NCBI GenBank assembly: GCA_964344705.1
Contig: CAYFOG010000003.1
Coordinates: 16,715-80,714, forward strand
DNA: 64,000 nt
Reading direction: 5' to 3'
Origin: Candidatus Woesearchaeota archaeon
GTDB lineage: Archaea > Nanobdellota > Nanobdellia > UBA10117 > ARS21
Shown here: positions 1 through 64,000 of the stretch, piece by piece
Layout of the letters: each line of letters starts with the position of its first letter
How positions within the stretch are numbered: the first letter of the stretch is position 1
The notes under the pieces: model-generated
Told to the model about the DNA's origin: nothing
Databases searched by the model: none
What the model saw: only the letters and a program-made list of their open reading frames with translations
Position numbers and translations under genes: made by a program

Positions 1-453
1 TATGAATATGTTGAATTTTTGAAGAAAACAAAAACTGCAGTATTGGTTAGAGATTGGATTATGGAATTAAATGAAGATTATTTGCTTGAGAATTATAATG
101 TTCCTCCAGGGGAATTGAGAAATAAAATATCAACCGCGGAATGGCTACTTTATGGTGCATCTGAATTATGTGTTTTGCTTGGAGAAATGGAAAAGATTTC
201 TGGAATAAATAAGCTTAAGTTTAGAATCAAGAATGGAATCAAGGAAGAATTAATTCCTCTTGTTAAACTTCGCGGAGTTGGACGGGTTCGTGCTCGTAAA
301 TTGTTCAATGCTGGAATTAAGAATGTTCTTGGGTTACGTAATGTTAGTACTGAAAAGATTGCGGGTTTGATTGGAAGCGAAAAAGTTGCTCAGTCGATTA
401 AGAAGCAAGTCGGTCATAAGCGTATGACTGAGGCAGATTTTGAGAATTATTGA
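1..453 (+). CDS. hel308: Hel308/Ski2-type DNA helicase, C-terminal HhH domain (5'-truncated by window edge; reading frame open from base 1)
   Basis: Frame 1 is open from position 1. The C-terminal motif ...LRGVGRVRARKLFNAGIKN... matches the Hel308 domain-5 helix-hairpin-helix signature (RVRARKLYNAGIR). Confidence 0.7.
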   Translation, partial: YEYVEFLKKTKTAVLVRDWIMELNEDYLLENYNVPPGELRNKISTAEWLLYGASELCVLLGEMEKISGINKLKFRIKNGIKEELIPLVKLRGVGRVRARKLFNAGIKNVLGLRNVSTEKIAGLIGSEKVAQSIKKQVGHKRMTEADFENY

Positions 454-1188
454 TTACAGTCGTCTGACAAAAACTAGGAACGCTGTGTGTCCGATTGATT
501 GAGATTTTGGTCTTGATATTCTTTGCTTGAAAGACCACTCTCTTTCCTGAACTTCAACTATTCTATCAACGAGCAAATTGTTTTTCTCTGCAAAGTTTGC
601 AAAATCCATAACTTGGGAAACTTGAGGAAGATATGCTACAACATATCCTCCAGGTTTTAGATTGTTTCTGATTGTTTTGACCTTCCACGGCTCGGCCAAG
701 TCAAGAACCATCAAATCGAAGTTTCTTTCTTTGATATCTTTGTGGGCATTGCCGTGCTTTGCTGTGATTTTTAATCCCAAGTATTTGAAATTCTCTTTTG
801 CAAGTTTGTGATTTGCTTTGGATTTCTCATAAGTTACAACTCGTCCTTTTTCTCCAACAATGTTTGCTAAAAATGATGCCATCCAACCAGTTCCGGTTCC
901 AGCATCAAGCACTTTTGAACCAGGTCCGATTCCTGTTTCTGTGATTATTAGTCCTGCATCTTTTGGTAGAATTATTTGCGGTCCTCGTTTTGTTTTTTTC
1001 ATTCTGTCGAATAGCGTTGGTTCAACTGCAGTAAATTGTGCTCCTCTTGTTGAAGTGATTGTATCCCCAAATTTCTTGATTTTTCCCAAGTCAATTCCTC
1101 CTTCTTTTGTGTGGAAGACTTCCTTTCTGGCTTTGACTAAATACCTGACTTCTTTGCCCAGAAGTAGAATTGCAGTTCCTTTTTTCAT
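454..1188 (-). CDS. trmI: tRNA (adenine-N1)-methyltransferase TrmI/Gcd14 family (SAM-dependent)
   Basis: SAM-binding motif VLDAGTGTG and overall TrmI-like layout (N-terminal beta domain plus Rossmann MTase); 244 aa. Confidence 0.65.
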   Translation of the reverse strand: MKKGTAILLLGKEVRYLVKARKEVFHTKEGGIDLGKIKKFGDTITSTRGAQFTAVEPTLFDRMKKTKRGPQIILPKDAGLIITETGIGPGSKVLDAGTGTGWMASFLANIVGEKGRVVTYEKSKANHKLAKENFKYLGLKITAKHGNAHKDIKERNFDLMVLDLAEPWKVKTIRNNLKPGGYVVAYLPQVSQVMDFANFAEKNNLLVDRIVEVQEREWSFKQRISRPKSQSIGHTAFLVFVRRL

Positions 1189-1234
1189 ATAATTCTGAGG
1201 GGAAAGAAGTATTTAAAACATTGGCTATTAATAG

Positions 1235-2113
1235 TTGGATATGGGTCTGAAATCTAGCTATGAGAAGAATTGGAAAAAGTTTATGATTCTCCCAATTGGG
1301 TTTTTGATTATTGCTTTGTTTATACTTGGGAATAATTATTCAAACACTGGTGATTTTATTGAAAAGGATATTTCTTTGAAAGGTGGTTTCTTGCTTACGA
1401 TTGAAAGTTCAAAGTTAATTGATATCCCAATTGCTGAGGAAGAATTGAGTGTAAGTTTGAATGAACAAGTTAGAATTCGTGAGCTCAGCAGTCTCGGATC
1501 TGGTGGAGTCGTGGGTTATTCATTTGAATATGCAGGTGAGAATATTGATGTTTTGATGAATGAGGCTGGAATTTTGGTTGGAAACACTAATCGGGACCGA
1601 ATGAGTGTTGAAGAAATTTCAAGCGCAATTAGTGAACGATTCTGGAATGGAACTGTTCGCGCGATTATGGTTGCAATTGGGGCAATGTCTGTCGTTATGT
1701 TTCTTTACTTCAGAAAGTTGGTTCCTGCATTAGGAATTATTATTTCCGGAGTATCAAATATTATTGGAACTTTTGCGGTTATGAGTTTGATGGGAATTAG
1801 TATTTCTGCATCAGGTATTGCTGCGATTTTAATGCTGTTGGGTTATTCAATTGACTCGAATATTGTCTTGACTGCTCGGGCGCTTAAGCGAAAAGAGTTG
1901 GCCTTGAATGATAGAATTTATTCTGCGATTAAAACTGGTCTAACAATGTCGGTGACTTCCATTGTTGCATTGTTTGTTTTGTATCTGGCAAGTACTGCTG
2001 CAATTTTGAAAACAATTTCACTAATTTTGATAATTGGGTTGTTGCTTGACTTGATGTACACTTGGATTCAGAACGCTGGAATACTTAGAATGTATTTGGA
2101 GAAGAAAGGATGA
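1235..2113 (+). CDS. secF: protein-export membrane protein SecF
   Basis: About 290 aa with a C-terminal 6-TM SecD/F domain (GYSIDSNIVLTAR); 4-nt overlap with the downstream secD. Confidence 0.65.
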   Translation: MDMGLKSSYEKNWKKFMILPIGFLIIALFILGNNYSNTGDFIEKDISLKGGFLLTIESSKLIDIPIAEEELSVSLNEQVRIRELSSLGSGGVVGYSFEYAGENIDVLMNEAGILVGNTNRDRMSVEEISSAISERFWNGTVRAIMVAIGAMSVVMFLYFRKLVPALGIIISGVSNIIGTFAVMSLMGISISASGIAAILMLLGYSIDSNIVLTARALKRKELALNDRIYSAIKTGLTMSVTSIVALFVLYLASTAAILKTISLILIIGLLLDLMYTWIQNAGILRMYLEKKG

Positions 2114-3636
2114 AAAGAGAATTGAGAAGTATATTATTTTCTGGAAGGGTTTTGATATTAATTTCAGTATTGCTTATGTCTTTGGCAGCAATTTCTCCAA
2201 ATCTAGATGGAGACGGTCTTGAGATTAAGCGAGTGGATGTGGACAGCAGTGCTAGCGTCAACGGAATTGAGGAAGATATGATTTTGTATAGTTTGAATGA
2301 TGTTGTAACAAACGAACTGGCTGATTTTCAAAATGCTATTGGGAATTTCAGGAACGGAGATATAGTTGAGGTTGTGACTGATGCTGGGAGAAGTAGCATT
2401 ATTTATGATAATGGTCTTGGTTTTAGTGTTGGTGAAATCCCAACGTCTAATTTGAAAAAGGGTCTTGATTTGGTTGGAGGAGTTCGAGTTGTTTTGAAAC
2501 CAGATACTTCAGATGAGTCTCAAATCTTGGATATGATTGATTTAATCGAACAGCGATTGAATGTTTTTGGTGTTGCAGATCTTTCAATTAGAAATTCTCA
2601 AGATTTGGAAGGTACAAATTATATTATTACTGAGATTGCTGGGGCTTCCAAGGAAGAAGTTTTAGATTTAGTTGCAAAACAGGGTAAATTTGAAGCTAAG
2701 ATTGGAAACGAAGTGGTCTTTACTGGTGGAACAGATATTAAATCTGTTTGTAGATCTGGCGAATGTTCAGGTATTCCTCTTCAACAGGGTTGCGGTCAGT
2801 CTGGAGATGGTTGGAGTTGTCAGTATTTCTTCAGAGTTGATATTAGTCATGAATCTGCTAGGAAACATGCTGATTTGACTTCAGAGTTGGATGTTGTTGA
2901 TGGTTATTTATCTGAGAAGTTGGATTTGTATTTGGATGATGAATTGGTAAACAGTTTGTATATTTCTGAAGGATTACAAGGTGATATAAGCACTTCCTTT
3001 ACAATTCAAGGGCCTGGAAGTGGTTTGACTGAAGAAGCTGCAATTCGAGATGCATTGGATAGTATGAAGAGAATGCAGACTCTTTTGATTACTGGAAGTT
3101 TACCTTTCTCTGTTGATGTTGAGAGAGTTGATGTTATTTCTCCAACTCTTGGAGAGAACTTCTTCACTAGCGCGTTGTTTGCAATTGTTCTAGCAATCTT
3201 TGCTGTTGGAGGAGTTATTTTTGCCAGATATAGAAAAGCTACGATTTCAATTCCAATCATTATTACTGGATTGAGTGAGGTATTTATCATCCTTGGATTT
3301 GCTGCGCTGATCCGATGGAATTTGGACTTGGCTGCGATTGCAGGAATTATTGCTGCAGTTGGAACTGGAGTGGATGATCAGATTGTTATTACTGATGAAG
3401 TTATGTACGGACGTCGCAATGATGAAAAATGGTTACAGAGAATGAAGAATGCTTTTTTGATTATTTTTGCAGCCTACTTTACAATGGTTGTTGCAATGTT
3501 TCCTCTTTGGTATTTGGGCGCTGGAGTTCTGAGAGGTTTTGCTTTAACAACAATAGTCGGAGTTACAATTGGTGTGTTTGTGACTCGTCCAGCTTATGCA
3601 AAGATGATTGAAATCTTTATGGAGAAAGATGAGTAA
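2110..3636 (+). CDS. secD: protein-export membrane protein SecD
   Basis: 508 aa with N-terminal TM, a large periplasmic domain and a C-terminal SecD/F TM bundle (GTGVDDQIVITDEV); translationally coupled to secF. Confidence 0.7.
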   Translation: MKRELRSILFSGRVLILISVLLMSLAAISPNLDGDGLEIKRVDVDSSASVNGIEEDMILYSLNDVVTNELADFQNAIGNFRNGDIVEVVTDAGRSSIIYDNGLGFSVGEIPTSNLKKGLDLVGGVRVVLKPDTSDESQILDMIDLIEQRLNVFGVADLSIRNSQDLEGTNYIITEIAGASKEEVLDLVAKQGKFEAKIGNEVVFTGGTDIKSVCRSGECSGIPLQQGCGQSGDGWSCQYFFRVDISHESARKHADLTSELDVVDGYLSEKLDLYLDDELVNSLYISEGLQGDISTSFTIQGPGSGLTEEAAIRDALDSMKRMQTLLITGSLPFSVDVERVDVISPTLGENFFTSALFAIVLAIFAVGGVIFARYRKATISIPIIITGLSEVFIILGFAALIRWNLDLAAIAGIIAAVGTGVDDQIVITDEVMYGRRNDEKWLQRMKNAFLIIFAAYFTMVVAMFPLWYLGAGVLRGFALTTIVGVTIGVFVTRPAYAKMIEIFMEKDE

Positions 3637-4801
3637 GGTTCTTTTTGTATTTTTTTAAATCAAATTCCCATTCACAAGTTTTTGGATTGAAGAGTTCAGA
3701 ATAGTTTAATTTCATATTTATTTCTTTATTTTGCTTTCTTCGAAATATTACTTTGTTATCGTAATCCTTATCTATGTATTTTGGAAGAATTTCATTAGAG
3801 ATTTTTGTTTGACTTTCAAGATTTGTTGTTAATCCGATTCTAAGTTTGTTTGATAAATCAGTGGGTAGGTAAAAAGAAGTTATTATTGCCTTTTGTGCAA
3901 TCTCTTTGAATAACTCTTTGATTTGTTCTGGATTTTTTAATCTGATGAATATGTTTGCAACCACATTCTTGTCATCATTGAAAGGTCCGTAAAAAACTCG
4001 GACCTGTCGAAACAATTCATCGTGTGCAAGTTGTATGTCTCGAACAGATCTTTGTACCAACGCAACTCCTGCGCCCTGCCTTTCTCGAATTTTTGATTTT
4101 TTTCGTTTTATGTAATTCCACAAATTGTCTTCCAGATTGTCTCGTATCGCAAACCAAACTTTGTGAGAAGACCATCTCTTTCTTGAATACTCCACAATTA
4201 TTGGTAGAGTTATTGGGTTTTTTTCTATTAGTTTACTTAGTTTTTGTTCTGAAGGTTTTCTTAATGCATAATCAAACAAGGATTCAAAATGAGATGTGTC
4301 ATATGTTTGACTGAATTTGAAATTCCCTTCTGAATCAGTTACTTTGTGGAATGGTAAATAGGAATCTGCGACTTGATTGTAAGGAAATAGCTCAAAATCT
4401 TGAAGCAAATTAAGTTCTTTTGCTTTATTTAGAAATTCTTCCAGTTCTTTTTCTTTTCCTATTGGAATTGGAAAGTGTGTGCCAGTATAATTTACTAGCT
4501 TTGTTGCATTGTATCCGTAAAATGGAACAACGGAATATGGAATTGCAGTTAATAATTTTGGATGTGCTTCTTTTAGAAGAGTGTAAATAGTTTGCAAGTT
4601 TAGGCTTGCATAATTTATTCGGGAATGATAGGCTATATCTTTTCCTAAATACATAAACCATCTTTTGATTGTTCTTTCGCTGACTTTTTGTCCTCGCGTT
4701 TCAAGAAATTTTGATATGTTAAGTGGTGGCCTGATTTTTGGAGTGAAGGTTAAATTGTACATGAACTCTAGAAGCTCCTTGCTATAGGTTCTCAGTGCCA
4801 T
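3617..4801 (-). CDS. hypothetical protein (394 aa, soluble, no recognisable family)
   Basis: Long ORF with AT-rich codon usage consistent with its neighbours. Its stop overlaps the secD 3' end by 20 nt (convergent). No motif recognised. Confidence 0.45.
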   Translation of the reverse strand: MALRTYSKELLEFMYNLTFTPKIRPPLNISKFLETRGQKVSERTIKRWFMYLGKDIAYHSRINYASLNLQTIYTLLKEAHPKLLTAIPYSVVPFYGYNATKLVNYTGTHFPIPIGKEKELEEFLNKAKELNLLQDFELFPYNQVADSYLPFHKVTDSEGNFKFSQTYDTSHFESLFDYALRKPSEQKLSKLIEKNPITLPIIVEYSRKRWSSHKVWFAIRDNLEDNLWNYIKRKKSKIRERQGAGVALVQRSVRDIQLAHDELFRQVRVFYGPFNDDKNVVANIFIRLKNPEQIKELFKEIAQKAIITSFYLPTDLSNKLRIGLTTNLESQTKISNEILPKYIDKDYDNKVIFRRKQNKEINMKLNYSELFNPKTCEWEFDLKKYKKNLTHLSP

Positions 4802-4868
4802 GAAGAATTGTTATGTTCTAAAATAAAATAACTTTTAGTCTGGAACATATACTAAAAAATGAGCGAGA

Positions 4869-5138
4869 TTATCTTCTCGCTCGACGTGCTGTTGTTCGAC
4901 GGGCAGCTGATGCTCGTCTTCTAGCAGTTGTTCTTCGTGCAGCAGTGGTTCTTCGTGCGGTGGATGTTCGTCTCTTAGCTGTTGTTCGTCGTGCACTTGT
5001 TCGTCTTGCCGCTGTAGAACGTCGAGCCGTTGTTCGTCGTCTTGCTGTTGTTCTTTTTGCAGCTGTTCGTCTTGAACGAGTTCTTCTTGAACTGCCTGCA
5101 GAAGATCTTCCGAGAAGTCTTCTTAGAAGTGATCTCAT
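4869..5138 (-). CDS. arginine-rich low-complexity protein, (A-R-R-T-T)n pentapeptide repeats, 89 aa, predicted strongly basic
   Basis: The ORF is encoded by a GC-rich degenerate 15-nt tandem repeat. TTTTATATT (TATA-like) lies 26-34 bp upstream of the ATG on the minus strand, compatible with a leaderless archaeal promoter. Confidence 0.45.
   Translation of the reverse strand: MRSLLRRLLGRSSAGSSRRTRSRRTAAKRTTARRRTTARRSTAARRTSARRTTAKRRTSTARRTTAARRTTARRRASAARRTTARRARR
4880..5110. repeat. GC-rich degenerate 15-nt tandem repeat (about 15 units; plus-strand consensus near GCTGTTGTTCGTCGT)
   Basis: Visible periodicity (gttgttcgtcgt / gttcttcgtgc / gttcgtcttg ...) in an otherwise AT-rich divergent intergenic region. 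Confidence 0.7.
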
Positions 5139-5158
5139 ATAAATCTATAGTCTCTGGA

Positions 5159-5168
5159 ATATAAAAGC
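5159..5168 (-). promoter_or_regulatory. TATA-box-like element for the Arg-rich repeat gene
   Basis: Minus-strand TTTTATATT centred about 26-30 bp upstream of the ATG at 5138. Confidence 0.35.
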
Positions 5169-5211
5169 TTTATGTGGTAACTGTTAAAAATAAGGTTTGA
5201 GAATATAATTT

Positions 5212-6060
5212 ATGGTTTTGGAGTCGCTTACGGGGGCGGAATATGCTGAGAAAAGACCGGCCGAAATGTTTATTGTAGCGTTCGCATATACAACGATTGC
5301 TATCTTGCTTTCATTGTGGGTCTTTGCAGAATACGCTGGTTTGACTATGGTATTTTTTACAGTAATGGCTGCCATACCTTTGATGATTAAATTGATAGTT
5401 CTTGAAGAGCGGAAATTATTCTCACGAGTACATAACACAACTCATCGAGCTACAATACCTTTCTTTATCTTTTTGTTTCTGGGAATGGTTTCAGCATTTA
5501 CTTTCTTTTTTACAGTCTTGCCTGAAGCCACAGTTAATCAGATTTTCAATGTTCAAATATCTACTATTCAAAGTGTTAATGCCAATATTATAAGTCAACT
5601 TTCTGGACAATTCTTTGGAGATTTTTTTCCGTTAGTAATCTTCAATAATCTCAAAGTTATGACTTTTGCTGTATTATTTTCGTTCATTTATGGTTCGGGA
5701 GCAATATTTATTTTGACTTGGAATGCTTCTGTTCTAGGTGTGGCAATTGGAAGTTTGATACGGGAGATTGTTGGCGCTGCTGCAACGAGTGTTGGTGCAG
5801 TAGGCGTTGGTACTTATTTCGGTGCTGTTTCCATAAGCTTTGCCAGATATCTAATTCATGGAATTCCGGAGATTGGAGCATATTTTGTTGCCGGACTCGC
5901 GGGAGGAATAATCTCGGTCGGAGTTCTCAGGTATCAACTGTTTGATGAGAAATTTATGGTAGTTATGAAAGATGCTCTATTTTTACTAATTGTTGCAATC
6001 ATATTGGTCTTGATTAGTGGTGCAACAGAGGTTTTGATTTCGCCACTTTTCTACGCATAG
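5212..6060 (+). CDS. polytopic membrane protein, possibly DUF95/SpoIIM-like
   Basis: 282 aa with multiple hydrophobic helices; segment IFNNLKVMTFAVLFSFIYGSGAIFILTWNASVLG resembles SpoIIM-family cores. Confidence 0.35.
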   Translation: MVLESLTGAEYAEKRPAEMFIVAFAYTTIAILLSLWVFAEYAGLTMVFFTVMAAIPLMIKLIVLEERKLFSRVHNTTHRATIPFFIFLFLGMVSAFTFFFTVLPEATVNQIFNVQISTIQSVNANIISQLSGQFFGDFFPLVIFNNLKVMTFAVLFSFIYGSGAIFILTWNASVLGVAIGSLIREIVGAAATSVGAVGVGTYFGAVSISFARYLIHGIPEIGAYFVAGLAGGIISVGVLRYQLFDEKFMVVMKDALFLLIVAIILVLISGATEVLISPLFYA

Positions 6061-6090
6061 TTTTTTAAACTTTAATTCTATGGTCTATTC

Positions 6091-8595
6091 ATGGCTGAGA
6101 AGGAAGATAATGAATATGTTGACTTCAGTGAAGCTATTGCTAAATTAAAAAATTCTTGGAATAAAATAAACACTTACAAATATTTTGAACATATTGTTCT
6201 ATCAATAATTATTGGAATTTCTTTCTTTGTTCGGACGCGGAATCTTGATTCTTTGGGTGGCAAATATTTGGTTGGACTTGATCCTTATTACTATTTCAGA
6301 CTTGCTGGAGATGTCTTGGCAAATGGTAAAGTGTTATTGTTTGATACTTGGCGTAATCCTCCTCTTGGATCTGATCGAGGATTTGACTTATTTCCGTACA
6401 TCATGGCATATTGGTCAAAGTTCTTAGAAATATTTGGAGTTTCGCGAGAAATGGCTCATATAATTTATCCTCCGGTTGCTATGATTGGTATTTTAATTTT
6501 CTTTTATTTATGGTTGCGATTATTGGTTAGCAAACGTGTTGCAATAATTGCTTCGCTATTTTTGGCAGTAATTCCTGGGTTTGTTTTCAGAACTGCGGCG
6601 GGTTTCGCAGATCATGAAGCCATTTCAATTATGTTCATGTTCCTATCGCTTTGGTTGTTTACTAAGGCGGATTTGATGAAAATTTCACGAAATAAATATT
6701 TGATGATGTTTGGTGCGGGTCTTGCTGCATTTGGAATGGGTGTAACTTGGGTTGGTTATCCAATGTTGATTATTGTAATCTCCGGTTACTTGTTGAGCAA
6801 AATGCTTCTTAGCAAAGAGCGTGATGGTTATCCAAAATATTTTTGGTTCCTGACGTTTGCTGCTTTGATGTTTTTGGTAGGTAAATTACATTGGAAGAGC
6901 TATGGTTGGTTAATCGGGTTCTTCTCATTTGGAGTCTTGTTGGTTTATGATTTATTGAAAGATAGGAAATTTTTTGTTCCTAATTCGGTTTTGTCTATAT
7001 TGATTGTTGGTGTTGGAGGGTTGCTACTAAATAGTTTATTTGGTTTCTTTGATGTTGGTGCTTTCCTTTGGAATATTTTACACGCGGGTGGAGGAGATAA
7101 GTTAGCGGGAACTACTTCAGAAATTGCTCGGACTTATGTTACTTCTGGAAATAGTTATCTGGATAATTATGGCTACCTTACATTTATCTCATTATTTGGT
7201 GTTTTCTTTCTGAGTTGGAAATTGTTTATGGGTATTGGAAGAAGGCTTAGAATTACTTTAAGTTCAATTGCTGTTGGAAGTATTTTTGTTATCACAATGG
7301 GAAATTGGAATAGTGATTTCCAAATTCTTGGTAGCAATTACATTTATTTGATGCTAACTGTATTGTTTGGTCTTGTTTCTTATTATTTGTATTTGTATTA
7401 TAATAAACGCAAGGATTTTGATGTGTTGTCAAATTTGAAAAATATTAATCTGGTTATGCCAATCATTTTCTTTTTGATTATGGGTTTGCTTGCTCGAACA
7501 GCAGTGAGATTTATTTTTGTATTTGCGCCAGCGATTGCTTTATTATCGGCTGTTGCATTTGATGATTTTCTGAAACATGCAAAGCGCTACAAATTTGCAC
7601 AGCTCGGAGTTGTTCTGCTTATTGGTTTGTTGTCATTCGGCGCATTTGGTGAGGCTGCGCACGTTAGTGACGGAATGCGATCTGGACTTCCTGGGATGTG
7701 GGAAGACTCGATGGATTGGATCCGCGAGAATACTCCGGAAGGTTCTGTAATATCTCACTGGTGGGATTATGGTTATTGGACTCAAACTATTGGAAATCGT
7801 CCATCAATTAGTGATGGTGGTAAGCCAGGTGGTCAATTCTTTATTTATACTTTGGCCAGATACGGTATGACTCACGATAATATTAAGGAAAGCATGGAAT
7901 ATTTTGCTGCACACGAAGTTGATTATCTTCTTTATTCTGGTGAAGAGCTTGGAAAATATGGCGCATTTGCAACTCTTGGTTCAGATAAATATAATGACCG
8001 GGTTTCTGTGATTGGTATTTTTGCTTTGCAAGGTGAAGATGAGGCGCGGGACGGAAAGAAATTAGTATATAGTGGAAGTTGGCCTATTGATTCTCCAATT
8101 ATAGAAGGTAAAAGAGTTATACCTGCAGGTGCCGGACGAATAAACAAAGTTGAATTATATTTTGATGATGCTGAAGAAATAATTCTTGCACCGAAGGCAA
8201 CAGTTGTTGCTAATGGTTTTGAGCAAGAATATGAAATTCCTTGTTTAGTTACTGATAGCTTCAAGATTACTTATGAAGTTGGATCTGAAGTTATTGATGG
8301 TTGTGTTAGATTAATTCCGGGCGTTCAAGGAGAATATCAGAATCCTGTTGCAGGATTATTATTCATGTCTGAAAAAGTTAAAGATGGTTTGTTCGCGCGA
8401 CTTTATATTAACGGTGAACAACTTCCAGAATTTACTCAAACATATTCTTCGGATGTTCCTATAATGATTTACAATGGACAATTGGTTGGTCCGGTTAAGA
8501 TTTGGAGATTAAATTATCCAGACAATTTGGAAAATGTAGCTCGATTCTTGGATAGCGACAAGATGCCTGAGTTTGAAGAAAATTATAATTCATGA
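6091..8595 (+). CDS. aglB: archaeal oligosaccharyltransferase AglB (STT3 family, GT-C)
   Basis: 834 aa with about 13 N-terminal TM helices and the diagnostic WWDYGYW motif (SHWWDYGYWT) in the C-terminal soluble domain. Confidence 0.85.
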   Translation: MAEKEDNEYVDFSEAIAKLKNSWNKINTYKYFEHIVLSIIIGISFFVRTRNLDSLGGKYLVGLDPYYYFRLAGDVLANGKVLLFDTWRNPPLGSDRGFDLFPYIMAYWSKFLEIFGVSREMAHIIYPPVAMIGILIFFYLWLRLLVSKRVAIIASLFLAVIPGFVFRTAAGFADHEAISIMFMFLSLWLFTKADLMKISRNKYLMMFGAGLAAFGMGVTWVGYPMLIIVISGYLLSKMLLSKERDGYPKYFWFLTFAALMFLVGKLHWKSYGWLIGFFSFGVLLVYDLLKDRKFFVPNSVLSILIVGVGGLLLNSLFGFFDVGAFLWNILHAGGGDKLAGTTSEIARTYVTSGNSYLDNYGYLTFISLFGVFFLSWKLFMGIGRRLRITLSSIAVGSIFVITMGNWNSDFQILGSNYIYLMLTVLFGLVSYYLYLYYNKRKDFDVLSNLKNINLVMPIIFFLIMGLLARTAVRFIFVFAPAIALLSAVAFDDFLKHAKRYKFAQLGVVLLIGLLSFGAFGEAAHVSDGMRSGLPGMWEDSMDWIRENTPEGSVISHWWDYGYWTQTIGNRPSISDGGKPGGQFFIYTLARYGMTHDNIKESMEYFAAHEVDYLLYSGEELGKYGAFATLGSDKYNDRVSVIGIFALQGEDEARDGKKLVYSGSWPIDSPIIEGKRVIPAGAGRINKVELYFDDAEEIILAPKATVVANGFEQEYEIPCLVTDSFKITYEVGSEVIDGCVRLIPGVQGEYQNPVAGLLFMSEKVKDGLFARLYINGEQLPEFTQTYSSDVPIMIYNGQLVGPVKIWRLNYPDNLENVARFLDSDKMPEFEENYNS

Positions 8596-10391
8596 GATTA
8601 ATTGAATGGTGTAAACAAAACTGGATGTTTTTGGGAGCTCTTGGTTTTCTAGCTGCGTTGAATTATTTGTATTTGAGTCCTTTGGAAAGTTTGCCGAGTC
8701 CACTTTATGGTGGAGATTATTATTATCAGCTGGGTCAAACAAATCATTTCAAATTTGGAGGAAGTCCTTTTGACTCTTCTACAATACTTGGTGCGCTTCC
8801 GGGATATTTTATTCTTTATACAATTGGTGCGGGCCTGATTGCGAAGCTTGGATTTGACGCAATTACCGCACACTTTATTTTTTCATACATAGTTCTGTTG
8901 TTGGGTGGAATTGTATTCTATGCTTTAGTTAAGAAATTATTCAACTCAAAAGTATTGGGTGTTGTTGGAGTTTTGGTGTTCTTTATGGCAGACAAGTTTC
9001 CAATTTTGAAGTATACTCCTTTTTCTGAGATGTTGATTATGCCTTTGATAATTTTACTTTTGTACAACTTTCTGAAAGATAGCTCAAAAAAGAATGCATT
9101 GATTTTAGGCGTAGGATATGGTTTTGCAGGTTTAGCGCACAGTATTTCGTTCATTGGGAGCACGTTGTTAATTTTTGCTGCTTTCTTGTGGTATGGTTTG
9201 CGGAGAGTGGGAAGCTTTAATTCGAAATTGAAGCCATATGTTATCGTTGCGGTTGTTGGTGGATTAATTGCAATGGCTTATTGGGCTGGACCAATATTTG
9301 TTTATCAAGGACAAACAAGTCCAAATTACAATGAGTGGAATAATCCTGATTGGTCCGATTTAGGATTCCAATTTGAATTTGTTAAGACAGTTATTGTTGG
9401 TGGTTTGTTCAGCTTCGGAACAATTAGCATTGCATTTGTCTCACTGTTCACTTTGCTTGGTTTAATTGGTTTGTTCCTGCATAAAAAATCTAGAGCTTTT
9501 GGCACAGAAAGTTATCTTAAATTTCTACTTGCAAGTGGATTAATTATCACACTTCATTATCTTGTTACTTCCAATTTATTTGGAATGCATTTTATTCCTG
9601 ATCGATTAAACACAATGTTGATGCTTCCAGTTTGGAGTTTACTTTTTGTCTACGGAGTAAGATTTGGTATTAGATTTAGCAAGAGTTTCAGCCTGACAAG
9701 AAAACAATGTGTTTCACTTATTGTCTTGGCTTTGTTAGTTTTCCAAGTAAGCGCATACAGTGTTAAGTCTAATGGTCAATGGTATCAAGGTGCTCGTAAT
9801 GAATTACCAATTCATATTGTTGATGCTTCTGATTATTTTATTGAACATAGTGATGTAAATGATGTTATTCTTACTACGAAGGAGCTTGGCTTTTCAATTA
9901 ATGCTTTAAGTGGTAGAAAACTTGTCTCAGTACGTCGGGCTCAGAATGATCCTTTTGTAGATATGGATCCTCGAGAGATAGATCATGCAATTATTTTGTA
10001 TGGAAATAATGATGCGATGCGTAAAGCTTTGCTTGAGAAATACAGTATTGATTATTTGTACTGGGATCAATATTGGTTCCAAAGTGAATATACTTTTGAC
10101 AGCTCTGGACAAATAGTGGGTAGTTTTGATCCTCTAATTGTATTTGATACTGAGGCGAACCGTAGAAGTTTGAACAAGTATGGAATTCAATATGTTCCAC
10201 AACACACGTGGGTGGACCCTGCGCTTCGAGGTGATGAATATAGAACTTTTGATTTGCTTTTGATATCTCCACAAAATTATCGAAACTTTGCAACTCCGTG
10301 GACGACGGGACTTGATAAATATTTGACGGAAGTTTGGAGATATGATGGTGATGGGCAAGTTTTGAGTAAGGTTTACAAAGTTGATTTGTAG
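8592..10391 (+). CDS. GT-C-like polytopic membrane protein (STT3/PMT/ArnT-like paralog lacking the WWDYG motif)
   Basis: 599 aa with an N-terminal multi-TM region and a C-terminal soluble domain. The ATGA start/stop overlap with aglB indicates co-translation. Confidence 0.4.
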   Translation: MRLIEWCKQNWMFLGALGFLAALNYLYLSPLESLPSPLYGGDYYYQLGQTNHFKFGGSPFDSSTILGALPGYFILYTIGAGLIAKLGFDAITAHFIFSYIVLLLGGIVFYALVKKLFNSKVLGVVGVLVFFMADKFPILKYTPFSEMLIMPLIILLLYNFLKDSSKKNALILGVGYGFAGLAHSISFIGSTLLIFAAFLWYGLRRVGSFNSKLKPYVIVAVVGGLIAMAYWAGPIFVYQGQTSPNYNEWNNPDWSDLGFQFEFVKTVIVGGLFSFGTISIAFVSLFTLLGLIGLFLHKKSRAFGTESYLKFLLASGLIITLHYLVTSNLFGMHFIPDRLNTMLMLPVWSLLFVYGVRFGIRFSKSFSLTRKQCVSLIVLALLVFQVSAYSVKSNGQWYQGARNELPIHIVDASDYFIEHSDVNDVILTTKELGFSINALSGRKLVSVRRAQNDPFVDMDPREIDHAIILYGNNDAMRKALLEKYSIDYLYWDQYWFQSEYTFDSSGQIVGSFDPLIVFDTEANRRSLNKYGIQYVPQHTWVDPALRGDEYRTFDLLLISPQNYRNFATPWTTGLDKYLTEVWRYDGDGQVLSKVYKVDL

Positions 10392-10431
10392 CTTAACAAT
10401 ATCTTTTTAAGTCTCCCTCCAAGTTAAGATT

Positions 10432-11367
10432 ATGCGTACAATATTGGTCACTGGCGGGGCTGGCTTTCTTGGAAGTCATCTTTGCAGATATCTTCTAGAG
10501 CGTAATGGTAACAAGGTCATTTGTCTGGATAATTTCTTCACTGGACAGATGGATAATTTACGAGAATTAGAAAGCAATCCAAATTTTAAGATTATCTCTC
10601 ATGATATTACTGAACCTTTAGTTGAAAGAGTTACGGAACATGTGGATGAAATTTACAATCTTGCTTGCCCGGCAAGTCCGATTCATTATCAGTTTGATCC
10701 AATTGAAACAATTAAAGCAAATACTGTTGGCGTAGTTAATGTTCTTGAGTTTGCTCGATTAAATGGTGCAAAGATTTTACAGGCTTCGACTTCTGAAATC
10801 TATGGTGATCCTGAAGTTCATCCTCAAGTTGAGAGTTATCGAGGTAATGTGAATACTCTCGGTCCGCGAGCATGTTATGATGAAGGTAAGCGTGTTGCTG
10901 AAACTCTGTTTATGGATTATCATCGGAAATATGGACTTAATATTCGAATTGTCAGAATCTTTAACACGTATGGTCCCAACATGGCTAGGAATGATGGACG
11001 AGTTGTTAGTAATTTTATTATTCAAGCATTGAACAATCAACCAATTACAATTTATGGGGATGGTAATCAAACTAGAAGTTTTTGTTATGTTTCGGATTTG
11101 GTTGAAGGATTGTACAAAACTATGAATTCTGAAGAAATGATACCGATTAATCTTGGAAATCCTGATGAATTTACAATTAAAGAATTGGCTGAAAAAGTGA
11201 TTAGTCTTACTAGTTCAAAGTCAGAGATTGTTTATCATGAACTTCCCATTGATGATCCCAAACAGCGTCAACCGAACATTGACCGTGCAAACTCAGTCTT
11301 GACCTGGTCTCCAAGAGTTAGATTAGATGAGGGTTTGAAAAAAACTATTTCTTATTTTAAGACTTAA
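10432..11367 (+). CDS. uxs: UDP-glucuronate decarboxylase / UDP-xylose synthase (short-chain dehydrogenase/reductase family)
   Basis: [14 protein letters not shown] Rossmann motif plus [14 protein letters not shown]...IKANTVG typical of UXS; 311 aa. Confidence 0.75.
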
Positions 11368-12226
11368 TCATTTGTGTTAATCCGTCTCTCAAAGAGATTT
11401 TTGGTTCCCAATTAAGTTTTGCTTTTGTTTCAGAAATATCTGCGCAGAATTTTCCGACTTCTCCTTGCCTTTCATTTGTAATATTTATGTTTGAATTTGA
11501 ATTTGTTAATTCTTTTATCATATTTGCAAGATCTCCCAATCTTGTTTGTGTTCCCGATCCAATATTTAGAGTCAGTTCTGATTTGTCTTTTAGCTTTACA
11601 AATGCATCTACTACATCCTCGATGTGGATAAAGTCAATTATTTTTTCAGAACCATATAATTCAACATCTTGATTATTCTTGAACATGTTGATAAATATTG
11701 GAATGACTCTTCCTGCGTCTCCGTGCCCATATACATTACTCATTCGAACAATATTGTAATCTAGGTTGTAAGTTTTTCCGTATGATTTTATGAGTGCTTC
11801 TCCGGCTAATTTTGAAGCTGCGTATGGATTTTCTGGATTCAATTCTGTATTTATTTTTACTGGTAATTCGCTTTGTGTTCCATAAACTTCTCGGGATGAT
11901 GCAAAAATTAGTTTCTTTTTGTGTTTTGAACATGCTTCAATTATATTTTTGGTTGATTCAATATTTACCTTGTAAGTTAGTTCTGGATTTTCAATAGAAG
12001 TCATTACTTGACTAATCGCTGCCAGATGGTAGATTATATCGTTTTGTGAGATTAATTCCTCAAAGTCTTCCACTATGTCTTGCTCAACTACTTTTACTTT
12101 TTCATTGAGAACTATGTCATTTTTTCTGTAGAAATTGTCAATTATTGTAATTTCGTGTTTCGAACAAAGTTGATTTGCAAGGTATTTGCCTATAAAACCG
12201 GCTCCGCCAGTTATCAGAATCTTCAT
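11357..12226 (-). CDS. NAD-dependent nucleotide-sugar epimerase/dehydratase (GalE-like)
   Basis: [14 protein letters not shown] and the YAASK (YxxxK) catalytic motif; convergent 11-nt overlap with uxs. Confidence 0.7.
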
Positions 12227-12277
12227 ATTGCTTTCTTTTGAGTAAATTTAATAAAGGTTGTTAAGTATGGTATTTCG

Positions 12278-12988
12278 ATGCCAAGAAAAAGTAAACCAAT
12301 GGTTAGTTTTCTAATGCCTGCTCTTAATGAGGAAGATGCGTTGCCTGTAGTTATCAAGTCTATACCTGCTGCTAAATTGAAGAAGGCGGGCTATAGTGTT
12401 GAAATTGTAGTTGTTGATAACGCAAGTACTGATAATACTGCTAAAGTTGCTAAAAAGCTTGGTGCTCGAGTTGTCAAAGAGATGAAACGCGGCTATGGTT
12501 CTGCTTACAAAAAAGGTTTCAGATCTGTCAAAGGAGATATTGTAATTACTGGAGATGCAGATAACACTTATCCTTTCAAAGATGCACTTAAATTTGTCAG
12601 AATTTTGGAAAAAGAAGATTTAGAGTTCATTACTACTAATCGCTTTGCAAACATAGGTAAAGAATCTATGACTTTCCGGAATAAATTTGGTAATTATGTT
12701 TTCAGAACTGCAACTAATTTCTTGTTTGGATTGCGACTTGATGATTCTTGGTCTGGAATGTGGATTTTTAGAACCAAAGCTTTGAAACATTTGAACATCA
12801 CTAGTGATGGTATGCCTTTGTCTCAGGAAATTAAGATTGAGGCTTTCAGGAAATTGGGTGTTCGGGCCAAAGAGATTCCAATCAATTTTACTAATGTTAG
12901 AATTGGTGAGGCGAAACTGGAACCTTGGAAAGATGGTGTTCGAACTTTGAAGTTTTTTGCTCGTAAGAAATTGGGTTTGGTTCGCTAA
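12278..12988 (+). CDS. GT2 glycosyltransferase, dolichyl-phosphate sugar synthase (Dpm1-like)
   Basis: N-terminal VSFLMPALNEE...VVDNASTDNT and DAD motif (GDADNTY), typical of GT2 Dpm1/AglD-like enzymes. Confidence 0.7.
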   Translation: MPRKSKPMVSFLMPALNEEDALPVVIKSIPAAKLKKAGYSVEIVVVDNASTDNTAKVAKKLGARVVKEMKRGYGSAYKKGFRSVKGDIVITGDADNTYPFKDALKFVRILEKEDLEFITTNRFANIGKESMTFRNKFGNYVFRTATNFLFGLRLDDSWSGMWIFRTKALKHLNITSDGMPLSQEIKIEAFRKLGVRAKEIPINFTNVRIGEAKLEPWKDGVRTLKFFARKKLGLVR

Positions 12989-13369
12989 TTATTTTTTGAA
13001 TGTAAATTTTGAGTGGAAACTGTAGCTATAGAAAGCTACAAATATTGCTGAGATTAATTTTGCAATATGTGCTTGGATTCCGAAACTTTCCACTATGAAA
13101 ATTATGATGAGCGTGTTGAGTAATATTCCGCCAATGCTTACTCCGGTAAAAATTGATGCTTGTCTTTTGTAATTCTTGCTGTATTGTTTAAATGTGAAGA
13201 ATTTGTTCATAAAGAAATTGTATATATATCCAATTGTTTCTGCAAAAATTACTACTGGAATATAGAATAGTGCTAGAACGTTGTTGAGAATGTAAATCAA
13301 AGACCAAGTTATGAAGGTTGCTGTTCCTCCGACTATAAGGAATCTTATGAGTCTTCGATAGCTTTTCAT
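12989..13369 (-). CDS. GtrA-family small membrane protein (polyprenyl-sugar translocation)
   Basis: 126 aa, 4 TM, N-terminal LIRFLIVGGTATFITW GtrA signature. Confidence 0.65.
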   Translation of the reverse strand: MKSYRRLIRFLIVGGTATFITWSLIYILNNVLALFYIPVVIFAETIGYIYNFFMNKFFTFKQYSKNYKRQASIFTGVSIGGILLNTLIIIFIVESFGIQAHIAKLISAIFVAFYSYSFHSKFTFKK

Positions 13370-13404
13370 GTATAAGATTGTTATATAAAACTTATAAATA
13401 GATT

Positions 13405-14109
13405 GTGTGTAGTTTTTTGATGTCTAAGAGGTTAAAAGTTTTTGCGATTGTTCCTGCGTATAACGAAGAAAGGCGGATTTCCAAAGTTATCAACGATTTG
13501 AAAAAGTATAAGTACAATATGGTGATTGTTGATGATGCTTCTGTTGATGGCACAGTTAAAGTTGTTAAGAAATTTAGAAATATAATTTTGGTTGAACAGA
13601 AAATTAACAGCGGTCAGGGCGCAGCGCTTCGGGTAGGAATTAAACGTGCTTTGAAAGAAGGTGCAGATATTATTGTTACGTTTGATGGTGATGGTCAACA
13701 TCAGGCCAAAGAAATAAGTGAATTGATTGCTCCAATTGAGGCAGGAGTTTCAGATATTTCGTTGGGTTCCCGCTTTCTTGGGAAAAATACAGACATGCCT
13801 TTATCTCGGAAGATTCTGCTGAGCGGTTCGGTATGGATTGAAAGAATATTTTTTGGGATAAAATTAAGTGACGCTCATAACGGATTTAGGGCAATGTCAC
13901 GAAAGGCGGCTCAAAAAATTAGAATTAAGGAAAATAGAATGGCTCATGCTTCTGAAATAATCAAGGAAATTTCTCGACACGGTCTTAGATATAATGAAGT
14001 TCCTGTTCAAATTATATATAACAAGGAAACTCTTGATAGTGGAACGGGTTCGTATCGAACGGCGATTGGTGTTCTTTTCAAGATTATTAGTTGGAAGCTT
14101 TTTGATTGA
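13405..14109 (+). CDS. GT2 glycosyltransferase (dolichyl-phosphate glycosyl synthase-like)
   Basis: VFAIVPAYNEE...VDDASVDGT...FDGDGQH motifs. Confidence 0.7.
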   Translation: MCSFLMSKRLKVFAIVPAYNEERRISKVINDLKKYKYNMVIVDDASVDGTVKVVKKFRNIILVEQKINSGQGAALRVGIKRALKEGADIIVTFDGDGQHQAKEISELIAPIEAGVSDISLGSRFLGKNTDMPLSRKILLSGSVWIERIFFGIKLSDAHNGFRAMSRKAAQKIRIKENRMAHASEIIKEISRHGLRYNEVPVQIIYNKETLDSGTGSYRTAIGVLFKIISWKLFD

Positions 14110-14164
14110 ATTGGAAAGCAATAAAAGATTTAAGTGTGAGCGAAGAAGATTGGGAGAATGATGA

Positions 14165-15646
14165 ATGGTTGATTATCTTCGTAGAGTCTTAAAGGGCGGA
14201 TCTTACTATTTTATTGGATTGATTATTGCCGGAATTGTTGCATATACTTCTCGAGTTGTGCTGGTTCGAAGTTTGGCTCCTGAGGACTATGGTTTATTTG
14301 CTGCAATGTTTACTGCCATTGCATTTTTTTTGTTTTTTAGGAATTTCGGATTGAATGTTTCTATTGGAAAATTTATCCCTCAATTTAAAGTTAGGAGAAA
14401 ATATTCTGAAATCAAAACTTCAGTAATATCAGTATTATTCTTTCAATTATTAATTTCAAGTTTGTTTGTTGTTCTGTTTTGGTTGAGTGCAGACTTCTTA
14501 GCTTTGAATTATTTCAAAGATGCTAGAGCAAGTTTTCTAATTCGTGTGTTCTCATTTTATTTTATTACAAGTATATTTTTCAAGAATCTCTCTTCATTCT
14601 TCAAAGGTTTTCAAAAGAATCGATTACAATCTTTGGTTGAACCGATAAAAAATATTAGCATACTTACAATGATTGTAATTTTTCTTTACTTGGGTTATGG
14701 TGTTCTTGCTCCAATTCTTGCTTATGTTTTTGCAGGCCTGGTTTTATTGTTACTATTTATTTATCCAGTTTTTAAGACATTCAATTTCAGGAGGTATCCT
14801 TTCAAAGAGTTGAGCGTGTTCAAACGAATGTTTCTATTTGGTCTTCCAGTAATGATGACTGGTGTTGGAAACAAATTTGTTAGTTATTTTGACACTTTGA
14901 TGCTGACTTATTTTTCGAGCTTGGCTGAAGTTGGAGCATATAATATTGTTCTTCCAACAGCATTGCTTTTTATGTTGCCTGCCTCGGCGATTGGTGCGGT
15001 CTTTATGCCGTTAATTTCTGAATTGTCTGCACGCAAAGATTTTGAACGTGTTAAAGTTGGCATGAGTTTGTTGTACAGATATTTGTACATGTTTAGCGCT
15101 CCAATAATTTTTAGCTTATTTATCTTCGCAGATATTCTTATTGAAAAATTGTTTGGTCCGGGTTATTTAATTGGTATTTTGGCATTTAGAATTTTGTTAG
15201 TTGGAGTTCTGTTCAATATGTTGTCTGAATTGAATAATCAATATCTGATTGGTACTGGTTGCCCTAAGAAAGTATTTTGGGTTGTATTCTTTGGATCGGT
15301 TCTCAATGTTGGTTTGAATATCTTCTTAATTCCTGTTTACGGAATTTCTGGTGCAGCAGTTGCTACCAGTTTGAGTTATCTTTTGATGTTTTCCTTATCG
15401 ACTGCCAAAGTTATTCGTGGAACTAGAATGAAACTTCCAATATTCAACTGGTTTGCACTAATACTTGGTTTGATGGCTTTTATTGGTGTGGTGTATTTCA
15501 TTAAAGGTCTAATTTCTTGGAATGTGTGGTTGGAAGGTATTGTTTCATTATCTATCGGATATGTTGTTTATTTGTATGTTTTGAAGATTCTAGGTATTTT
15601 GAATGTTGAAGAAATTATGTCGTTTGTTCGAAGAATTACTAGTTAG
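14165..15646 (+). CDS. Wzx/RfbX-type oligosaccharide flippase (MOP superfamily)
   Basis: 493 aa with about 12-14 TM, polysaccharide biosynthesis protein-like. Confidence 0.65.
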   Translation: MVDYLRRVLKGGSYYFIGLIIAGIVAYTSRVVLVRSLAPEDYGLFAAMFTAIAFFLFFRNFGLNVSIGKFIPQFKVRRKYSEIKTSVISVLFFQLLISSLFVVLFWLSADFLALNYFKDARASFLIRVFSFYFITSIFFKNLSSFFKGFQKNRLQSLVEPIKNISILTMIVIFLYLGYGVLAPILAYVFAGLVLLLLFIYPVFKTFNFRRYPFKELSVFKRMFLFGLPVMMTGVGNKFVSYFDTLMLTYFSSLAEVGAYNIVLPTALLFMLPASAIGAVFMPLISELSARKDFERVKVGMSLLYRYLYMFSAPIIFSLFIFADILIEKLFGPGYLIGILAFRILLVGVLFNMLSELNNQYLIGTGCPKKVFWVVFFGSVLNVGLNIFLIPVYGISGAAVATSLSYLLMFSLSTAKVIRGTRMKLPIFNWFALILGLMAFIGVVYFIKGLISWNVWLEGIVSLSIGYVVYLYVLKILGILNVEEIMSFVRRITS

Positions 15647-15771
15647 TACAACTTAAGATATTTATCAGTTATGAGTTTTATATCAAAGTCTTTTGCTCGG
15701 ATAATTACTAGTTAGTACAACTTAAGATATTTATCAGTTATGAGTTTTATATCAAAGTCTTTTGCTCGGAT
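15634..15771. repeat. perfect 69-bp tandem duplication (2 units: 15634-15702 and 15703-15771) spanning a convergent gene junction
   Basis: Identical string AATTACTAGTTAGTACAACTTAAGATATTTATCAGTTATGAGTTTTATATCAAAGTCTTTTGCTCGGAT occurs twice head-to-tail. Copy 1 carries the flippase stop codon; copy 2 carries the last 10 codons and stop of the minus-strand GT4 gene. Confidence 0.9.
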
Positions 15772-16797
15772 TTTTCCGTTCTTGGAGATTTTTTTCTGGA
15801 GTTCTTGATTGTTTAGCAATTCTGAAACTTTTTTGTATAAATCATTTGAATCTTTTGGTTTTGATAGTAGAATGTTTTTTCTATTTTTGAATAGTTCTTG
15901 TGTTTCTGGAAGTTTGGAAGTTATTGTAGGTATTCCCATCGCCATGCTTTCGATTACTGACAGCGGATTTGATTCTGTTGCATCTAAATTTGGATAAGGA
16001 AATACTGTTATGTGTGCTTCCGATAGATAATCAATTAGGTTCTTTTCGTCTAGAATAATTTTATAGTTTTTTTGATTTTCTAGTTGTTTATCTATTTTCT
16101 TCTTGTTCTCTTTGAACGCCTCTGAGTGTTTGCATAGAAACGTGAAGACTGTGTCGTCTTTGAATTTTGGAATTATATCTACAAGATATTTGTATCCTTT
16201 TCTGTCTGCAAGCGGACCGTAGAATAGAACTATTTTTTTGGTTTTTGACTTGGTTTTTGATTTTACATTGAACTTTTTCAAATCTATATGTGAATTGATG
16301 TATCGAATTTTGGATTTTGACGTTCCATATTTTGTTATGATTTTTTCAATTGATTTGCTTCCAAGCGTAACGTTGGATAATAGATTTAAAATTGGTGATG
16401 CGAAATATGTTCTTTTGTATTTTGTTTTTGATTTCAGAGTATGTATTCTTTTTACTTTTTGGAAAGGTTTTCCAATTATTGTTCTTATTGCAAGCAGTGG
16501 AGATGAACTGAATCCATGAATTACATCAAATTTTACATTTTCTACCAGTTCAACTTTTCTTATTCCAGTCAGAGTAAATAATAGTTTGTTAACTTTGTCA
16601 CCAAAGGGCATCTTTATTCTGTAAACTTTGACTCCATCTATTCTTTCTTTTTCAAGTAGCGGACGTCGATGGTCCGTAATTATTATTGCATTGTGCCCGC
16701 GGGAATTGAGTTCCTTTGCTAATTGGAGTGTTGATAAATTTGTGGCTTCTACTTTATTCTTATGAAATGCATTTATTACAAGAGCTATGTTTTTCAT
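15712..16797 (-). CDS. GT4-family glycosyltransferase
   Basis: C-terminal GT-B motif ...ESNPLSVIESMAMGIPTITS...; 361 aa. Confidence 0.7.
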   Translation of the reverse strand: MKNIALVINAFHKNKVEATNLSTLQLAKELNSRGHNAIIITDHRRPLLEKERIDGVKVYRIKMPFGDKVNKLLFTLTGIRKVELVENVKFDVIHGFSSSPLLAIRTIIGKPFQKVKRIHTLKSKTKYKRTYFASPILNLLSNVTLGSKSIEKIITKYGTSKSKIRYINSHIDLKKFNVKSKTKSKTKKIVLFYGPLADRKGYKYLVDIIPKFKDDTVFTFLCKHSEAFKENKKKIDKQLENQKNYKIILDEKNLIDYLSEAHITVFPYPNLDATESNPLSVIESMAMGIPTITSKLPETQELFKNRKNILLSKPKDSNDLYKKVSELLNNQELQKKISKNGKIRAKDFDIKLITDKYLKLY

Positions 16798-17483
16798 TTT
16801 GCTAATCGTTCTGCTTGTTTCCAGTCTTCGTCAGAATCAATATTTACTATTTCCCTATCAATTATGTAACTTGTACATCTGTCTCCGAACAGACTGTTCT
16901 TTTCCATTAATGTTTCTGGAGTCATAATGTAAATTTGTCCATTTTTCCAATAAGTTTGTTTTAAATCTTGACGTCTGGTTGATTTTTTATCATCATCTAT
17001 TGGTGTGTTATTTGATATGTTGAGAACTTGTCCTTCTTCAGTTAAGGTTTTTTGCCATATTGGATTGAAATGTTTTGGGGTTGGTGAGAGAGATATTAGT
17101 GAATCCCAATTTCCGTTCAAAACTGTTTCAATCGCCTCATCAATTTCTTCAGCTTTTTGGAATTGTGCGGTTGGTTGTAAGAGTACAATTAGCTTTATTT
17201 GGGAGTTTAGATTTTTAACAGTGTGTTGTAAAACTGGTAGTGTTGGAGTATTGTCTTGCGCAAGATCTTCAGGTCTATCTATTACTTCGGCACCATATCT
17301 TTGTGCGACTTCTTTAATTTCTGTGTCCTCAGTTGAAACAACTATTCGATTTATGTGTTTGGACTGCTTTGCTGCGTTGATTGTGTAAGAAATTAGTGGT
17401 TCTCCATTTAGCAATTTTATATTCTTGCGAGGAATTCCTTTTGAGCCTCCTCTTGCTGGAATTATTGCAATGACTCCTTCCAT
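16794..17483 (-). CDS. neuA: CMP-N-acylneuraminate (nonulosonate) cytidylyltransferase
   Basis: N-terminal IAIIPARGGSKGIPRKNIKLLNGEPLI signature of NeuA/KdsB-type cytidylyltransferases; 229 aa. Confidence 0.8.
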   Translation of the reverse strand: MEGVIAIIPARGGSKGIPRKNIKLLNGEPLISYTINAAKQSKHINRIVVSTEDTEIKEVAQRYGAEVIDRPEDLAQDNTPTLPVLQHTVKNLNSQIKLIVLLQPTAQFQKAEEIDEAIETVLNGNWDSLISLSPTPKHFNPIWQKTLTEEGQVLNISNNTPIDDDKKSTRRQDLKQTYWKNGQIYIMTPETLMEKNSLFGDRCTSYIIDREIVNIDSDEDWKQAERLAK

Positions 17484-18634
17484 TAATAGTTTAACCTCTT
17501 CTGAACATTAACTTCTGATTTTGCTAGTATGTCTGCTATTTGTTTTGCTGTGTTTGGTTTGAAATATAATTCGCTTTTTGGATAAGTTCCGTTTTTGACT
17601 TGTTTGAGTATTGCTTCTTTTATTTTTTCTGAATTGTGCGGGACAGTTATCACATTCTTGTCTTTTAATCGTCCTTGTTGTCGTGTCCCAATATTTACTG
17701 CTGGAGTTCCAAGGAATGAGCTTTCTTTGATTCCTGCGGAGGAATTTCCCACTATACATGATGCGTTTTTCATTAATTTTGCAAATAATTTCGGATCTAA
17801 AAAAATAAAAAAATGTACATGATTTTGTTCTGTGTGTTCTCGATAAATACGAATTGCTTTGCTTAATTCATCCGTTCCTGCATCGACATTTGGCCAGATC
17901 CAAATTGTTGGGATTTTTAACTCATCTATTGCTTTGATTGTTTCCTCGGCTTGCTTCTTGGCTTCTTTATGTTCTGTTGTAACGGGATGTTGCATTACAA
18001 TAATATATCCTTTTGACAGGTCTGGTTGTGCTCCAACTCCGCTTATTTCGCCTTCCCATAATTCCACCATATCTAAAGTTAAGTCTTGGTTGTTTAGAAA
18101 TTCTGCGTCTGGGCTTCCAACATTATAAACATCTTCAGGATATTCACCTAATTTTAGTATTCGTTCTTTTGAGATTTCGTTTGTTGAGAAGTGTATGTGC
18201 GCAAGCTTTGTTACTGCATGTCTGACTGATTCATCAATTGTTCCAGTTACATCTCCACCTTCTATGTGTGCAAGCGGTATGTTCAGGTATGCTGCTGCGA
18301 TTGATGGTGCTAAGATTTCATATCTGTCTCCGCGGATTAAAACTATATCAGGTTTTAGATTTTCAAATGCTGTTGAAAATTCTAGCAATCCCAGTCCTGT
18401 TGTTTTTGCCATTGCTGTGGGTGTTCCTCCTTCCAACAACATAGTTATTTTTTTGTTAATTTTGAATCCATCTTCTTCAATCTTAGTTATTATTTTACCA
18501 TATTTATCAATTAACGCTGAACCTGCAACAATTATTTGTAATTCTAATTCTGGATGCTCGTCTATTGCTTTCAAGATTAATTTTCCTCGTGCATAATGTG
18601 CCCTGTTTGTTATTACTACGCAGACTTTTTTCAT
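17483..18634 (-). CDS. neuC: UDP-N-acetylglucosamine 2-epimerase (hydrolysing), NeuC type
   Basis: 383 aa with an N-terminal VCVVITNRAHYARGK.. motif typical of NeuC/SiaA hydrolysing epimerases. Confidence 0.75.
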   Translation of the reverse strand: MKKVCVVITNRAHYARGKLILKAIDEHPELELQIIVAGSALIDKYGKIITKIEEDGFKINKKITMLLEGGTPTAMAKTTGLGLLEFSTAFENLKPDIVLIRGDRYEILAPSIAAAYLNIPLAHIEGGDVTGTIDESVRHAVTKLAHIHFSTNEISKERILKLGEYPEDVYNVGSPDAEFLNNQDLTLDMVELWEGEISGVGAQPDLSKGYIIVMQHPVTTEHKEAKKQAEETIKAIDELKIPTIWIWPNVDAGTDELSKAIRIYREHTEQNHVHFFIFLDPKLFAKLMKNASCIVGNSSAGIKESSFLGTPAVNIGTRQQGRLKDKNVITVPHNSEKIKEAILKQVKNGTYPKSELYFKPNTAKQIADILAKSEVNVQKRLNY

Positions 18635-19740
18635 TCTATTGCCTCCTGAGTAATTGGGTCAAATCGTTTCAAATCAATTTTTGTGGTTTTTCCAATTATA
18701 TTTGAGAATTCTTCAGAAGGTAATCCTCCGGCATATTGTTGCGGACGCATTGCATAAATCATTTCTTTTGTAATTGTAGTTCCGGCAGAAATATTTTGTC
18801 CGGCCATAAGTGACTTTCTGAATAATGGTCTGAAAACTGCTTCATCTTCATTAAGTGTTTTCTCAGTTTTTCCGAGACTTCTTTTTGTTGATTCAGAATT
18901 TAATATTTCTTGTTGTTTTTCTAAAGTTGATTCTAATTCTCTAATTCTAGAAACTAATTGCTTAAACTCTTCGGGAGTTTGTGAGACTTTATGATCTGCC
19001 CCATAGAAATCTCTTGATAAGGTGAAATGTTTTTCAATCACTTTGGATCCAAGTGCGACTGCAGCGACTGCTGCATCATTTTCGATTGAATGATCTGAAA
19101 ATCCAATTGGGATATCAAATTTTTCACTGTAAAATTTTATTGTGTTCAGATTTAGCTCTTCTGGAGGACAGGGATATTTGGATACGCAATGAAGTAGTAT
19201 TGGTGTTGTATTTTTTGATTTTAGAAAGTTGATTGCTTTTTCAGTTTCCTCGAGAGTTGACATTCCTGAGGAAAAAATTATTGGTTTTTTTGTTTCTGCC
19301 AAATAATCTAGAATTACAAAGTCAAGTATGTCTCCAGACCCTACTTTCCATACTTTGGGATTTAATTTGTTTAATCTCTTTGCTGCGCCCCGGCTCATTG
19401 GTGTTGACATGAACATTATTTTTTGTTCGTCGCAGAATTCTTTCAATGGTTTCCAAAATTCAAGAAAGGGTGTTGCGTGAGTGTTTCTAGAAACCCATGA
19501 ATATCTGTCTGATCCTTTTTTGGTGAAGTGTGGTGAAGTGAAATCAATGTTTAGTACTTCATCATGAACGTAATGAGTTTGGAATTTGACTGCATCTGCT
19601 CCGGCCTCTTTTGCTTTCAGAACAAGCTCTTTTGCATTGTCAAGATATTCTTCAACAGATCTGGATTCTTCAGTTTGAATAAAATTCTTTCCAATTTCGG
19701 CGATGATAAATGTGCGTGCTAGAAGTTTATCAAGTTCCAT
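18631..19740 (-). CDS. neuB: N-acetylneuraminate (nonulosonate) synthase, NeuB family with C-terminal SAF domain
   Basis: TIM-barrel motif GADAVKFQTHY plus a C-terminal SAF/antifreeze-like domain; 369 aa. Confidence 0.8.
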   Translation of the reverse strand: MELDKLLARTFIIAEIGKNFIQTEESRSVEEYLDNAKELVLKAKEAGADAVKFQTHYVHDEVLNIDFTSPHFTKKGSDRYSWVSRNTHATPFLEFWKPLKEFCDEQKIMFMSTPMSRGAAKRLNKLNPKVWKVGSGDILDFVILDYLAETKKPIIFSSGMSTLEETEKAINFLKSKNTTPILLHCVSKYPCPPEELNLNTIKFYSEKFDIPIGFSDHSIENDAAVAAVALGSKVIEKHFTLSRDFYGADHKVSQTPEEFKQLVSRIRELESTLEKQQEILNSESTKRSLGKTEKTLNEDEAVFRPLFRKSLMAGQNISAGTTITKEMIYAMRPQQYAGGLPSEEFSNIIGKTTKIDLKRFDPITQEAIE

Positions 19741-19787
19741 GAGTTTGGGTTGGAACTATCATTTTAAAGGTTATGAAAGAAAAATAG

Positions 19788-21173
19788 TTAGAGTCTTTTG
19801 AATTCTTTCTCAAACCCGTCTACTAGAAGTTTGGTGTTGTTTTGATCCTTCATGAATTTCTTATATTTTCCCACATAAAACGCCTGTCCGGGATGTGTTG
19901 CTTCAATAACTGCGTTTATGTATTTGTATTGCTGTTTAGTCGTTAGTTTCTTTTTGAGTGTTCTCGTTATTGCGTTTGGAAGTTCATAGAAATCTCTGAC
20001 TCTTTCAAAATAATCAAATATATCATAATATGCTCGCCCCAGAACGATTGTGGGTTTTTTGTGTAGTAATGCTTCCCATCCCGTATTTGAATTAATTGTT
20101 ATTACTCCTTTTGAATTCTTTAGAATGTCGTGAGTGTTGGTTTTTGTATTAATTAGTCTAACATTGTATAGTTTTTTTATTTTTCTTAATTCGGATATCT
20201 TGAATTCTCCTTCTCCATTTGGATGTTGTTTTACATATAATTTGTATTTTATTGGTAGATGTTTTGAAATTGATTCAATTAATTGAAATTGATTATAATA
20301 TTGTGGTGCTCGTAGAAGTATTTGTGCATCTCCGCTTCGATGTAATGGAAAATATAAATATTTTTCATTGAAATTTGGTGGTTCAGTCATATGTTTTGCA
20401 ATGGGTTTTCTTAATGGTCTGATGCTCTGTTCTTTTGCAATATGCCATAAATTTGCATAAGGATTCCTGAATTTTTCATATCGTGCATTGCTGTATATGC
20501 TTCTCACAAATGACGCTAGCTCGATTATTCCCGGTACTCTGAAAACATTGTATGTTAATTTCTTTTCTTTTTTTGTGGGAGTTAGATAGTTCTTAACTCG
20601 TTTTATTTGTTTTGTAGTCAATTTTTTGTTTTTGTTTTTCTTCCAGTATTTTGTTAACTCGTCCCATCGTCCGGCGGGATCTTTGACAGTTACAAATGTG
20701 TTTGGAATTGGATTAACTTTGTAAATCATTTGTATTGCTCTGAACCTTGGTGCAACACATCTCGGTACCAAATTTACAAATCTTTCTTGACCTCCGAGAA
20801 TTACGTCTGGTTTGTGTTTCTTCAAATATTCTTCCCAGAACTTGAAATGTTTTACCAAATCTTGGAATGCGTGTTTGCGTTTTTTTGAAGAGTAATTCTT
20901 GTCTGCAGTTAGAAGTAGGTTCATGTTTGTATTGTATTTGTCTTCATATTTTTCAAGCTCTTTTTGTAAATTATTGATTTTGTAGGTTTCAAACTTGTCA
21001 AGAATATTTTCAACGGTTTTCCCTCGTTGCTTTAGAAAATTTTCTGCCTTTTTTGAATAAGTGACGTTCTGGACCGTGTAACCTCTTGCTTCAAACTCTT
21101 CAGTTAGAACTAATTCTCGCTTTGCGAAAGTTAAGGAGTTTGATATGAATATGATTTTTTTTACTTTTTTCAT
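19788..21173 (-). CDS. KpsS/KpsC-like (Capsule_synth family) putative keto-sugar transferase
   Basis: 461 aa. The segment YLYFPLHRSGDAQIL resembles the conserved PLQ..DSQ core of KpsS/KpsC beta-Kdo transferases. The gene sits directly upstream of neuB-neuC-neuA. Confidence 0.4.
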   Translation of the reverse strand: MKKVKKIIFISNSLTFAKRELVLTEEFEARGYTVQNVTYSKKAENFLKQRGKTVENILDKFETYKINNLQKELEKYEDKYNTNMNLLLTADKNYSSKKRKHAFQDLVKHFKFWEEYLKKHKPDVILGGQERFVNLVPRCVAPRFRAIQMIYKVNPIPNTFVTVKDPAGRWDELTKYWKKNKNKKLTTKQIKRVKNYLTPTKKEKKLTYNVFRVPGIIELASFVRSIYSNARYEKFRNPYANLWHIAKEQSIRPLRKPIAKHMTEPPNFNEKYLYFPLHRSGDAQILLRAPQYYNQFQLIESISKHLPIKYKLYVKQHPNGEGEFKISELRKIKKLYNVRLINTKTNTHDILKNSKGVITINSNTGWEALLHKKPTIVLGRAYYDIFDYFERVRDFYELPNAITRTLKKKLTTKQQYKYINAVIEATHPGQAFYVGKYKKFMKDQNNTKLLVDGFEKEFKRL

Positions 21174-21212
21174 GGCGAATTTTGTTAATTGGAGTTATAA
21201 ATATTATGAAAT

Positions 21213-22484
21213 TTAATACTTCAGTCTGCTGAAATGTTTTTTCAATATTTTGTTGTTTATTGATGCCAGATTTTTGTTTAAGGTTTGAGATTTCAATATC
21301 TGCGCATTTGGCAGTTTTTTCAATTGTTTGTATCTGTTTTGTTGATCTTCCAAGTTTTGTTTGATAATTGTTTTTCTTCGTTTCTTGAGTTTTGTGATGT
21401 TGGTATCTATAATGAATGTTTGGTCTGGCTTTGGAAATAATCTCAAGAGCAATTTCATTATTATTGATTTCTCTGCGTAAGGATATTGCCCGTAAACATG
21501 GTAAAAATATCTGTCACAAATTACTAATTCTCTGTTTCGTAGTTTTGGATATATTTTTGTTAGATATGTTGTTAGATATTCAACAAATAAGTATGTGAAA
21601 AATAATTCGTATTTTAAACTGAATTTTGGTGTCTTTTCAACTGTTGCAGTTTTGTATAAAGCTTTCTTTGGTATTTTTTGTAATAGTTTTGTTAAAGGTA
21701 AGATTGGATTCCATCCAAAATAGAAATAATTTGCTTTGAGTTTTAATTTGTCAAACAATTTGTTGTATGTTTTTACTGACTCTTTGGAGAGTGTTGATTT
21801 TCCAGAACCGTTTGGTCCAATCAAAGCGATTAGTGCGCCTTTTCTTTTCGATGAACTCCGTTTTGTGAAGAATTGTATTAATTGCTTTGTAAGAAGCATT
21901 TGAGTCTTTATATTTAAGATTGGTTTTATTGGTAGTGTTAGTTTTTTTTCATTGATTAGTTTGTAAAAATTTCTTTTCCAGCCATATTTTTCTAATTGTG
22001 AGTTTATGTACTCATAGTCTAAGTTTTTGTTTTTGAAAATCTTTTTTTCGGTTGGAGTTATTTTTCTATTTTCAAATAATATGTGTGCAGCATGAATCAA
22101 AACTTGGTCCTCTTTGCTTGGAATTTTCACTAGTGGATTTAATTGCTTGGCTCTTTGAGTGACTTTTTCTTGGTTCAAGGCTTTTATTCCGAGCCATGCA
22201 ATTCTACGATGCAAATGTAAAATAATTATGAAATTTTTCTCAAATTTTACCATCATTGTTTTGAAAGGTTCATTCTTTTCAGTCAGATAAATTTGATATT
22301 TATTTTTTTGAAGAACTTTCATTGCTTGTTTGTAGTCTTTGTTATTTTGGAATAAAATATCAAGTCCTCCGATTGGAGTGTTATGTTTTTCAGTCTGTTT
22401 GAAAAGATTGTAATCTATTTTTGATTTATTGAAAAGCGTGAGTGGAAGTTTGTATATTTCGGGAATTTTGTATTCTACAAGCAT
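21213..22484 (-). CDS. two-domain protein: N-terminal LicD/nucleotidyltransferase-like domain plus C-terminal P-loop kinase
   Basis: N-terminal G(G)LDILF plus an HLH motif; Walker A LIALIGPNGSGKSTL at about residue 215. Paralogous in architecture to the 25339-26604 protein. Confidence 0.45.
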   Translation of the reverse strand: MLVEYKIPEIYKLPLTLFNKSKIDYNLFKQTEKHNTPIGGLDILFQNNKDYKQAMKVLQKNKYQIYLTEKNEPFKTMMVKFEKNFIIILHLHRRIAWLGIKALNQEKVTQRAKQLNPLVKIPSKEDQVLIHAAHILFENRKITPTEKKIFKNKNLDYEYINSQLEKYGWKRNFYKLINEKKLTLPIKPILNIKTQMLLTKQLIQFFTKRSSSKRKGALIALIGPNGSGKSTLSKESVKTYNKLFDKLKLKANYFYFGWNPILPLTKLLQKIPKKALYKTATVEKTPKFSLKYELFFTYLFVEYLTTYLTKIYPKLRNRELVICDRYFYHVYGQYPYAEKSIIMKLLLRLFPKPDQTFIIDTNITKLKKRRKTIIKQNLEDQQNRYKQLKKLPNAQILKSQTLNKNLASINNKILKKHFSRLKY

Positions 22485-22535
22485 TTCTGGTTTCTTCCAA
22501 TATGTTTTATAAATTGTGTTAAATTGTGTTCTATT

Positions 22536-24260
22536 TTATTTGTAGATTGTTGCTAACGTTTGTACTTTTCGTCCAAGCAGTAGGTTAAATATTGTTTTGA
22601 ATGGTTTATTCTTTCTTAATAAGAATTGGTAATCTTGTACTTCTACTTTTTTACCGGAACAATATTCTAATAGTCCTTTCCAATGTTCTTTAGTTAATAA
22701 TCTTTCATTTCCAAAATCTTTTTCAGGATAATTGTTGTTTGGAATGCTTATTATTACTGCTTTTCTTGAAACTCTTAATTGTTCGTCCAAAAGTTTCTTT
22801 ATTTCGCTATTACTAAAGTGTTCAAAGAATCCTTGAGAGATAGTTACGTCAAATTCGTTTTTCTTGAAAGGTAACTTGAATGCATCTGCGTACTTTAATT
22901 TGAGTTTGCCGTTGAATTCCTTGTTATTTTCTGAAACAGATCTTAATATTTCTTTGTCATTATCTATTGACGTTACTTTGTGCCCTAAATGAGATAACAA
23001 TATTCCCATTACGCCCGTTCCTGAACCTACTTCCAATATCTTTTTTGGTTTTTGTGAAATTATCTTATCAAATAATTCGGCGTGGTAATAGTTTCCAAGA
23101 AACTCCTTTAATGTTATTTTTTCTTTATAGTAGTCTCCCCAGGTTTTTTCTTTCTTTTTTGTTAAATCTTGGTAGATATTTAGCGTTTTTCTTGCAGTTT
23201 CTTTCCAACTAAACTTCTTGGATTGTTTTAATCCCGACTTAATGAGTTTATTTCTTAGTCGTTTGTCTGTTATTAGTGATTCCATTGCTTTTTGAATTTG
23301 TTTTGTATTGTTTGGATTTATTAGGATTGCGGCATCTTCTACTACTTCGAGTAGACTTGAATTATTTGAAGTTATTACGGGACATTTACAGCTCATTGCT
23401 TCCAGAGGAGGGAGCCCAAAACCTTCATATAAAGAAGGATAAACAAACATCTTTGCATTTGAATATATTTCTGGAAGTTCGCTTGTTTTTACATTTTCCA
23501 AAAAAGTTATTTTTTTTCCTAAGTTCTCAGTCTTTACTAATTCAAATATTTGTTCATATTTCCAACCTTTTCTTCCGACTATCAATAATTGTTCATTCGG
23601 ATTTTTTGCTACCACTTTTGAGAATGCTTTTATCAAATTAGTTATATTTTTTCTAGGTTCCAATGTTCCCACGAACAGGATATAATCTTTGTTCAGTTTA
23701 TACTTCTTCAAGGTTTGATTTGATTTGGTTGGTTTGAAAATTTTGTTTGTTGCGAGCAAAGTTACATCTATTTTTTCATTAACTATTCCTAATTGTTTAT
23801 GTACGTCTTTTTTTGTTGATTCACTTATTGTAATTATCTTTTCGTTTCTTCTCGAGATTATTGGTAACGCAAATTTGTGATGAATTGTTGAAAATTTTGG
23901 TTGTGTTTCTGGAACTACTAACGGTACTAAGTCACAAATTGTTGTTATCTTCTTGTATTTTGAAGGTAGTAAGAATGGACCTATTTGTGCTGTTTCATGA
24001 ACAATAGTTAAATTGTGGTTTCTCAACCTGAACGGAATCTCGATTAATTTTCTGAATTCTCTTGCAAAAGGTATTTTTCTAATAGGTATAATTATTTCAT
24101 TTTTGTTTTTGTAAAGAAGGTCCTTGTTTAATTTGTTGTGAATTAAATAATATTCATTATTCTTATCTAATTTGTGTAGCTCCTCGACCAAATTTCTCAC
24201 ATAGGTCGCTATTCCTGCAGCACCATCGTCGATTGCGTCAGTTATTATTCCGATTTTCAT
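22536..24260 (-). CDS. GT4 glycosyltransferase fused to a C-terminal class I SAM-dependent methyltransferase
   Basis: GT-B C-terminal motif EGFGLPPLEAMSCKCPVITS in the first 360 aa, then ILEVGSGTGVMGILLSHLGHKVTSIDND (MTase motif I); 574 aa. Confidence 0.7.
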   Translation of the reverse strand: MKIGIITDAIDDGAAGIATYVRNLVEELHKLDKNNEYYLIHNKLNKDLLYKNKNEIIIPIRKIPFAREFRKLIEIPFRLRNHNLTIVHETAQIGPFLLPSKYKKITTICDLVPLVVPETQPKFSTIHHKFALPIISRRNEKIITISESTKKDVHKQLGIVNEKIDVTLLATNKIFKPTKSNQTLKKYKLNKDYILFVGTLEPRKNITNLIKAFSKVVAKNPNEQLLIVGRKGWKYEQIFELVKTENLGKKITFLENVKTSELPEIYSNAKMFVYPSLYEGFGLPPLEAMSCKCPVITSNNSSLLEVVEDAAILINPNNTKQIQKAMESLITDKRLRNKLIKSGLKQSKKFSWKETARKTLNIYQDLTKKKEKTWGDYYKEKITLKEFLGNYYHAELFDKIISQKPKKILEVGSGTGVMGILLSHLGHKVTSIDNDKEILRSVSENNKEFNGKLKLKYADAFKLPFKKNEFDVTISQGFFEHFSNSEIKKLLDEQLRVSRKAVIISIPNNNYPEKDFGNERLLTKEHWKGLLEYCSGKKVEVQDYQFLLRKNKPFKTIFNLLLGRKVQTLATIYK

Positions 24261-24284
24261 ATTTTATCAATTAATTAAGGATTG

Positions 24285-25241
<957 letters not shown>

Positions 25242-25338
25242 CTATTGGAGTTGTATGTGAATTTAAAAGTTTAATTAAACTAAGTTCAATAAACAATGTC
25301 TTTGCTAAACCTTAAAAGATTTGTTTTGATGGCTAAAC

Positions 25339-26604
25339 ATGAGTTCACGTAAGAATGCTCTTAGAATTCTTAGGAAATTTGGCCAGAGCAAAGTTAATTA
25401 TGCGATTATGCGTAATTGGGAATTTTTGACTAAAGATGTTCGTCTTGGAAAAGATATTGACATTGTTATTGATTCAAAGAGCGTAGGTAAAGCTGGAAAA
25501 ATTTTGCTCAAAGAAGGTTTTGTTCGTGAGAAAATATCTCCCTACTCTCATCACTTTGGATATGCTAAATATTTTTCAAAGGAATTGAAGTTGGTTAAGT
25601 TTCATTTCCATGTTGGAGGAATAAGTGGCCGTCATGTGACTTATTTGTCTGCTGAGCAAATATTGCGTCGTCGAGAAAGGATTGGGAAATATTATGTTTT
25701 GTCTCCTGAAGATTTGTATATTTCGTTGGTTTTACATTCTCCTGGAAGCAAAAGATATTCTAAAGTTGTAAACAAGTTGAAAAAGCTTGACAAAGAATAT
25801 TTGAGAGTTAATTTGATTGATATTTTTGGAACTTCGCTTGGAACAAAAGTTTTTGAAAGTAAGTTTTCAGATTTAAGGAACTTAAAGACACAAATCCGCG
25901 GTAAAGTGTCTTTGGGTGATCCAATTGGCGCGATTTATATCCTTGGAATGTCTGTAATTTGGTATATTCCAAAACTTATTCGTGGTTCTCCAGTTGTAAG
26001 CTTTATTGGGATGGATGGTTCTGGAAAAACTACTGCAACTTCTAAGATGATTGAGCTCTTGAAGGAGCATCGGATAAAAAGTGAGTTGGTTTATGTGGGT
26101 CGAGGTAGAGGAAATATTCTTCCGATTCAATTTTTTGGTAGAAAGTACAAACGTAGAGAGAAACAGATTGATTCTAAGTCAAAAAAGAATAAGGATATTA
26201 AATTTTCAAGAAAAGTTTTGTACTCTTTGGCTGCGCCGGTGTTTTACTTGGACTTTTTGTTAAGATATTTCAGAGTTTTTGTTGCTCGACGAACTAAGAA
26301 AGTTGTAATCACAGATAGATTTGCAACGGACTTCTTGATTATGAAGAATGTTCCGTTGTGGTTGAGAAATTTATTGTATATTTTGTCTCCGAAACCCAAC
26401 GCAGTTATTTATTTGTATAATTCTCCAAGGCTCTTGTATAAACGAAAACCGGGTCACCCGGCAGGTGATTTAGAGCGTCAAGAAAAATTATATGCTTCGG
26501 TTCTTAGAAAAGTGAAAAAAGTTCACAGAGTTAAAAGTTTGAATGAGTGTCAAACAATCCAAGATGTTTCAGAAATTATTTTTGGTGAGATAATTTCAAA
26601 TTAA
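25339..26604 (+). CDS. two-domain protein: N-terminal LicD/nucleotidyltransferase-like domain plus C-terminal thymidylate-kinase-like P-loop kinase
   Basis: N-terminal RLGKDIDIVID (GxDxD NTase-like) plus an FHFHVGG motif; Walker A SFIGMDGSGKTT (Tmk-type GxDGxGKTT). Confidence 0.45.
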   Translation: MSSRKNALRILRKFGQSKVNYAIMRNWEFLTKDVRLGKDIDIVIDSKSVGKAGKILLKEGFVREKISPYSHHFGYAKYFSKELKLVKFHFHVGGISGRHVTYLSAEQILRRRERIGKYYVLSPEDLYISLVLHSPGSKRYSKVVNKLKKLDKEYLRVNLIDIFGTSLGTKVFESKFSDLRNLKTQIRGKVSLGDPIGAIYILGMSVIWYIPKLIRGSPVVSFIGMDGSGKTTATSKMIELLKEHRIKSELVYVGRGRGNILPIQFFGRKYKRREKQIDSKSKKNKDIKFSRKVLYSLAAPVFYLDFLLRYFRVFVARRTKKVVITDRFATDFLIMKNVPLWLRNLLYILSPKPNAVIYLYNSPRLLYKRKPGHPAGDLERQEKLYASVLRKVKKVHRVKSLNECQTIQDVSEIIFGEIISN

Positions 26605-27610
26605 AGCTTTTGTAGAGTTTCAAATAATTTTCATTCATCTGCTTTTCATCGTACAGTTTTTTTACTCGCGCTCTTGCAGATTTTCCAAGGCGTTTCTGAA
26701 GTTTTGGATTTGATTTTAGCTTCTTAACTGCTGAGGTAATTTGCTTTGGTGAGTAAGTATCAACACATATTGCTGTATTTCCTACAATCTCCTTTATGTG
26801 TGGAAGGTTTGTTGTTATTATTGGTTTTCCACAAGACATTGTTTCAATTAAAGTGAGTGGAATTCCAATTGAAGAAACGTCTGATCGGAAAGGTAACACG
26901 ATTATGTCTGATTTATTGTAATCTTTGACTATGTTTTTGCTTGGTCCGTAAACTTTGATTCTTTCGTTGTGTTTCTTTGCGTAGCTTTCCGTTTTTTCTG
27001 AATACTGTGTTAGGTGTAAATTTAGATTTAGCTCTTTATCATCTAACAATTTGAAGGCTTTTACTGCGTCTGGAAAACCTTTGAGTGGTGTGTTATGTCC
27101 AAAATACGCTAAAGTTAATTTTTTGTTCTTTGATGTTTTAGTTGGTTTGAATTTGTTTGTGTCTATTCCTAACCGAATTAGTTTTGTGTTTGGAAGATTT
27201 AGTTTGTTTTTGAGATATTTTGTTGGAACTACAATTGTGTTCATCTTGCTTATTGCTCGGGTTTTGAAAGTGAGAGGTATGAAATTAGTTATTGTTGCAG
27301 GAATCATTCTTAATAAATATGTAATTTTTGATTTTTCATAGAATTTTAAGTATTCAAGTATATATCTTAAATATTCCAGAGGATTGCTTGCTAGATTTGA
27401 GTGTAATGAATATATTGCTTTATCTGAAATGTTCTTGTTTGTTAGTGCTGGAAGAAATCCTGAAGTATGTATATGATATAAATCTGCAGAATTTCCGTTG
27501 TGAGTTATTTTGTACTTCTTTTTCTGCATATAGTTTTTGATTTCTGATTGAATTTGTACTAATCCTTCTGCTTTGAAATCTTTGAAATCTCCAATAAACG
27601 ATACTTTCAT
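26576..27610 (-). CDS. GT4-family glycosyltransferase
   Basis: ...GIPLTLIETMSCGKPIITT... GT-B C-terminal motif; last gene of the heptose operon, with a 4-nt overlap to the upstream GT9. Confidence 0.65.
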   Translation of the reverse strand: MKVSFIGDFKDFKAEGLVQIQSEIKNYMQKKKYKITHNGNSADLYHIHTSGFLPALTNKNISDKAIYSLHSNLASNPLEYLRYILEYLKFYEKSKITYLLRMIPATITNFIPLTFKTRAISKMNTIVVPTKYLKNKLNLPNTKLIRLGIDTNKFKPTKTSKNKKLTLAYFGHNTPLKGFPDAVKAFKLLDDKELNLNLHLTQYSEKTESYAKKHNERIKVYGPSKNIVKDYNKSDIIVLPFRSDVSSIGIPLTLIETMSCGKPIITTNLPHIKEIVGNTAICVDTYSPKQITSAVKKLKSNPKLQKRLGKSARARVKKLYDEKQMNENYLKLYKSFNLKLSHQK

Positions 27611-28602
27611 CTCAATTCCCTCAAAACATCAGCTAATTTTATTTTATTCAGCTCTTTTCCGTTTCCAAAATATTTTCCCCTGTTGTTGTAACTTGGTGCT
27701 TTTTGCTTCCAGATTACTTTGCTTCCTTTGTTTAACGGCCCGAGTCGCTTTGGATCAGTTGGTCCAAACAGCGCGATTACATTGTTGTTGACTGCTGATG
27801 CCATGTGCATTGGTCCAGAATCATTACAAATTATTTTGTTACACTTGGCCATTAATGCTACGCTTTGGTGAAGTGTTGTTGTTCCTATTACTGAGTTTAC
27901 TGTTTTGGATTTTAGTATTTCTTCTTCTTTGTCTTTGTCCGTTGGTCCACCGAGCAAAAGTATTGGTTGCTTAATCTTTTTCACAAGCTCAACATACTTT
28001 TTGATATTCCAGATTTTTGCGTTTAGTGTTTGGCCGGGGTTGTCGCCTCCGCCAGGACATATTCCAATCGTGTTCTTTGTTAGTTTATGAGTTCTAAAGA
28101 ATTTGTTTGCAAAGTTTTTGTCTTCTTTTGTGAGGATTAAATCTAGTTTTGTATCATAATAGTTTGGTTCAAAGTTTAGTGCATTGAGTTGGTTTAGATA
28201 ATAATAGATATCGTGCCGTCTTCGGCCATAATGTATTTTGTGTGTTAATCCGTACCCTTCTTTTCCGTTTCTGTCAAATCCAATTCGCGTTGGAATGTTA
28301 AACAGCCGTGCAGTTAGGTTGAATATCCAATGCCGGTCAAGAACGAAGATTATGTCGTAGTTATCTTCTCGGATTCCCGCGATTAGGTTAATTAGTTTGA
28401 GTGGTTTCTTCTTGAAGAACATTGCTTCATCAAATTTTATTATGTTGTTGATGTTTGGGTTGTTTAGAAGTGCTTGTGAAGCAGACTTTCCGACTAGATA
28501 ATCTATTCTTGCTTTGGGGTGCGTTTGTCGAAGTTGTCTGACTAAGGGTGTGGTCATTAACGTATCTCCAATTGCTCCTATCTTAAACAATAATATTTTC
28601 AT
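27607..28602 (-). CDS. GT9 ADP-heptose:acceptor heptosyltransferase (WaaC/WaaF-like)
   Basis: N-terminal ILLFKIGAIGDTLMTTPLVRQLRQ..P.A.IDYLV is the GT9 heptosyltransferase signature; 331 aa. Confidence 0.75.
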   Translation of the reverse strand: MKILLFKIGAIGDTLMTTPLVRQLRQTHPKARIDYLVGKSASQALLNNPNINNIIKFDEAMFFKKKPLKLINLIAGIREDNYDIIFVLDRHWIFNLTARLFNIPTRIGFDRNGKEGYGLTHKIHYGRRRHDIYYYLNQLNALNFEPNYYDTKLDLILTKEDKNFANKFFRTHKLTKNTIGICPGGGDNPGQTLNAKIWNIKKYVELVKKIKQPILLLGGPTDKDKEEEILKSKTVNSVIGTTTLHQSVALMAKCNKIICNDSGPMHMASAVNNNVIALFGPTDPKRLGPLNKGSKVIWKQKAPSYNNRGKYFGNGKELNKIKLADVLRELR

Positions 28603-29512
28603 TTGCTTTTATCCATTCAATATATTCTTTTATTCCGCTTTCCAAATTGTATTTGGATTTGTAGTTTGGCAAAAAGTTGTTTGTGTCTGCTTGTGTGAAC
28701 TCTTGGTAGAATTTGTATGGGTTGTCAATGTATTCTGGTTCGAGGTTTGTGCCTAAGTTTTTGTTTAATTCTTCAACGATTTTATTGAAATCTTCGGGGG
28801 TTCCAGTTGCTACGTTGTATATTCCGGACGGTGCGTTCATTGCGATTATGTTTGACTCAACTATGTCTTTGATATAAACAAAATCTCGTTTCTGTTGTCC
28901 GTGTTTGAATATTTTTGGTTTATTTCCCTCTTTCATCTGCAAGTATAGTTGCCAAATCATTGATGACATCTTTGTTTCCATTTTGTAAGTCTCTCTCGGT
29001 CCGTAGACATTGAAGTATCTTAGTCCAACAATGTGAGTGTTTGGATTTTCCTTTAGAGTTTGTCTTGCTATATTGTCGCAAGATAGTTTTGAGTATCCGT
29101 ATATGTTTGCAGGAAATTCGCCTTTCCCAACTGTGTTTGGTGGTACTGTTAATCCGTATGTTGCTCCAGAAGAGGCATAGATAAGTTTGATATTATTTTT
29201 CACACAGTGATTGATTAGTCGCTTTGTTACATTTGTGTTGATTTCCATCACAAGCTTTTGGTCGGTTTCTGTTGTGACAACTTGTGCGCCTTGGTGGAAG
29301 ATTGTTGTTGGTTTATCCAACGCGTTCCAATCAAATTCTCGCAAGTCGGAAGTTATTACTTCACCATTGAAACCGTACAAGTTCTTGAAGTGTCCTGTGC
29401 TGAAGTCATCAATAACAGTTATCTTTGCTTTAGGATATATTTCTTGCAGCTCTAATGCTAAGTTGGAACCTATAAACCCCGCACCTCCCGTTACTACAAA
29501 GTGTTCAACCAT
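28583..29512 (-). CDS. hldD: ADP-L-glycero-D-manno-heptose 6-epimerase (HldD/RfaD-like SDR)
   Basis: [18 protein letters not shown]...VIDDFSTG plus a YGYSK catalytic motif; embedded between hldE and GT9. Confidence 0.7.
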   Translation of the reverse strand: MVEHFVVTGGAGFIGSNLALELQEIYPKAKITVIDDFSTGHFKNLYGFNGEVITSDLREFDWNALDKPTTIFHQGAQVVTTETDQKLVMEINTNVTKRLINHCVKNNIKLIYASSGATYGLTVPPNTVGKGEFPANIYGYSKLSCDNIARQTLKENPNTHIVGLRYFNVYGPRETYKMETKMSSMIWQLYLQMKEGNKPKIFKHGQQKRDFVYIKDIVESNIIAMNAPSGIYNVATGTPEDFNKIVEELNKNLGTNLEPEYIDNPYKFYQEFTQADTNNFLPNYKSKYNLESGIKEYIEWIKANENIIV

Positions 29513-30926
29513 TTTGACTTTTCCTTATTCTTTCAATTGTGTTTGTAGATGATTTTCCTTCCACTAATTTGATTATTTTTACTTCTCCACCGTGCTTTTG
29601 GACTGTTTCTGTTTCTGGCAAATCTTTGGCGTTGTAGTCTCCTCCTTTTACATGAACGTCTGGTTGGAGTTGGTTGAGCAGTTCTTCAGGAGTGTCTTCA
29701 TCAAATAGAACAACATAATCTACTGTAGTTAAGTTTGCTGCAAGTTCTGCTCTTTCGGTTTCGCTGTTGATTGGTCGTTTTGGACCTTTGTATCTCTTAG
29801 TTGAAGCATCTGTGTTGATTGCTAATATTAGAATGTCGCCGAAAGCTTTGGCTGTGTTAAGCAATTGTGTGTGTCCGACATGAAGTAAATCATATATTCC
29901 GTTTGTTGTGACTATTTTCTTTCCTTCGGCTTTTAGTTTTTGGACAATTTGTGATAGTTCTTCTTGAGTTTTTATCTTTGAATGCTTTCCATTGAATGAT
30001 GATTTTAATTCTTCTGAAGTGAGCGTTGCTGTTCCGAACTTTCCTACAACTACGCCCGCTGCCTGGTTAGCAATCTGTGTTGCTTCGTATAATTCTGCTT
30101 TTGAGGCTAGCGCAAGTGTTAATGCCGCTATGAATGTGTCTCCCGCTCCAGAAACATCGTAAACTTCGCGGGCTTTCGTTGGTAGATGATTGTATTCTTT
30201 TGTATATTTGTTGTATGAGGAAGTTCCATTTGGTCCTTGTGTGATTATTACATGAGTATTGTGTTTTTCTGCAATTAATTGGGATAATTCTTCCGGGGAG
30301 GTGTTTGTGTTTGTTATTTCTTTTGCTTCTTTTATGTTGGGCGCAATTGTAAACACATCTTTGAATAAATTCATATTGATTGGTTTTGGGTCCACAACAA
30401 TCACTATGTCGAGTTTCTTTAACTCTTCGGTTAGTTCTTTTGTTAGCGTTCCTTTGTTGTAATCTGATAATAGGATCATGTCAAACTGATTTGATTTGAT
30501 GAACTTGATTATTTGTTGGACATGTTCTGATTGAATTGGTTTTGGATCTTCAAAATCCACTCTCAATGCTTGTTGGTTTTGTGCAACTAGGCGGGTTTTC
30601 TTTATTGTTGTGAAGTTATTTCTTTCAATTAGAAAGGTATTGATGTTTGCTTGCTTGAACAGTTCTAGCATCGGCTCTTTGAACTTGTCGTTTCCAACCT
30701 GTCCAATTACTGTGCACTTTGCTCCGAGTGCTACCACGTTGTTTGCAGTGTTTGCTGCGCCACCAAGTCTGTGTTCTCGGTTGTTGTTTGAAACGTTGAG
30801 AACTGGTACTGGTGCTTCTGGATTGATTCGGTTTATGTCTCCGAATAAGTATTCGTCAAGAATTAAATCTCCGATTACAAGTATGTGCTTCTTTGGAAAT
30901 TCCTGAATGGTCTTAATCAGTTTCAT
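29505..30926 (-). CDS. hldE: bifunctional D-beta-D-heptose 7-phosphate kinase / D-beta-D-heptose 1-phosphate adenylyltransferase
   Basis: N-terminal pfkB ribokinase-like domain (GGAANTANN, DVSGAGDTF) plus a C-terminal cytidylyltransferase-like domain (NGIYDLLHVGHTQLL); 473 aa. Confidence 0.85.
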   Translation of the reverse strand: MKLIKTIQEFPKKHILVIGDLILDEYLFGDINRINPEAPVPVLNVSNNNREHRLGGAANTANNVVALGAKCTVIGQVGNDKFKEPMLELFKQANINTFLIERNNFTTIKKTRLVAQNQQALRVDFEDPKPIQSEHVQQIIKFIKSNQFDMILLSDYNKGTLTKELTEELKKLDIVIVVDPKPINMNLFKDVFTIAPNIKEAKEITNTNTSPEELSQLIAEKHNTHVIITQGPNGTSSYNKYTKEYNHLPTKAREVYDVSGAGDTFIAALTLALASKAELYEATQIANQAAGVVVGKFGTATLTSEELKSSFNGKHSKIKTQEELSQIVQKLKAEGKKIVTTNGIYDLLHVGHTQLLNTAKAFGDILILAINTDASTKRYKGPKRPINSETERAELAANLTTVDYVVLFDEDTPEELLNQLQPDVHVKGGDYNAKDLPETETVQKHGGEVKIIKLVEGKSSTNTIERIRKSQNG

Positions 30927-31503
30927 TTACTTTGTAGATTATATGGTCAACTAGTTCACACCAAGTATGGATTATGTTTATGTGTGACTCTTGGATTCTT
31001 GCAGTTGTGTGAGAAGGTATAATTATATTTGAATCTAAAGTTAGTTCGTTAATTGTTCCGCCAGTTTTTCCGTTAAGGCATATTGTTTTCATACCTTTTT
31101 CCTTTGCAGTTTCAAAGGCATTATGAATATTCTTTGAGTTTCCCGAGGTTGTGATTCCGACTAGAACGTCTCCCGGTCTTCCCAAGCCTTCAACTTGTCG
31201 TGAAAATACAAACTCATAACCATAATCGTTTGATGCAGCGGTTACTGCTGACGCATCTGAGGACAGTGCAATCGCTGGAACACTTGGTCGCTCTTTGTTG
31301 TATCGAATAATTAATTCTGCTGCGAAGTGTTGTGCGTCTGCTGCTGAACCGCCGTTTCCGCAAGTTAGTATTTTATTTCCGTTTCTTACTGATTCAAGGA
31401 TTATTTCTCCCGCTCCAACTATTTGATTTAGGTATTTGTCATCCAATAGTTTCTTTTTCGTTTCAATTGACTCTTCTAAGAAGTCTCTAGCTATTTCTTT
31501 CAT
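30913..31503 (-). CDS. gmhA: phosphoheptose (sedoheptulose-7-phosphate) isomerase, SIS domain
   Basis: CGNGGSAADAQHFAAEL...GITTSGNSKNI is the canonical GmhA motif set; 196 aa. Confidence 0.85.
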   Translation of the reverse strand: MKEIARDFLEESIETKKKLLDDKYLNQIVGAGEIILESVRNGNKILTCGNGGSAADAQHFAAELIIRYNKERPSVPAIALSSDASAVTAASNDYGYEFVFSRQVEGLGRPGDVLVGITTSGNSKNIHNAFETAKEKGMKTICLNGKTGGTINELTLDSNIIIPSHTTARIQESHINIIHTWCELVDHIIYKVNETD

Positions 31504-32612
31504 CTTTTCTTTCTTCTTTTTTGTTTGTATATTAACTTTTCAGCGTTTCGGAATACATCATTGACTGTGATTTTATCCATCCAATTTTGTGAGGGAAGCT
31601 TGAAGCTTCCCAAATGCGGGTTAATAACTGGGGCTTCTTTTGATTTGTAAAGTGAGAGGTTGTTTTTACCATATGGTGCGTATCGGACTGGAGTATTGGG
31701 TCCAAACAGTCCAATTGTATCTGTTCCTTGCGCTGCCGAGATGTGTAGAGGTCCCGTATCGTTTGAAATGTAGATGTTACATCGTTCTGTGAGTCCGAAT
31801 AATTGTTTCAATGAGAATTTTCCTGCAAGATTGTAAACTGATTCCCGGTAATTCATTTGTTCTATTATGTTTTCAATGTATTTGTGATGGTTTAATGTAT
31901 CGGGAATTAGAATTATTGCATTATGCTCTTCAATTAGCTTGTCCGCAAGTTTTGCGAAGTTGTTTGCTGACCATCTACGCCACTTTGCTGTTCCAGCACT
32001 CGTGACAGTCATTCCAACTATTGGTCTGCGCTTTGGAAGTCTTTTGAAGAAGTTGTCTACTCTTTTTTTGTCTGAATTCGAGTATTTTAGTAGACTTAGT
32101 TTGTCTGGTTTATTGGGTTTTATGTTTAGAGGTTTGAGTAAATTCAAGAAAGTGTTGACTGCGTGAATTTTATCATTATAATGAACTAATTGATCGTAAA
32201 GTTTTGCTCTCAGACCGTGTGAAAAACCAATTACTGTTTCCGAAAGATGGTTTGTTAGAAGAGCAGATAGTTTTAGATATGGTTCTAAGTCAAAGGCCAA
32301 GTCATATTTCTTATATTGCTTTGTGAGTGTTAGTAAATTGTGTGGTTCAAATAGTTCTATATCGTCGATGAATGGTTGATTATTATATACTGCTTTGTTT
32401 TGATTTCTGCATAGAACAGTTATTCTTGTGTTCGGATAGTTTTGTTTGAATTGTTGGATTAATGGCAAAGTTAGAACTGATTCTCCAATTGCCCAGAGTT
32501 TTACAAATAGCACTTCTTCTGGAACTGCTTTCTTTTGTCGCTTCAAAAGTGAGAGTGTATTTACTAGTGGAGTTCCTACGATTTTGTCTATCTTTCGTTG
32601 TAAACTAAGCAT
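31500..32612 (-). CDS. GT9 heptosyltransferase (second copy)
   Basis: GT9-like fold (ESVLTLPLIQQFK...TVLCR) with a C-terminal GPNTPVRYAPY motif; 370 aa. Confidence 0.65.
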   Translation of the reverse strand: MLSLQRKIDKIVGTPLVNTLSLLKRQKKAVPEEVLFVKLWAIGESVLTLPLIQQFKQNYPNTRITVLCRNQNKAVYNNQPFIDDIELFEPHNLLTLTKQYKKYDLAFDLEPYLKLSALLTNHLSETVIGFSHGLRAKLYDQLVHYNDKIHAVNTFLNLLKPLNIKPNKPDKLSLLKYSNSDKKRVDNFFKRLPKRRPIVGMTVTSAGTAKWRRWSANNFAKLADKLIEEHNAIILIPDTLNHHKYIENIIEQMNYRESVYNLAGKFSLKQLFGLTERCNIYISNDTGPLHISAAQGTDTIGLFGPNTPVRYAPYGKNNLSLYKSKEAPVINPHLGSFKLPSQNWMDKITVNDVFRNAEKLIYKQKRRKKR

Positions 32613-33132
32613 TTTTTATCTTATTTGCTGCGTCTAGCAAATCCTCTGCGATGAATGTTGGTTTTGAGTTTGATTCTGGTTGTATTTCAGATATTCCAGT
32701 TGTTACTAAGACTGATTTCAGTCCCACGCTCTTAGCCAGTTCTATATCTGAGGATCTGTCGCCGATAACATATGAGTTATTTTTGTCAAAATTTGGTGTG
32801 AACAGTGGTTCAATTAGTTTTGTTTTGGGCTTTCTACAGTCGCAGTTGTCTTGTGGAGTGTGTGGACAGAATAGAACTTCTTCAATGTTGATATTTGCTT
32901 GTTTTAGTTCTTCGAGCAAGTGATTGTTGAACTCGTGCATTTGCTCTTCAGTATAGAATCCTCGACCAATTCCTGATTGATTTGTGACAATTATTAGTTT
33001 GAAGCCTTGCTCTTGTAGACTTTGAAGACCTTTGATTGTGTTTGGTAGGAGTTCTGAGTCTCCAATATTGTGAGTGTATCCGTCGTCTTTGTTGATTGTC
33101 CCATCTCGGTCTAGAAATATGATTCGAGTCAT
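32605..33132 (-). CDS. gmhB: D,D-heptose 1,7-bisphosphate phosphatase (HAD superfamily, GmhB)
   Basis: IFLDRDGTIN...VTNQSGIGRG...CDCRKPK are the GmhB HAD motifs and zinc-binding cysteines; 175 aa, first gene of the operon. Confidence 0.85.
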   Translation of the reverse strand: MTRIIFLDRDGTINKDDGYTHNIGDSELLPNTIKGLQSLQEQGFKLIIVTNQSGIGRGFYTEEQMHEFNNHLLEELKQANINIEEVLFCPHTPQDNCDCRKPKTKLIEPLFTPNFDKNNSYVIGDRSSDIELAKSVGLKSVLVTTGISEIQPESNSKPTFIAEDLLDAANKIKNA

Positions 33133-33176
33133 GGATTGGCTTAGTAAGAGGTTTAAAAATGTTTATGAAATAAGGT

Positions 33177-33515
33177 TCAACAGTCTTCGCACCAGATTTT
33201 GTTGGCTATGATTTCGAAGTCTCCTCGATAAATATCTACCTTTCCTTGAATTTTTAGCTGGGTTCCGTTTGTTTGGTAATTATCAAAAAGAATTACAGGG
33301 ATTGTTTCTGTTTGAGTCTTGAGTTTGATAAATGTGAATGATTCTTTTGGCGCGATTTTCTCTATTTCTCCTTGAACGATAACTTCTTTTCCAAAGTGAT
33401 TCTCTATGGAGTCGTTTATAGGTTGGGCAACTGAAACTTCTGCAACAATGAATAATACAAAAGTTGCTACAAATATCCAGACTAGTGCTAGTTTTGTTAG
33501 TGTGGTTTCGTTCAT
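33177..33515 (-). CDS. membrane-anchored OB-fold protein (hypothetical)
   Basis: 112 aa with an N-terminal signal-anchor helix followed by a short beta-rich domain resembling OB/tRNA_anti-like folds. Confidence 0.35.
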   Translation of the reverse strand: MNETTLTKLALVWIFVATFVLFIVAEVSVAQPINDSIENHFGKEVIVQGEIEKIAPKESFTFIKLKTQTETIPVILFDNYQTNGTQLKIQGKVDIYRGDFEIIANKIWCEDC

Positions 33516-33620
33516 AGAAAGATATGTTTTGATATCTTTTAGTTAGTATGGGACAATTATTTTTCAGCAGTTTCTGGAGCATCGAAAAGTATTTATTGAG
33601 ATTTGACTCTTTTAATAGTA

Positions 33621-33880
33621 TGGTTGCTCAAAAATCGAAGTCGGGCGAGATTATTGGAAAGACTGTTGTATCTAAGTCTGGGCGTAAGTTTGGAGTTCTT
33701 GGAGATCTAATTTTTGAATCTCGAACGGGTGAATTGATTTATTTGAGTGTTAAGACTCCGACAGCATATTGTCTAAGTTTAGATTTGGAAAAATCTCGAG
33801 GAGGAGAACATTTGATTCCGTTTAGTGCAGTTATTTCTACAGGTGACTTTGTAATTGTTGCTGAAGAAGATATTGTATAA
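33621..33880 (+). CDS. PRC-barrel domain protein
   Basis: GKTVVSKSGRKFGVLGDLIFESRTGELIYLSV is a PRC-barrel signature. The start chosen is ATG (MVAQ) rather than the longer upstream alternative at 33548. Confidence 0.5.
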
Positions 33881-33940
33881 AACTAACTTCGTTGTTTTTT
33901 GACCTGTGGTTAATTAATATATTCATTTTTTAGTTAATAT

Positions 33941-35140
33941 ATGATTGAATTGGTTTTCGGACTAATTATTGGAGTCTTTCTAGGAATTCTTACGGGTCTT
34001 ATTCCTGGACTACATACTAATACTATTGCAATAATTTTAATGGGTCTTGTTTTGAGAGGTTGGTTGGATTTTAGTAATACTGTTGTTGTTGCGGGATTGG
34101 TGTGTATGCTTGTTGTTCACTCGTTTGTTGATTATATTCCGAGCATATTTTTTGGTGCTCCAAACTCTGATACGGTTCTTAGTGTTTTACCAGGTCATCG
34201 TCTATTGTTGAAAGGTGAGGGCTACTTTGCATTGCGTGAGACTGTTGTTGGAGGAATCACTTCCGTTATTATTGGGTTGCCTTTCTTGATATTCTTTAGT
34301 TGGTTCTTAATGAATTGGTTGGATTTTTTGAAATTGTTTGTGGCGCCGGTTTTGATAATTATTACTTCGTGGTTGATATTGAGTGAGGTTAATTTGAAAA
34401 AAATTGTTTGGGCAACTTTTATCTTTCTTTCTGCAGGAGTCTTGGGAATAATTAGTTTGAATACTTATATTGTGAAAGATCCTTTGTTTCCTTTATTGAG
34501 TGGATTTTTCGGAGTAAGTATGTTACTATTTAGTCTTGGAAAACGTGGTGTTGTTCCCTCGCAAAAAATTGGGGGTGAATTTGAATTATTTAGTTTTGGG
34601 AATTTGGCTTTGGGTTTCGTCAGTTTATTTGCCAGCAGTTTGATGGTGTTGTTTCCTAGTTTAGGTCCAACGCAAAGTGCAACGGTCGCTCAAGCAGTAC
34701 TTAGAAAAAGTTCACATCGAAAATTCTTGAATGTTATGGGCGGAATTAATACTTTGGATGTATTGTTTACGCTTGTTATGTTGTATTTGGTCGGTTCTGC
34801 CCGAAGCGGCGTTCTTGTTGTTGTTCAACAATTATTTGAGATAAATTTGAATATTTTTTTGGTAATGTTGTTATCTTTGTTCATTGGTTTGGGAGTTGGA
34901 GTTCTTGTTAGTTTATATATTGGAAAAAGAGTTAGTAAAGTTGTTTCGAAGATAAATTATAATCTGGTTTCAATACTTATGATTCTTTTTCTTGGAATCT
35001 TGGCAATTTTCCTTTCTGGATTTTTGGGTTTGTTTCTGATGAGTATTTCAACAGCAATTGGAATTATATCTCAAATGGTGGGTGTTAAAAAGGTCCATGC
35101 GATGGGCGTCCTAACTCTTCCAACTATTTTAAATTTTTAA
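33941..35140 (+). CDS. polytopic membrane protein, TctA/DUF112-like transporter family
   Basis: 399 aa, about 10-12 TM, N-terminal GILTGLIPGLHTNT resembling the TctA G..PG.G motif. Confidence 0.4.
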   Translation: MIELVFGLIIGVFLGILTGLIPGLHTNTIAIILMGLVLRGWLDFSNTVVVAGLVCMLVVHSFVDYIPSIFFGAPNSDTVLSVLPGHRLLLKGEGYFALRETVVGGITSVIIGLPFLIFFSWFLMNWLDFLKLFVAPVLIIITSWLILSEVNLKKIVWATFIFLSAGVLGIISLNTYIVKDPLFPLLSGFFGVSMLLFSLGKRGVVPSQKIGGEFELFSFGNLALGFVSLFASSLMVLFPSLGPTQSATVAQAVLRKSSHRKFLNVMGGINTLDVLFTLVMLYLVGSARSGVLVVVQQLFEINLNIFLVMLLSLFIGLGVGVLVSLYIGKRVSKVVSKINYNLVSILMILFLGILAIFLSGFLGLFLMSISTAIGIISQMVGVKKVHAMGVLTLPTILNF

Positions 35141-35659
35141 TTACATCTCAAAAGATATTGAGTCTCTTCTTTGTTTTTCTATTACTTCATTTCCTTCTTT
35201 GGTTAAATAATATTTTCTTGGTCTTGTTCCGGTTGTTGCTACAAAACCTCTATATTCAAGTTCAATTAATTTGTTGCGAATAGTTCTTTCGGATTTATCT
35301 AGAGAATATGCTAATTTTAATTGAATTGGGGATACTGCAAAATGTACTGAGTCTGCTTTTCCTTGTTTGAGTAATATTAGGAATTGTAGCTCAGACATTC
35401 TGAACATTGCAGGTTTTATATTTGCGATTGGTTGTTGCGAGGTATATTTTTGAGTTGTGGAAAGTTTTGGAATTTCGTTTTTCCAATTTCCACTAATTTC
35501 CAAAGATTTTTCCAATAGTTTTTCTTGTTTTTCTTGGAGATTTTTGAGACTTTCTTGGAGATTTTTTATTGTTGTTTCACTTTGAGAAAGCTTTGATTTG
35601 AGGTGCTCTATGTCGATTTTATGGTCGTTGAGAATTTCGCGTATAGCTTTTGGAATCAT
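35141..35659 (-). CDS. coiled-coil + C-terminal winged-helix DNA-binding protein (the ORF track extends it to a TTG at 35782)
   Basis: C-terminal SELQFLILLKQ...ERTIRNKLIELEYRGFVATTGTRPRKYYLTKEG is a wHTH. The first ATG is at 35659, with a TTTTTATA TATA-like element about 30 bp upstream. The upstream extension is encoded by the TTTCCA repeat DNA. Confidence 0.5.
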   Translation of the reverse strand: MIPKAIREILNDHKIDIEHLKSKLSQSETTIKNLQESLKNLQEKQEKLLEKSLEISGNWKNEIPKLSTTQKYTSQQPIANIKPAMFRMSELQFLILLKQGKADSVHFAVSPIQLKLAYSLDKSERTIRNKLIELEYRGFVATTGTRPRKYYLTKEGNEVIEKQRRDSISFEM

Positions 35660-35689
35660 GCGTTTTAGACTTGATAATCGTATAAAAAC

Positions 35690-35910
35690 ATTTATCGTTT
35701 GGAAAAAGGTTTCCAAAGTTTTTCCACTAATTTCCAAAGTTTTTCCACAAAAAGACCCCTTTATTTCCACTGGAGTTTCCAATTGAATTGGTTAAAAACC
35801 ACCTTACTTAATGCTTATTGTTTATTTTTTGTCCATTTTGTTTGGAAAGAGTTTTGGAAAAGTTTTGGAAAGAGTTTCCAAAGTTTTTCCACTAATTTCC
35901 ACTGTTTTCC
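35690..35910. repeat. array of TTTCCA(C/A)/GTGGAAA-type direct and inverted repeats (ORB-like), including an exact 27-bp duplicate
   Basis: TTTCCAAAGTTTTTCCACTAATTTCCA occurs exactly at 35710-35736 and 35875-35901. TTTCCACTAATTTCCAAAG also occurs at 35487-35505 inside the ORF. Multiple TTTGGAAA/TTTCCAAA 8-mers lie in both orientations between the Cas4-like and wHTH genes. Confidence 0.8.
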
Positions 35911-36620
35911 AAAGAAGTTTGTATGTGTGTGCTGGATTCTTTTTTGCTAAAACAAGTATCGTAAAATTCGCAATAATTACAGAAATATGATTCTTCTCTT
36001 ACAGGAGGTGTTGATGTTTTTAGCGCATTAGCTAATACTGTTCCTCTTGCTTCCAAATAACCCAGCATATTTCGCTTCTCAACCTCAAAGGTTTTTATCT
36101 TACTTAAGGAAAAGTAAACTATCATTAATTTTTTGACATCTTTTTGTTGGGATTCAGGTAACATTGAGAAGTATGATTGTATCTGCATAGTATGTTCGGG
36201 TTTGGGTTGTTTTGGTATTCGTTCTGTTGTCTTGAATTCATACATTATGTTGTTGGAAAATACGTCAATAAATCCTATGGCATCGAATACAGAAAAAGGT
36301 GCTTGGAGAAATACTTCATTTTCTTCTTCAGGAATGTGTTCTTGGAAGAAATTATGAATTGCGTGTCCTCTTGAAAATATCCAAAGTTTTTCCAAAGATA
36401 TTGGGATTTCTTCAGTTAAATCATAATAGGACTTTCTGAGGCAGTGTCCAGTTAGTCGAGTTACTCCAAAACGTGGTTTCTTGTTTGGATCTTTCTTTTT
36501 TCTTGGCTTTTGTCCGGCAAGAAGTGCTCTAAGGACAACATTTGGGTAGTTTTCAAAATTACTTTCTCTTACTTCATCAATATGTCTTTCCACACCATCT
36601 GGACAAATAATGTTACTCAT
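35892..36620 (-). CDS. Cas4/RecB-family PD-(D/E)xK exonuclease with 4-Cys Fe-S cluster (stand-alone; Dna2-nuclease-like)
   Basis: All Cas4 signatures are present in order: GVTRLTGHCLRKSYY (N-terminal Cys), GHAIH, AIGFIDVF (motif II Asp), YEFKT (ExK), QIQSYF (QxxxY), and C-terminal CNYCEFYDTC (CxxCx5C). Its 8-nt overlap with the PolD DP2 stop implies an operon. Confidence 0.8.
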   Translation of the reverse strand: MSNIICPDGVERHIDEVRESNFENYPNVVLRALLAGQKPRKKKDPNKKPRFGVTRLTGHCLRKSYYDLTEEIPISLEKLWIFSRGHAIHNFFQEHIPEEENEVFLQAPFSVFDAIGFIDVFSNNIMYEFKTTERIPKQPKPEHTMQIQSYFSMLPESQQKDVKKLMIVYFSLSKIKTFEVEKRNMLGYLEARGTVLANALKTSTPPVREESYFCNYCEFYDTCFSKKESSTHIQTSLENSGN

Positions 36621-39600
36621 TTATGAAACCTCCAAGACTTATTTGTTTTGTAGCATCTTTCCCGAAGACTGATTCGACTCTGCTGCTAAACAATCTTATC
36701 GATTCTCTCAAGTATTCACTAGTACCTTCAATTTCAATTAAGTTTAAAGTTGGCTCCAAATATTTCTTTACTGAACCTTCACTTATTGTGTATATTACTT
36801 TCGGTTTGTTGCATTTTACACACTTACCTGCGAGAGGTGGTCGACGATATTTTTCATTACAAGCAATGCAACGGAATCTTTGCATTGTGAACTTGCGCAT
36901 GTTTCCCTTAAGATCTCTTATGAAGTGTCCGTTGATTATTAGCTCACCAACTTTGTGTAAATCTACAGCACGTATTTTGTCAGCTAAATCGAGCTGCCCT
37001 TCCATTTTTTCCACCATTGTTGGAAGATATTTATATGCAGAAACATTTACTCCTTTGTTCATGTCTGAAACGGTATGTGTGAATCCGTGATTTTGATATT
37101 GATCTTCTTGGTCAATTACATCACCTATCGATTTAACTCTTACCTCCCAAGGATATTTCATTCCCAATGTTGCTTCATAAAACTCTAAAGGATAATCCCA
37201 AGTAATATTTAAATCGTATACTTCATCGTCAACTTCTTTGGAATTTAATATCGTAGATATAACTAAGGGTGCGTCCATGCTTCGGGCACCTCTTCGGTCA
37301 GGTAAAAAGTCTCTTGAGAAATTTAGGAATGCATCCAAAGTTAACATTATTGCTGTTTCTTCTCCATCTAAATCTCTACGTTGTGCTGCATGCCACATTG
37401 GATGGGCGATTACTCCTGAAATATTTGAGAATCCAATTATCCGACCAATGATTCCTGCTGACGTGTGTGGGGCAAGTCCGATTATTAGTTGTCCGATTAG
37501 ATCTTCATTTGTTGCGATGTTGTAGAATGCAGGCAATTTGTATAAATTCACAAGTTCTTCATCAACAAAATCTGCAACTCGTTTGAACACTGAGGTTGCG
37601 GATTCAATTCCTAAGAATTCTTCGTTCGGTAGAATTACGTCTTGAGGGAATATTTCCACCAATTGGGTTGGTTTCGTTAGTGGTTGGTTATGAACATCTT
37701 TTGTATATCCTAATTTATTTGCTTTCTTGACAGATAGTCCAATTTCTTTTGGTGTAAAGTGTGTTGCTCCCAATTCAGTTCCGTCATATCTTACTGTTCC
37801 ATCTTTGTTTACTCGGAGCGAGTGTTTGGCGCGTAGTAAACCTTTGGTTGGGTGTTCAACGTATCGGAATTTGTTCATTGTCGCTCGAACGCCTTTAATT
37901 AGTTTAGGGAAAGGTCCGTCCCATTCTTTTTTTATTCTCTTTGAAAGTTCAGGTAGAGCATACTTTCTCCTTTCGTAAGGGACGCAGGTTGGTGTTTCAG
38001 GTGTTGAATATTTTTTCTTTGTTTTGTAATCCACATATTGTTGTTGAGTATTTTCAGAATTACAGTGTTCGCACTTCTGAAATATTGTTGATTTGTTGCA
38101 GTCCAAACATTTGATTATTGGGAAGTCTGCAGTTACATGTCCAACAGTAATTGCTTCATTGAATGATCTCAATCGTCCACCTTCATTTCCAACCGGGAAT
38201 AAGAAATTTGGTGAGCCTTTCAAATCTCGCATTTTTGCCTTTTCAGGTCTTCCCATTCTTGCGCCGATTCCTGTTCCAAATTTATTTCTGAATTTTATGT
38301 CTGTTCTGAAGTGTGTATTTAGAATATTTTGATTTAATTTTGTTAAGATTATTTTATTGTCTTTTATCGTATGCGGACAACCAATTAATTCTAGCAATCT
38401 TTTTTCGGGCGCATCTGCAGGCATTTCTGATTTTATGTAATTTTGAAGTTGGATTTTTTGTTTTTCTTGGAGAGCGTCTAAATAGAATGTGAACTCTGGA
38501 TGTAGGGGAATGTTAAAATCTTTTGAGAGTTTGATAGCTGTGTCAAAATTTATTTCGGGTGGGATAAACGTGTTGAAAAAATCCTTTGGTAAATTGTGAT
38601 ACGTTTTCGGGTTGTCTTTGATTGCTTTCTTCAATTCCTGCGCCCACCATTCTGGACAATATCCTGCAGGAACGAGAAAGTGTCCGTTTTCTGTGAATTC
38701 TCCCGGAGATATTAGTATGTCTCCCAAATATAATATTTCTGCGATTTCTTTTGTGAGTTCCTTTGCCTCTTCTTCGGTTTTTGGTTTGTGTACTGATCCG
38801 TCTTTAAGTTTTACAATTGGTCCTTCAATTGAATCGCAAGAAGTAAGTGAAGTTGATTTCCCGGGTCGCTCAACCCTTAGTTGTGTTCCGATAGCCAAAT
38901 AATTGTTTAAGACTTGCATTGTTATTGGAGATATTGCCCAAGATCCATGACCTGTTAATCTTGACCTTCCATATCTTTGTCTGAAGCCACCCTGTCTTAA
39001 TGGGTGTGTGAATACGGGCCGTCCTGCAACAATTTCTGCAATATATGAATAATTTGGTTTGAGTTTGTTGTTGTCCTTTTCCTCAGTTTTCTGTCCATCT
39101 GCTTGTTCATGAATTTGTTTTTTTAGCTCTTGGTAATCATTTAGCCACTGCCAGTCTAAATCAAAATCTTTGCCCCAATTATTTAGCTTTTTCATTACTT
39201 TTCCGCCTTTTAGTGGAAGCGCGTCAGTCAACATGAGCGCAACACCGCCTCGAATTCTGTCAGTTTCAATTCGTGAGAGTCCTTTGAAATTTGATACTGT
39301 TAATTCAGAAGTTGGATCTCCGTCGAGCTCCACGGGAAGATTTGAAATTATGTGTCTAATTTCTTCTTCAGTTGGTTTGTATTGTTTTCTCTCAACTCGT
39401 TCGTAATAATCCATGACTTCTGTGTACATTCTTTTGATTTCTTGAGTCGTTGGATCATATTTTTCTATTCCTTGCTTTTTTCGGACGTAATCTGCAATTA
39501 CTGTTGTGACTGCTGACGCTGTTGCTCCACCGCCTCGAATCGGTCCAGCATAGTAAAGTGCTAAATAATCCTTTCCGTCGTTTCGTTTTTTGAATTTTAC

Positions 39601-40008
39601 ATCGATTAAGCCTTCTAAAGGTGCTGAAACAACGCCTTGTGTAATGTATGCGAAGCCGGTTCTGATGCCAATATTTATTGCAGTTATTTTGTTCTCAAAT
39701 TTACAAAATTTTTCTGAGCTTATTTCATCCGCCAGAACGAGCGCTACGCGCCAATCTCCAAAACCATATTGTTTTTCAAGTTCGCTGATTCTTTCAACAA
39801 TTCCGCTTCCAATTAAATTTGGAGATATGGATCCCATGATTGCTTCAACCCTTTCTGCGACAGAAGCAGCAATTGGAATATCACATTTGGTTTGTGGGTC
39901 AATTCCTGCTTTTCTTGCTTGGTTTGCTAATTCACGTAGTTCAAGAGTTTTTGATTTGAGTGTTGAAAAATATTCTTCGATATGTTTGGGTGCAACAAGA
40001 TTTGACAT
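36613..40008 (-). CDS. polC: DNA polymerase II (PolD) large catalytic subunit DP2
   Basis: 1131 aa with the archaea-specific DP2 architecture and C-terminal zinc-ribbon cysteines (CIACNEKY...CVKCNKPK). Length indicates no intein. Confidence 0.85.
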   Translation of the reverse strand: MSNLVAPKHIEEYFSTLKSKTLELRELANQARKAGIDPQTKCDIPIAASVAERVEAIMGSISPNLIGSGIVERISELEKQYGFGDWRVALVLADEISSEKFCKFENKITAINIGIRTGFAYITQGVVSAPLEGLIDVKFKKRNDGKDYLALYYAGPIRGGGATASAVTTVIADYVRKKQGIEKYDPTTQEIKRMYTEVMDYYERVERKQYKPTEEEIRHIISNLPVELDGDPTSELTVSNFKGLSRIETDRIRGGVALMLTDALPLKGGKVMKKLNNWGKDFDLDWQWLNDYQELKKQIHEQADGQKTEEKDNNKLKPNYSYIAEIVAGRPVFTHPLRQGGFRQRYGRSRLTGHGSWAISPITMQVLNNYLAIGTQLRVERPGKSTSLTSCDSIEGPIVKLKDGSVHKPKTEEEAKELTKEIAEILYLGDILISPGEFTENGHFLVPAGYCPEWWAQELKKAIKDNPKTYHNLPKDFFNTFIPPEINFDTAIKLSKDFNIPLHPEFTFYLDALQEKQKIQLQNYIKSEMPADAPEKRLLELIGCPHTIKDNKIILTKLNQNILNTHFRTDIKFRNKFGTGIGARMGRPEKAKMRDLKGSPNFLFPVGNEGGRLRSFNEAITVGHVTADFPIIKCLDCNKSTIFQKCEHCNSENTQQQYVDYKTKKKYSTPETPTCVPYERRKYALPELSKRIKKEWDGPFPKLIKGVRATMNKFRYVEHPTKGLLRAKHSLRVNKDGTVRYDGTELGATHFTPKEIGLSVKKANKLGYTKDVHNQPLTKPTQLVEIFPQDVILPNEEFLGIESATSVFKRVADFVDEELVNLYKLPAFYNIATNEDLIGQLIIGLAPHTSAGIIGRIIGFSNISGVIAHPMWHAAQRRDLDGEETAIMLTLDAFLNFSRDFLPDRRGARSMDAPLVISTILNSKEVDDEVYDLNITWDYPLEFYEATLGMKYPWEVRVKSIGDVIDQEDQYQNHGFTHTVSDMNKGVNVSAYKYLPTMVEKMEGQLDLADKIRAVDLHKVGELIINGHFIRDLKGNMRKFTMQRFRCIACNEKYRRPPLAGKCVKCNKPKVIYTISEGSVKKYLEPTLNLIEIEGTSEYLRESIRLFSSRVESVFGKDATKQISLGGFINE

Positions 40009-40029
40009 GCTAATTTCATTATGATGATG

Positions 40030-40037
40030 TTTAAATA
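40030..40037. promoter_or_regulatory. shared, near-palindromic TATA element (TTTAAATA) for divergent PolD-DP2 and padR-like promoters
   Basis: Lies about 25 bp from the DP2 ATG (40008, minus) and about 25 bp from the PadR-like ATG cluster (40057/40060, plus). Confidence 0.35.
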
Positions 40038-40056
40038 TGATTGTGTGAAAAAGTAT

Positions 40057-40386
40057 ATGATGGGAAATGGATCTCGAGGGCGACCAACATTTAGTCCAAT
40101 AAGAGACAATCTGGTTGAACTTTTATTTTTTGTAGGTAATAGTTACGGATATGATTTGTACAAGAAATATATACAAGTCTTTCACAAAACAACTATGAGA
40201 TCAATTTATTATCATTTGAATAAAGGTGTGGAGCTTGGTGTGTTTAAGATTGACAAAGTTGAAAATATTCCGGGAAATTATTCTTGGGGCGAAGGTGTTA
40301 GACGCGTGGTGTTTGCACTTGATGAAAAAGCTCAACCTAAAAAGGATGTGCGTGTTTTGAAGCGTCTTAAAGAAATTTCTAAGTGA
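40057..40386 (+). CDS. PadR-like winged-helix transcriptional regulator (start placed at second Met cluster; track start is 40021)
   Basis: LVELLFFVGNSYGYDLYKKYIQVF...MRSIYYHLNKGVELGVF...RRVVFAL matches the PadR pattern. The earlier ATGs would overlap the divergent DP2 promoter TATA. Confidence 0.45.
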   Translation: MMGNGSRGRPTFSPIRDNLVELLFFVGNSYGYDLYKKYIQVFHKTTMRSIYYHLNKGVELGVFKIDKVENIPGNYSWGEGVRRVVFALDEKAQPKKDVRVLKRLKEISK

Positions 40387-40672
40387 AAATGATAAGACTC
40401 TGAGCCCTGTATTTCTCATGGAACTTAGTTATTGTTAATTGATTTTCATTTTATATTTTCTTTCTTTTCTATATTGAAAATAATAATATATAATATATTA
40501 ATCGTTTTGATTTTATAATTCAAATACAAGTTCTATAGGAAATAAAAGGGTAGGAGGTCTGTATTTTATAAGCAAATTTAAAAGCATAGCGGCACAGTTA
40601 TACGTTTTTGTAGAATTTTTTAGATTCTCAAACGGATAAAGTATTTTAAGCTCAGTTTCTTATGGAACTTTT
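40387..40672. promoter_or_regulatory. candidate chromosomal replication origin (oriC): AT-rich DUE-like region with flanking direct repeats, immediately upstream of cdc6/orc1
   Basis: A 286-bp non-coding, extremely AT-rich stretch (..aataataatatataatatattaat..) is bounded by TTTCTCATGGAACTTAG (about 40414) and TTTCTTATGGAACTTTT (about 40655). A GGAAATAAAAGGG element is present. Its position next to orc1 and PolD genes is the classical archaeal oriC context. Confidence 0.45.
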
Positions 40673-41950
40673 ATGAGTGATCCACAAACCAAATTGAACG
40701 ATTCAGGAATTGAAGAAAAACAAGTCACGGAAGAAGTTGAACGCACGCGAGACGAATTAGATGATTTATTCGATGATTTTGTTTCAAAAAAATCCATTTT
40801 CATCAATAAAGATGTTTTATCTATCCGCCACGTTCCCAAAACAATACCTCACCGAAAAGAACACATCAAAAAACTAGGAATGATTTTGGCACCAGCGCTT
40901 AGAAACGACAGACCTTCAAATATTTTTGTCTATGGAAAAACAGGAACTGGAAAAACTTTGTGTGTATTACACACACTGAATAGAATTGTTGACCGAATTA
41001 AGGGAACTGATTCTTCTTTATCTTTTGCATACTTAAACTGTAAATTGAAGAAAGTTGCAGATACGGAATACCGAGTCATCGCTTCCCTTGCTAAAGAATT
41101 GGGTGCCAATGTTCCAGTTACAGGTTTACCAACTGATGAAGTATACAATATTTTCTTAAAAAAACTCGATGAACAAGAACAAGTTGTTATCTTAGTATTG
41201 GACGAAATCGATAGATTAGTTAAAAAAACAGGTGACGAAATATTATATAGCTTAACTCGAATCAATTCCGAACTCAAAAAATCAAAACTTTGTTTAATAG
41301 GAATTTCAAACGATGTTCGTTTCATTGAAAATATCGATCCAAGAGTTAAGAGCTCGCTAGGTGAAGAAGAACTAATCTTCCCACCATATAATGCTCTCGA
41401 GTTAAAAGATATTTTGAGTGAGCGAGCAACAAACGCATTCGCAGAAAATTCAATTCATCCAGCAGTACTACCGAAATGTGCAGCATATGCTGCCAAAGAG
41501 CATGGTGATGCCCGACGAGCTCTTGACTTATTACGAGTTGCGGGAGAAGTTGCTGAACGAGCTGCAGCAGAAGAAGTTAAGATGGATCATATTCGCGAGG
41601 CAGAAGACAAAATCGAAAAAAATAGAATACTTGAACTAGTCAAAACGCTACCAAACCAATCAAAATTATTAATTTACTCAATATTTATTTTAAGTAAAAA
41701 TAAAACTGACAAACTCGTTACGGGAGAAATATATCAAACCTATGCCGAGTTATGTAAAATTAACGACAACTCAATTTTAACACAACGAAGAATTTCAGAT
41801 CTAATTTCAGAGTTAGATATGCTTGGTTTGATTAATGCTCGAGTAATAAGTAAAGGACGACACGGACGCACTCGCGAGATTTATTCCACAATTCCAGCAG
41901 ATTTAACTGAAATTATAACTGAAGATTTGAAAGGTGAATTAAGATTATGA
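40673..41950 (+). CDS. cdc6: Orc1/Cdc6 replication initiator (AAA+ plus C-terminal winged helix)
   Basis: Walker A VYGKTGTGKT, Walker B VLDEID, C-terminal wH; 425 aa. TATA-like gtattttaa about 30 bp upstream. Confidence 0.9.
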   Translation: MSDPQTKLNDSGIEEKQVTEEVERTRDELDDLFDDFVSKKSIFINKDVLSIRHVPKTIPHRKEHIKKLGMILAPALRNDRPSNIFVYGKTGTGKTLCVLHTLNRIVDRIKGTDSSLSFAYLNCKLKKVADTEYRVIASLAKELGANVPVTGLPTDEVYNIFLKKLDEQEQVVILVLDEIDRLVKKTGDEILYSLTRINSELKKSKLCLIGISNDVRFIENIDPRVKSSLGEEELIFPPYNALELKDILSERATNAFAENSIHPAVLPKCAAYAAKEHGDARRALDLLRVAGEVAERAAAEEVKMDHIREAEDKIEKNRILELVKTLPNQSKLLIYSIFILSKNKTDKLVTGEIYQTYAELCKINDNSILTQRRISDLISELDMLGLINARVISKGRHGRTREIYSTIPADLTEIITEDLKGELRL

Positions 41951-43317
41951 TTAACCAAGAAATCATCAAACAATTATTGGACAAAGGGATTCTACCCACA
42001 TCGGAAAATATTGAAAAGGCCACACAGGAAGTAGTAATTGTTAAACCAAAAATTGATGATTTGCGTGCTCGTTTGAAGATTGTCAAGGAATTCGACTATA
42101 AACAAAAGAAGATTACTCCGGCTGATTTTACTGAACACTATCGCGAGAGGTATAAAACTATGAAGAATATACTATTCAATCGACCTGAAGCAGCAACAGC
42201 AGTTTCAATTGACCGCGCTAAGCAAGGTTTCGGAAACGATGATCAAATTATAATTGCAATGGTTTCAGATATCAATAGAATGACTACTGGAACAATCAAA
42301 ATAACTGTAGAGGATTTAAGTGGTCAAATGGACATAATCATATCATCAAAAAACACTGATTTGATTGAGGAAGCCAAGTTTTTGACACTCGATGAAGTCC
42401 TAATTTTCAAAGGGCGAGTTATGAGAGATGTTATGTTTCTACAAGAGATAATCTTACCTGATATTCCACAACAACCAGTACAATATAGTCCTGAAGAAGT
42501 TTACGCGGTGTTTTCAGGAGACATTCATGTTGGATCGAAGCTATTCCTGCCAAAACAATTTGGTTCGTTTATAGATTGGTTAAGTGGAAAAGTTGGAAGT
42601 GAGCGTCAGAAAGAGATCGCGAAGAAGACCAAATATTTCTATATTCCTGGAGACTTGGTCGACGGTGTTGGAATTTTTCCAAGACAGAACAAAGAATTGG
42701 AAATTGGAGATTTGAGAGGGCAATACGAAGAGCTTGCAAAATATCTTGCTCGCGTGCCGAGTGACAAACAGATAATAATCTGCCCGGGAAATCACGACGC
42801 AGGCGTGCGTCTGGAAGAACCACAGCCTCGAATGAAAGATTACGCTGAATCAATTCTTGAATTACCAAATGTTACTATGGTCACAAATCCATCTTATACA
42901 AATATTCATGCGATAGATAAATACAAAGGTCAAGATGTTCTGATGTATCATGGATATTCCTTCGATAGATTAATTGATCAAGTTGAAGGTTTGCGTTTGG
43001 CAGGAGGATATGAGAAGGCAGACGAAATTCACAAGTTCTTGTTGAAACGCCGACACTTGAGCCCGACTCACAATCTAAATTTAACAATTCCAATGAAGCA
43101 AGATCCGCACGCAATTACACAAATTCCAGACATTATGGTTTCAGGTCATATTCACAAAGCAAATATTGGGAATTATAAAAACACAGTTTCGATTTCCGGA
43201 AGCTGCTGGCAATCAGTTACAGACTTTCAATTGAAATTTGGTCATGTCCCCGATCCAGGAATGATTCCAATCATGAATCTGAAAACACGAAAGTCAAACA
43301 TGCTTAGCTTCAAGTAG
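41947..43317 (+). CDS. polB2: DNA polymerase II (PolD) small subunit DP1 (calcineurin-like phosphoesterase, 3'-5' exonuclease)
   Basis: Phosphoesterase motifs GDIHVGS, GDLVDG and PGNHDA; N-terminal OB-fold region. 4-nt overlap with cdc6. Confidence 0.85.
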   Translation: MINQEIIKQLLDKGILPTSENIEKATQEVVIVKPKIDDLRARLKIVKEFDYKQKKITPADFTEHYRERYKTMKNILFNRPEAATAVSIDRAKQGFGNDDQIIIAMVSDINRMTTGTIKITVEDLSGQMDIIISSKNTDLIEEAKFLTLDEVLIFKGRVMRDVMFLQEIILPDIPQQPVQYSPEEVYAVFSGDIHVGSKLFLPKQFGSFIDWLSGKVGSERQKEIAKKTKYFYIPGDLVDGVGIFPRQNKELEIGDLRGQYEELAKYLARVPSDKQIIICPGNHDAGVRLEEPQPRMKDYAESILELPNVTMVTNPSYTNIHAIDKYKGQDVLMYHGYSFDRLIDQVEGLRLAGGYEKADEIHKFLLKRRHLSPTHNLNLTIPMKQDPHAITQIPDIMVSGHIHKANIGNYKNTVSISGSCWQSVTDFQLKFGHVPDPGMIPIMNLKTRKSNMLSFK

Positions 43318-43332
43318 TTATTTATACTTTAA

Positions 43333-44166
43333 TTGCTTGGAAAGAACATGTTCCCGTTGTTCGGATTTGTTATACATGTAGCTTTATTTGCAGCCGTACA
43401 AATTCTAGGAATTTTTACTGGATTAAATGCTTTAAAAATATTAGATAGTTCTTCCACAGCTATTCAAGAAGTTCCACTATCCGCAACAATATTGTCTTTT
43501 CTGATTGCATTTAGTTTATTATTTTTGCTTTTGAGATTTTCAGGTAAGTTTAATTTGTTCAAATACTTCTTTTATTTTCTAATTATAATTGGAAGTAAGC
43601 TCGTATTTGAAGCTTTCTTTGCACCACTGATTGCAAACATTCTAACGTTATCTTTATTGGCGCTGTTTTTATTTTACAAATCTTTACTAGTCCATAACTT
43701 AACTTTAGGAATCACCATTGCTGGAGTGGCAGTCAGTTTAGGTTTGAGTTTCAGCTTTTCAACAGTGTTATTTTTGATAGGAATATTTTCATTCTATGAT
43801 GTTTTGGCAGTTTATAGAAGTTCACACATGATCAATTTGTTCAAAGGAATGGCCAAGAAAGGAGTTATTCTTGCAGTTATGGTTCCTCAACATTTAAGCA
43901 AAATCAGTGCTAAATCAAATGAGTTCAAGCCAGGACAAGGCGTCTTTGTTTTAGGCACAGGAGATTTAGCATTTCCATTATTTCTTGCAGTTAGCGCATT
44001 AAAGTTTTCAGTTGTTAGTGCTTGGTTTATTGCGAGCGGAGCAATTTTTGGATCTGCACTTGTTTATTATCTTTTGAATACTCAGAAATCAAATAGAGCA
44101 ATGCCAGCATTACCGCCAATTGCGCTTTGTAGCGTGCTAGGATTCTTACTGAGTTTGGTTGTTTAA
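43333..44166 (+). CDS. presenilin/signal-peptide-peptidase homolog (A22 intramembrane aspartyl protease, PSH-like)
   Basis: The YD (FSFYDVLAVY), GxGD (LGTGDLAFP) and PAL (AMPALPP) motifs are present in the correct order within a roughly 9-TM protein. Confidence 0.7.
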   Translation: MLGKNMFPLFGFVIHVALFAAVQILGIFTGLNALKILDSSSTAIQEVPLSATILSFLIAFSLLFLLLRFSGKFNLFKYFFYFLIIIGSKLVFEAFFAPLIANILTLSLLALFLFYKSLLVHNLTLGITIAGVAVSLGLSFSFSTVLFLIGIFSFYDVLAVYRSSHMINLFKGMAKKGVILAVMVPQHLSKISAKSNEFKPGQGVFVLGTGDLAFPLFLAVSALKFSVVSAWFIASGAIFGSALVYYLLNTQKSNRAMPALPPIALCSVLGFLLSLVV

Positions 44167-44813
44167 TGTTCACCTTCAATATCTAAAAGTTCACGAATAA
44201 GTTTTGCTTTCTTTGGACCGAGTTTGTCAATTTTTGTCAAATCTTCTTCAGTGGCATTTAGTAAACTAATTGGCGATTTGAATTCCTTCAACAGAGATTT
44301 TGCAAGTTTTGGCCCAACAAGAGGAAGACCTTCCACCAAAAATTGTTGCTGTTCTTCAATCGACCAAGTTCGTTTCGATCCTCGAAGTGAAATTTCTTTA
44401 TTATTTTCAAGCTGCTCTCGTTTTGCAAGTGAAATTAACAAGTTTACAGTCTCTTCAGTATCTTGTGAAAATAAGAAAGGAATTTGATAGTCCAAAGTTA
44501 GTGAAAGCATCGCTGCCCTGATGGCATTTGGATGAACATTCCGAATTTCAAAAATATTTTGAATATCTCCTTCAATAATGTAAAGCGGTTTTTGAAAATT
44601 TTCTCGCAGTTCTTTTGCTTGCGTGAATAATCGTCCATCAACTAACGAGTTAACAAAGTCTGGAACTTTCTTCAATTCTACAACACATTCGTTTGAGAGA
44701 ATAAAATCTCCAACTTCTAAAGCTTTAGTTTCTATTTGAATATCTTTTTCATAGAGATATCTAGGCAATTGACCTTTGTTCTCTCTGTGATCAACAATTA
44801 TCTTAAGATCCAT
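44163..44813 (-). CDS. hef: Hef/XPF-family ERCC4 nuclease domain + tandem HhH (C-terminal half of Hef as a separate ORF)
   Basis: ERCC4-like core (VDHREN...GDFIL...VELKK) and C-terminal HhH2 (LPLVGPKLAKSLL...IDKLGPKKAKLIRELL). The start overlaps the upstream helicase ORF by 11 nt in a different frame. Confidence 0.7.
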   Translation of the reverse strand: MDLKIIVDHRENKGQLPRYLYEKDIQIETKALEVGDFILSNECVVELKKVPDFVNSLVDGRLFTQAKELRENFQKPLYIIEGDIQNIFEIRNVHPNAIRAAMLSLTLDYQIPFLFSQDTEETVNLLISLAKREQLENNKEISLRGSKRTWSIEEQQQFLVEGLPLVGPKLAKSLLKEFKSPISLLNATEEDLTKIDKLGPKKAKLIRELLDIEGEH

Positions 44814-46254
44814 TTTCGAGGAGTTCTTTCATTCGACGTTCTTTATGGTATGAGACCCAGTAGTATTTTTCGTCAATTGTGTCCTTTGTTATTAACATAT
44901 ATACCTTGCCAATGTTCACTCTTCCAATTCTTCCTCTTCGTTGTATGGTTCTTAATGCCGAGGGAACTGGCTCAAAGAAAATTCCAATATCTGCGTTTTC
45001 AATGTGAAGACCTTCTTCACTTACTGATGTTGCAACCAAAACATTAAATTCGCCATCTTTGAATTTTTCTAAAGTTTCAATTTGTTTCTTTTGACTCATA
45101 CCTTCCTTTTGACCAACAAATGCTTTTGCGCTACTTCGCGTATGGAGATTAATTTGCTCCGTTAGAAATTCAACAGTTTTTCTGAGTTGTGAGAAAATTA
45201 TAATTTTTTCATTTTTATTTTGTGTCAGTTCCAAGACTTTTGAAATTTTAGGATGTTCAATACCTTCATCCACTAAATTTTGCGCAGTTATTTTTGCGCG
45301 CTTGAAATCCCACTCATTAATAATTCTTTGAGAAGCTTTGGTTGATTTGGCTTGTGACTCAATCTTTTCTAATGCTTTACTGAAAGTATGAAGATTTTGG
45401 GTTTCAAGAGTTTCAATTAAATGTAATAGTTTGATTAATACGGTTAGTTCAGAAACTAGAAAATAAGTGTCTGGTCCTTTCTGTCTTTGTGAAAAAAGTG
45501 CGCGCTGAGTTTTCAGCAATTCAACCTTTCTTAGATGCGAAATGTCCTGACTTTTTATTGCGCCCCTTCCGTACAGAAGGTTGACATGTTTTTTGAGTAT
45601 ATTTTGAAGATAAGCTTTGACTTTTTTGTAATCAGCAGGAAGTTCAACCATCATTCGTTCAATCTCCTTTTTCTTGAGATGTTTTTTGAGATGCGGATTT
45701 TCTTCAGTAAGCAATTCAAAATTGTCAATGAATAAATTTTGCTTTATTTCATCTAATCTTTGCTGATCTGAAGCAGGACTTGCGGAAAGTGCAAGTATTT
45801 GTGAAGTTTCACTAAACTGTTTTGCAAGCCAAACGTAAGCGTAGTCTCCAGTTGCGCGATGAGCTTCGTCAAAAATTGCAAGTGAGATGTCTTGTGGTTT
45901 GAAATATCGTTTGATGAGGTCTGACTCGATTGTTTGAGGTGTAGCACAAATTATTTCCGAAGTTTTCCAGAGTTCCTTTCTTTGTGAAGGTGGAATTGCA
46001 CCAGTTAAATGTATTATTTTTTCATCCGGTTGAAAATATTCTTTGAAAGATTTCTCGTGCTGTACTGTGAGAGGTTTTGTTGGAGCCATAATTAAGATTT
46101 TACCTTTGTCCATGTTGAGAGATGCCAAAGCGATGGCGACAATGGTTTTACCTGCACCTGTTGGCAAAACAACGAATGAATTTTTGTCCACAATTTTTCC
46201 CAAAATTTGCTCTTGATAAGTTCTGAGCTTAAGTTTATCCTTTAGAAATTGCAT
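44803..46254 (-). CDS. hef: Hef-family SF2 helicase domain (DEAH box) as a separate ORF
   Basis: Walker A VLPTGAGKT, DEAH box FDEAHRATG, helicase C motifs (QRRGRIGR); 483 aa. Confidence 0.75.
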   Translation of the reverse strand: MQFLKDKLKLRTYQEQILGKIVDKNSFVVLPTGAGKTIVAIALASLNMDKGKILIMAPTKPLTVQHEKSFKEYFQPDEKIIHLTGAIPPSQRKELWKTSEIICATPQTIESDLIKRYFKPQDISLAIFDEAHRATGDYAYVWLAKQFSETSQILALSASPASDQQRLDEIKQNLFIDNFELLTEENPHLKKHLKKKEIERMMVELPADYKKVKAYLQNILKKHVNLLYGRGAIKSQDISHLRKVELLKTQRALFSQRQKGPDTYFLVSELTVLIKLLHLIETLETQNLHTFSKALEKIESQAKSTKASQRIINEWDFKRAKITAQNLVDEGIEHPKISKVLELTQNKNEKIIIFSQLRKTVEFLTEQINLHTRSSAKAFVGQKEGMSQKKQIETLEKFKDGEFNVLVATSVSEEGLHIENADIGIFFEPVPSALRTIQRRGRIGRVNIGKVYMLITKDTIDEKYYWVSYHKERRMKELLENGS

Positions 46255-46278
46255 GAGAAATTTTTGTGATTGTAGTAT

Positions 46279-46986
46279 TTATTGATTTGTATTAATTAGT
46301 TTACTGACGAATTTTTTCATTTTTTCTTTATGTCCAGCACCAACAATTATCAAAAGTTTCGAATCGGGAAATTTTCTTGAAATAAGTTGAACTTGATTTT
46401 GCATGTAAGTATCTCGCTCGGAAACAAGTACTCGATAGAATCCAGGAAATTTGTGACTCAGCTCTGAAATTAATTTATGAACAAGCCGATCTTTTGGAAC
46501 TTTTGTTAAATCAAGATTTATTTTGTTTTTACTGAAACCACCAAATAGCAAATATAGAACTAACTTTGATTTTTCTTTCATTGGAATATTTTTTGACATC
46601 CGATAAAGTGTGATTGAAATGTCTCTATCAATTAGCGCAACTTTTGCATCAATCTTCTTTGCCTCAAGAATTCCAGTTTTCATGTCGATACCTGGTTCTT
46701 GACCAGTTTTCTTTCCAAGAATTTTTTGTGAAATTGAACCGATAATGTAAAATAGAAACCCGAAAAGTCCGAGCTTTAATGCAGTTCTCAAATTCATTTT
46801 TCGCCTCCGTCTCGACATTAGTGCAGCATATCTTTGAGCATCAAGCTCCACAGCAATAATATTTGGTTTAAATTCCTTTACTTCTTTTTTGATTTCTTCA
46901 ATACTCTGTTCAGAAATGTGAGACGTTCCAATAACTCTAATTCGTTGATTTGTTTTTTTCAAGTCGCGAGGAGCATTTGCTTTCAT
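46279..46986 (-). CDS. TraB/PrgY-family protein
   Basis: N-terminal IRVIGTSHISEQS...IIAVELD motif typical of TraB-family proteins; 235 aa with a C-terminal TM. Confidence 0.6.
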   Translation of the reverse strand: MKANAPRDLKKTNQRIRVIGTSHISEQSIEEIKKEVKEFKPNIIAVELDAQRYAALMSRRRRKMNLRTALKLGLFGFLFYIIGSISQKILGKKTGQEPGIDMKTGILEAKKIDAKVALIDRDISITLYRMSKNIPMKEKSKLVLYLLFGGFSKNKINLDLTKVPKDRLVHKLISELSHKFPGFYRVLVSERDTYMQNQVQLISRKFPDSKLLIIVGAGHKEKMKKFVSKLINTNQ

Positions 46987-47034
46987 ATACTACTTATTAG
47001 AAATGCTTTTATTTAAAAACACTATTGAATTGTT

Positions 47035-47295
47035 ATGTTAAGCACTAAAAACTTGGGCAGTGTTCAAGGATTATCAGTTTACACTGATGCTGGAGAATTT
47101 TTTGGAATTATTGAAGAAGCAATTCTACACGCGAATAAAGTTGATTCCTGGAAAGTTAGATCAACTTCAAAATCTTACTTATCCAAAGCAATGCCGGGCA
47201 CAAAAGGAGTGATATTACCTCACCACCACGTCAAAGCAATTGGTGATGTTGTTCTGATTTCAAGATCTGCAGCACCAGCAATATCTGAAGACTAA
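47035..47295 (+). CDS. PRC-barrel-like small protein
   Basis: 86 aa; the QGLSVYTDAGEFFGIIEEAIL pattern is similar to the PRC-barrel at 33621-33880. Confidence 0.4.
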   Translation: MLSTKNLGSVQGLSVYTDAGEFFGIIEEAILHANKVDSWKVRSTSKSYLSKAMPGTKGVILPHHHVKAIGDVVLISRSAAPAISED

Positions 47296-47342
47296 TTGTG
47301 TCACTCTGATATCTTTTTAAGCTTTGATGATATCGCTAGTTA

Positions 47343-49205
47343 ATGGGTTTTAAGAATACATCTGAACTTGAAGTTCCCAATAAACTTGTAGATAAAATTA
47401 TTGGACAATCCAAAGCAGTTTCAATTATCAAAAAAGCTGCAAAACAAGGAAGACACGTTCTTTTGATTGGTGAACCGGGCACTGGGAAATCAATGCTTGG
47501 TCAGGCTTTAGCCGAAATTGCACCGCGGCAAAATTTACAAGACATCTTAGTTATACCTAATCTCAAAGATGAAAACAATCCAAAGATTCGTTCTTTACCT
47601 TCTGGACGAGGACAAGAGATAATTTCACGAGCTAAACAAAGAGCAGATATTGGTAACCGAAGACAAACAGTTGTGTTCTTCTTTTTGGCAATCATTGCGG
47701 CATTCTTCCCTTGGTGGATTCGAAATAACTATGGAGATATTATGGCAGCAGCTTCACTTATTTCTGGAATGATGTTCTTGTTACTTTATGGAGTCATGAC
47801 TAGCATGGGTGCAAAGCGAAAACAAATTCTTGAGCCAAAACTTCTCATTGATACAGCAAAAAATAATGCTGCGCCGTTTATTGATGCAACGGGAGCACAT
47901 GCCGGAGCTTTACTTGGTGATGTTCGACACGATCCATTTCAATCCGGAGGATTAGGAACGCCTGCGCATATGCGAGTTGAGCCAGGAATGATTCACAGAG
48001 CAAATCAAGGAGTTTTATTTATTGATGAAGTGGCGACACTCAATCCAACAACTCAACAAGATCTTTTGACGGCCATGCAGGATCGAAAATATTCAATCAC
48101 TGGACAATCTGAACGGAGTGCGGGCGCAATGGTTCGAACTGACCCGGTTCCGTGCAAATTTATTTTAGTTGCGGCAGGAAATACAGATACAATTCAAAAA
48201 ATGCATCCTGCTTTAAGATCCAGAGTTCGAGGGTATGGATATGAAGTTGTAATGGACAAGTTTATTGATGACACGCCAAAGAACAGAGATTATTATTATA
48301 GGTTTATTGCACAAGAAGTTTTGAAGGATGGAAAAATTCCACATTTTGATAAGAAAGCATGTGATGAAATTATTAGAATTGCTCGGAGAATGGCGGGCCG
48401 TAAAAGCAAACTAACTCTTAAATTTAGAGAACTTGGAGGAATTGTTCGCGGAGCGGGCGATTTAGCATCAGAGGAAAACAGTAAATATGTCGAACTTAAA
48501 CATGTTCGTGCAGCCATGAAGATTTCAAAGACTTTGGAACAACAGCTTGCTGACAAACACATTGAACACATTTCAGATTACAGAATTATTCGTAGCGAAG
48601 GAACAGAAGTTGGAAGAGTAAATGGTCTGGCAGTTATCGGAGATTCGGGAATTGTTTTACCGATTGAAAGTGAGGTTGCAAAAGGCGGAAAGAAACGAGA
48701 AATTATTGCAACAGGAAAGCTTGGAAAGATTGCAAAAGAGGCAATCGACAATGTTAGCGCAATAATCATGAAACATTTTGGAGAAGACATCAAAGATAAG
48801 TATGACTTGTATGTTCAGTTTATTCAAACTTATGAAGGTATTGAAGGAGATTCTGCGAGCGTTTCAGTTGCAAGTTCAATTATATCTGCTTTGAGAAATG
48901 TACCATTGAAACAAAATGTTGCAATGACTGGAAGTCTATCTGTTCGTGGAGAAGTTCTACCTGTTGGTGGAGTGACTCCCAAGATTGAAGCTGCAATCGA
49001 GGCAGGTTTGAAGGAAGTAATAATTCCAAAACAAAATGAAAAAGATATTGTGCTAAGTCCTACTATGCGGAGAAAAATTAAGATTCATTTTGCAGATAAT
49101 TTAATTGACGTTCTAAAAATATCGCTTGACAATCGAAAAGGTAAAAAGGTAATTCAAGCATTGAAGACTAATGGAATTAAATCCCGAAAAACTAAAAAGA
49201 ATTGA
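47343..49205 (+). CDS. lonB: archaeal membrane-bound Lon protease (LonB)
   Basis: AAA+ Walker A GEPGTGKS, a two-TM insertion within the ATPase domain ([13 protein letters not shown]...), and a C-terminal protease domain with catalytic Ser in [11 protein letters not shown] plus a downstream Lys. Confidence 0.9.
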
Positions 49206-49326
49206 GGCAGTTTTATCTCGTTCAGATTTTAAGAGTGTTGAAGAATTTGTGAACCATGCAGTTGAAATGTTATTATTTGCTGAAGAGAACAGAGACAAGT
49301 TTGCTAAGATGGTCGGCAGTGAGTGA
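49171..49326 (+). CDS. possible small ORF (51 aa) overlapping the lonB 3' end, weak ribbon-helix-helix-like pattern
   Basis: ATG at 49171 in a different frame from lonB; [36 protein letters not shown]... Too short for the ORF track. Speculative. Confidence 0.15.
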
Positions 49327-49347
49327 CAAAATCGTTTTAAATTTTAC

Positions 49348-50808
49348 GTGGTTCTTTTTCCTATGAAAATAAAATTGCGTGAAGGAGATATTTATGAATG
49401 TAAGGAAAGCATTCTACTTTTTCTGACTGAAGAACAAATCAAAAATTTGGATAGCAAACTAGTTGATTTAGCAGATAGTTCAATTCACGCAGAAAATTTT
49501 AAAGGTAAAAAATATGAGGCATTGGTTGTTCCAGTTGTAGGTCGAAGTTTTGACAGAATTGTTATGGTCGGCCTCGGCAAACGCGAAGAATTAAACAATG
49601 AAATCTTTCGCAGAGCGGCAAATGTTGGTGTACAAGTGTTTTCAAAATTAAAAGTTAAAGAATTCTCAACTTTTGCAGAATATGATGTGGATATTGTTCG
49701 AGCACTCTCAGATGGATTCAGACTTTCAAATTATTCTTTTGATAAATATAAAACTGAAAAGGATGACAAATTTCTAAGAGTTCAAAAAATTGATATGTAC
49801 GTACATGAGATTAAAGATGACTTCAAAAAAGCAATTGATTTTTCTGAAGCAACCTGTGAGGCCACAAATTTTGTTAGAGATTTACAGACAGATGATGCAG
49901 ATGTTGTTAATCCAGAGTATCTAGCAGATTTGGCAAAAAGCATGTCAACAAAATATCGATTACATTTGGAATTATTGGATCGGGCTGCTTTGAAACGCAA
50001 AGGCTTAGGCTTGCTTCTTGGTGTCGGACAGGGAAGTAGATTTGAACCTCATTTAATAATTCTTGAATACAAAGGAAATCCAAGTTCCAAGGAAAAGATT
50101 GCAATTGTTGGTAAAGGCGTTACTTATGACACTGGCGGATTGGATATCAAACTTCGTTCAATGAAGGAAATGAATACAGATATGTCTGGTGCGGCAGTAG
50201 TTTTAGGAATTGTGAGAGCTGCGGCTGAATTAAAACTAAAGAAAAATATTTTAGCAGTTGCACCTGTTGTTGAGAACGCAGTAGGATCAAAAGCGTACAA
50301 ACCTGGAACAATTCTAGATTCTTATCTTGGAAAAACTGTCGAGATTGGAAACACAGATGCAGAAGGTCGACTAGCGCTCGCAGACGCAATGGCATATGTT
50401 GTTAAGAATTACAAACCAAAGAGAATTGTGGATTTTGCAACTCTGACTGGTTCAATTGTCGCTGCACTGGGTGAAGATTATGCGGGATTATTTTCAACTG
50501 ATAACGTTGCAGATAAAATTATTGAATCTGGAGATTATGTCGGCGAGAAAGTTTGGCGAATGCCTTTGCCTGAAGATTATGAAGAATTATTAAAATCAAA
50601 AATTGCTGATTTGAACAACATTTCAAGCTCGAATTATGGTGGCGCAATAACTGCTGCATTGTTTTTGAAGAATTTTGTTGGAGAAACTCCTTGGACACAT
50701 ATTGATATTGCTGGAACTGCGCGAGGTTCAAAACGAAAACACTATTGGCCAATATATGGGACGGGATTTGGAGTGCGTCTTGTTTTGGAATGGCTAAGAA
50801 AGAATTAA
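49348..50808 (+). CDS. pepA: leucyl aminopeptidase (M17 family)
   Basis: NTDAEGRLALADA metal-binding motif and GKGVTYDTGG; 486 aa. Confidence 0.9.
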   Translation: MVLFPMKIKLREGDIYECKESILLFLTEEQIKNLDSKLVDLADSSIHAENFKGKKYEALVVPVVGRSFDRIVMVGLGKREELNNEIFRRAANVGVQVFSKLKVKEFSTFAEYDVDIVRALSDGFRLSNYSFDKYKTEKDDKFLRVQKIDMYVHEIKDDFKKAIDFSEATCEATNFVRDLQTDDADVVNPEYLADLAKSMSTKYRLHLELLDRAALKRKGLGLLLGVGQGSRFEPHLIILEYKGNPSSKEKIAIVGKGVTYDTGGLDIKLRSMKEMNTDMSGAAVVLGIVRAAAELKLKKNILAVAPVVENAVGSKAYKPGTILDSYLGKTVEIGNTDAEGRLALADAMAYVVKNYKPKRIVDFATLTGSIVAALGEDYAGLFSTDNVADKIIESGDYVGEKVWRMPLPEDYEELLKSKIADLNNISSSNYGGAITAALFLKNFVGETPWTHIDIAGTARGSKRKHYWPIYGTGFGVRLVLEWLRKN

Positions 50809-50862
50809 TTTTTTACTACGTCGCGTCGTAATCCTTAAAAGCCTGTAAGCTCATGTTTCATT

Positions 50863-52134
50863 ATGTTAGATATCAAACTGTTTCGTGAAAAACCTGACTT
50901 AATTCGTGGTTCTGAGAAAATGCGCTTTAAAAATCCAAAAGTAGTAGACCAAGTTATACGACTCGACAACCGATGGAGAAAAACAATTCATGAAATGGAG
51001 AAGCTTAAGGCCGAGCGGAATAAAGTTTCCAAGGAAATCAATGCTTTGAAGAAGTCAGGTAAGAACGGAGTGACGAAGATTCGCGCGATGAAGAAAGTTG
51101 GACAAGACATCAAAGATTTACAAGTTAAAGCTGATAAATTAATTATCCAAAGAGATGAACTTCGATACAAAGTTGGAAATATTTTACACAAATCTGTTCC
51201 AGTTGCTAAAACTGAAGAAGGAAATGAAATTGTTCGGAAGCGCGGTAAACTTCCAAAATTCAGCTTTCCAGTTAAACATCAAGTTGATTTGCTACTCGAT
51301 TTAGATCTGGCAGATTTTGACAAAGCTTCAAAAGTTTCAGGAGCACGATTCTATTATTTGAAGAATGAATTAGTTATACTCAATTTTGCGATTCTCAGAT
51401 ATGCAATGGATACTTTAGTTAAGCAAGGATTTACTCCAATGTGGACACCAGTTCTTTTGCGACACGAACCAATGAAAGCTGCAGCCGAACTTGGAGATTT
51501 TGAAGAACAACTTTACAAAATTCAAGATGAAGATTTGTATCTGATTGCAACATCTGAACAAACACTTGCAACTTTCCATATGAATGATGTGTTTAATTGG
51601 AAAGATTTGCCAAAAGCTTATACTGCCTATTCCTCATGTTTCAGAAAAGAAGCAGGAAGTCACGGAAAAGACACTAAAGGAATTTTTAGAGTTCACCAAT
51701 TTGATAAAATTGAACAGTATGTGTTCTGTCATCCAGATGAAAGTTGGAAGTGGCATGAAAAGATGATTGAAGTTACTGAAGATATTTTCAAAGGCTTGGA
51801 AATTCCTTACCAAATCGTGAATATTGCATCAGGAGAGATGAATGATAACGGATCCAAGAAGTATGATATTGAAGGATGGTTTCCTGCTCAAAATAAATAT
51901 CGCGAATTATGTTCTGGAACTAACGTTACTGACTATCAAGCTCGAAAGGTTAATGTTAAATTCGATGACCGAGATGGTCGCCGTAAAGTGGTCCATACTT
52001 TGAATTGTACGGCTGTTGCGAGCGAAAGAACAATGGCTTGTTTGCTTGAGAATAATCAGCAAAAAGATGGCTCTGTCAAAATTCCTAAAGCGCTTTGGAA
52101 ATATACTGGATTCAAAGCAATCAAACCAAAATGA
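50863..52134 (+). CDS. serS: seryl-tRNA synthetase (class II)
   Basis: N-terminal coiled-coil arm (MLDIKLFRE...) plus a class II catalytic core (FRKEAGSHGKDTKGIFRVHQF, GSGTNVTD). Confidence 0.9.
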   Translation: MLDIKLFREKPDLIRGSEKMRFKNPKVVDQVIRLDNRWRKTIHEMEKLKAERNKVSKEINALKKSGKNGVTKIRAMKKVGQDIKDLQVKADKLIIQRDELRYKVGNILHKSVPVAKTEEGNEIVRKRGKLPKFSFPVKHQVDLLLDLDLADFDKASKVSGARFYYLKNELVILNFAILRYAMDTLVKQGFTPMWTPVLLRHEPMKAAAELGDFEEQLYKIQDEDLYLIATSEQTLATFHMNDVFNWKDLPKAYTAYSSCFRKEAGSHGKDTKGIFRVHQFDKIEQYVFCHPDESWKWHEKMIEVTEDIFKGLEIPYQIVNIASGEMNDNGSKKYDIEGWFPAQNKYRELCSGTNVTDYQARKVNVKFDDRDGRRKVVHTLNCTAVASERTMACLLENNQQKDGSVKIPKALWKYTGFKAIKPK

Positions 52135-52793
52135 AAATTCTAGCATTTACAGATTTCCATGGAAATGAAAAGACAATATACAAGATATTGAAACGTGCTG
52201 AGAAAGAAAACCCTGATGTTTTAGTTTGTACAGGAGATTTTACAACATTTGGAAAGAATCTCAATAAAATAATGTCAAAATTTTTGATTGGCAAGCCTTT
52301 AGTATTTATTCCTGGAAATCATGAAGACAATGAGAAGTCTTTGTACGTTTTTGCTAAAAAACCTGAAGCTCTACTTGTTCATCAAACCGCGATTGTTGTT
52401 GGAGGTATTTTGTTTGTTGGAAGTGGAGGAGGAATTTATGGAAAAACTGAACCAACTCTAGATATCTCAAAGAAAATTTTGACTCTAAAGATTAAGAACT
52501 TCAAGAATAACCATCCGGACGGGAAAGTTGTGTTCTTGACACATCGTCCCGCTTATGGAACTAAGTGTGATTTTATGTCAGATATCAAAGAACATGTCGG
52601 CGCGACAAATATTACTGAATTCATTGAGAAGAATACAATTGATTTGCATATTTGCGGACACATTCATGAATGTTTCAATACTCGAGATAAGATTGGAAAG
52701 ACCATTACTATGAATCCAGGTCCAGATGGGACAATAATTAATGTTTCAAATAAAATTACTATTTCAAAAAATAATTCATTTAGTAGATTTTAA
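52131..52793 (+). CDS. calcineurin-like metallophosphoesterase
   Basis: MKILAFTDFHGN...VCTGDFT...GNHED motifs. The ATG overlaps the serS stop (ATGA). The track's longer start at 52095 lies inside serS. Confidence 0.65.
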   Translation: MKILAFTDFHGNEKTIYKILKRAEKENPDVLVCTGDFTTFGKNLNKIMSKFLIGKPLVFIPGNHEDNEKSLYVFAKKPEALLVHQTAIVVGGILFVGSGGGIYGKTEPTLDISKKILTLKIKNFKNNHPDGKVVFLTHRPAYGTKCDFMSDIKEHVGATNITEFIEKNTIDLHICGHIHECFNTRDKIGKTITMNPGPDGTIINVSNKITISKNNSFSRF

Positions 52794-52799
52794 AACTAG

Positions 52800-54854
52800 T
52801 TGTCTAGTGATATTTTTATGGTGGAGTTAATTATCTCTGAGAAACCGTCTGCTGCTGAAAAAATTGCTGCAAGTTTTGATAAGTCTAGTTTGAAGCGTCT
52901 TAATGGAGTGAAGTATTGGGAAGCAGATAATGGAAATATTCTGATTGGTTCTGCAGTTGGACATTTGTTTGGTTTAAAGAAAACTGAGAGATTTTATCCA
53001 GTGTTTAATCTTGAGTGGCAACCATCTTATTCAAGTCGCGGAGGCGCCTTTCAAAAACCATATTTTCAAACTTTGAAAAGTCTTGGAAAGAAAGCCGATG
53101 CGGTAACTGTTGCGACAGACTATGATATCGAAGGAGAAGTTATTGGTCTGAATGTTGTTCGTGAGTTGTTAGGTTTGAAGGACGCAAACAGAATGAAGTT
53201 CTCTACACTTACGGTTGAGGAGTTACGAGAAGCATACAAAAATAAAACTAAGACTTTAGATTGGGGACAAGCAAATGCCGGAGTTGTTCGACATACTCTT
53301 GATTGGTATTATGGAATTAACTTGTCTCAAATAATTTCCAAATCACTTTCAGCTGTTTTGAACAGATATCAGCCTTTGAGCATTGGAAGAGTTCAAGGAC
53401 CTGCGCTTGCGATATTGGCTGAACGTGAGCTTGAAATTAAGAAGTTTAAACCTGAACCTTTTTGGCAGATTTTTGCAAACCTTTGGTTGAATTCTCAGAA
53501 GTTTCAAGCAGTTCATGAGAAAGATAAGTTCTGGAAAAAGGCCAATGCTGATAAAATATTTGCAAAGGTTAAAGATAAGCCTGGACGAATTGTTGATATT
53601 AAGAAACGCAAGCAAAAAGTTCCAGTTCCAGTTCCGTTTGATTTAACATCCCTTCAAATTGAAGCTTATAGAGTTTTCAAATACAGTCCGTCAATGACTT
53701 TGAAGATCGCTCAAACGCTTTACACTAAAGCCTTAATTTCATATCCTCGAACTTCAAGTCAGAAGTTGCCAAAGGCTTTGAATTTCAAGAAAATAATTTC
53801 CAAACTCGGTTCAAATCCTGCTTATTATGAAATCGCTAAAGAAGTTTTAGCTACTAAATTGATTCCGAAACAAGGTCGAAAGTCTGATCCTGCGCATCCA
53901 GCAATTCATCCAACAGGTGAAAGAGCTGGAGCTTTGGCTGAACCGGACAGGAGAATCTATGATTTGATTGTTAGACGATTCTTTTCCGTATTTGGTCAAG
54001 ATGGAGAACGCGAGACAACGGCAGTCAGGATAGATGTTGAGAAAGAGATTTTCAAATTTTCTGGGACTGTTACAACTAACACTGCTTGGCAGAAATGGTA
54101 CGGCCCTTATGCTTTGCGGAAAGAACTTGAATTGCCCCCACTTAAAGTTGGACAAGTGTTGAATCAGAATACTGAACTGCTTGAGAAAGAAACTCAACCG
54201 CCTGCGCGATATAATGTTGCATCTTTGATTAAACTATTGGAGAAATTGAACTTAGGAACTAAAGCGACACGTTCGCAAATTATTGAAACGCTTGTGAAGA
54301 GGAATTATGTTCAAGGCAATCCGATGGAAGTCACTGAGTTTGGAATGAAAGTTTATCATGTCTTCAAGAAACACGCGCCAGAAGTTTTGAGTGCGAAGTT
54401 AACTCGAAATTTTGAAAAAGGAATGGACGGAATTCGTGAGGGCAAAGTTAAACCTGAAGCAGTTATAAAAGTTGGACAAGATGCAGTTACTAAATTATAC
54501 TCTCAGTTGAAGGAAAGTTCTGAAGCGATTGGTAAAGCGCTATCTGCAAGTTTTGTTGAAACCAAAAAGAAACAAGTTACGTTGTTTAAGTGTGTAAAGT
54601 GTAAGAAAAATGATTTAGTTGTTCGAAGGTCGCGCGCGTCTCGGAAAAGATTTATTGCTTGTTCAGGTTATCCTAAGTGTAAATTTACTTGGCCTCTTCC
54701 TCAGAAAGGAATTTTGAGCGTGGTAAAAAATAAAAAGTGTGAGTACTGTAATATACAAATGTTGCAGACGCGATCTGGTCGACGACGACCTTGGATTTTC
54801 TGCCCAAATCCAGATTGTGAAAGTAAAAAGAAAGATGAAACCGAAGACAGTTGA
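52800..54854 (+). CDS. topA: type IA DNA topoisomerase (Topo I/III-like) with C-terminal zinc ribbons
   Basis: Toprim (ELIISEKPSAAEKIA, TDYDIEGE), active-site Tyr region ISYPRTSSQ, and C-terminal CxxC...CxxC repeats (CVKCKK..., CSGYPKC, CEYC...CPNPDC). Confidence 0.85.
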   Translation: MSSDIFMVELIISEKPSAAEKIAASFDKSSLKRLNGVKYWEADNGNILIGSAVGHLFGLKKTERFYPVFNLEWQPSYSSRGGAFQKPYFQTLKSLGKKADAVTVATDYDIEGEVIGLNVVRELLGLKDANRMKFSTLTVEELREAYKNKTKTLDWGQANAGVVRHTLDWYYGINLSQIISKSLSAVLNRYQPLSIGRVQGPALAILAERELEIKKFKPEPFWQIFANLWLNSQKFQAVHEKDKFWKKANADKIFAKVKDKPGRIVDIKKRKQKVPVPVPFDLTSLQIEAYRVFKYSPSMTLKIAQTLYTKALISYPRTSSQKLPKALNFKKIISKLGSNPAYYEIAKEVLATKLIPKQGRKSDPAHPAIHPTGERAGALAEPDRRIYDLIVRRFFSVFGQDGERETTAVRIDVEKEIFKFSGTVTTNTAWQKWYGPYALRKELELPPLKVGQVLNQNTELLEKETQPPARYNVASLIKLLEKLNLGTKATRSQIIETLVKRNYVQGNPMEVTEFGMKVYHVFKKHAPEVLSAKLTRNFEKGMDGIREGKVKPEAVIKVGQDAVTKLYSQLKESSEAIGKALSASFVETKKKQVTLFKCVKCKKNDLVVRRSRASRKRFIACSGYPKCKFTWPLPQKGILSVVKNKKCEYCNIQMLQTRSGRRRPWIFCPNPDCESKKKDETEDS

Positions 54855-54974
54855 ACAAGACTTGCAAAGTTTGAATGAGGACGAGCTTTTATCCAATTGG
54901 AAAGAACGCAAATGGAATTGGATTTGGTATGTTGCGGCGTTTCTAGTATTTATTGTAATCTTTTACTATATGTT

Positions 54975-55670
54975 TTAAAACAAACTGAATTTTCGTTTTT
55001 CAGTTGCTTCTTCAATATTTTCTTGAGTGATTTTGAAATTTACTTCTTTTCTTGGAATTGAGCGATGTTTGAGAAGTTTAAGAATTCGCCCAGTTTCTCG
55101 AATTTCTAATTTTACTATACATTTTGATGTGTATTTCATTAAGTCTCCACCAACCATTTTGATATCATTCTTTCTTTCAAAGTCAGCATAGACTTGATTT
55201 GTTAGCAGAATTGGAATTACTAATTTGTGAGATATTTTCCTGAGTATGCTGAGTTGTCGAGCCATTTCTTTATTTACGTCGTAGGCTTCTCTTTCTCCAA
55301 GCTCCAATCTATAAAGCATAGATATGGAATCGACCACAATTAGTTTCGGTTTATGTTCTTCTGAAAATTTTTCAAGACTATTGAAGAGGTCTGTTTGCTC
55401 TTTGAACGTTGTTGGCTTGAAGATTATTAGATTTTTTAATCTGCGCTCATGAGTCTCAGGAAACATTTGCTTTACTCTGTCTATTGAAAAGCCACCTTCT
55501 GTGTCAATGAAGATAATTTTCTTGTTTTTTGCGTTGTAAAGTGCAGCGAGAATTGCTATATTAGTTTTTCCCGATCCACTTGGCCCATAGATTGTTGTGG
55601 TAACTTCATTTTCTAGTCCACCTTCCAGAATATTGTCGATAAGTTCAGAACCCGTACTACATCGTTTCAT
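54975..55670 (-). CDS. radB: RadB / KaiC-like RecA-superfamily ATPase (archaeal Rad51 paralog)
   Basis: Walker A TIYGPSGSGKTN and Walker B LIVVDS; 231 aa, the size of RadB rather than RadA. Confidence 0.75.
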   Translation of the reverse strand: MKRCSTGSELIDNILEGGLENEVTTTIYGPSGSGKTNIAILAALYNAKNKKIIFIDTEGGFSIDRVKQMFPETHERRLKNLIIFKPTTFKEQTDLFNSLEKFSEEHKPKLIVVDSISMLYRLELGEREAYDVNKEMARQLSILRKISHKLVIPILLTNQVYADFERKNDIKMVGGDLMKYTSKCIVKLEIRETGRILKLLKHRSIPRKEVNFKITQENIEEATEKRKFSLF

Positions 55671-55702
55671 TTCATAATGTTTTTATATGGACATTTAAGA
55701 TA

Positions 55703-55948
55703 TTGTATATGGTAGTATCTACTCGTAAGAAAGATTATATGAATAAATATAACAAGCGACCTGAAGTTAAAGCGCGAAAAGCAGAATACATGCGCAAAGT
55801 TAGATCTAAGGCTGATCGAGAAGCAGCAGAACGACTTGTCAATTCTTTGTTAGAACAAGGTTTTGAAAATTGGGCGTTCGATATTGCTCAAGAAAGAGCT
55901 CCACATATGTTAGTAACTGCCAAAAATCGAGTTAGAAAGAGAAAGTAA
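55703..55948 (+). CDS. small basic hypothetical protein
   Basis: 81 aa, Lys/Arg-rich (KRPEVKARKAEYMRKVRSK...RVRKRK); no recognised family. Confidence 0.3.
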   Translation: MYMVVSTRKKDYMNKYNKRPEVKARKAEYMRKVRSKADREAAERLVNSLLEQGFENWAFDIAQERAPHMLVTAKNRVRKRK

Positions 55949-55995
55949 AGGCATCCACTCAATCCACTTTTAAAATTTAATGTTTTTCCCTTTTT

Positions 55996-58281
55996 ATGCC
56001 TAAAGCTGAAATTATCTTAAAAGTTCAAGAAGCCGTTCAGGACGACGTTGATAAAGGTGTTGTCCGTGTTGAAAATGAATATTTGAAAAAGCTTGGAATT
56101 GAACAAGGCGATTTTGTTGAAATTCAAGGTGACAAAAAGACTGTCGCTATTGCAGGTAGAGCTTTTCCAGCAGATTTGGGTCTTGGAACTATTCGAATGG
56201 ATCCATTGAGTAGAAAAAATGCTGGAACAAGCGTTTCCGAAAGAGTAACTATTCGCGCAGCTGAAGTTGAAGTTGCAAAAAAAGTTACTTTGGCACCAGC
56301 ACAGAAAGGTGTCCGAATTAAAGCTCCAGCGCAAATGTTTCAACGAGCACTTCTCAGACGACCAATCTCTAAAGGAGATATAGTTACAATCAGCACCTCA
56401 AGACGAAGACGTTTCAATAATCGTGGAGATCCTCTGATGGAATTTGCGGAAGCACTTGCAGGTTTGGATATTGGTGGCGCATTACCATTTATGTCGGGAC
56501 TGCGGTTTGTAGTTGTTAGTGCAACCCCTAAAGGGGCGGTTCTGATTACTGAAGACACTAAGATTGAATTGAGATCTGAGGCCGTACAAATTTCAGAAGA
56601 TGCAGTTCCAGATGTTTCTTATGAGGACATTGGTGGACTTAAAGGTGAAGTTGAAAAAGTCCGTGAAATGATTGAAATTCCAATGAAGCGTCCAGAACTA
56701 TTTGATCGTTTAGGAATTCAACCTCCAAAAGGAGTCCTTCTTTACGGACCGCCCGGAACAGGTAAGACTTTGTTAGCTAAAGCAGTCGCCTCGGAATCTC
56801 AAGCATCTTTTCACTTAATAAATGGTCCAGAAATTATGAGTAAGTTTGTTGGAGATGCTGAAAAGAAAATTAGAGCCATTTTCGATGATGCTGAAAAGGA
56901 AGCCCCAAGCATTATATTCATTGATGAAATTGACGCAATCGCACCGAAGCGAGAAGAAAGTTATGGTGAAGTTGAGCGAAGAGTAGTTGCACAGTTATTG
57001 ACTCTTATGGATGGAATGAAGGGTCGAGGAAAAGTTATCGTCATTGCAGCCACAAATCGGCAGGACGCACTTGATCCAGCACTTAGACGGGGTGGAAGAT
57101 TTGATAGAGAAATTGAAATTGGTGTTCCAAACAAAGAAGGTCGATTACAAGTTTTGAAAATTCATACCAGAAATATGCCGCTAGCAAGAAATGTCAGTTT
57201 GAAGGAATTAGCAGATGTTACTCATGGTTTTGTTGGGGCAGACTTAGAAGCGCTAGCTAAAGAGGCCGCGATGAACGTTATTCGTAGAGTTATTATGAAG
57301 CACGATTTGAAAGATGACGAACCCCTTACTGATGAAATTATGAAGAAACTAGTAGTTAGAATGGCAGATTTCAAAGATGCATTGAAGAATGTTACTCCTT
57401 CAGCTATGCGTGAAATTTTAGTTGAAACTCCAAATGTTCCTTGGGAACGAATTGGAGGTCTGGAGAAAACTAAGGCAGAATTAATTGAATCTGTTGAGTG
57501 GCCAATCAAGAATAGAAAGATGTTCACAGATATGGGAATTAGACCTCCGCGAGGAATTTTACTTTATGGGCCTCCAGGAACAGGTAAGACTTTGTTAGCT
57601 AAAGCAGTCGCAACTGAAAGCGAGGCAAATTTTATTTCTGTTAAAGGTCCAGAACTGCTGAACAAATGGGTTGGAGAATCTGAGAAAGCAGTTCGAGAAA
57701 TATTCAAGAAAGCTAAGCAAGTTGCACCGGCAGTTATTTTCTTTGACGAAATTGATTCTATTGCGGGATCTCGAGGAGCAAGAGAAGGTTCAAAGGTTTC
57801 CGAGAGTGTTGTCAATCAAATTTTAACCGAAATTGACGGTGTTGAAGAACTTAGTGATGTTGTAGTTATCGCTGCGACGAACAGACCCGAATTGGTTGAT
57901 GCTGCATTACTTCGGCCTGGACGATTTGACCGACACTTGTTAGTAAGTCCTCCAAATAAAGAGGCAAGAATTGAAATTCTAAAAGTTCACACTAAAGATG
58001 TTCCTTTAGCCAAAGAGATTTCATTGTCCAATTTAGCCAAAGATATGGATGGATATTCTGGAGCAGATATTGAAGCAGTAGTCCGAGAATCGGCGATGAT
58101 TGTTTTGCGAGAAATCAAAGAAGGAAAAAAAGGCAAAGGAAAAGTTACAAAGAAACATTTTGCTGAAGCTTTGAAGAAAGTTAAACCTTCATTGAGCAAG
58201 CTTGAACTCGATAAGTATCGTGAAGCACTTGAAGCGGCATCTGTAGCTGCGCCAAAGAATGGTCCGAGCTATATGGGTTAA
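55996..58281 (+). CDS. cdc48: CDC48/VCP-type AAA+ ATPase (double AAA cassette)
   Basis: N-domain plus two AAA modules with Walker A GPPGTGKT (twice) and Walker [17 protein letters not shown]; 761 aa. TATA-like cttttaaaattt about 30 bp upstream. Confidence 0.95.
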
Positions 58282-58310
58282 GCTTTTTAGTTTGTGCATC
58301 TTAAAATAAT

Positions 58311-58991
58311 ATGGCTGAACAATCTTCGCGCTATATTAGTTTTAATGGAAAAGTTAGTGCAAGTCCTTCTTTCAAGAATCTAGATTCATACAAAGTTCGA
58401 GTGACATCAACAAAACAAGTTTATGATTCAATAAAGCATCTTGGCGAGGCAAAAGTTGATGAGAATGCAGGAATCATTCTTGGCAATGTTTCATATTCTG
58501 GTGAAAATAATTCAGTTCTTACTTTGAATGTTACAGGATTCAAACCTTTATCTTATAGAGAACGTAATGATGAACGCCTAGATGGAAAGGAAGGTCCGCA
58601 AATTGGATTTTTAACTAAATTGGCCTTTAGTGTTATTCTTGCCAGAAAGCCAAAAGATCTTCCTCAAGGCGGAACATATCTCACCCGGAAAGTTATTGCT
58701 TTGCTTGGGCAATTAGGTTCAGGAATAGGTTTTTATCATTCACATCCAACTATTGACAAACTTGGATCTTCAGATAAAAAAGAGATTAAACAAATGGTTT
58801 CTGTACCGCAATTCAAAGATTCTGTAAAATTTCATGTTCTGGCTCGCTCATCAGGAATAGGTTTTAGCTTATATTATTTAGGAAGAGTTCCAGGAATGAA
58901 ATTTATGAACAAACGATTAAAACCAGTTGAGCCAATTGCATATTATACGATTGATGATAAAATTGTTCCAATTCCTTGGGAAATTATCTAA
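58311..58991 (+). CDS. MPN/JAMM-domain protein (putative metalloisopeptidase, Rpn11/JAMM-like) with N-terminal extension
   Basis: MPN signature Glu followed by GIILG (DENAGIILGN) and the JAMM-type GFYHSHPT...S.D motif; 226 aa. Immediately downstream of cdc48 with a 29-bp gap. Confidence 0.5.
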   Translation: MAEQSSRYISFNGKVSASPSFKNLDSYKVRVTSTKQVYDSIKHLGEAKVDENAGIILGNVSYSGENNSVLTLNVTGFKPLSYRERNDERLDGKEGPQIGFLTKLAFSVILARKPKDLPQGGTYLTRKVIALLGQLGSGIGFYHSHPTIDKLGSSDKKEIKQMVSVPQFKDSVKFHVLARSSGIGFSLYYLGRVPGMKFMNKRLKPVEPIAYYTIDDKIVPIPWEII

Positions 58992-59878
58992 CCCAAAACA
59001 ATTGGTTTATCATCTACAATTATTGTATGCTCAAACTGAGCCACGAGTGATCCTTTTTCTTCTAATAGAACTTTATGATCGTATAGAATATCTGCCTTTA
59101 CAAATGAGTTTAGTGCCAACCTAGTTTTCAACGGACCAAACTTATTTTGTAATTCTCTTTCCGAAAATGGAAGAGTTTTGTAGGTTTCAACAATATGTTT
59201 TAATATTTCTTTATACATGCGAACTGGTTTAGCTTCCTTGAGTTCGTAGATTCCTGAGCTTGCGCCACCCTTTACGGCTCCGCGTCCGTTAGTTACGAAA
59301 GGCTCTATTGCAATTACGTCGCCCTTTTTCAGAGTTTCATTGCTCTTGTTGTCATAATTTGGAATGTTATATCCAGTATGAACAGCATACCTATCAATGC
59401 CGTGTCCGGACAAATTTTTGATTACTCTGTAACCTGCCTTTTTTGCAGTGCCCTCTATTTGAGCACCAATATCGGAGACTTTAACCCCGGGCTTGAGAAT
59501 TTTTATGGCGTTGTCGAGAGCAGATCTTGCCGTTTTTATCATCTTATCATGCTCTTTTGTATCAACTCCGAATGAAATCGCGCTATCTACAATGTATCCG
59601 TCTACGTGTACGCCCGCATCTAACTTTACTAAATCCCCTTTCTTTATCACGTTTTTATCGTTGTACAGAGCAGAATAATGTGCTGCTACATCATTAACCG
59701 AAACATTTGCCGGGAAAGCCAAGTCTGCGCCAAGTTCTCTAGTCTTAGATTCAATTTTTTCAGTCAATTCTAAATAAGATATTCCTGGCTTTGCTAAACT
59801 CTTCCCATATTTTTTTACTTTTTTGGAAATCTCGCTCGCTTTTTTGTATTTTGTCAGTGCTTCTTTACTTAGTCCCAT
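58988..59878 (-). CDS. map: methionine aminopeptidase, type 2 (archaeal/eukaryotic form)
   Basis: Pita-bread fold motifs (DAGVHVDGYIVDSA, HGIDRY..H, AIEPF); 296 aa. Confidence 0.85.
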   Translation of the reverse strand: MGLSKEALTKYKKASEISKKVKKYGKSLAKPGISYLELTEKIESKTRELGADLAFPANVSVNDVAAHYSALYNDKNVIKKGDLVKLDAGVHVDGYIVDSAISFGVDTKEHDKMIKTARSALDNAIKILKPGVKVSDIGAQIEGTAKKAGYRVIKNLSGHGIDRYAVHTGYNIPNYDNKSNETLKKGDVIAIEPFVTNGRGAVKGGASSGIYELKEAKPVRMYKEILKHIVETYKTLPFSERELQNKFGPLKTRLALNSFVKADILYDHKVLLEEKGSLVAQFEHTIIVDDKPIVLG

Positions 59879-59884
59879 TTCAGT

Positions 59885-62215
59885 TTAGAACCATTGGTCA
59901 AGTCCTGTATTAAGGTTTTTGATTTGCTCCTCTGAATAACCAAAGAGTTCAAGAATTTTATATGTTGCGCCAATTACTTGATTGTTGATATAATAATCTT
60001 CATCAATTTCTTCTATTTTTGTTTGTTCAGGTAGTTTTACTCTATCACTAATTCGTTTTGAAATTCCCTTAGTGACGACATAATTCACAATCGTTCCTGC
60101 TCCAACTTTAATTCCACTTTGAGCTAATAATTCTCCTGCTGCAACTTGCGGTCCGCGCGTTTTATATTCATGCAGTTGTTTTGTCAATCTGTTTGAAATT
60201 ATTAAATCCCGAATATCTATGTTTTTACTTCTAACATTTGCAATTATTTCTTGTATTTTTTCCAATGCTGGCTTTCCATCAACTTCAGTTAGAATTTTAT
60301 TAAGTGTTTCAACTTGTGCTTTTTGTGCGAGCTTTGACCAATCCCCTCTCCGAGACTCCAAACCCTTTACAATTAATTTATCGTTTTGATCCAATAAAGC
60401 ATACCTCTTTTTTGCACCCGCACCAGAACCTTTCTTCTCAAGAAATACTCCAGACTTGAACAAACCTTCTTCTTCAAGTTCCATTGGGTTTGGAAGGAGT
60501 TTATTTGCCTCGACTTTGAAGTCATCCATTGAATCAGAATCGATTAGGAATACAGAATCAGTATCTCCATAGATTACTTTTATATCATGTTTTTCTGCCA
60601 AGTCAATTGTGTTGTGAATATATTTTCTTCCCATTGCAGTTATTGATCGTGCGCAATCCAAAGAGTACCATCTCGCACCAAAGAATGCTAAGTATCCGTA
60701 GAAAGAATTAGCAAGAATTTTTAGTCCGTATGATTCTGCATCTAAAGTCCTATACTCATCTGAATCTTTCTTATATTTCTTTAGTTCATATTTCACTTCA
60801 AATCTTCGAGTAATTATTCTCTCAATTAGTTCCGGCACGAAACCTTTCTTAGATTTATCAAAAAACACTGCTTTATCAGGAAGATTTATTTTTTCTTCAT
60901 CACTCCCTTTGAATTTCATAGTATACTTATCGATGTTGTGAGCAATCAGAATTGTCGGATACAAACTTCGGAAGTCAAAAACTCTAACATCTTTGTAAAC
61001 TCCCGGTGTTGGCTGATACACAAATGCACCTTCTGCTTGTGTCGCACGTCTTTTTATTATTTCATCATTTGAAGGACGATTTTCAATTATTCTATTCTGC
61101 TCAATTGCACTTTTGATTATGAACTGTTCTACAAGTCTACCATATCTCATTCGAGTTACATCAAACAAAGGTAGTCCTGTGAATTTTGAAAATTGTAATG
61201 CGATGGGCAATATTTTCTCAGCAAGCAAATAAGTTAGTTTGGAATCTAATAAATTATATTCCGAAAATCGATTCATATTTTCATCGCTTTTATCTAACCA
61301 TGCTTCATGAGGTAAAACTCCCAGTTCTAGTTTTTTCTGTCCCAAAATTTCTTCAGATACATTATCTAAAGAAAGTGAACTTGTTTTCAGTTTCGGAGCC
61401 AAGACATTTCGAATAAAAATATATGCGTCCAAATGAGTTATCCCATTTATTTTTACAGGTCTGGCGTTTCTGGTTCCACGCGTAAAAATTGGTTCTTCAT
61501 TTAATGGCGCCAAAGTTAGTTTTACTTTATTTTTCGCTGCACGCTCTTTAATAAACCACAAGTCAAATATATCTGAGTTGTAACCAGTTATAATATCTGG
61601 TTTAAATTTATTTATTGTTTCTCTAAAATCTTCCAAAAGTTCTCTTTCTGAAGCGACCGAATTTATGTATTTGTGTTTTTTCTTAAAGTCTCGGATTATT
61701 GTAACTTTTTCAAAATCTTTACTATAATATGAGATTGATACAATTTTGTCAATCAAGGGATCTGGAAAATTTCCGTCACTTGTAGTCTCAATATCAAATG
61801 CAAGAATCTTTGGTTGAAAGTTTTTGTATAATTCTATTCCATTATCCAAAATTGACCGGAAAACATATGGAATGTCTGCTTCATAAACTTCTTTCACGCT
61901 TGGCAATTCACGTATTGTTTCACGGATAACTGGAACTTCTCTGGGAAAATTGACAACGATCTTCAGAAATTTAGTTTCTTTGTTTTGAAAATTTTTAATT
62001 ACCTTTTCAACCCCAACAACCTTTCTTTGTTTATCTTTGAATTCGTAAGTTAGTGCAAGAATATCCTTTTTCGCCTGCTCCAAATTAATTGGGAGCACCA
62101 TAAAATAAGGTTCTGGCGCATCAAAGTCTTCTACAATCTTTTTTCCGTCCGAAGTTTTGATTAATTTGAGATGCCGTTGGCTATCTTCTGAATAAACAAC
62201 ATCAATAATAGTCAT
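59885..62215 (-). CDS. polB: family B DNA polymerase (PolB) with 3'-5' exonuclease domain
   Basis: Exo I FDIETT, Exo II/III motifs, polymerase motif A DFRSLYPTI, motif B KILANSFYGY, motif C YGDTDS; 776 aa, no intein. Confidence 0.9.
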   Translation of the reverse strand: MTIIDVVYSEDSQRHLKLIKTSDGKKIVEDFDAPEPYFMVLPINLEQAKKDILALTYEFKDKQRKVVGVEKVIKNFQNKETKFLKIVVNFPREVPVIRETIRELPSVKEVYEADIPYVFRSILDNGIELYKNFQPKILAFDIETTSDGNFPDPLIDKIVSISYYSKDFEKVTIIRDFKKKHKYINSVASERELLEDFRETINKFKPDIITGYNSDIFDLWFIKERAAKNKVKLTLAPLNEEPIFTRGTRNARPVKINGITHLDAYIFIRNVLAPKLKTSSLSLDNVSEEILGQKKLELGVLPHEAWLDKSDENMNRFSEYNLLDSKLTYLLAEKILPIALQFSKFTGLPLFDVTRMRYGRLVEQFIIKSAIEQNRIIENRPSNDEIIKRRATQAEGAFVYQPTPGVYKDVRVFDFRSLYPTILIAHNIDKYTMKFKGSDEEKINLPDKAVFFDKSKKGFVPELIERIITRRFEVKYELKKYKKDSDEYRTLDAESYGLKILANSFYGYLAFFGARWYSLDCARSITAMGRKYIHNTIDLAEKHDIKVIYGDTDSVFLIDSDSMDDFKVEANKLLPNPMELEEEGLFKSGVFLEKKGSGAGAKKRYALLDQNDKLIVKGLESRRGDWSKLAQKAQVETLNKILTEVDGKPALEKIQEIIANVRSKNIDIRDLIISNRLTKQLHEYKTRGPQVAAGELLAQSGIKVGAGTIVNYVVTKGISKRISDRVKLPEQTKIEEIDEDYYINNQVIGATYKILELFGYSEEQIKNLNTGLDQWF

Positions 62216-62607
62216 TATTCTGATTCTTCGCCCTTGATTTGATTGAAGAATCTTCGCATATCTCGTTGAACTTGGTCTGCGTCAACCTTAAGCTTTTCAA
62301 GACTTAAATGAAGTCTTTCTTCATCTTTTACAAGATTTGCAATTTGATCAAAAGGCGCTGTTGCTCTTTGGAAGTCAGCAAGTCCAATAGAACCATATGG
62401 AGAATTGTCCATCTCCTGCGCGACCTTTGCAACGAGGCTCCCAAGCCATAGATTTAATGAATCCTTAACTTCAGATCGAATTTGTTTCCCATCAGTAATC
62501 GATGCTCGCATCAGTCTTACAACTCTTGCGCGAGGAAAAGGTAAACTTTCATCATCATCCTCTTCAGTTATTTGCTCTTCTACTGGCATTTTTTCGTCAG
62601 TTTCCAT
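62215..62607 (-). CDS. histone-fold protein of the NF-YC/Dpb3/H2A-like (CBFD_NFYB_HMF) type with acidic N-terminus
   Basis: ESLPFPRARVVRLMRA (alpha1, cf. LPLARIKKIMK), long alpha2 IRSEVKDSLNLWLGSLVAKVAQE, L2 and alpha3 ...FQRATAPFDQIANLV (cf. NF-YC ...AITKFDQFDFLI). The stop overlaps the polB ATG (TAATG). Confidence 0.55.
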   Translation of the reverse strand: METDEKMPVEEQITEEDDDESLPFPRARVVRLMRASITDGKQIRSEVKDSLNLWLGSLVAKVAQEMDNSPYGSIGLADFQRATAPFDQIANLVKDEERLHLSLEKLKVDADQVQRDMRRFFNQIKGEESE

Positions 62608-62654
62608 GTTATATGGTTAGTTGTAAAAGCTTTAAAATTTAAGGATTTGCCTTT

Positions 62655-63044
62655 TTAATCAGACAAATCAATATCGCTCTCGTATTGCGTTTCCTCTAAT
62701 TCTTGTACTTCGTTTTCATCTTCTTCATCAAAATTGTAACCATATTCTTCTTCAATGATTTTATTACAAATTTGTGAGACTCCATACTTCAACAATTCTT
62801 CAGTGGGTTCTTCATGAATCGCCTCTGCAACAGCAGTGAGAAGAGTCATTACATTCTCTGAAAGTTCATAACTTCCACCCCTTTGACCGTTTACATATTG
62901 TGAGATTGCCGATACTTGGGAATTCATCAATTCCGCAATATCTTTTTGAGAAATTCCTCTTCCTTTGAGTTCTTTTGCAAGCGCAGCTTTAACCGAATGT
63001 ATTGCTGTTCGAGCAATAAACTCGTGAGGATACACAATTGGCAT
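62655..63044 (-). CDS. HTH (XRE-like) domain protein with acidic C-terminal tail
   Basis: ISQKDIAELMNSQVSAISQYVNGQRG helix-turn-helix; C-terminal 35 aa are D/E-rich (EEDENEVQELEETQYESDIDLSD). Confidence 0.45.
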   Translation of the reverse strand: MPIVYPHEFIARTAIHSVKAALAKELKGRGISQKDIAELMNSQVSAISQYVNGQRGGSYELSENVMTLLTAVAEAIHEEPTEELLKYGVSQICNKIIEEEYGYNFDEEDENEVQELEETQYESDIDLSD

Positions 63045-63084
63045 GAGTGTTGATTATTGTGCGTGGTTAAAAGTATTTTGCTAG

Positions 63085-63360
63085 TTAAGAGAAGTTTTTG
63101 ATGAAAATTCGAGTGATAAATCCACTAACTATTAACAGTCCAAGCCCCACAGCCATTGCTTCTCCATAACTCAGATATGATGAACTCCATCGACTAATGC
63201 CGCTCCATAATAATATGAACCCAATTCCTGCAGTAAATGCGAGCATGAAATGACGAATAATTGCTGCTTGTTTATCAAATTCTTTTTGTCTTTTACGTCG
63301 TTTTTTTGCAAGGAAGCTAGCACGCCTTTTTTGTGACCGTGTTAGTTTTGAAAAGTCCAT
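63085..63360 (-). CDS. small membrane protein (hypothetical)
   Basis: 91 aa with a basic N-terminus (KRRASFLAKKRRKRQ) followed by two predicted TM helices. Confidence 0.3.
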   Translation of the reverse strand: MDFSKLTRSQKRRASFLAKKRRKRQKEFDKQAAIIRHFMLAFTAGIGFILLWSGISRWSSSYLSYGEAMAVGLGLLIVSGFITRIFIKNFS

Positions 63361-63407
63361 AATATGGTTTGAGCTGAGAATATTAAAATGTTTTTGAAAT
63401 AATTAAT

Positions 63408-63413
63408 CAAAAA
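63408..63413 (-). terminator. oligo-T run immediately 3' of tRNA-Cys (archaeal-type terminator)
   Basis: Plus-strand aaaaaa equals TTTTTT on the minus strand directly after the tRNA discriminator base. Confidence 0.4.
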
Positions 63414-63487
63414 AGCGCGGAGAGGGATTTGAACCCCCGAATGACGGGACTGCAACCCGTCGCCTTACCGGACTTGGCCACCCGCGC
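63414..63487 (-). tRNA. tRNA-Cys (anticodon GCA)
   Basis: The reverse complement folds as a cloverleaf: acceptor GCGCGGG/TCCGCGC, D-arm GCC-AAGTCCGGTAA-GGC, anticodon stem ACGGG/CCCGT with loop TTGCAGT (GCA), T-arm GGGGG-TTCAAAT-CCCTC, and discriminator U (Cys identity). CCA is not encoded and an oligo-T follows. Confidence 0.8.
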
Positions 63488-63575
63488 CTATTTTTAGGGC
63501 TGATTTTTCATTTAAAACTCTTTCTGAGCTGGTTTTTCGGATTAAACTTATATAGTTCAAACGTCATTTTTGAAA

Positions 63576-63743
63576 ATGGCAAAAAAGACTAACACCATGA
63601 ATTATTGGTATGCTATTTACGGCTTGCTTCTTCTTGCATTAGGTTGGATGACCTATAGTGGAGGTTTTTCAATTGAGCAGGCTTTCGGTGGTCTACTAAT
63701 GTTGTGGGGTTTGAAGAAACTCTTTATGGGTCACGCTTGTTAA
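63576..63743 (+). CDS. possible small membrane protein (55 aa)
   Basis: ATG with ttatatagtt TATA-like 20-27 bp upstream; MAKKTNTMNYWYAIYGLLLLALGWMTYSGG... is a single hydrophobic helix. Below the ORF-track size cutoff. Confidence 0.25.
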   Translation: MAKKTNTMNYWYAIYGLLLLALGWMTYSGGFSIEQAFGGLLMLWGLKKLFMGHAC

Positions 63744-63751
63744 ATCGTGAC

Positions 63752-64000
63752 TTATTTTCTTTTTAGAATGTAACTTTTGATAGTGTCTTCTATCTCGTAA
63801 CCTTTGGATTTGAGCATGTCTCTTAGCTTGTCTGCAGTTTTGAAGTCTTTTTTGAGCCGAGCTTTCAATCGTTTTTCTGCCAGACGCTTTATTGTGAAAG
63901 GAATTGACTTGGATTTTAATTTTCTAAGGTTGAATCCAAAAATATTATCAAATCTCAGAATTAAATACACTTTTTCATTCTCTGGAACTTTCTTATCATT
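63752..64000 (-). CDS. cysS: cysteinyl-tRNA synthetase, C-terminal end (5' part beyond window edge)
   Basis: C-terminal tail ...RLKARLKKDFKTADKLRDMLKSKGYEIEDT... matches the conserved CysRS terminus (R..AR..KD...AD.LRD.L...G). The reading frame stays open to the window end. Confidence 0.55.
   Translation of the reverse strand, partial: NDKKVPENEKVYLILRFDNIFGFNLRKLKSKSIPFTIKRLAEKRLKARLKKDFKTADKLRDMLKSKGYEIEDTIKSYILKRK

Follow-up and report, generated by a model that had tools for sequence, protein, structure and literature searches.

Gene organization at the polB locus

In the window, by which we mean the whole 64,000-nucleotide stretch of DNA that was analysed, a gene for a 130-residue protein lies directly upstream of a gene for a family B DNA polymerase (PolB). 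The open reading frames, their coordinates and the TAATG overlap between the two genes are as given in the preliminary description of this DNA. The features of the locus are as follows.

62655-63044, minus strand: HTH_3 (XRE-type) gene whose product has an acidic tail (Pfam HTH_3, 1.6e-5)
62631-62642, minus strand: TATA-like element TTAAATTTTAAA, about 29 nt upstream of the histone ATG, read from the DNA
62215-62607, minus strand: gene assigned to the coiled-coil (CC) histones, 130 aa, stop codon included (open reading frame)
62213-62217, minus strand: TAATG stop/start overlap of the histone gene and polB, read from the DNA as ...GAA TAA TG ACT...
59885-62215, minus strand: polB, family B DNA polymerase, 776 aa, Pfu/KOD-like (Pfam DNA_pol_B, 3.9e-60, and an exonuclease domain)
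58988-59878, minus strand: map, type II methionine aminopeptidase (MetAP) gene, third in the putative operon (TIGR00501, 7.6e-89)

The arrangement of the histone gene, polB and map is operon-like. The MetAP gene starts 6 nt past the polB stop and is found downstream of polB in most related loci; overlapping or nearly overlapping genes are common along the length of the window. The TATA-like element is a putative promoter of the histone gene itself, which would leave a short leader or none. Related loci contain A/T-rich TATA-like boxes at a similar distance, and several of them have a GAGGTG Shine-Dalgarno-like motif. Orthologues of the HTH gene are located upstream in many loci at a distance that varies from 49 to >600 nt; the HTH gene seems to be driven by a promoter of its own and is probably a separate transcription unit. 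The acidic tail of its product had been taken as reminiscent of small polymerase-binding proteins, a suggestion that does not hold, since the tail is limited to close relatives, and in more distant orthologues there is either a tail with four Cys or no tail.

The exonuclease motif FDIET and the polymerase motif YGDTDS are intact in the window PolB, which is colinear with Pfu/KOD PolB (PDB match of 5e-129 over residues 3-775). Among eukaryotic enzymes in the PDB, Pol delta and Pol alpha match it best; 1e-20 is not attained by any chain of Pol epsilon. A catalytic subunit of the Pol epsilon type would carry a C-terminal module that binds Dpb3/Dpb4; the 776-aa PolB has no such extra module. The histone-linked PolBs show no clade-specific insertion or extension that could act as a docking site, and only five positions discriminate them. 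PolD DP2 is also encoded in the window. A search of IMG/VR contigs returned no viral relatives, so the histone-polB unit is not a viral module. A genomic island was considered and ruled out by the uniform GC content.

Fold and sub-parts of the histone protein

The 130-residue protein is divided into three parts.

62545-62607, minus strand: acidic disordered N-terminal tail, residues 1-21, net charge -10 (pLDDT <50 for residues 1-16; charge count)
62350-62544, minus strand: histone-fold core, residues 22-86 (predicted secondary structure and conserved columns)
62218-62349, minus strand: C-terminal helix continuous with alpha3 (AF2 model and heptad pattern)

The N-terminal tail varies in length among relatives and is acidic in all of them. 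In the AF2 model the core has a helix-loop-long helix-loop-helix architecture, with alpha1 at residues 26-36, L1, alpha2 at residues 45-66, L2 and alpha3 from residue 76. The basic residues Arg31, Arg34, Arg44 and Lys48 are located on the alpha1/L1 face; Arg44 and Lys48 are invariant in the close family, and Arg31, Lys/Arg34 and Lys48 are conserved family-wide. The third helix continues without a break, so that residues 76-125 form a single helix in the model (pLDDT 79-92, AF2). The a/d heptad positions, read from the sequence, are Ile89, Leu92, Leu99, Leu103, Leu106, Ala110, Val113, Met117, Phe120 and Ile124, and the heptad helix extends beyond the histone fold by about 40 residues.

Taken alone, the window protein gives an E value of 0.0021 with Pfam CBFD_NFYB_HMF; its 18.7 bits fall short of the gathering score (21.4). 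The same Pfam model is matched by 31 of 35 family members, with a best E value of 4e-5. Histones in the PDB were reached only by the broad family profile, which matched H2B (8.4e-6), NF-YB2 (1.2e-4) and archaeal histone A (3.7e-3). Matches to CEP135 and BICD2, obtained with the single sequence and the close-family profiles, were discarded as coiled-coil noise. Judged from these profile matches, the resemblance to the histone fold exceeds chance, and the histone fold proposed in the preliminary description is supported by the AF2 helices, the CBFD_NFYB_HMF matches and the PDB histone matches together. In the one natural doublet protein that was modelled (P0049), the handshake was not demonstrated. 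The more specific proposal of an NF-YC/Dpb3-type protein has to be replaced by membership in an archaeal coiled-coil histone family. The structural neighbours include NF-YB and NC2 alpha, the likeness to Dpb4/Dpb3 is generic, and no specific sequence affinity to NF-YC/Dpb3 over other histone-fold classes was found. A scan with the family HMM revealed no second histone-fold gene, i.e. no H2B-like partner, in the operon or in related loci, and a partner could be encoded elsewhere.

Relationship to the coiled-coil histones

CC histones combine a histone fold with a long C-terminal helix and acidic tails, the latter being common though not universal, and they occur in Nanoarchaeota and Methanobacteriota among other phyla (Schwab et al. 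2024, Nat Commun 15:7950, PMC11390915). Published examples are HMfC (Mfer_0945, E3GZL0) of Methanothermus fervidus and A5UK87 of Methanobrevibacter smithii (PMC11390915). DNA bridging in vitro has been shown for HMfC only, a member that lacks the acidic tail, and the expression of the M. smithii CC histone is low (PMC11390915).

Our profile search gave 106 representatives, including the 'LPFAKAEVVRLMK...' proteins. Representatives of the Methanobacteriales type, which are named Methanobrevibacter and Methanobacterium proteins, were matched by hmmsearch with E values of 1e-20 to 1e-10. In hhalign, the alignment with the Methanobrevibacter/Methanobacterium group reached 99.5% with an E value of 2.9e-23; its 113 columns take in the C-terminal helix. 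The published CC-histone logo has basic positions at R32, K35, R45 and K49, and the spacing of R31, R34, R44 and K48 in the window protein is identical, so that these residues would correspond one to one (PMC11390915). The cloning primer of HMfC encodes MEEKLPFA, which is the LPF motif of the family. By homology to proteins of genera with published CC histones, we assign the 130-aa protein to the CC histones, a divergent group of archaeal histones.

The family is widespread in DPANN archaea and Methanobacteriota, with thousands of members in Methanobacteriales. In the lineages sampled, the distant CC histones of DPANN and Methanobacteriales are not adjacent to PolB; the Methanobacteriales genes are monocistronic and lie beside a convergent ZPR1 gene. 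The histone-fold protein of the preliminary description belongs to a family that has already been described (PMC11390915) and is normally encoded away from polB.

Linkage to polB in related archaea

The histone gene is directly upstream in all 26 evaluable PolBs of the clade to which the window PolB belongs, 12 of which were found independently of the histone by a PolB-first search. None of 53 sister-clade PolBs has the histone gene upstream. When the comparison starts from the histone, PolB is located at -8 to +17 nt in 16 of 23 evaluable related loci, with an overlap in most. The remaining seven loci have no PolB and are scattered in the histone tree, the trees being rough neighbour-joining trees. 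No PolB remnants were found in these seven loci, and the small ORFs that occupy the place of PolB are mutually unrelated. A clade PolB separated from the histone was not found either.

A block of HTH, histone, PolB, MetAP and CDC48 genes is conserved in most loci. The histone-PolB pair is also intact where both flanks differ, namely at locus L004, where it follows RNAP, L7Ae and NusA, and at locus L023. Loss of PolB is not accompanied by loss of the histone, which 7 of the 23 loci keep alone, and the wider family is unlinked; the presence of the histone is independent of that of PolB. The linkage is specific to one clade of Woesearchaeota-type archaea (GTDB Nanoarchaeota), and what is new here is that a CC histone gene stands directly before polB wherever that clade has polB. 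We found no paper describing a histone-polB arrangement, and no such context is given in PMC11390915; the gene order, for which the preliminary description proposed a synteny check, is conserved among relatives, and its statement that the coupling of an archaeal PolB to a histone-fold gene is undescribed is supported.

Proposed role and alternative explanations

We propose that the protein is a DNA-bridging chromatin protein whose gene is transcribed together with, and translationally coupled to, that of a second polymerase, itself dispensable, and we give this reading a probability of about 0.72. Two chains would form a histone-fold dimer, as suggested by homology to HMfC and by published AlphaFold tetramer models, and the alpha1/L1 face of the dimer (Arg31, Arg34, Arg44 and Lys48) would bind DNA as expected for an HMfC homologue. 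In the published models two dimers are held together by a coiled coil of their C-terminal heptad helices, and the same packing here would give a tetramer whose DNA-binding faces lie on opposite sides and which, by homology to HMfC, could bridge two duplexes. The acidic N-terminal tail may shield this basic face. In one clade the histone gene would have gained its place directly upstream of a Pfu-like polB, which makes it the first gene of a compact transcription unit of histone, polB and map. This compactness, with the stop/start overlap, suggests that the histone and the second polymerase are co-transcribed and translationally coupled. The fold, the family, the operon-like arrangement and its conservation across the clade are shown by the analysis, whereas assembly into dimers and tetramers, the bridging of DNA, joint transcription and any role at replicating DNA are inferred.

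The association with all 26 clade PolBs exceeds what simple neighbourhood would predict, and a direct functional tie is conceivable. The protein could serve this PolB as a dedicated accessory subunit, with a function analogous to that of Dpb3-Dpb4; it would then bind both PolB and duplex DNA and raise processivity, or hand over or bridge nascent chromatin. The TAATG overlap, the 26 linked PolBs with their 12 independent PolB-first cases and the survival of the pair when both flanks are rearranged all speak for such a role. However, seven of the 23 related loci hold the histone gene in the same place without PolB, the thousands of Methanobacteriales members of the wider family are unlinked to PolB, and HMfC works on DNA alone (PMC11390915). 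In addition, the linked PolBs offer no docking insertion beyond their five discriminating positions, and the MetAP gene is almost equally tight to polB where a functional link would not be expected. We therefore consider an accessory subunit unlikely, and the same holds for recruitment of a CC histone as the dedicated DNA-binding partner of PolB, a convergent counterpart of Dpb3-Dpb4; a physical PolB-histone complex is doubtful to a similar extent. If adjacency instead reflected neutral inertia of gene order in a slowly rearranging block, with the overlap a product of compaction in small DPANN genomes, the conservation of the whole block in most loci, including the functionally unrelated MetAP and CDC48 genes, and the frequent overlaps within the window would be readily explained. 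Inertia of this kind is nevertheless quite improbable, because the pair is kept at L004 and L023 despite changed upstream and downstream neighbours and no clade PolB was found apart from the histone.

The position of the histone gene as the first of the unit, beside an HTH regulator gene, fits a sequence-specific regulator (NF-Y/NC2-like) of the polB-map operon or of other genes rather than a general chromatin protein. Structural neighbours such as NF-YB and NC2 alpha point the same way, and so does the finding that M. smithii expresses its CC histone at a low level (PMC11390915), unusual for a bulk chromatin protein. Against this, neither a partner subunit nor an NF-YA-like element for sequence-specific recognition is evident, the DNA that HMfC binds and bridges is generic (PMC11390915), and the basic residues that are conserved correspond to those with which histones contact the DNA backbone; regulation of this kind is improbable. 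Another possibility, raised in the preliminary description in the form of a precursor, is an evolutionary link of the pair, as forerunner or relative, to the histone-fold module of Pol epsilon (Dpb3/Dpb4, POLE4/POLE3). That idea draws on the analogy of a family B polymerase beside a histone-fold protein and on the generic structural likeness to Dpb4/Dpb3. It conflicts with a PolB that is Pfu/KOD-colinear and closest among eukaryotic enzymes to Pol delta and Pol alpha, with the single histone-fold gene in place of an H2A-like/H2B-like pair, with a linkage that occurs in one DPANN clade and is absent from the other CC-histone lineages sampled, and with the coiled-coil helix of the family, which Dpb3/Dpb4 do not have. 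Such an ancestry is extremely improbable, and the DNA-bridging chromatin protein encoded together with the polymerase remains our preferred reading.

CC histones have been described only recently, and the functional data consist of in vitro bridging by one member. A clean comparative-genomic association of a CC histone with polB in one DPANN clade adds to this and offers a lead for CC-histone biology, namely replication- or repair-coupled chromatin bridging. The locus also allows a test of whether histone folds serve family B polymerases outside eukaryotes. If the histone were a true partner of PolB, it could hold the polymerase on duplex DNA or link the daughter duplexes in the wake of the polymerase, and among polymerase subunits outside eukaryotes it would be the first with a histone fold; if the two do not interact, the locus is an ordinary lineage-specific operon.

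Comparison with known systems

Dpb3-Dpb4 (POLE4-POLE3) and CHRAC-14/16 pair obligately as an H2A-like and an H2B-like chain, lack a coiled coil and bind the C-terminal half of Pol2, whereas the window has one gene, a predicted homo-oligomer and a Pfu-type PolB of 776 aa. Compared with the canonical archaeal histones HMfB, HPhA and HTkA, alpha2 of the window protein is shorter by about one turn (22 residues in the model), and an acidic tail and a coiled-coil helix of about 40 residues are added; the CC family is predicted to bridge DNA and not to wrap it. The Methanococcales histones MJ1647/HmvA (PDB 8BDK) and the RdgC-operon histones share little sequence similarity with the window protein and have another C-terminal element. 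The operon partners differ as well, being an RdgC-like protein and a transmembrane protein for the RdgC-operon histones, and PolB and MetAP in the window.

The Sulfolobales PolB1-binding proteins PBP1 and PBP2 are small proteins, one with an acidic tail, that associate with an archaeal family B polymerase; they have no histone fold, and their polymerase is of a subfamily other than that of the window PolB. In comparison, the acidic tail of the window HTH protein is not conserved past close relatives. The closest likeness is to the CC histones, with which the window protein shares a histone fold followed by a long heptad C-terminal helix, an acidic disordered tail, the alpha1 motif LPF-x-A-x-V-x-R-x-M-K/R with the R32/K35/R45/K49 spacing, and an occurrence in GTDB Nanoarchaeota (PMC11390915). 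Unlike the published CC histones (PMC11390915), the window gene stands in an operon-like arrangement with polB and map and is joined to polB by a stop/start overlap.

Gene arrangement around polB

The polB gene lies within a minus-strand series, and the ORF coordinates, sequence and Pfam/NCBIfam domain matches confirm the four-gene order and the TAATG overlap of the preliminary description:

62655–63044 (−): HTH_3 protein (HTH) with an acidic tail (Pfam)
~29 nt upstream of the histone ATG (−): TATA-like TTAAATTTTAAA (sequence)
62215–62607 (−): 130-aa ORF, filed as a coiled-coil (CC) histone (profile searches and AF2 model)
59885–62215 (−): family B DNA polymerase (PolB), 776 aa (Pfam/NCBIfam: DNA_pol_B and exonuclease domain)
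58988–59878 (−): type II methionine aminopeptidase (MetAP; map gene) (Pfam/NCBIfam: TIGR00501 MetAP-II)

The TAATG stop/start overlap between the histone gene and polB is read in GAA-TAA-TG-ACT, and the spacing between polB and map is 6 nt. HTH orthologues lie upstream in many related loci, at distances from 49 to >600 nt; their acidic tail is limited to close relatives, and other orthologues have a four-Cys tail or no tail. Since comparable TATA-like boxes, often with a GAGGTG motif, occur in related loci, the histone gene probably has its own putative promoter, and the operon would comprise histone, polB and map. As controls, the GC content is uniform at ~35%, and a search of viral contigs found no relatives.

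Within 10 kb of the operon lie CDC48 (55996–58281, +), LonB protease (47343–49205, +) and topoisomerase IA (52800–54854, +), and in most relatives the MetAP/CDC48 block is conserved alongside the histone locus. In related locus L001 (8502–11396, −), the CDC48 orthologue has 964 aa versus 761 aa in the window; its tblastn match is split by a ~190-residue gap, possibly an intein, and the locus also contains a free-standing LAGLIDADG ORF. Directly after CDC48, a 226-aa ORF (58311–58991, +) is convergent with MetAP and overlaps it by 4 nt. It gives only a weak Prok-JAB match (E = 0.058), and its position is taken in related loci by NUDIX, HNH or a 112-aa ORF. On the other flank, tRNA-Cys(GCA) (63413–63488, −) lies upstream of a conserved basic/transmembrane 91-aa ORF (63085–63360, −), which stands ahead of the HTH gene in many of the related loci.

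Histone fold of the 130-aa protein

Searched alone, the 130-aa protein matches CBFD_NFYB_HMF from α1 to mid-α2 only, with an E value of 0.0021 and 18.7 bits, below the gathering score of 21.4; the profile is matched by 31 of 35 aligned relatives (best E = 4e-5). The close relatives (n = 46), every one unnamed or 'hypothetical', come from MAGs of Woesearchaeota-type archaea, which fall within Nanoarchaeota in GTDB. The AF2 model, built with the relatives' alignment (pLDDT 79), shows a disordered acidic N-tail (1–16), helices at 26–36 and 45–66, a loop and a single long helix (76–125). Against solved structures, a profile built from 50 diverse members of the family finds H2B (8.4e-6), NF-YB2 (1.2e-4), archaeal histone A (3.7e-3) and NC2 alpha (9e-3). 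These Pfam matches, the helix layout and the profile matches establish the histone fold. The proposed NF-YC/Dpb3 (H2A-like) affinity is not upheld: H2B-like, H3-like and archaeal histones score equally or better, and the 'FDQ' motif likened to NF-YC varies even inside the family (PYD/PYE/PYT).

Linkage between the histone gene and polB

Starting from the histone, we evaluated 23 related loci (histone 52–93% identical). PolB lies immediately 3′ in 16 of them, at a spacing of −8 to +17 nt and overlapping in most; the gene order is conserved in relatives. The pair is kept where both flanks have changed: in L004 it follows RNA polymerase, L7Ae and NusA genes with no MetAP behind it, and in L023, a complete chromosome, neither MetAP nor CDC48 is nearby. 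The other seven loci have no PolB and no detectable PolB remnant; in five, MetAP comes after the histone gene, directly or past unrelated small ORFs. Their scatter across the neighbour-joining tree of histones implies several independent losses of PolB. More distant CC-histone genes also occur away from PolB, namely a 39% identical relative (L029), a relative beside topoisomerase VI genes (L031), and the monocistronic Methanobrevibacter/Methanobacterium genes, which lie beside a convergent ZPR1 gene.

Several loci show further features. The L031 relative (6001–6351, ~24% identity) adjoins divergent topoisomerase VI A and B genes (6930–9705). In the two histone loci that lack PolB as well as MetAP, L008 (4651–5595, +) and L019 (6648–7628, −), a PolX-like gene of the Pol beta family lies one or two genes away from the CC-histone gene, either by coincidence or perhaps as a further association with a polymerase. 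In the close relative L010 (2524–4994), the PolB match falls into two pieces ~100 nt apart that overlap at query residues 430–446, suggesting a frameshift, assembly error or small insertion.

In the reverse direction, metagenomes were scanned with an alignment of PolB, which gave 80 loci. All histone-linked PolBs form one clade in a neighbour-joining tree, and the CC-histone gene is directly upstream in 26/26 evaluable distinct PolBs of this clade, of which 12 were not found via the histone. Among 53 PolBs of sister clades, none has a CC-histone gene within 3 kb; upstream of them lie, among others, HIT-like and OGG-like genes. The link thus holds in one direction: PolB of the clade was not once seen without the histone, but many histone loci have no PolB.

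A full-text search of a limited literature collection returned the CC-histone paper and its preprint but no report of a histone–polB operon in Woesearchaeota or DPANN, in agreement with the preliminary description, which took such coupling to be undescribed. Within that collection, this clade-specific operon is previously unreported.

The polymerase and its relation to the histone

Along residues 3–775, PolB is colinear with the Pfu/KOD/Tgo enzymes (E = 5e-129), and its FDIET and YGDTDS motifs are both intact. A gene for the PolD large subunit DP2 is present in the window as well (1131-aa ORF, 36613–40008, −; matches to all three DP2 domains of Pfam, E = 1e-81 to 1e-104), so PolB is a second polymerase in this organism. 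Genetics in Thermococcus and Methanococcus indicate that an organism with PolD may do without PolB, which would fit the repeated PolB loss in related loci.

The data demonstrate the CC-histone fold and family membership of the 130-aa protein and its operon-like, clade-wide coupling to polB. Judging from gene order, the two genes would be transcribed together and coupled in translation, so that histone and PolB levels would rise jointly, which could serve DNA organisation tied to replication or repair. A physical PolB–histone complex is unsupported and, in our judgement, unlikely; the linked PolBs have no clade-specific insertion or extension, only five discriminating positions. Far less probable still is the suggestion that the pair represents a precursor of the Pol epsilon module. 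Besides the colinearity with Pfu/KOD/Tgo, PolB finds Pol delta and Pol alpha as its next best solved relatives, and not one Pol epsilon chain matches at 1e-20. Overall, the preliminary observation stands, and its interpretation is partly supported, in the histone fold but not in the NF-YC/Dpb3 or Pol epsilon relationships.

Comparison with coiled-coil histones

An exhaustive profile search yielded 106 representatives at the 50% identity level, many of them combining the motif LPFAKAEVVRLMK...MIRERVKVEMNKFLG with acidic tails and a long helix at the C-terminus. A further protein search placed 2,921 proteins in the subgroup with this motif, including proteins of Methanobrevibacter millerae, M. 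thaueri, M. filiformis and Methanobacterium oryzae, which JGI labels 'histone H3/H4'. In profile–profile comparison, the window's family matches the Methanobrevibacter/Methanobacterium subgroup with 99.5% probability (E = 2.9e-23) over 113 columns, taking in the histone fold and the C-terminal helix. One related protein, P0049 (276 aa), is a natural tandem duplication in which the whole unit of acidic tail, histone fold and long helix is present twice in one polypeptide.

By definition, CC histones carry a long C-terminal helix behind the histone fold, and in the predicted tetramer this helix makes a coiled coil; highly acidic disordered tails are common (Schwab et al., 2024; PMC11390915). They occur in Nanoarchaeota, other DPANN phyla and Methanobacteriota, with A5UK87 of M. 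smithii and HMfC of Methanothermus fervidus as examples, and HMfC bridges DNA in vitro (PMC11390915). Going by homology to HMfC and by the published models, the histone fold here would form a homodimer and the coiled coil a tetramer, with DNA bridged by its two opposed basic faces; the acidic tail may be auto-inhibitory.

The C-terminal helix has a clean a/d heptad pattern (I89, L92, L99, L103, L106, A110, V113, M117, F120 and I124), and MEEKLPFA, encoded by the HMfC cloning primer, is the family's α1 motif. The proposed DNA-contact residues of the CC-histone logo (R32, K35, R45 and K49) share their spacing with the conserved R31, R34, R44 and K48. On this basis, together with the homology to the Methanobacteriales subgroup, the 130-aa protein is filed as a CC histone.
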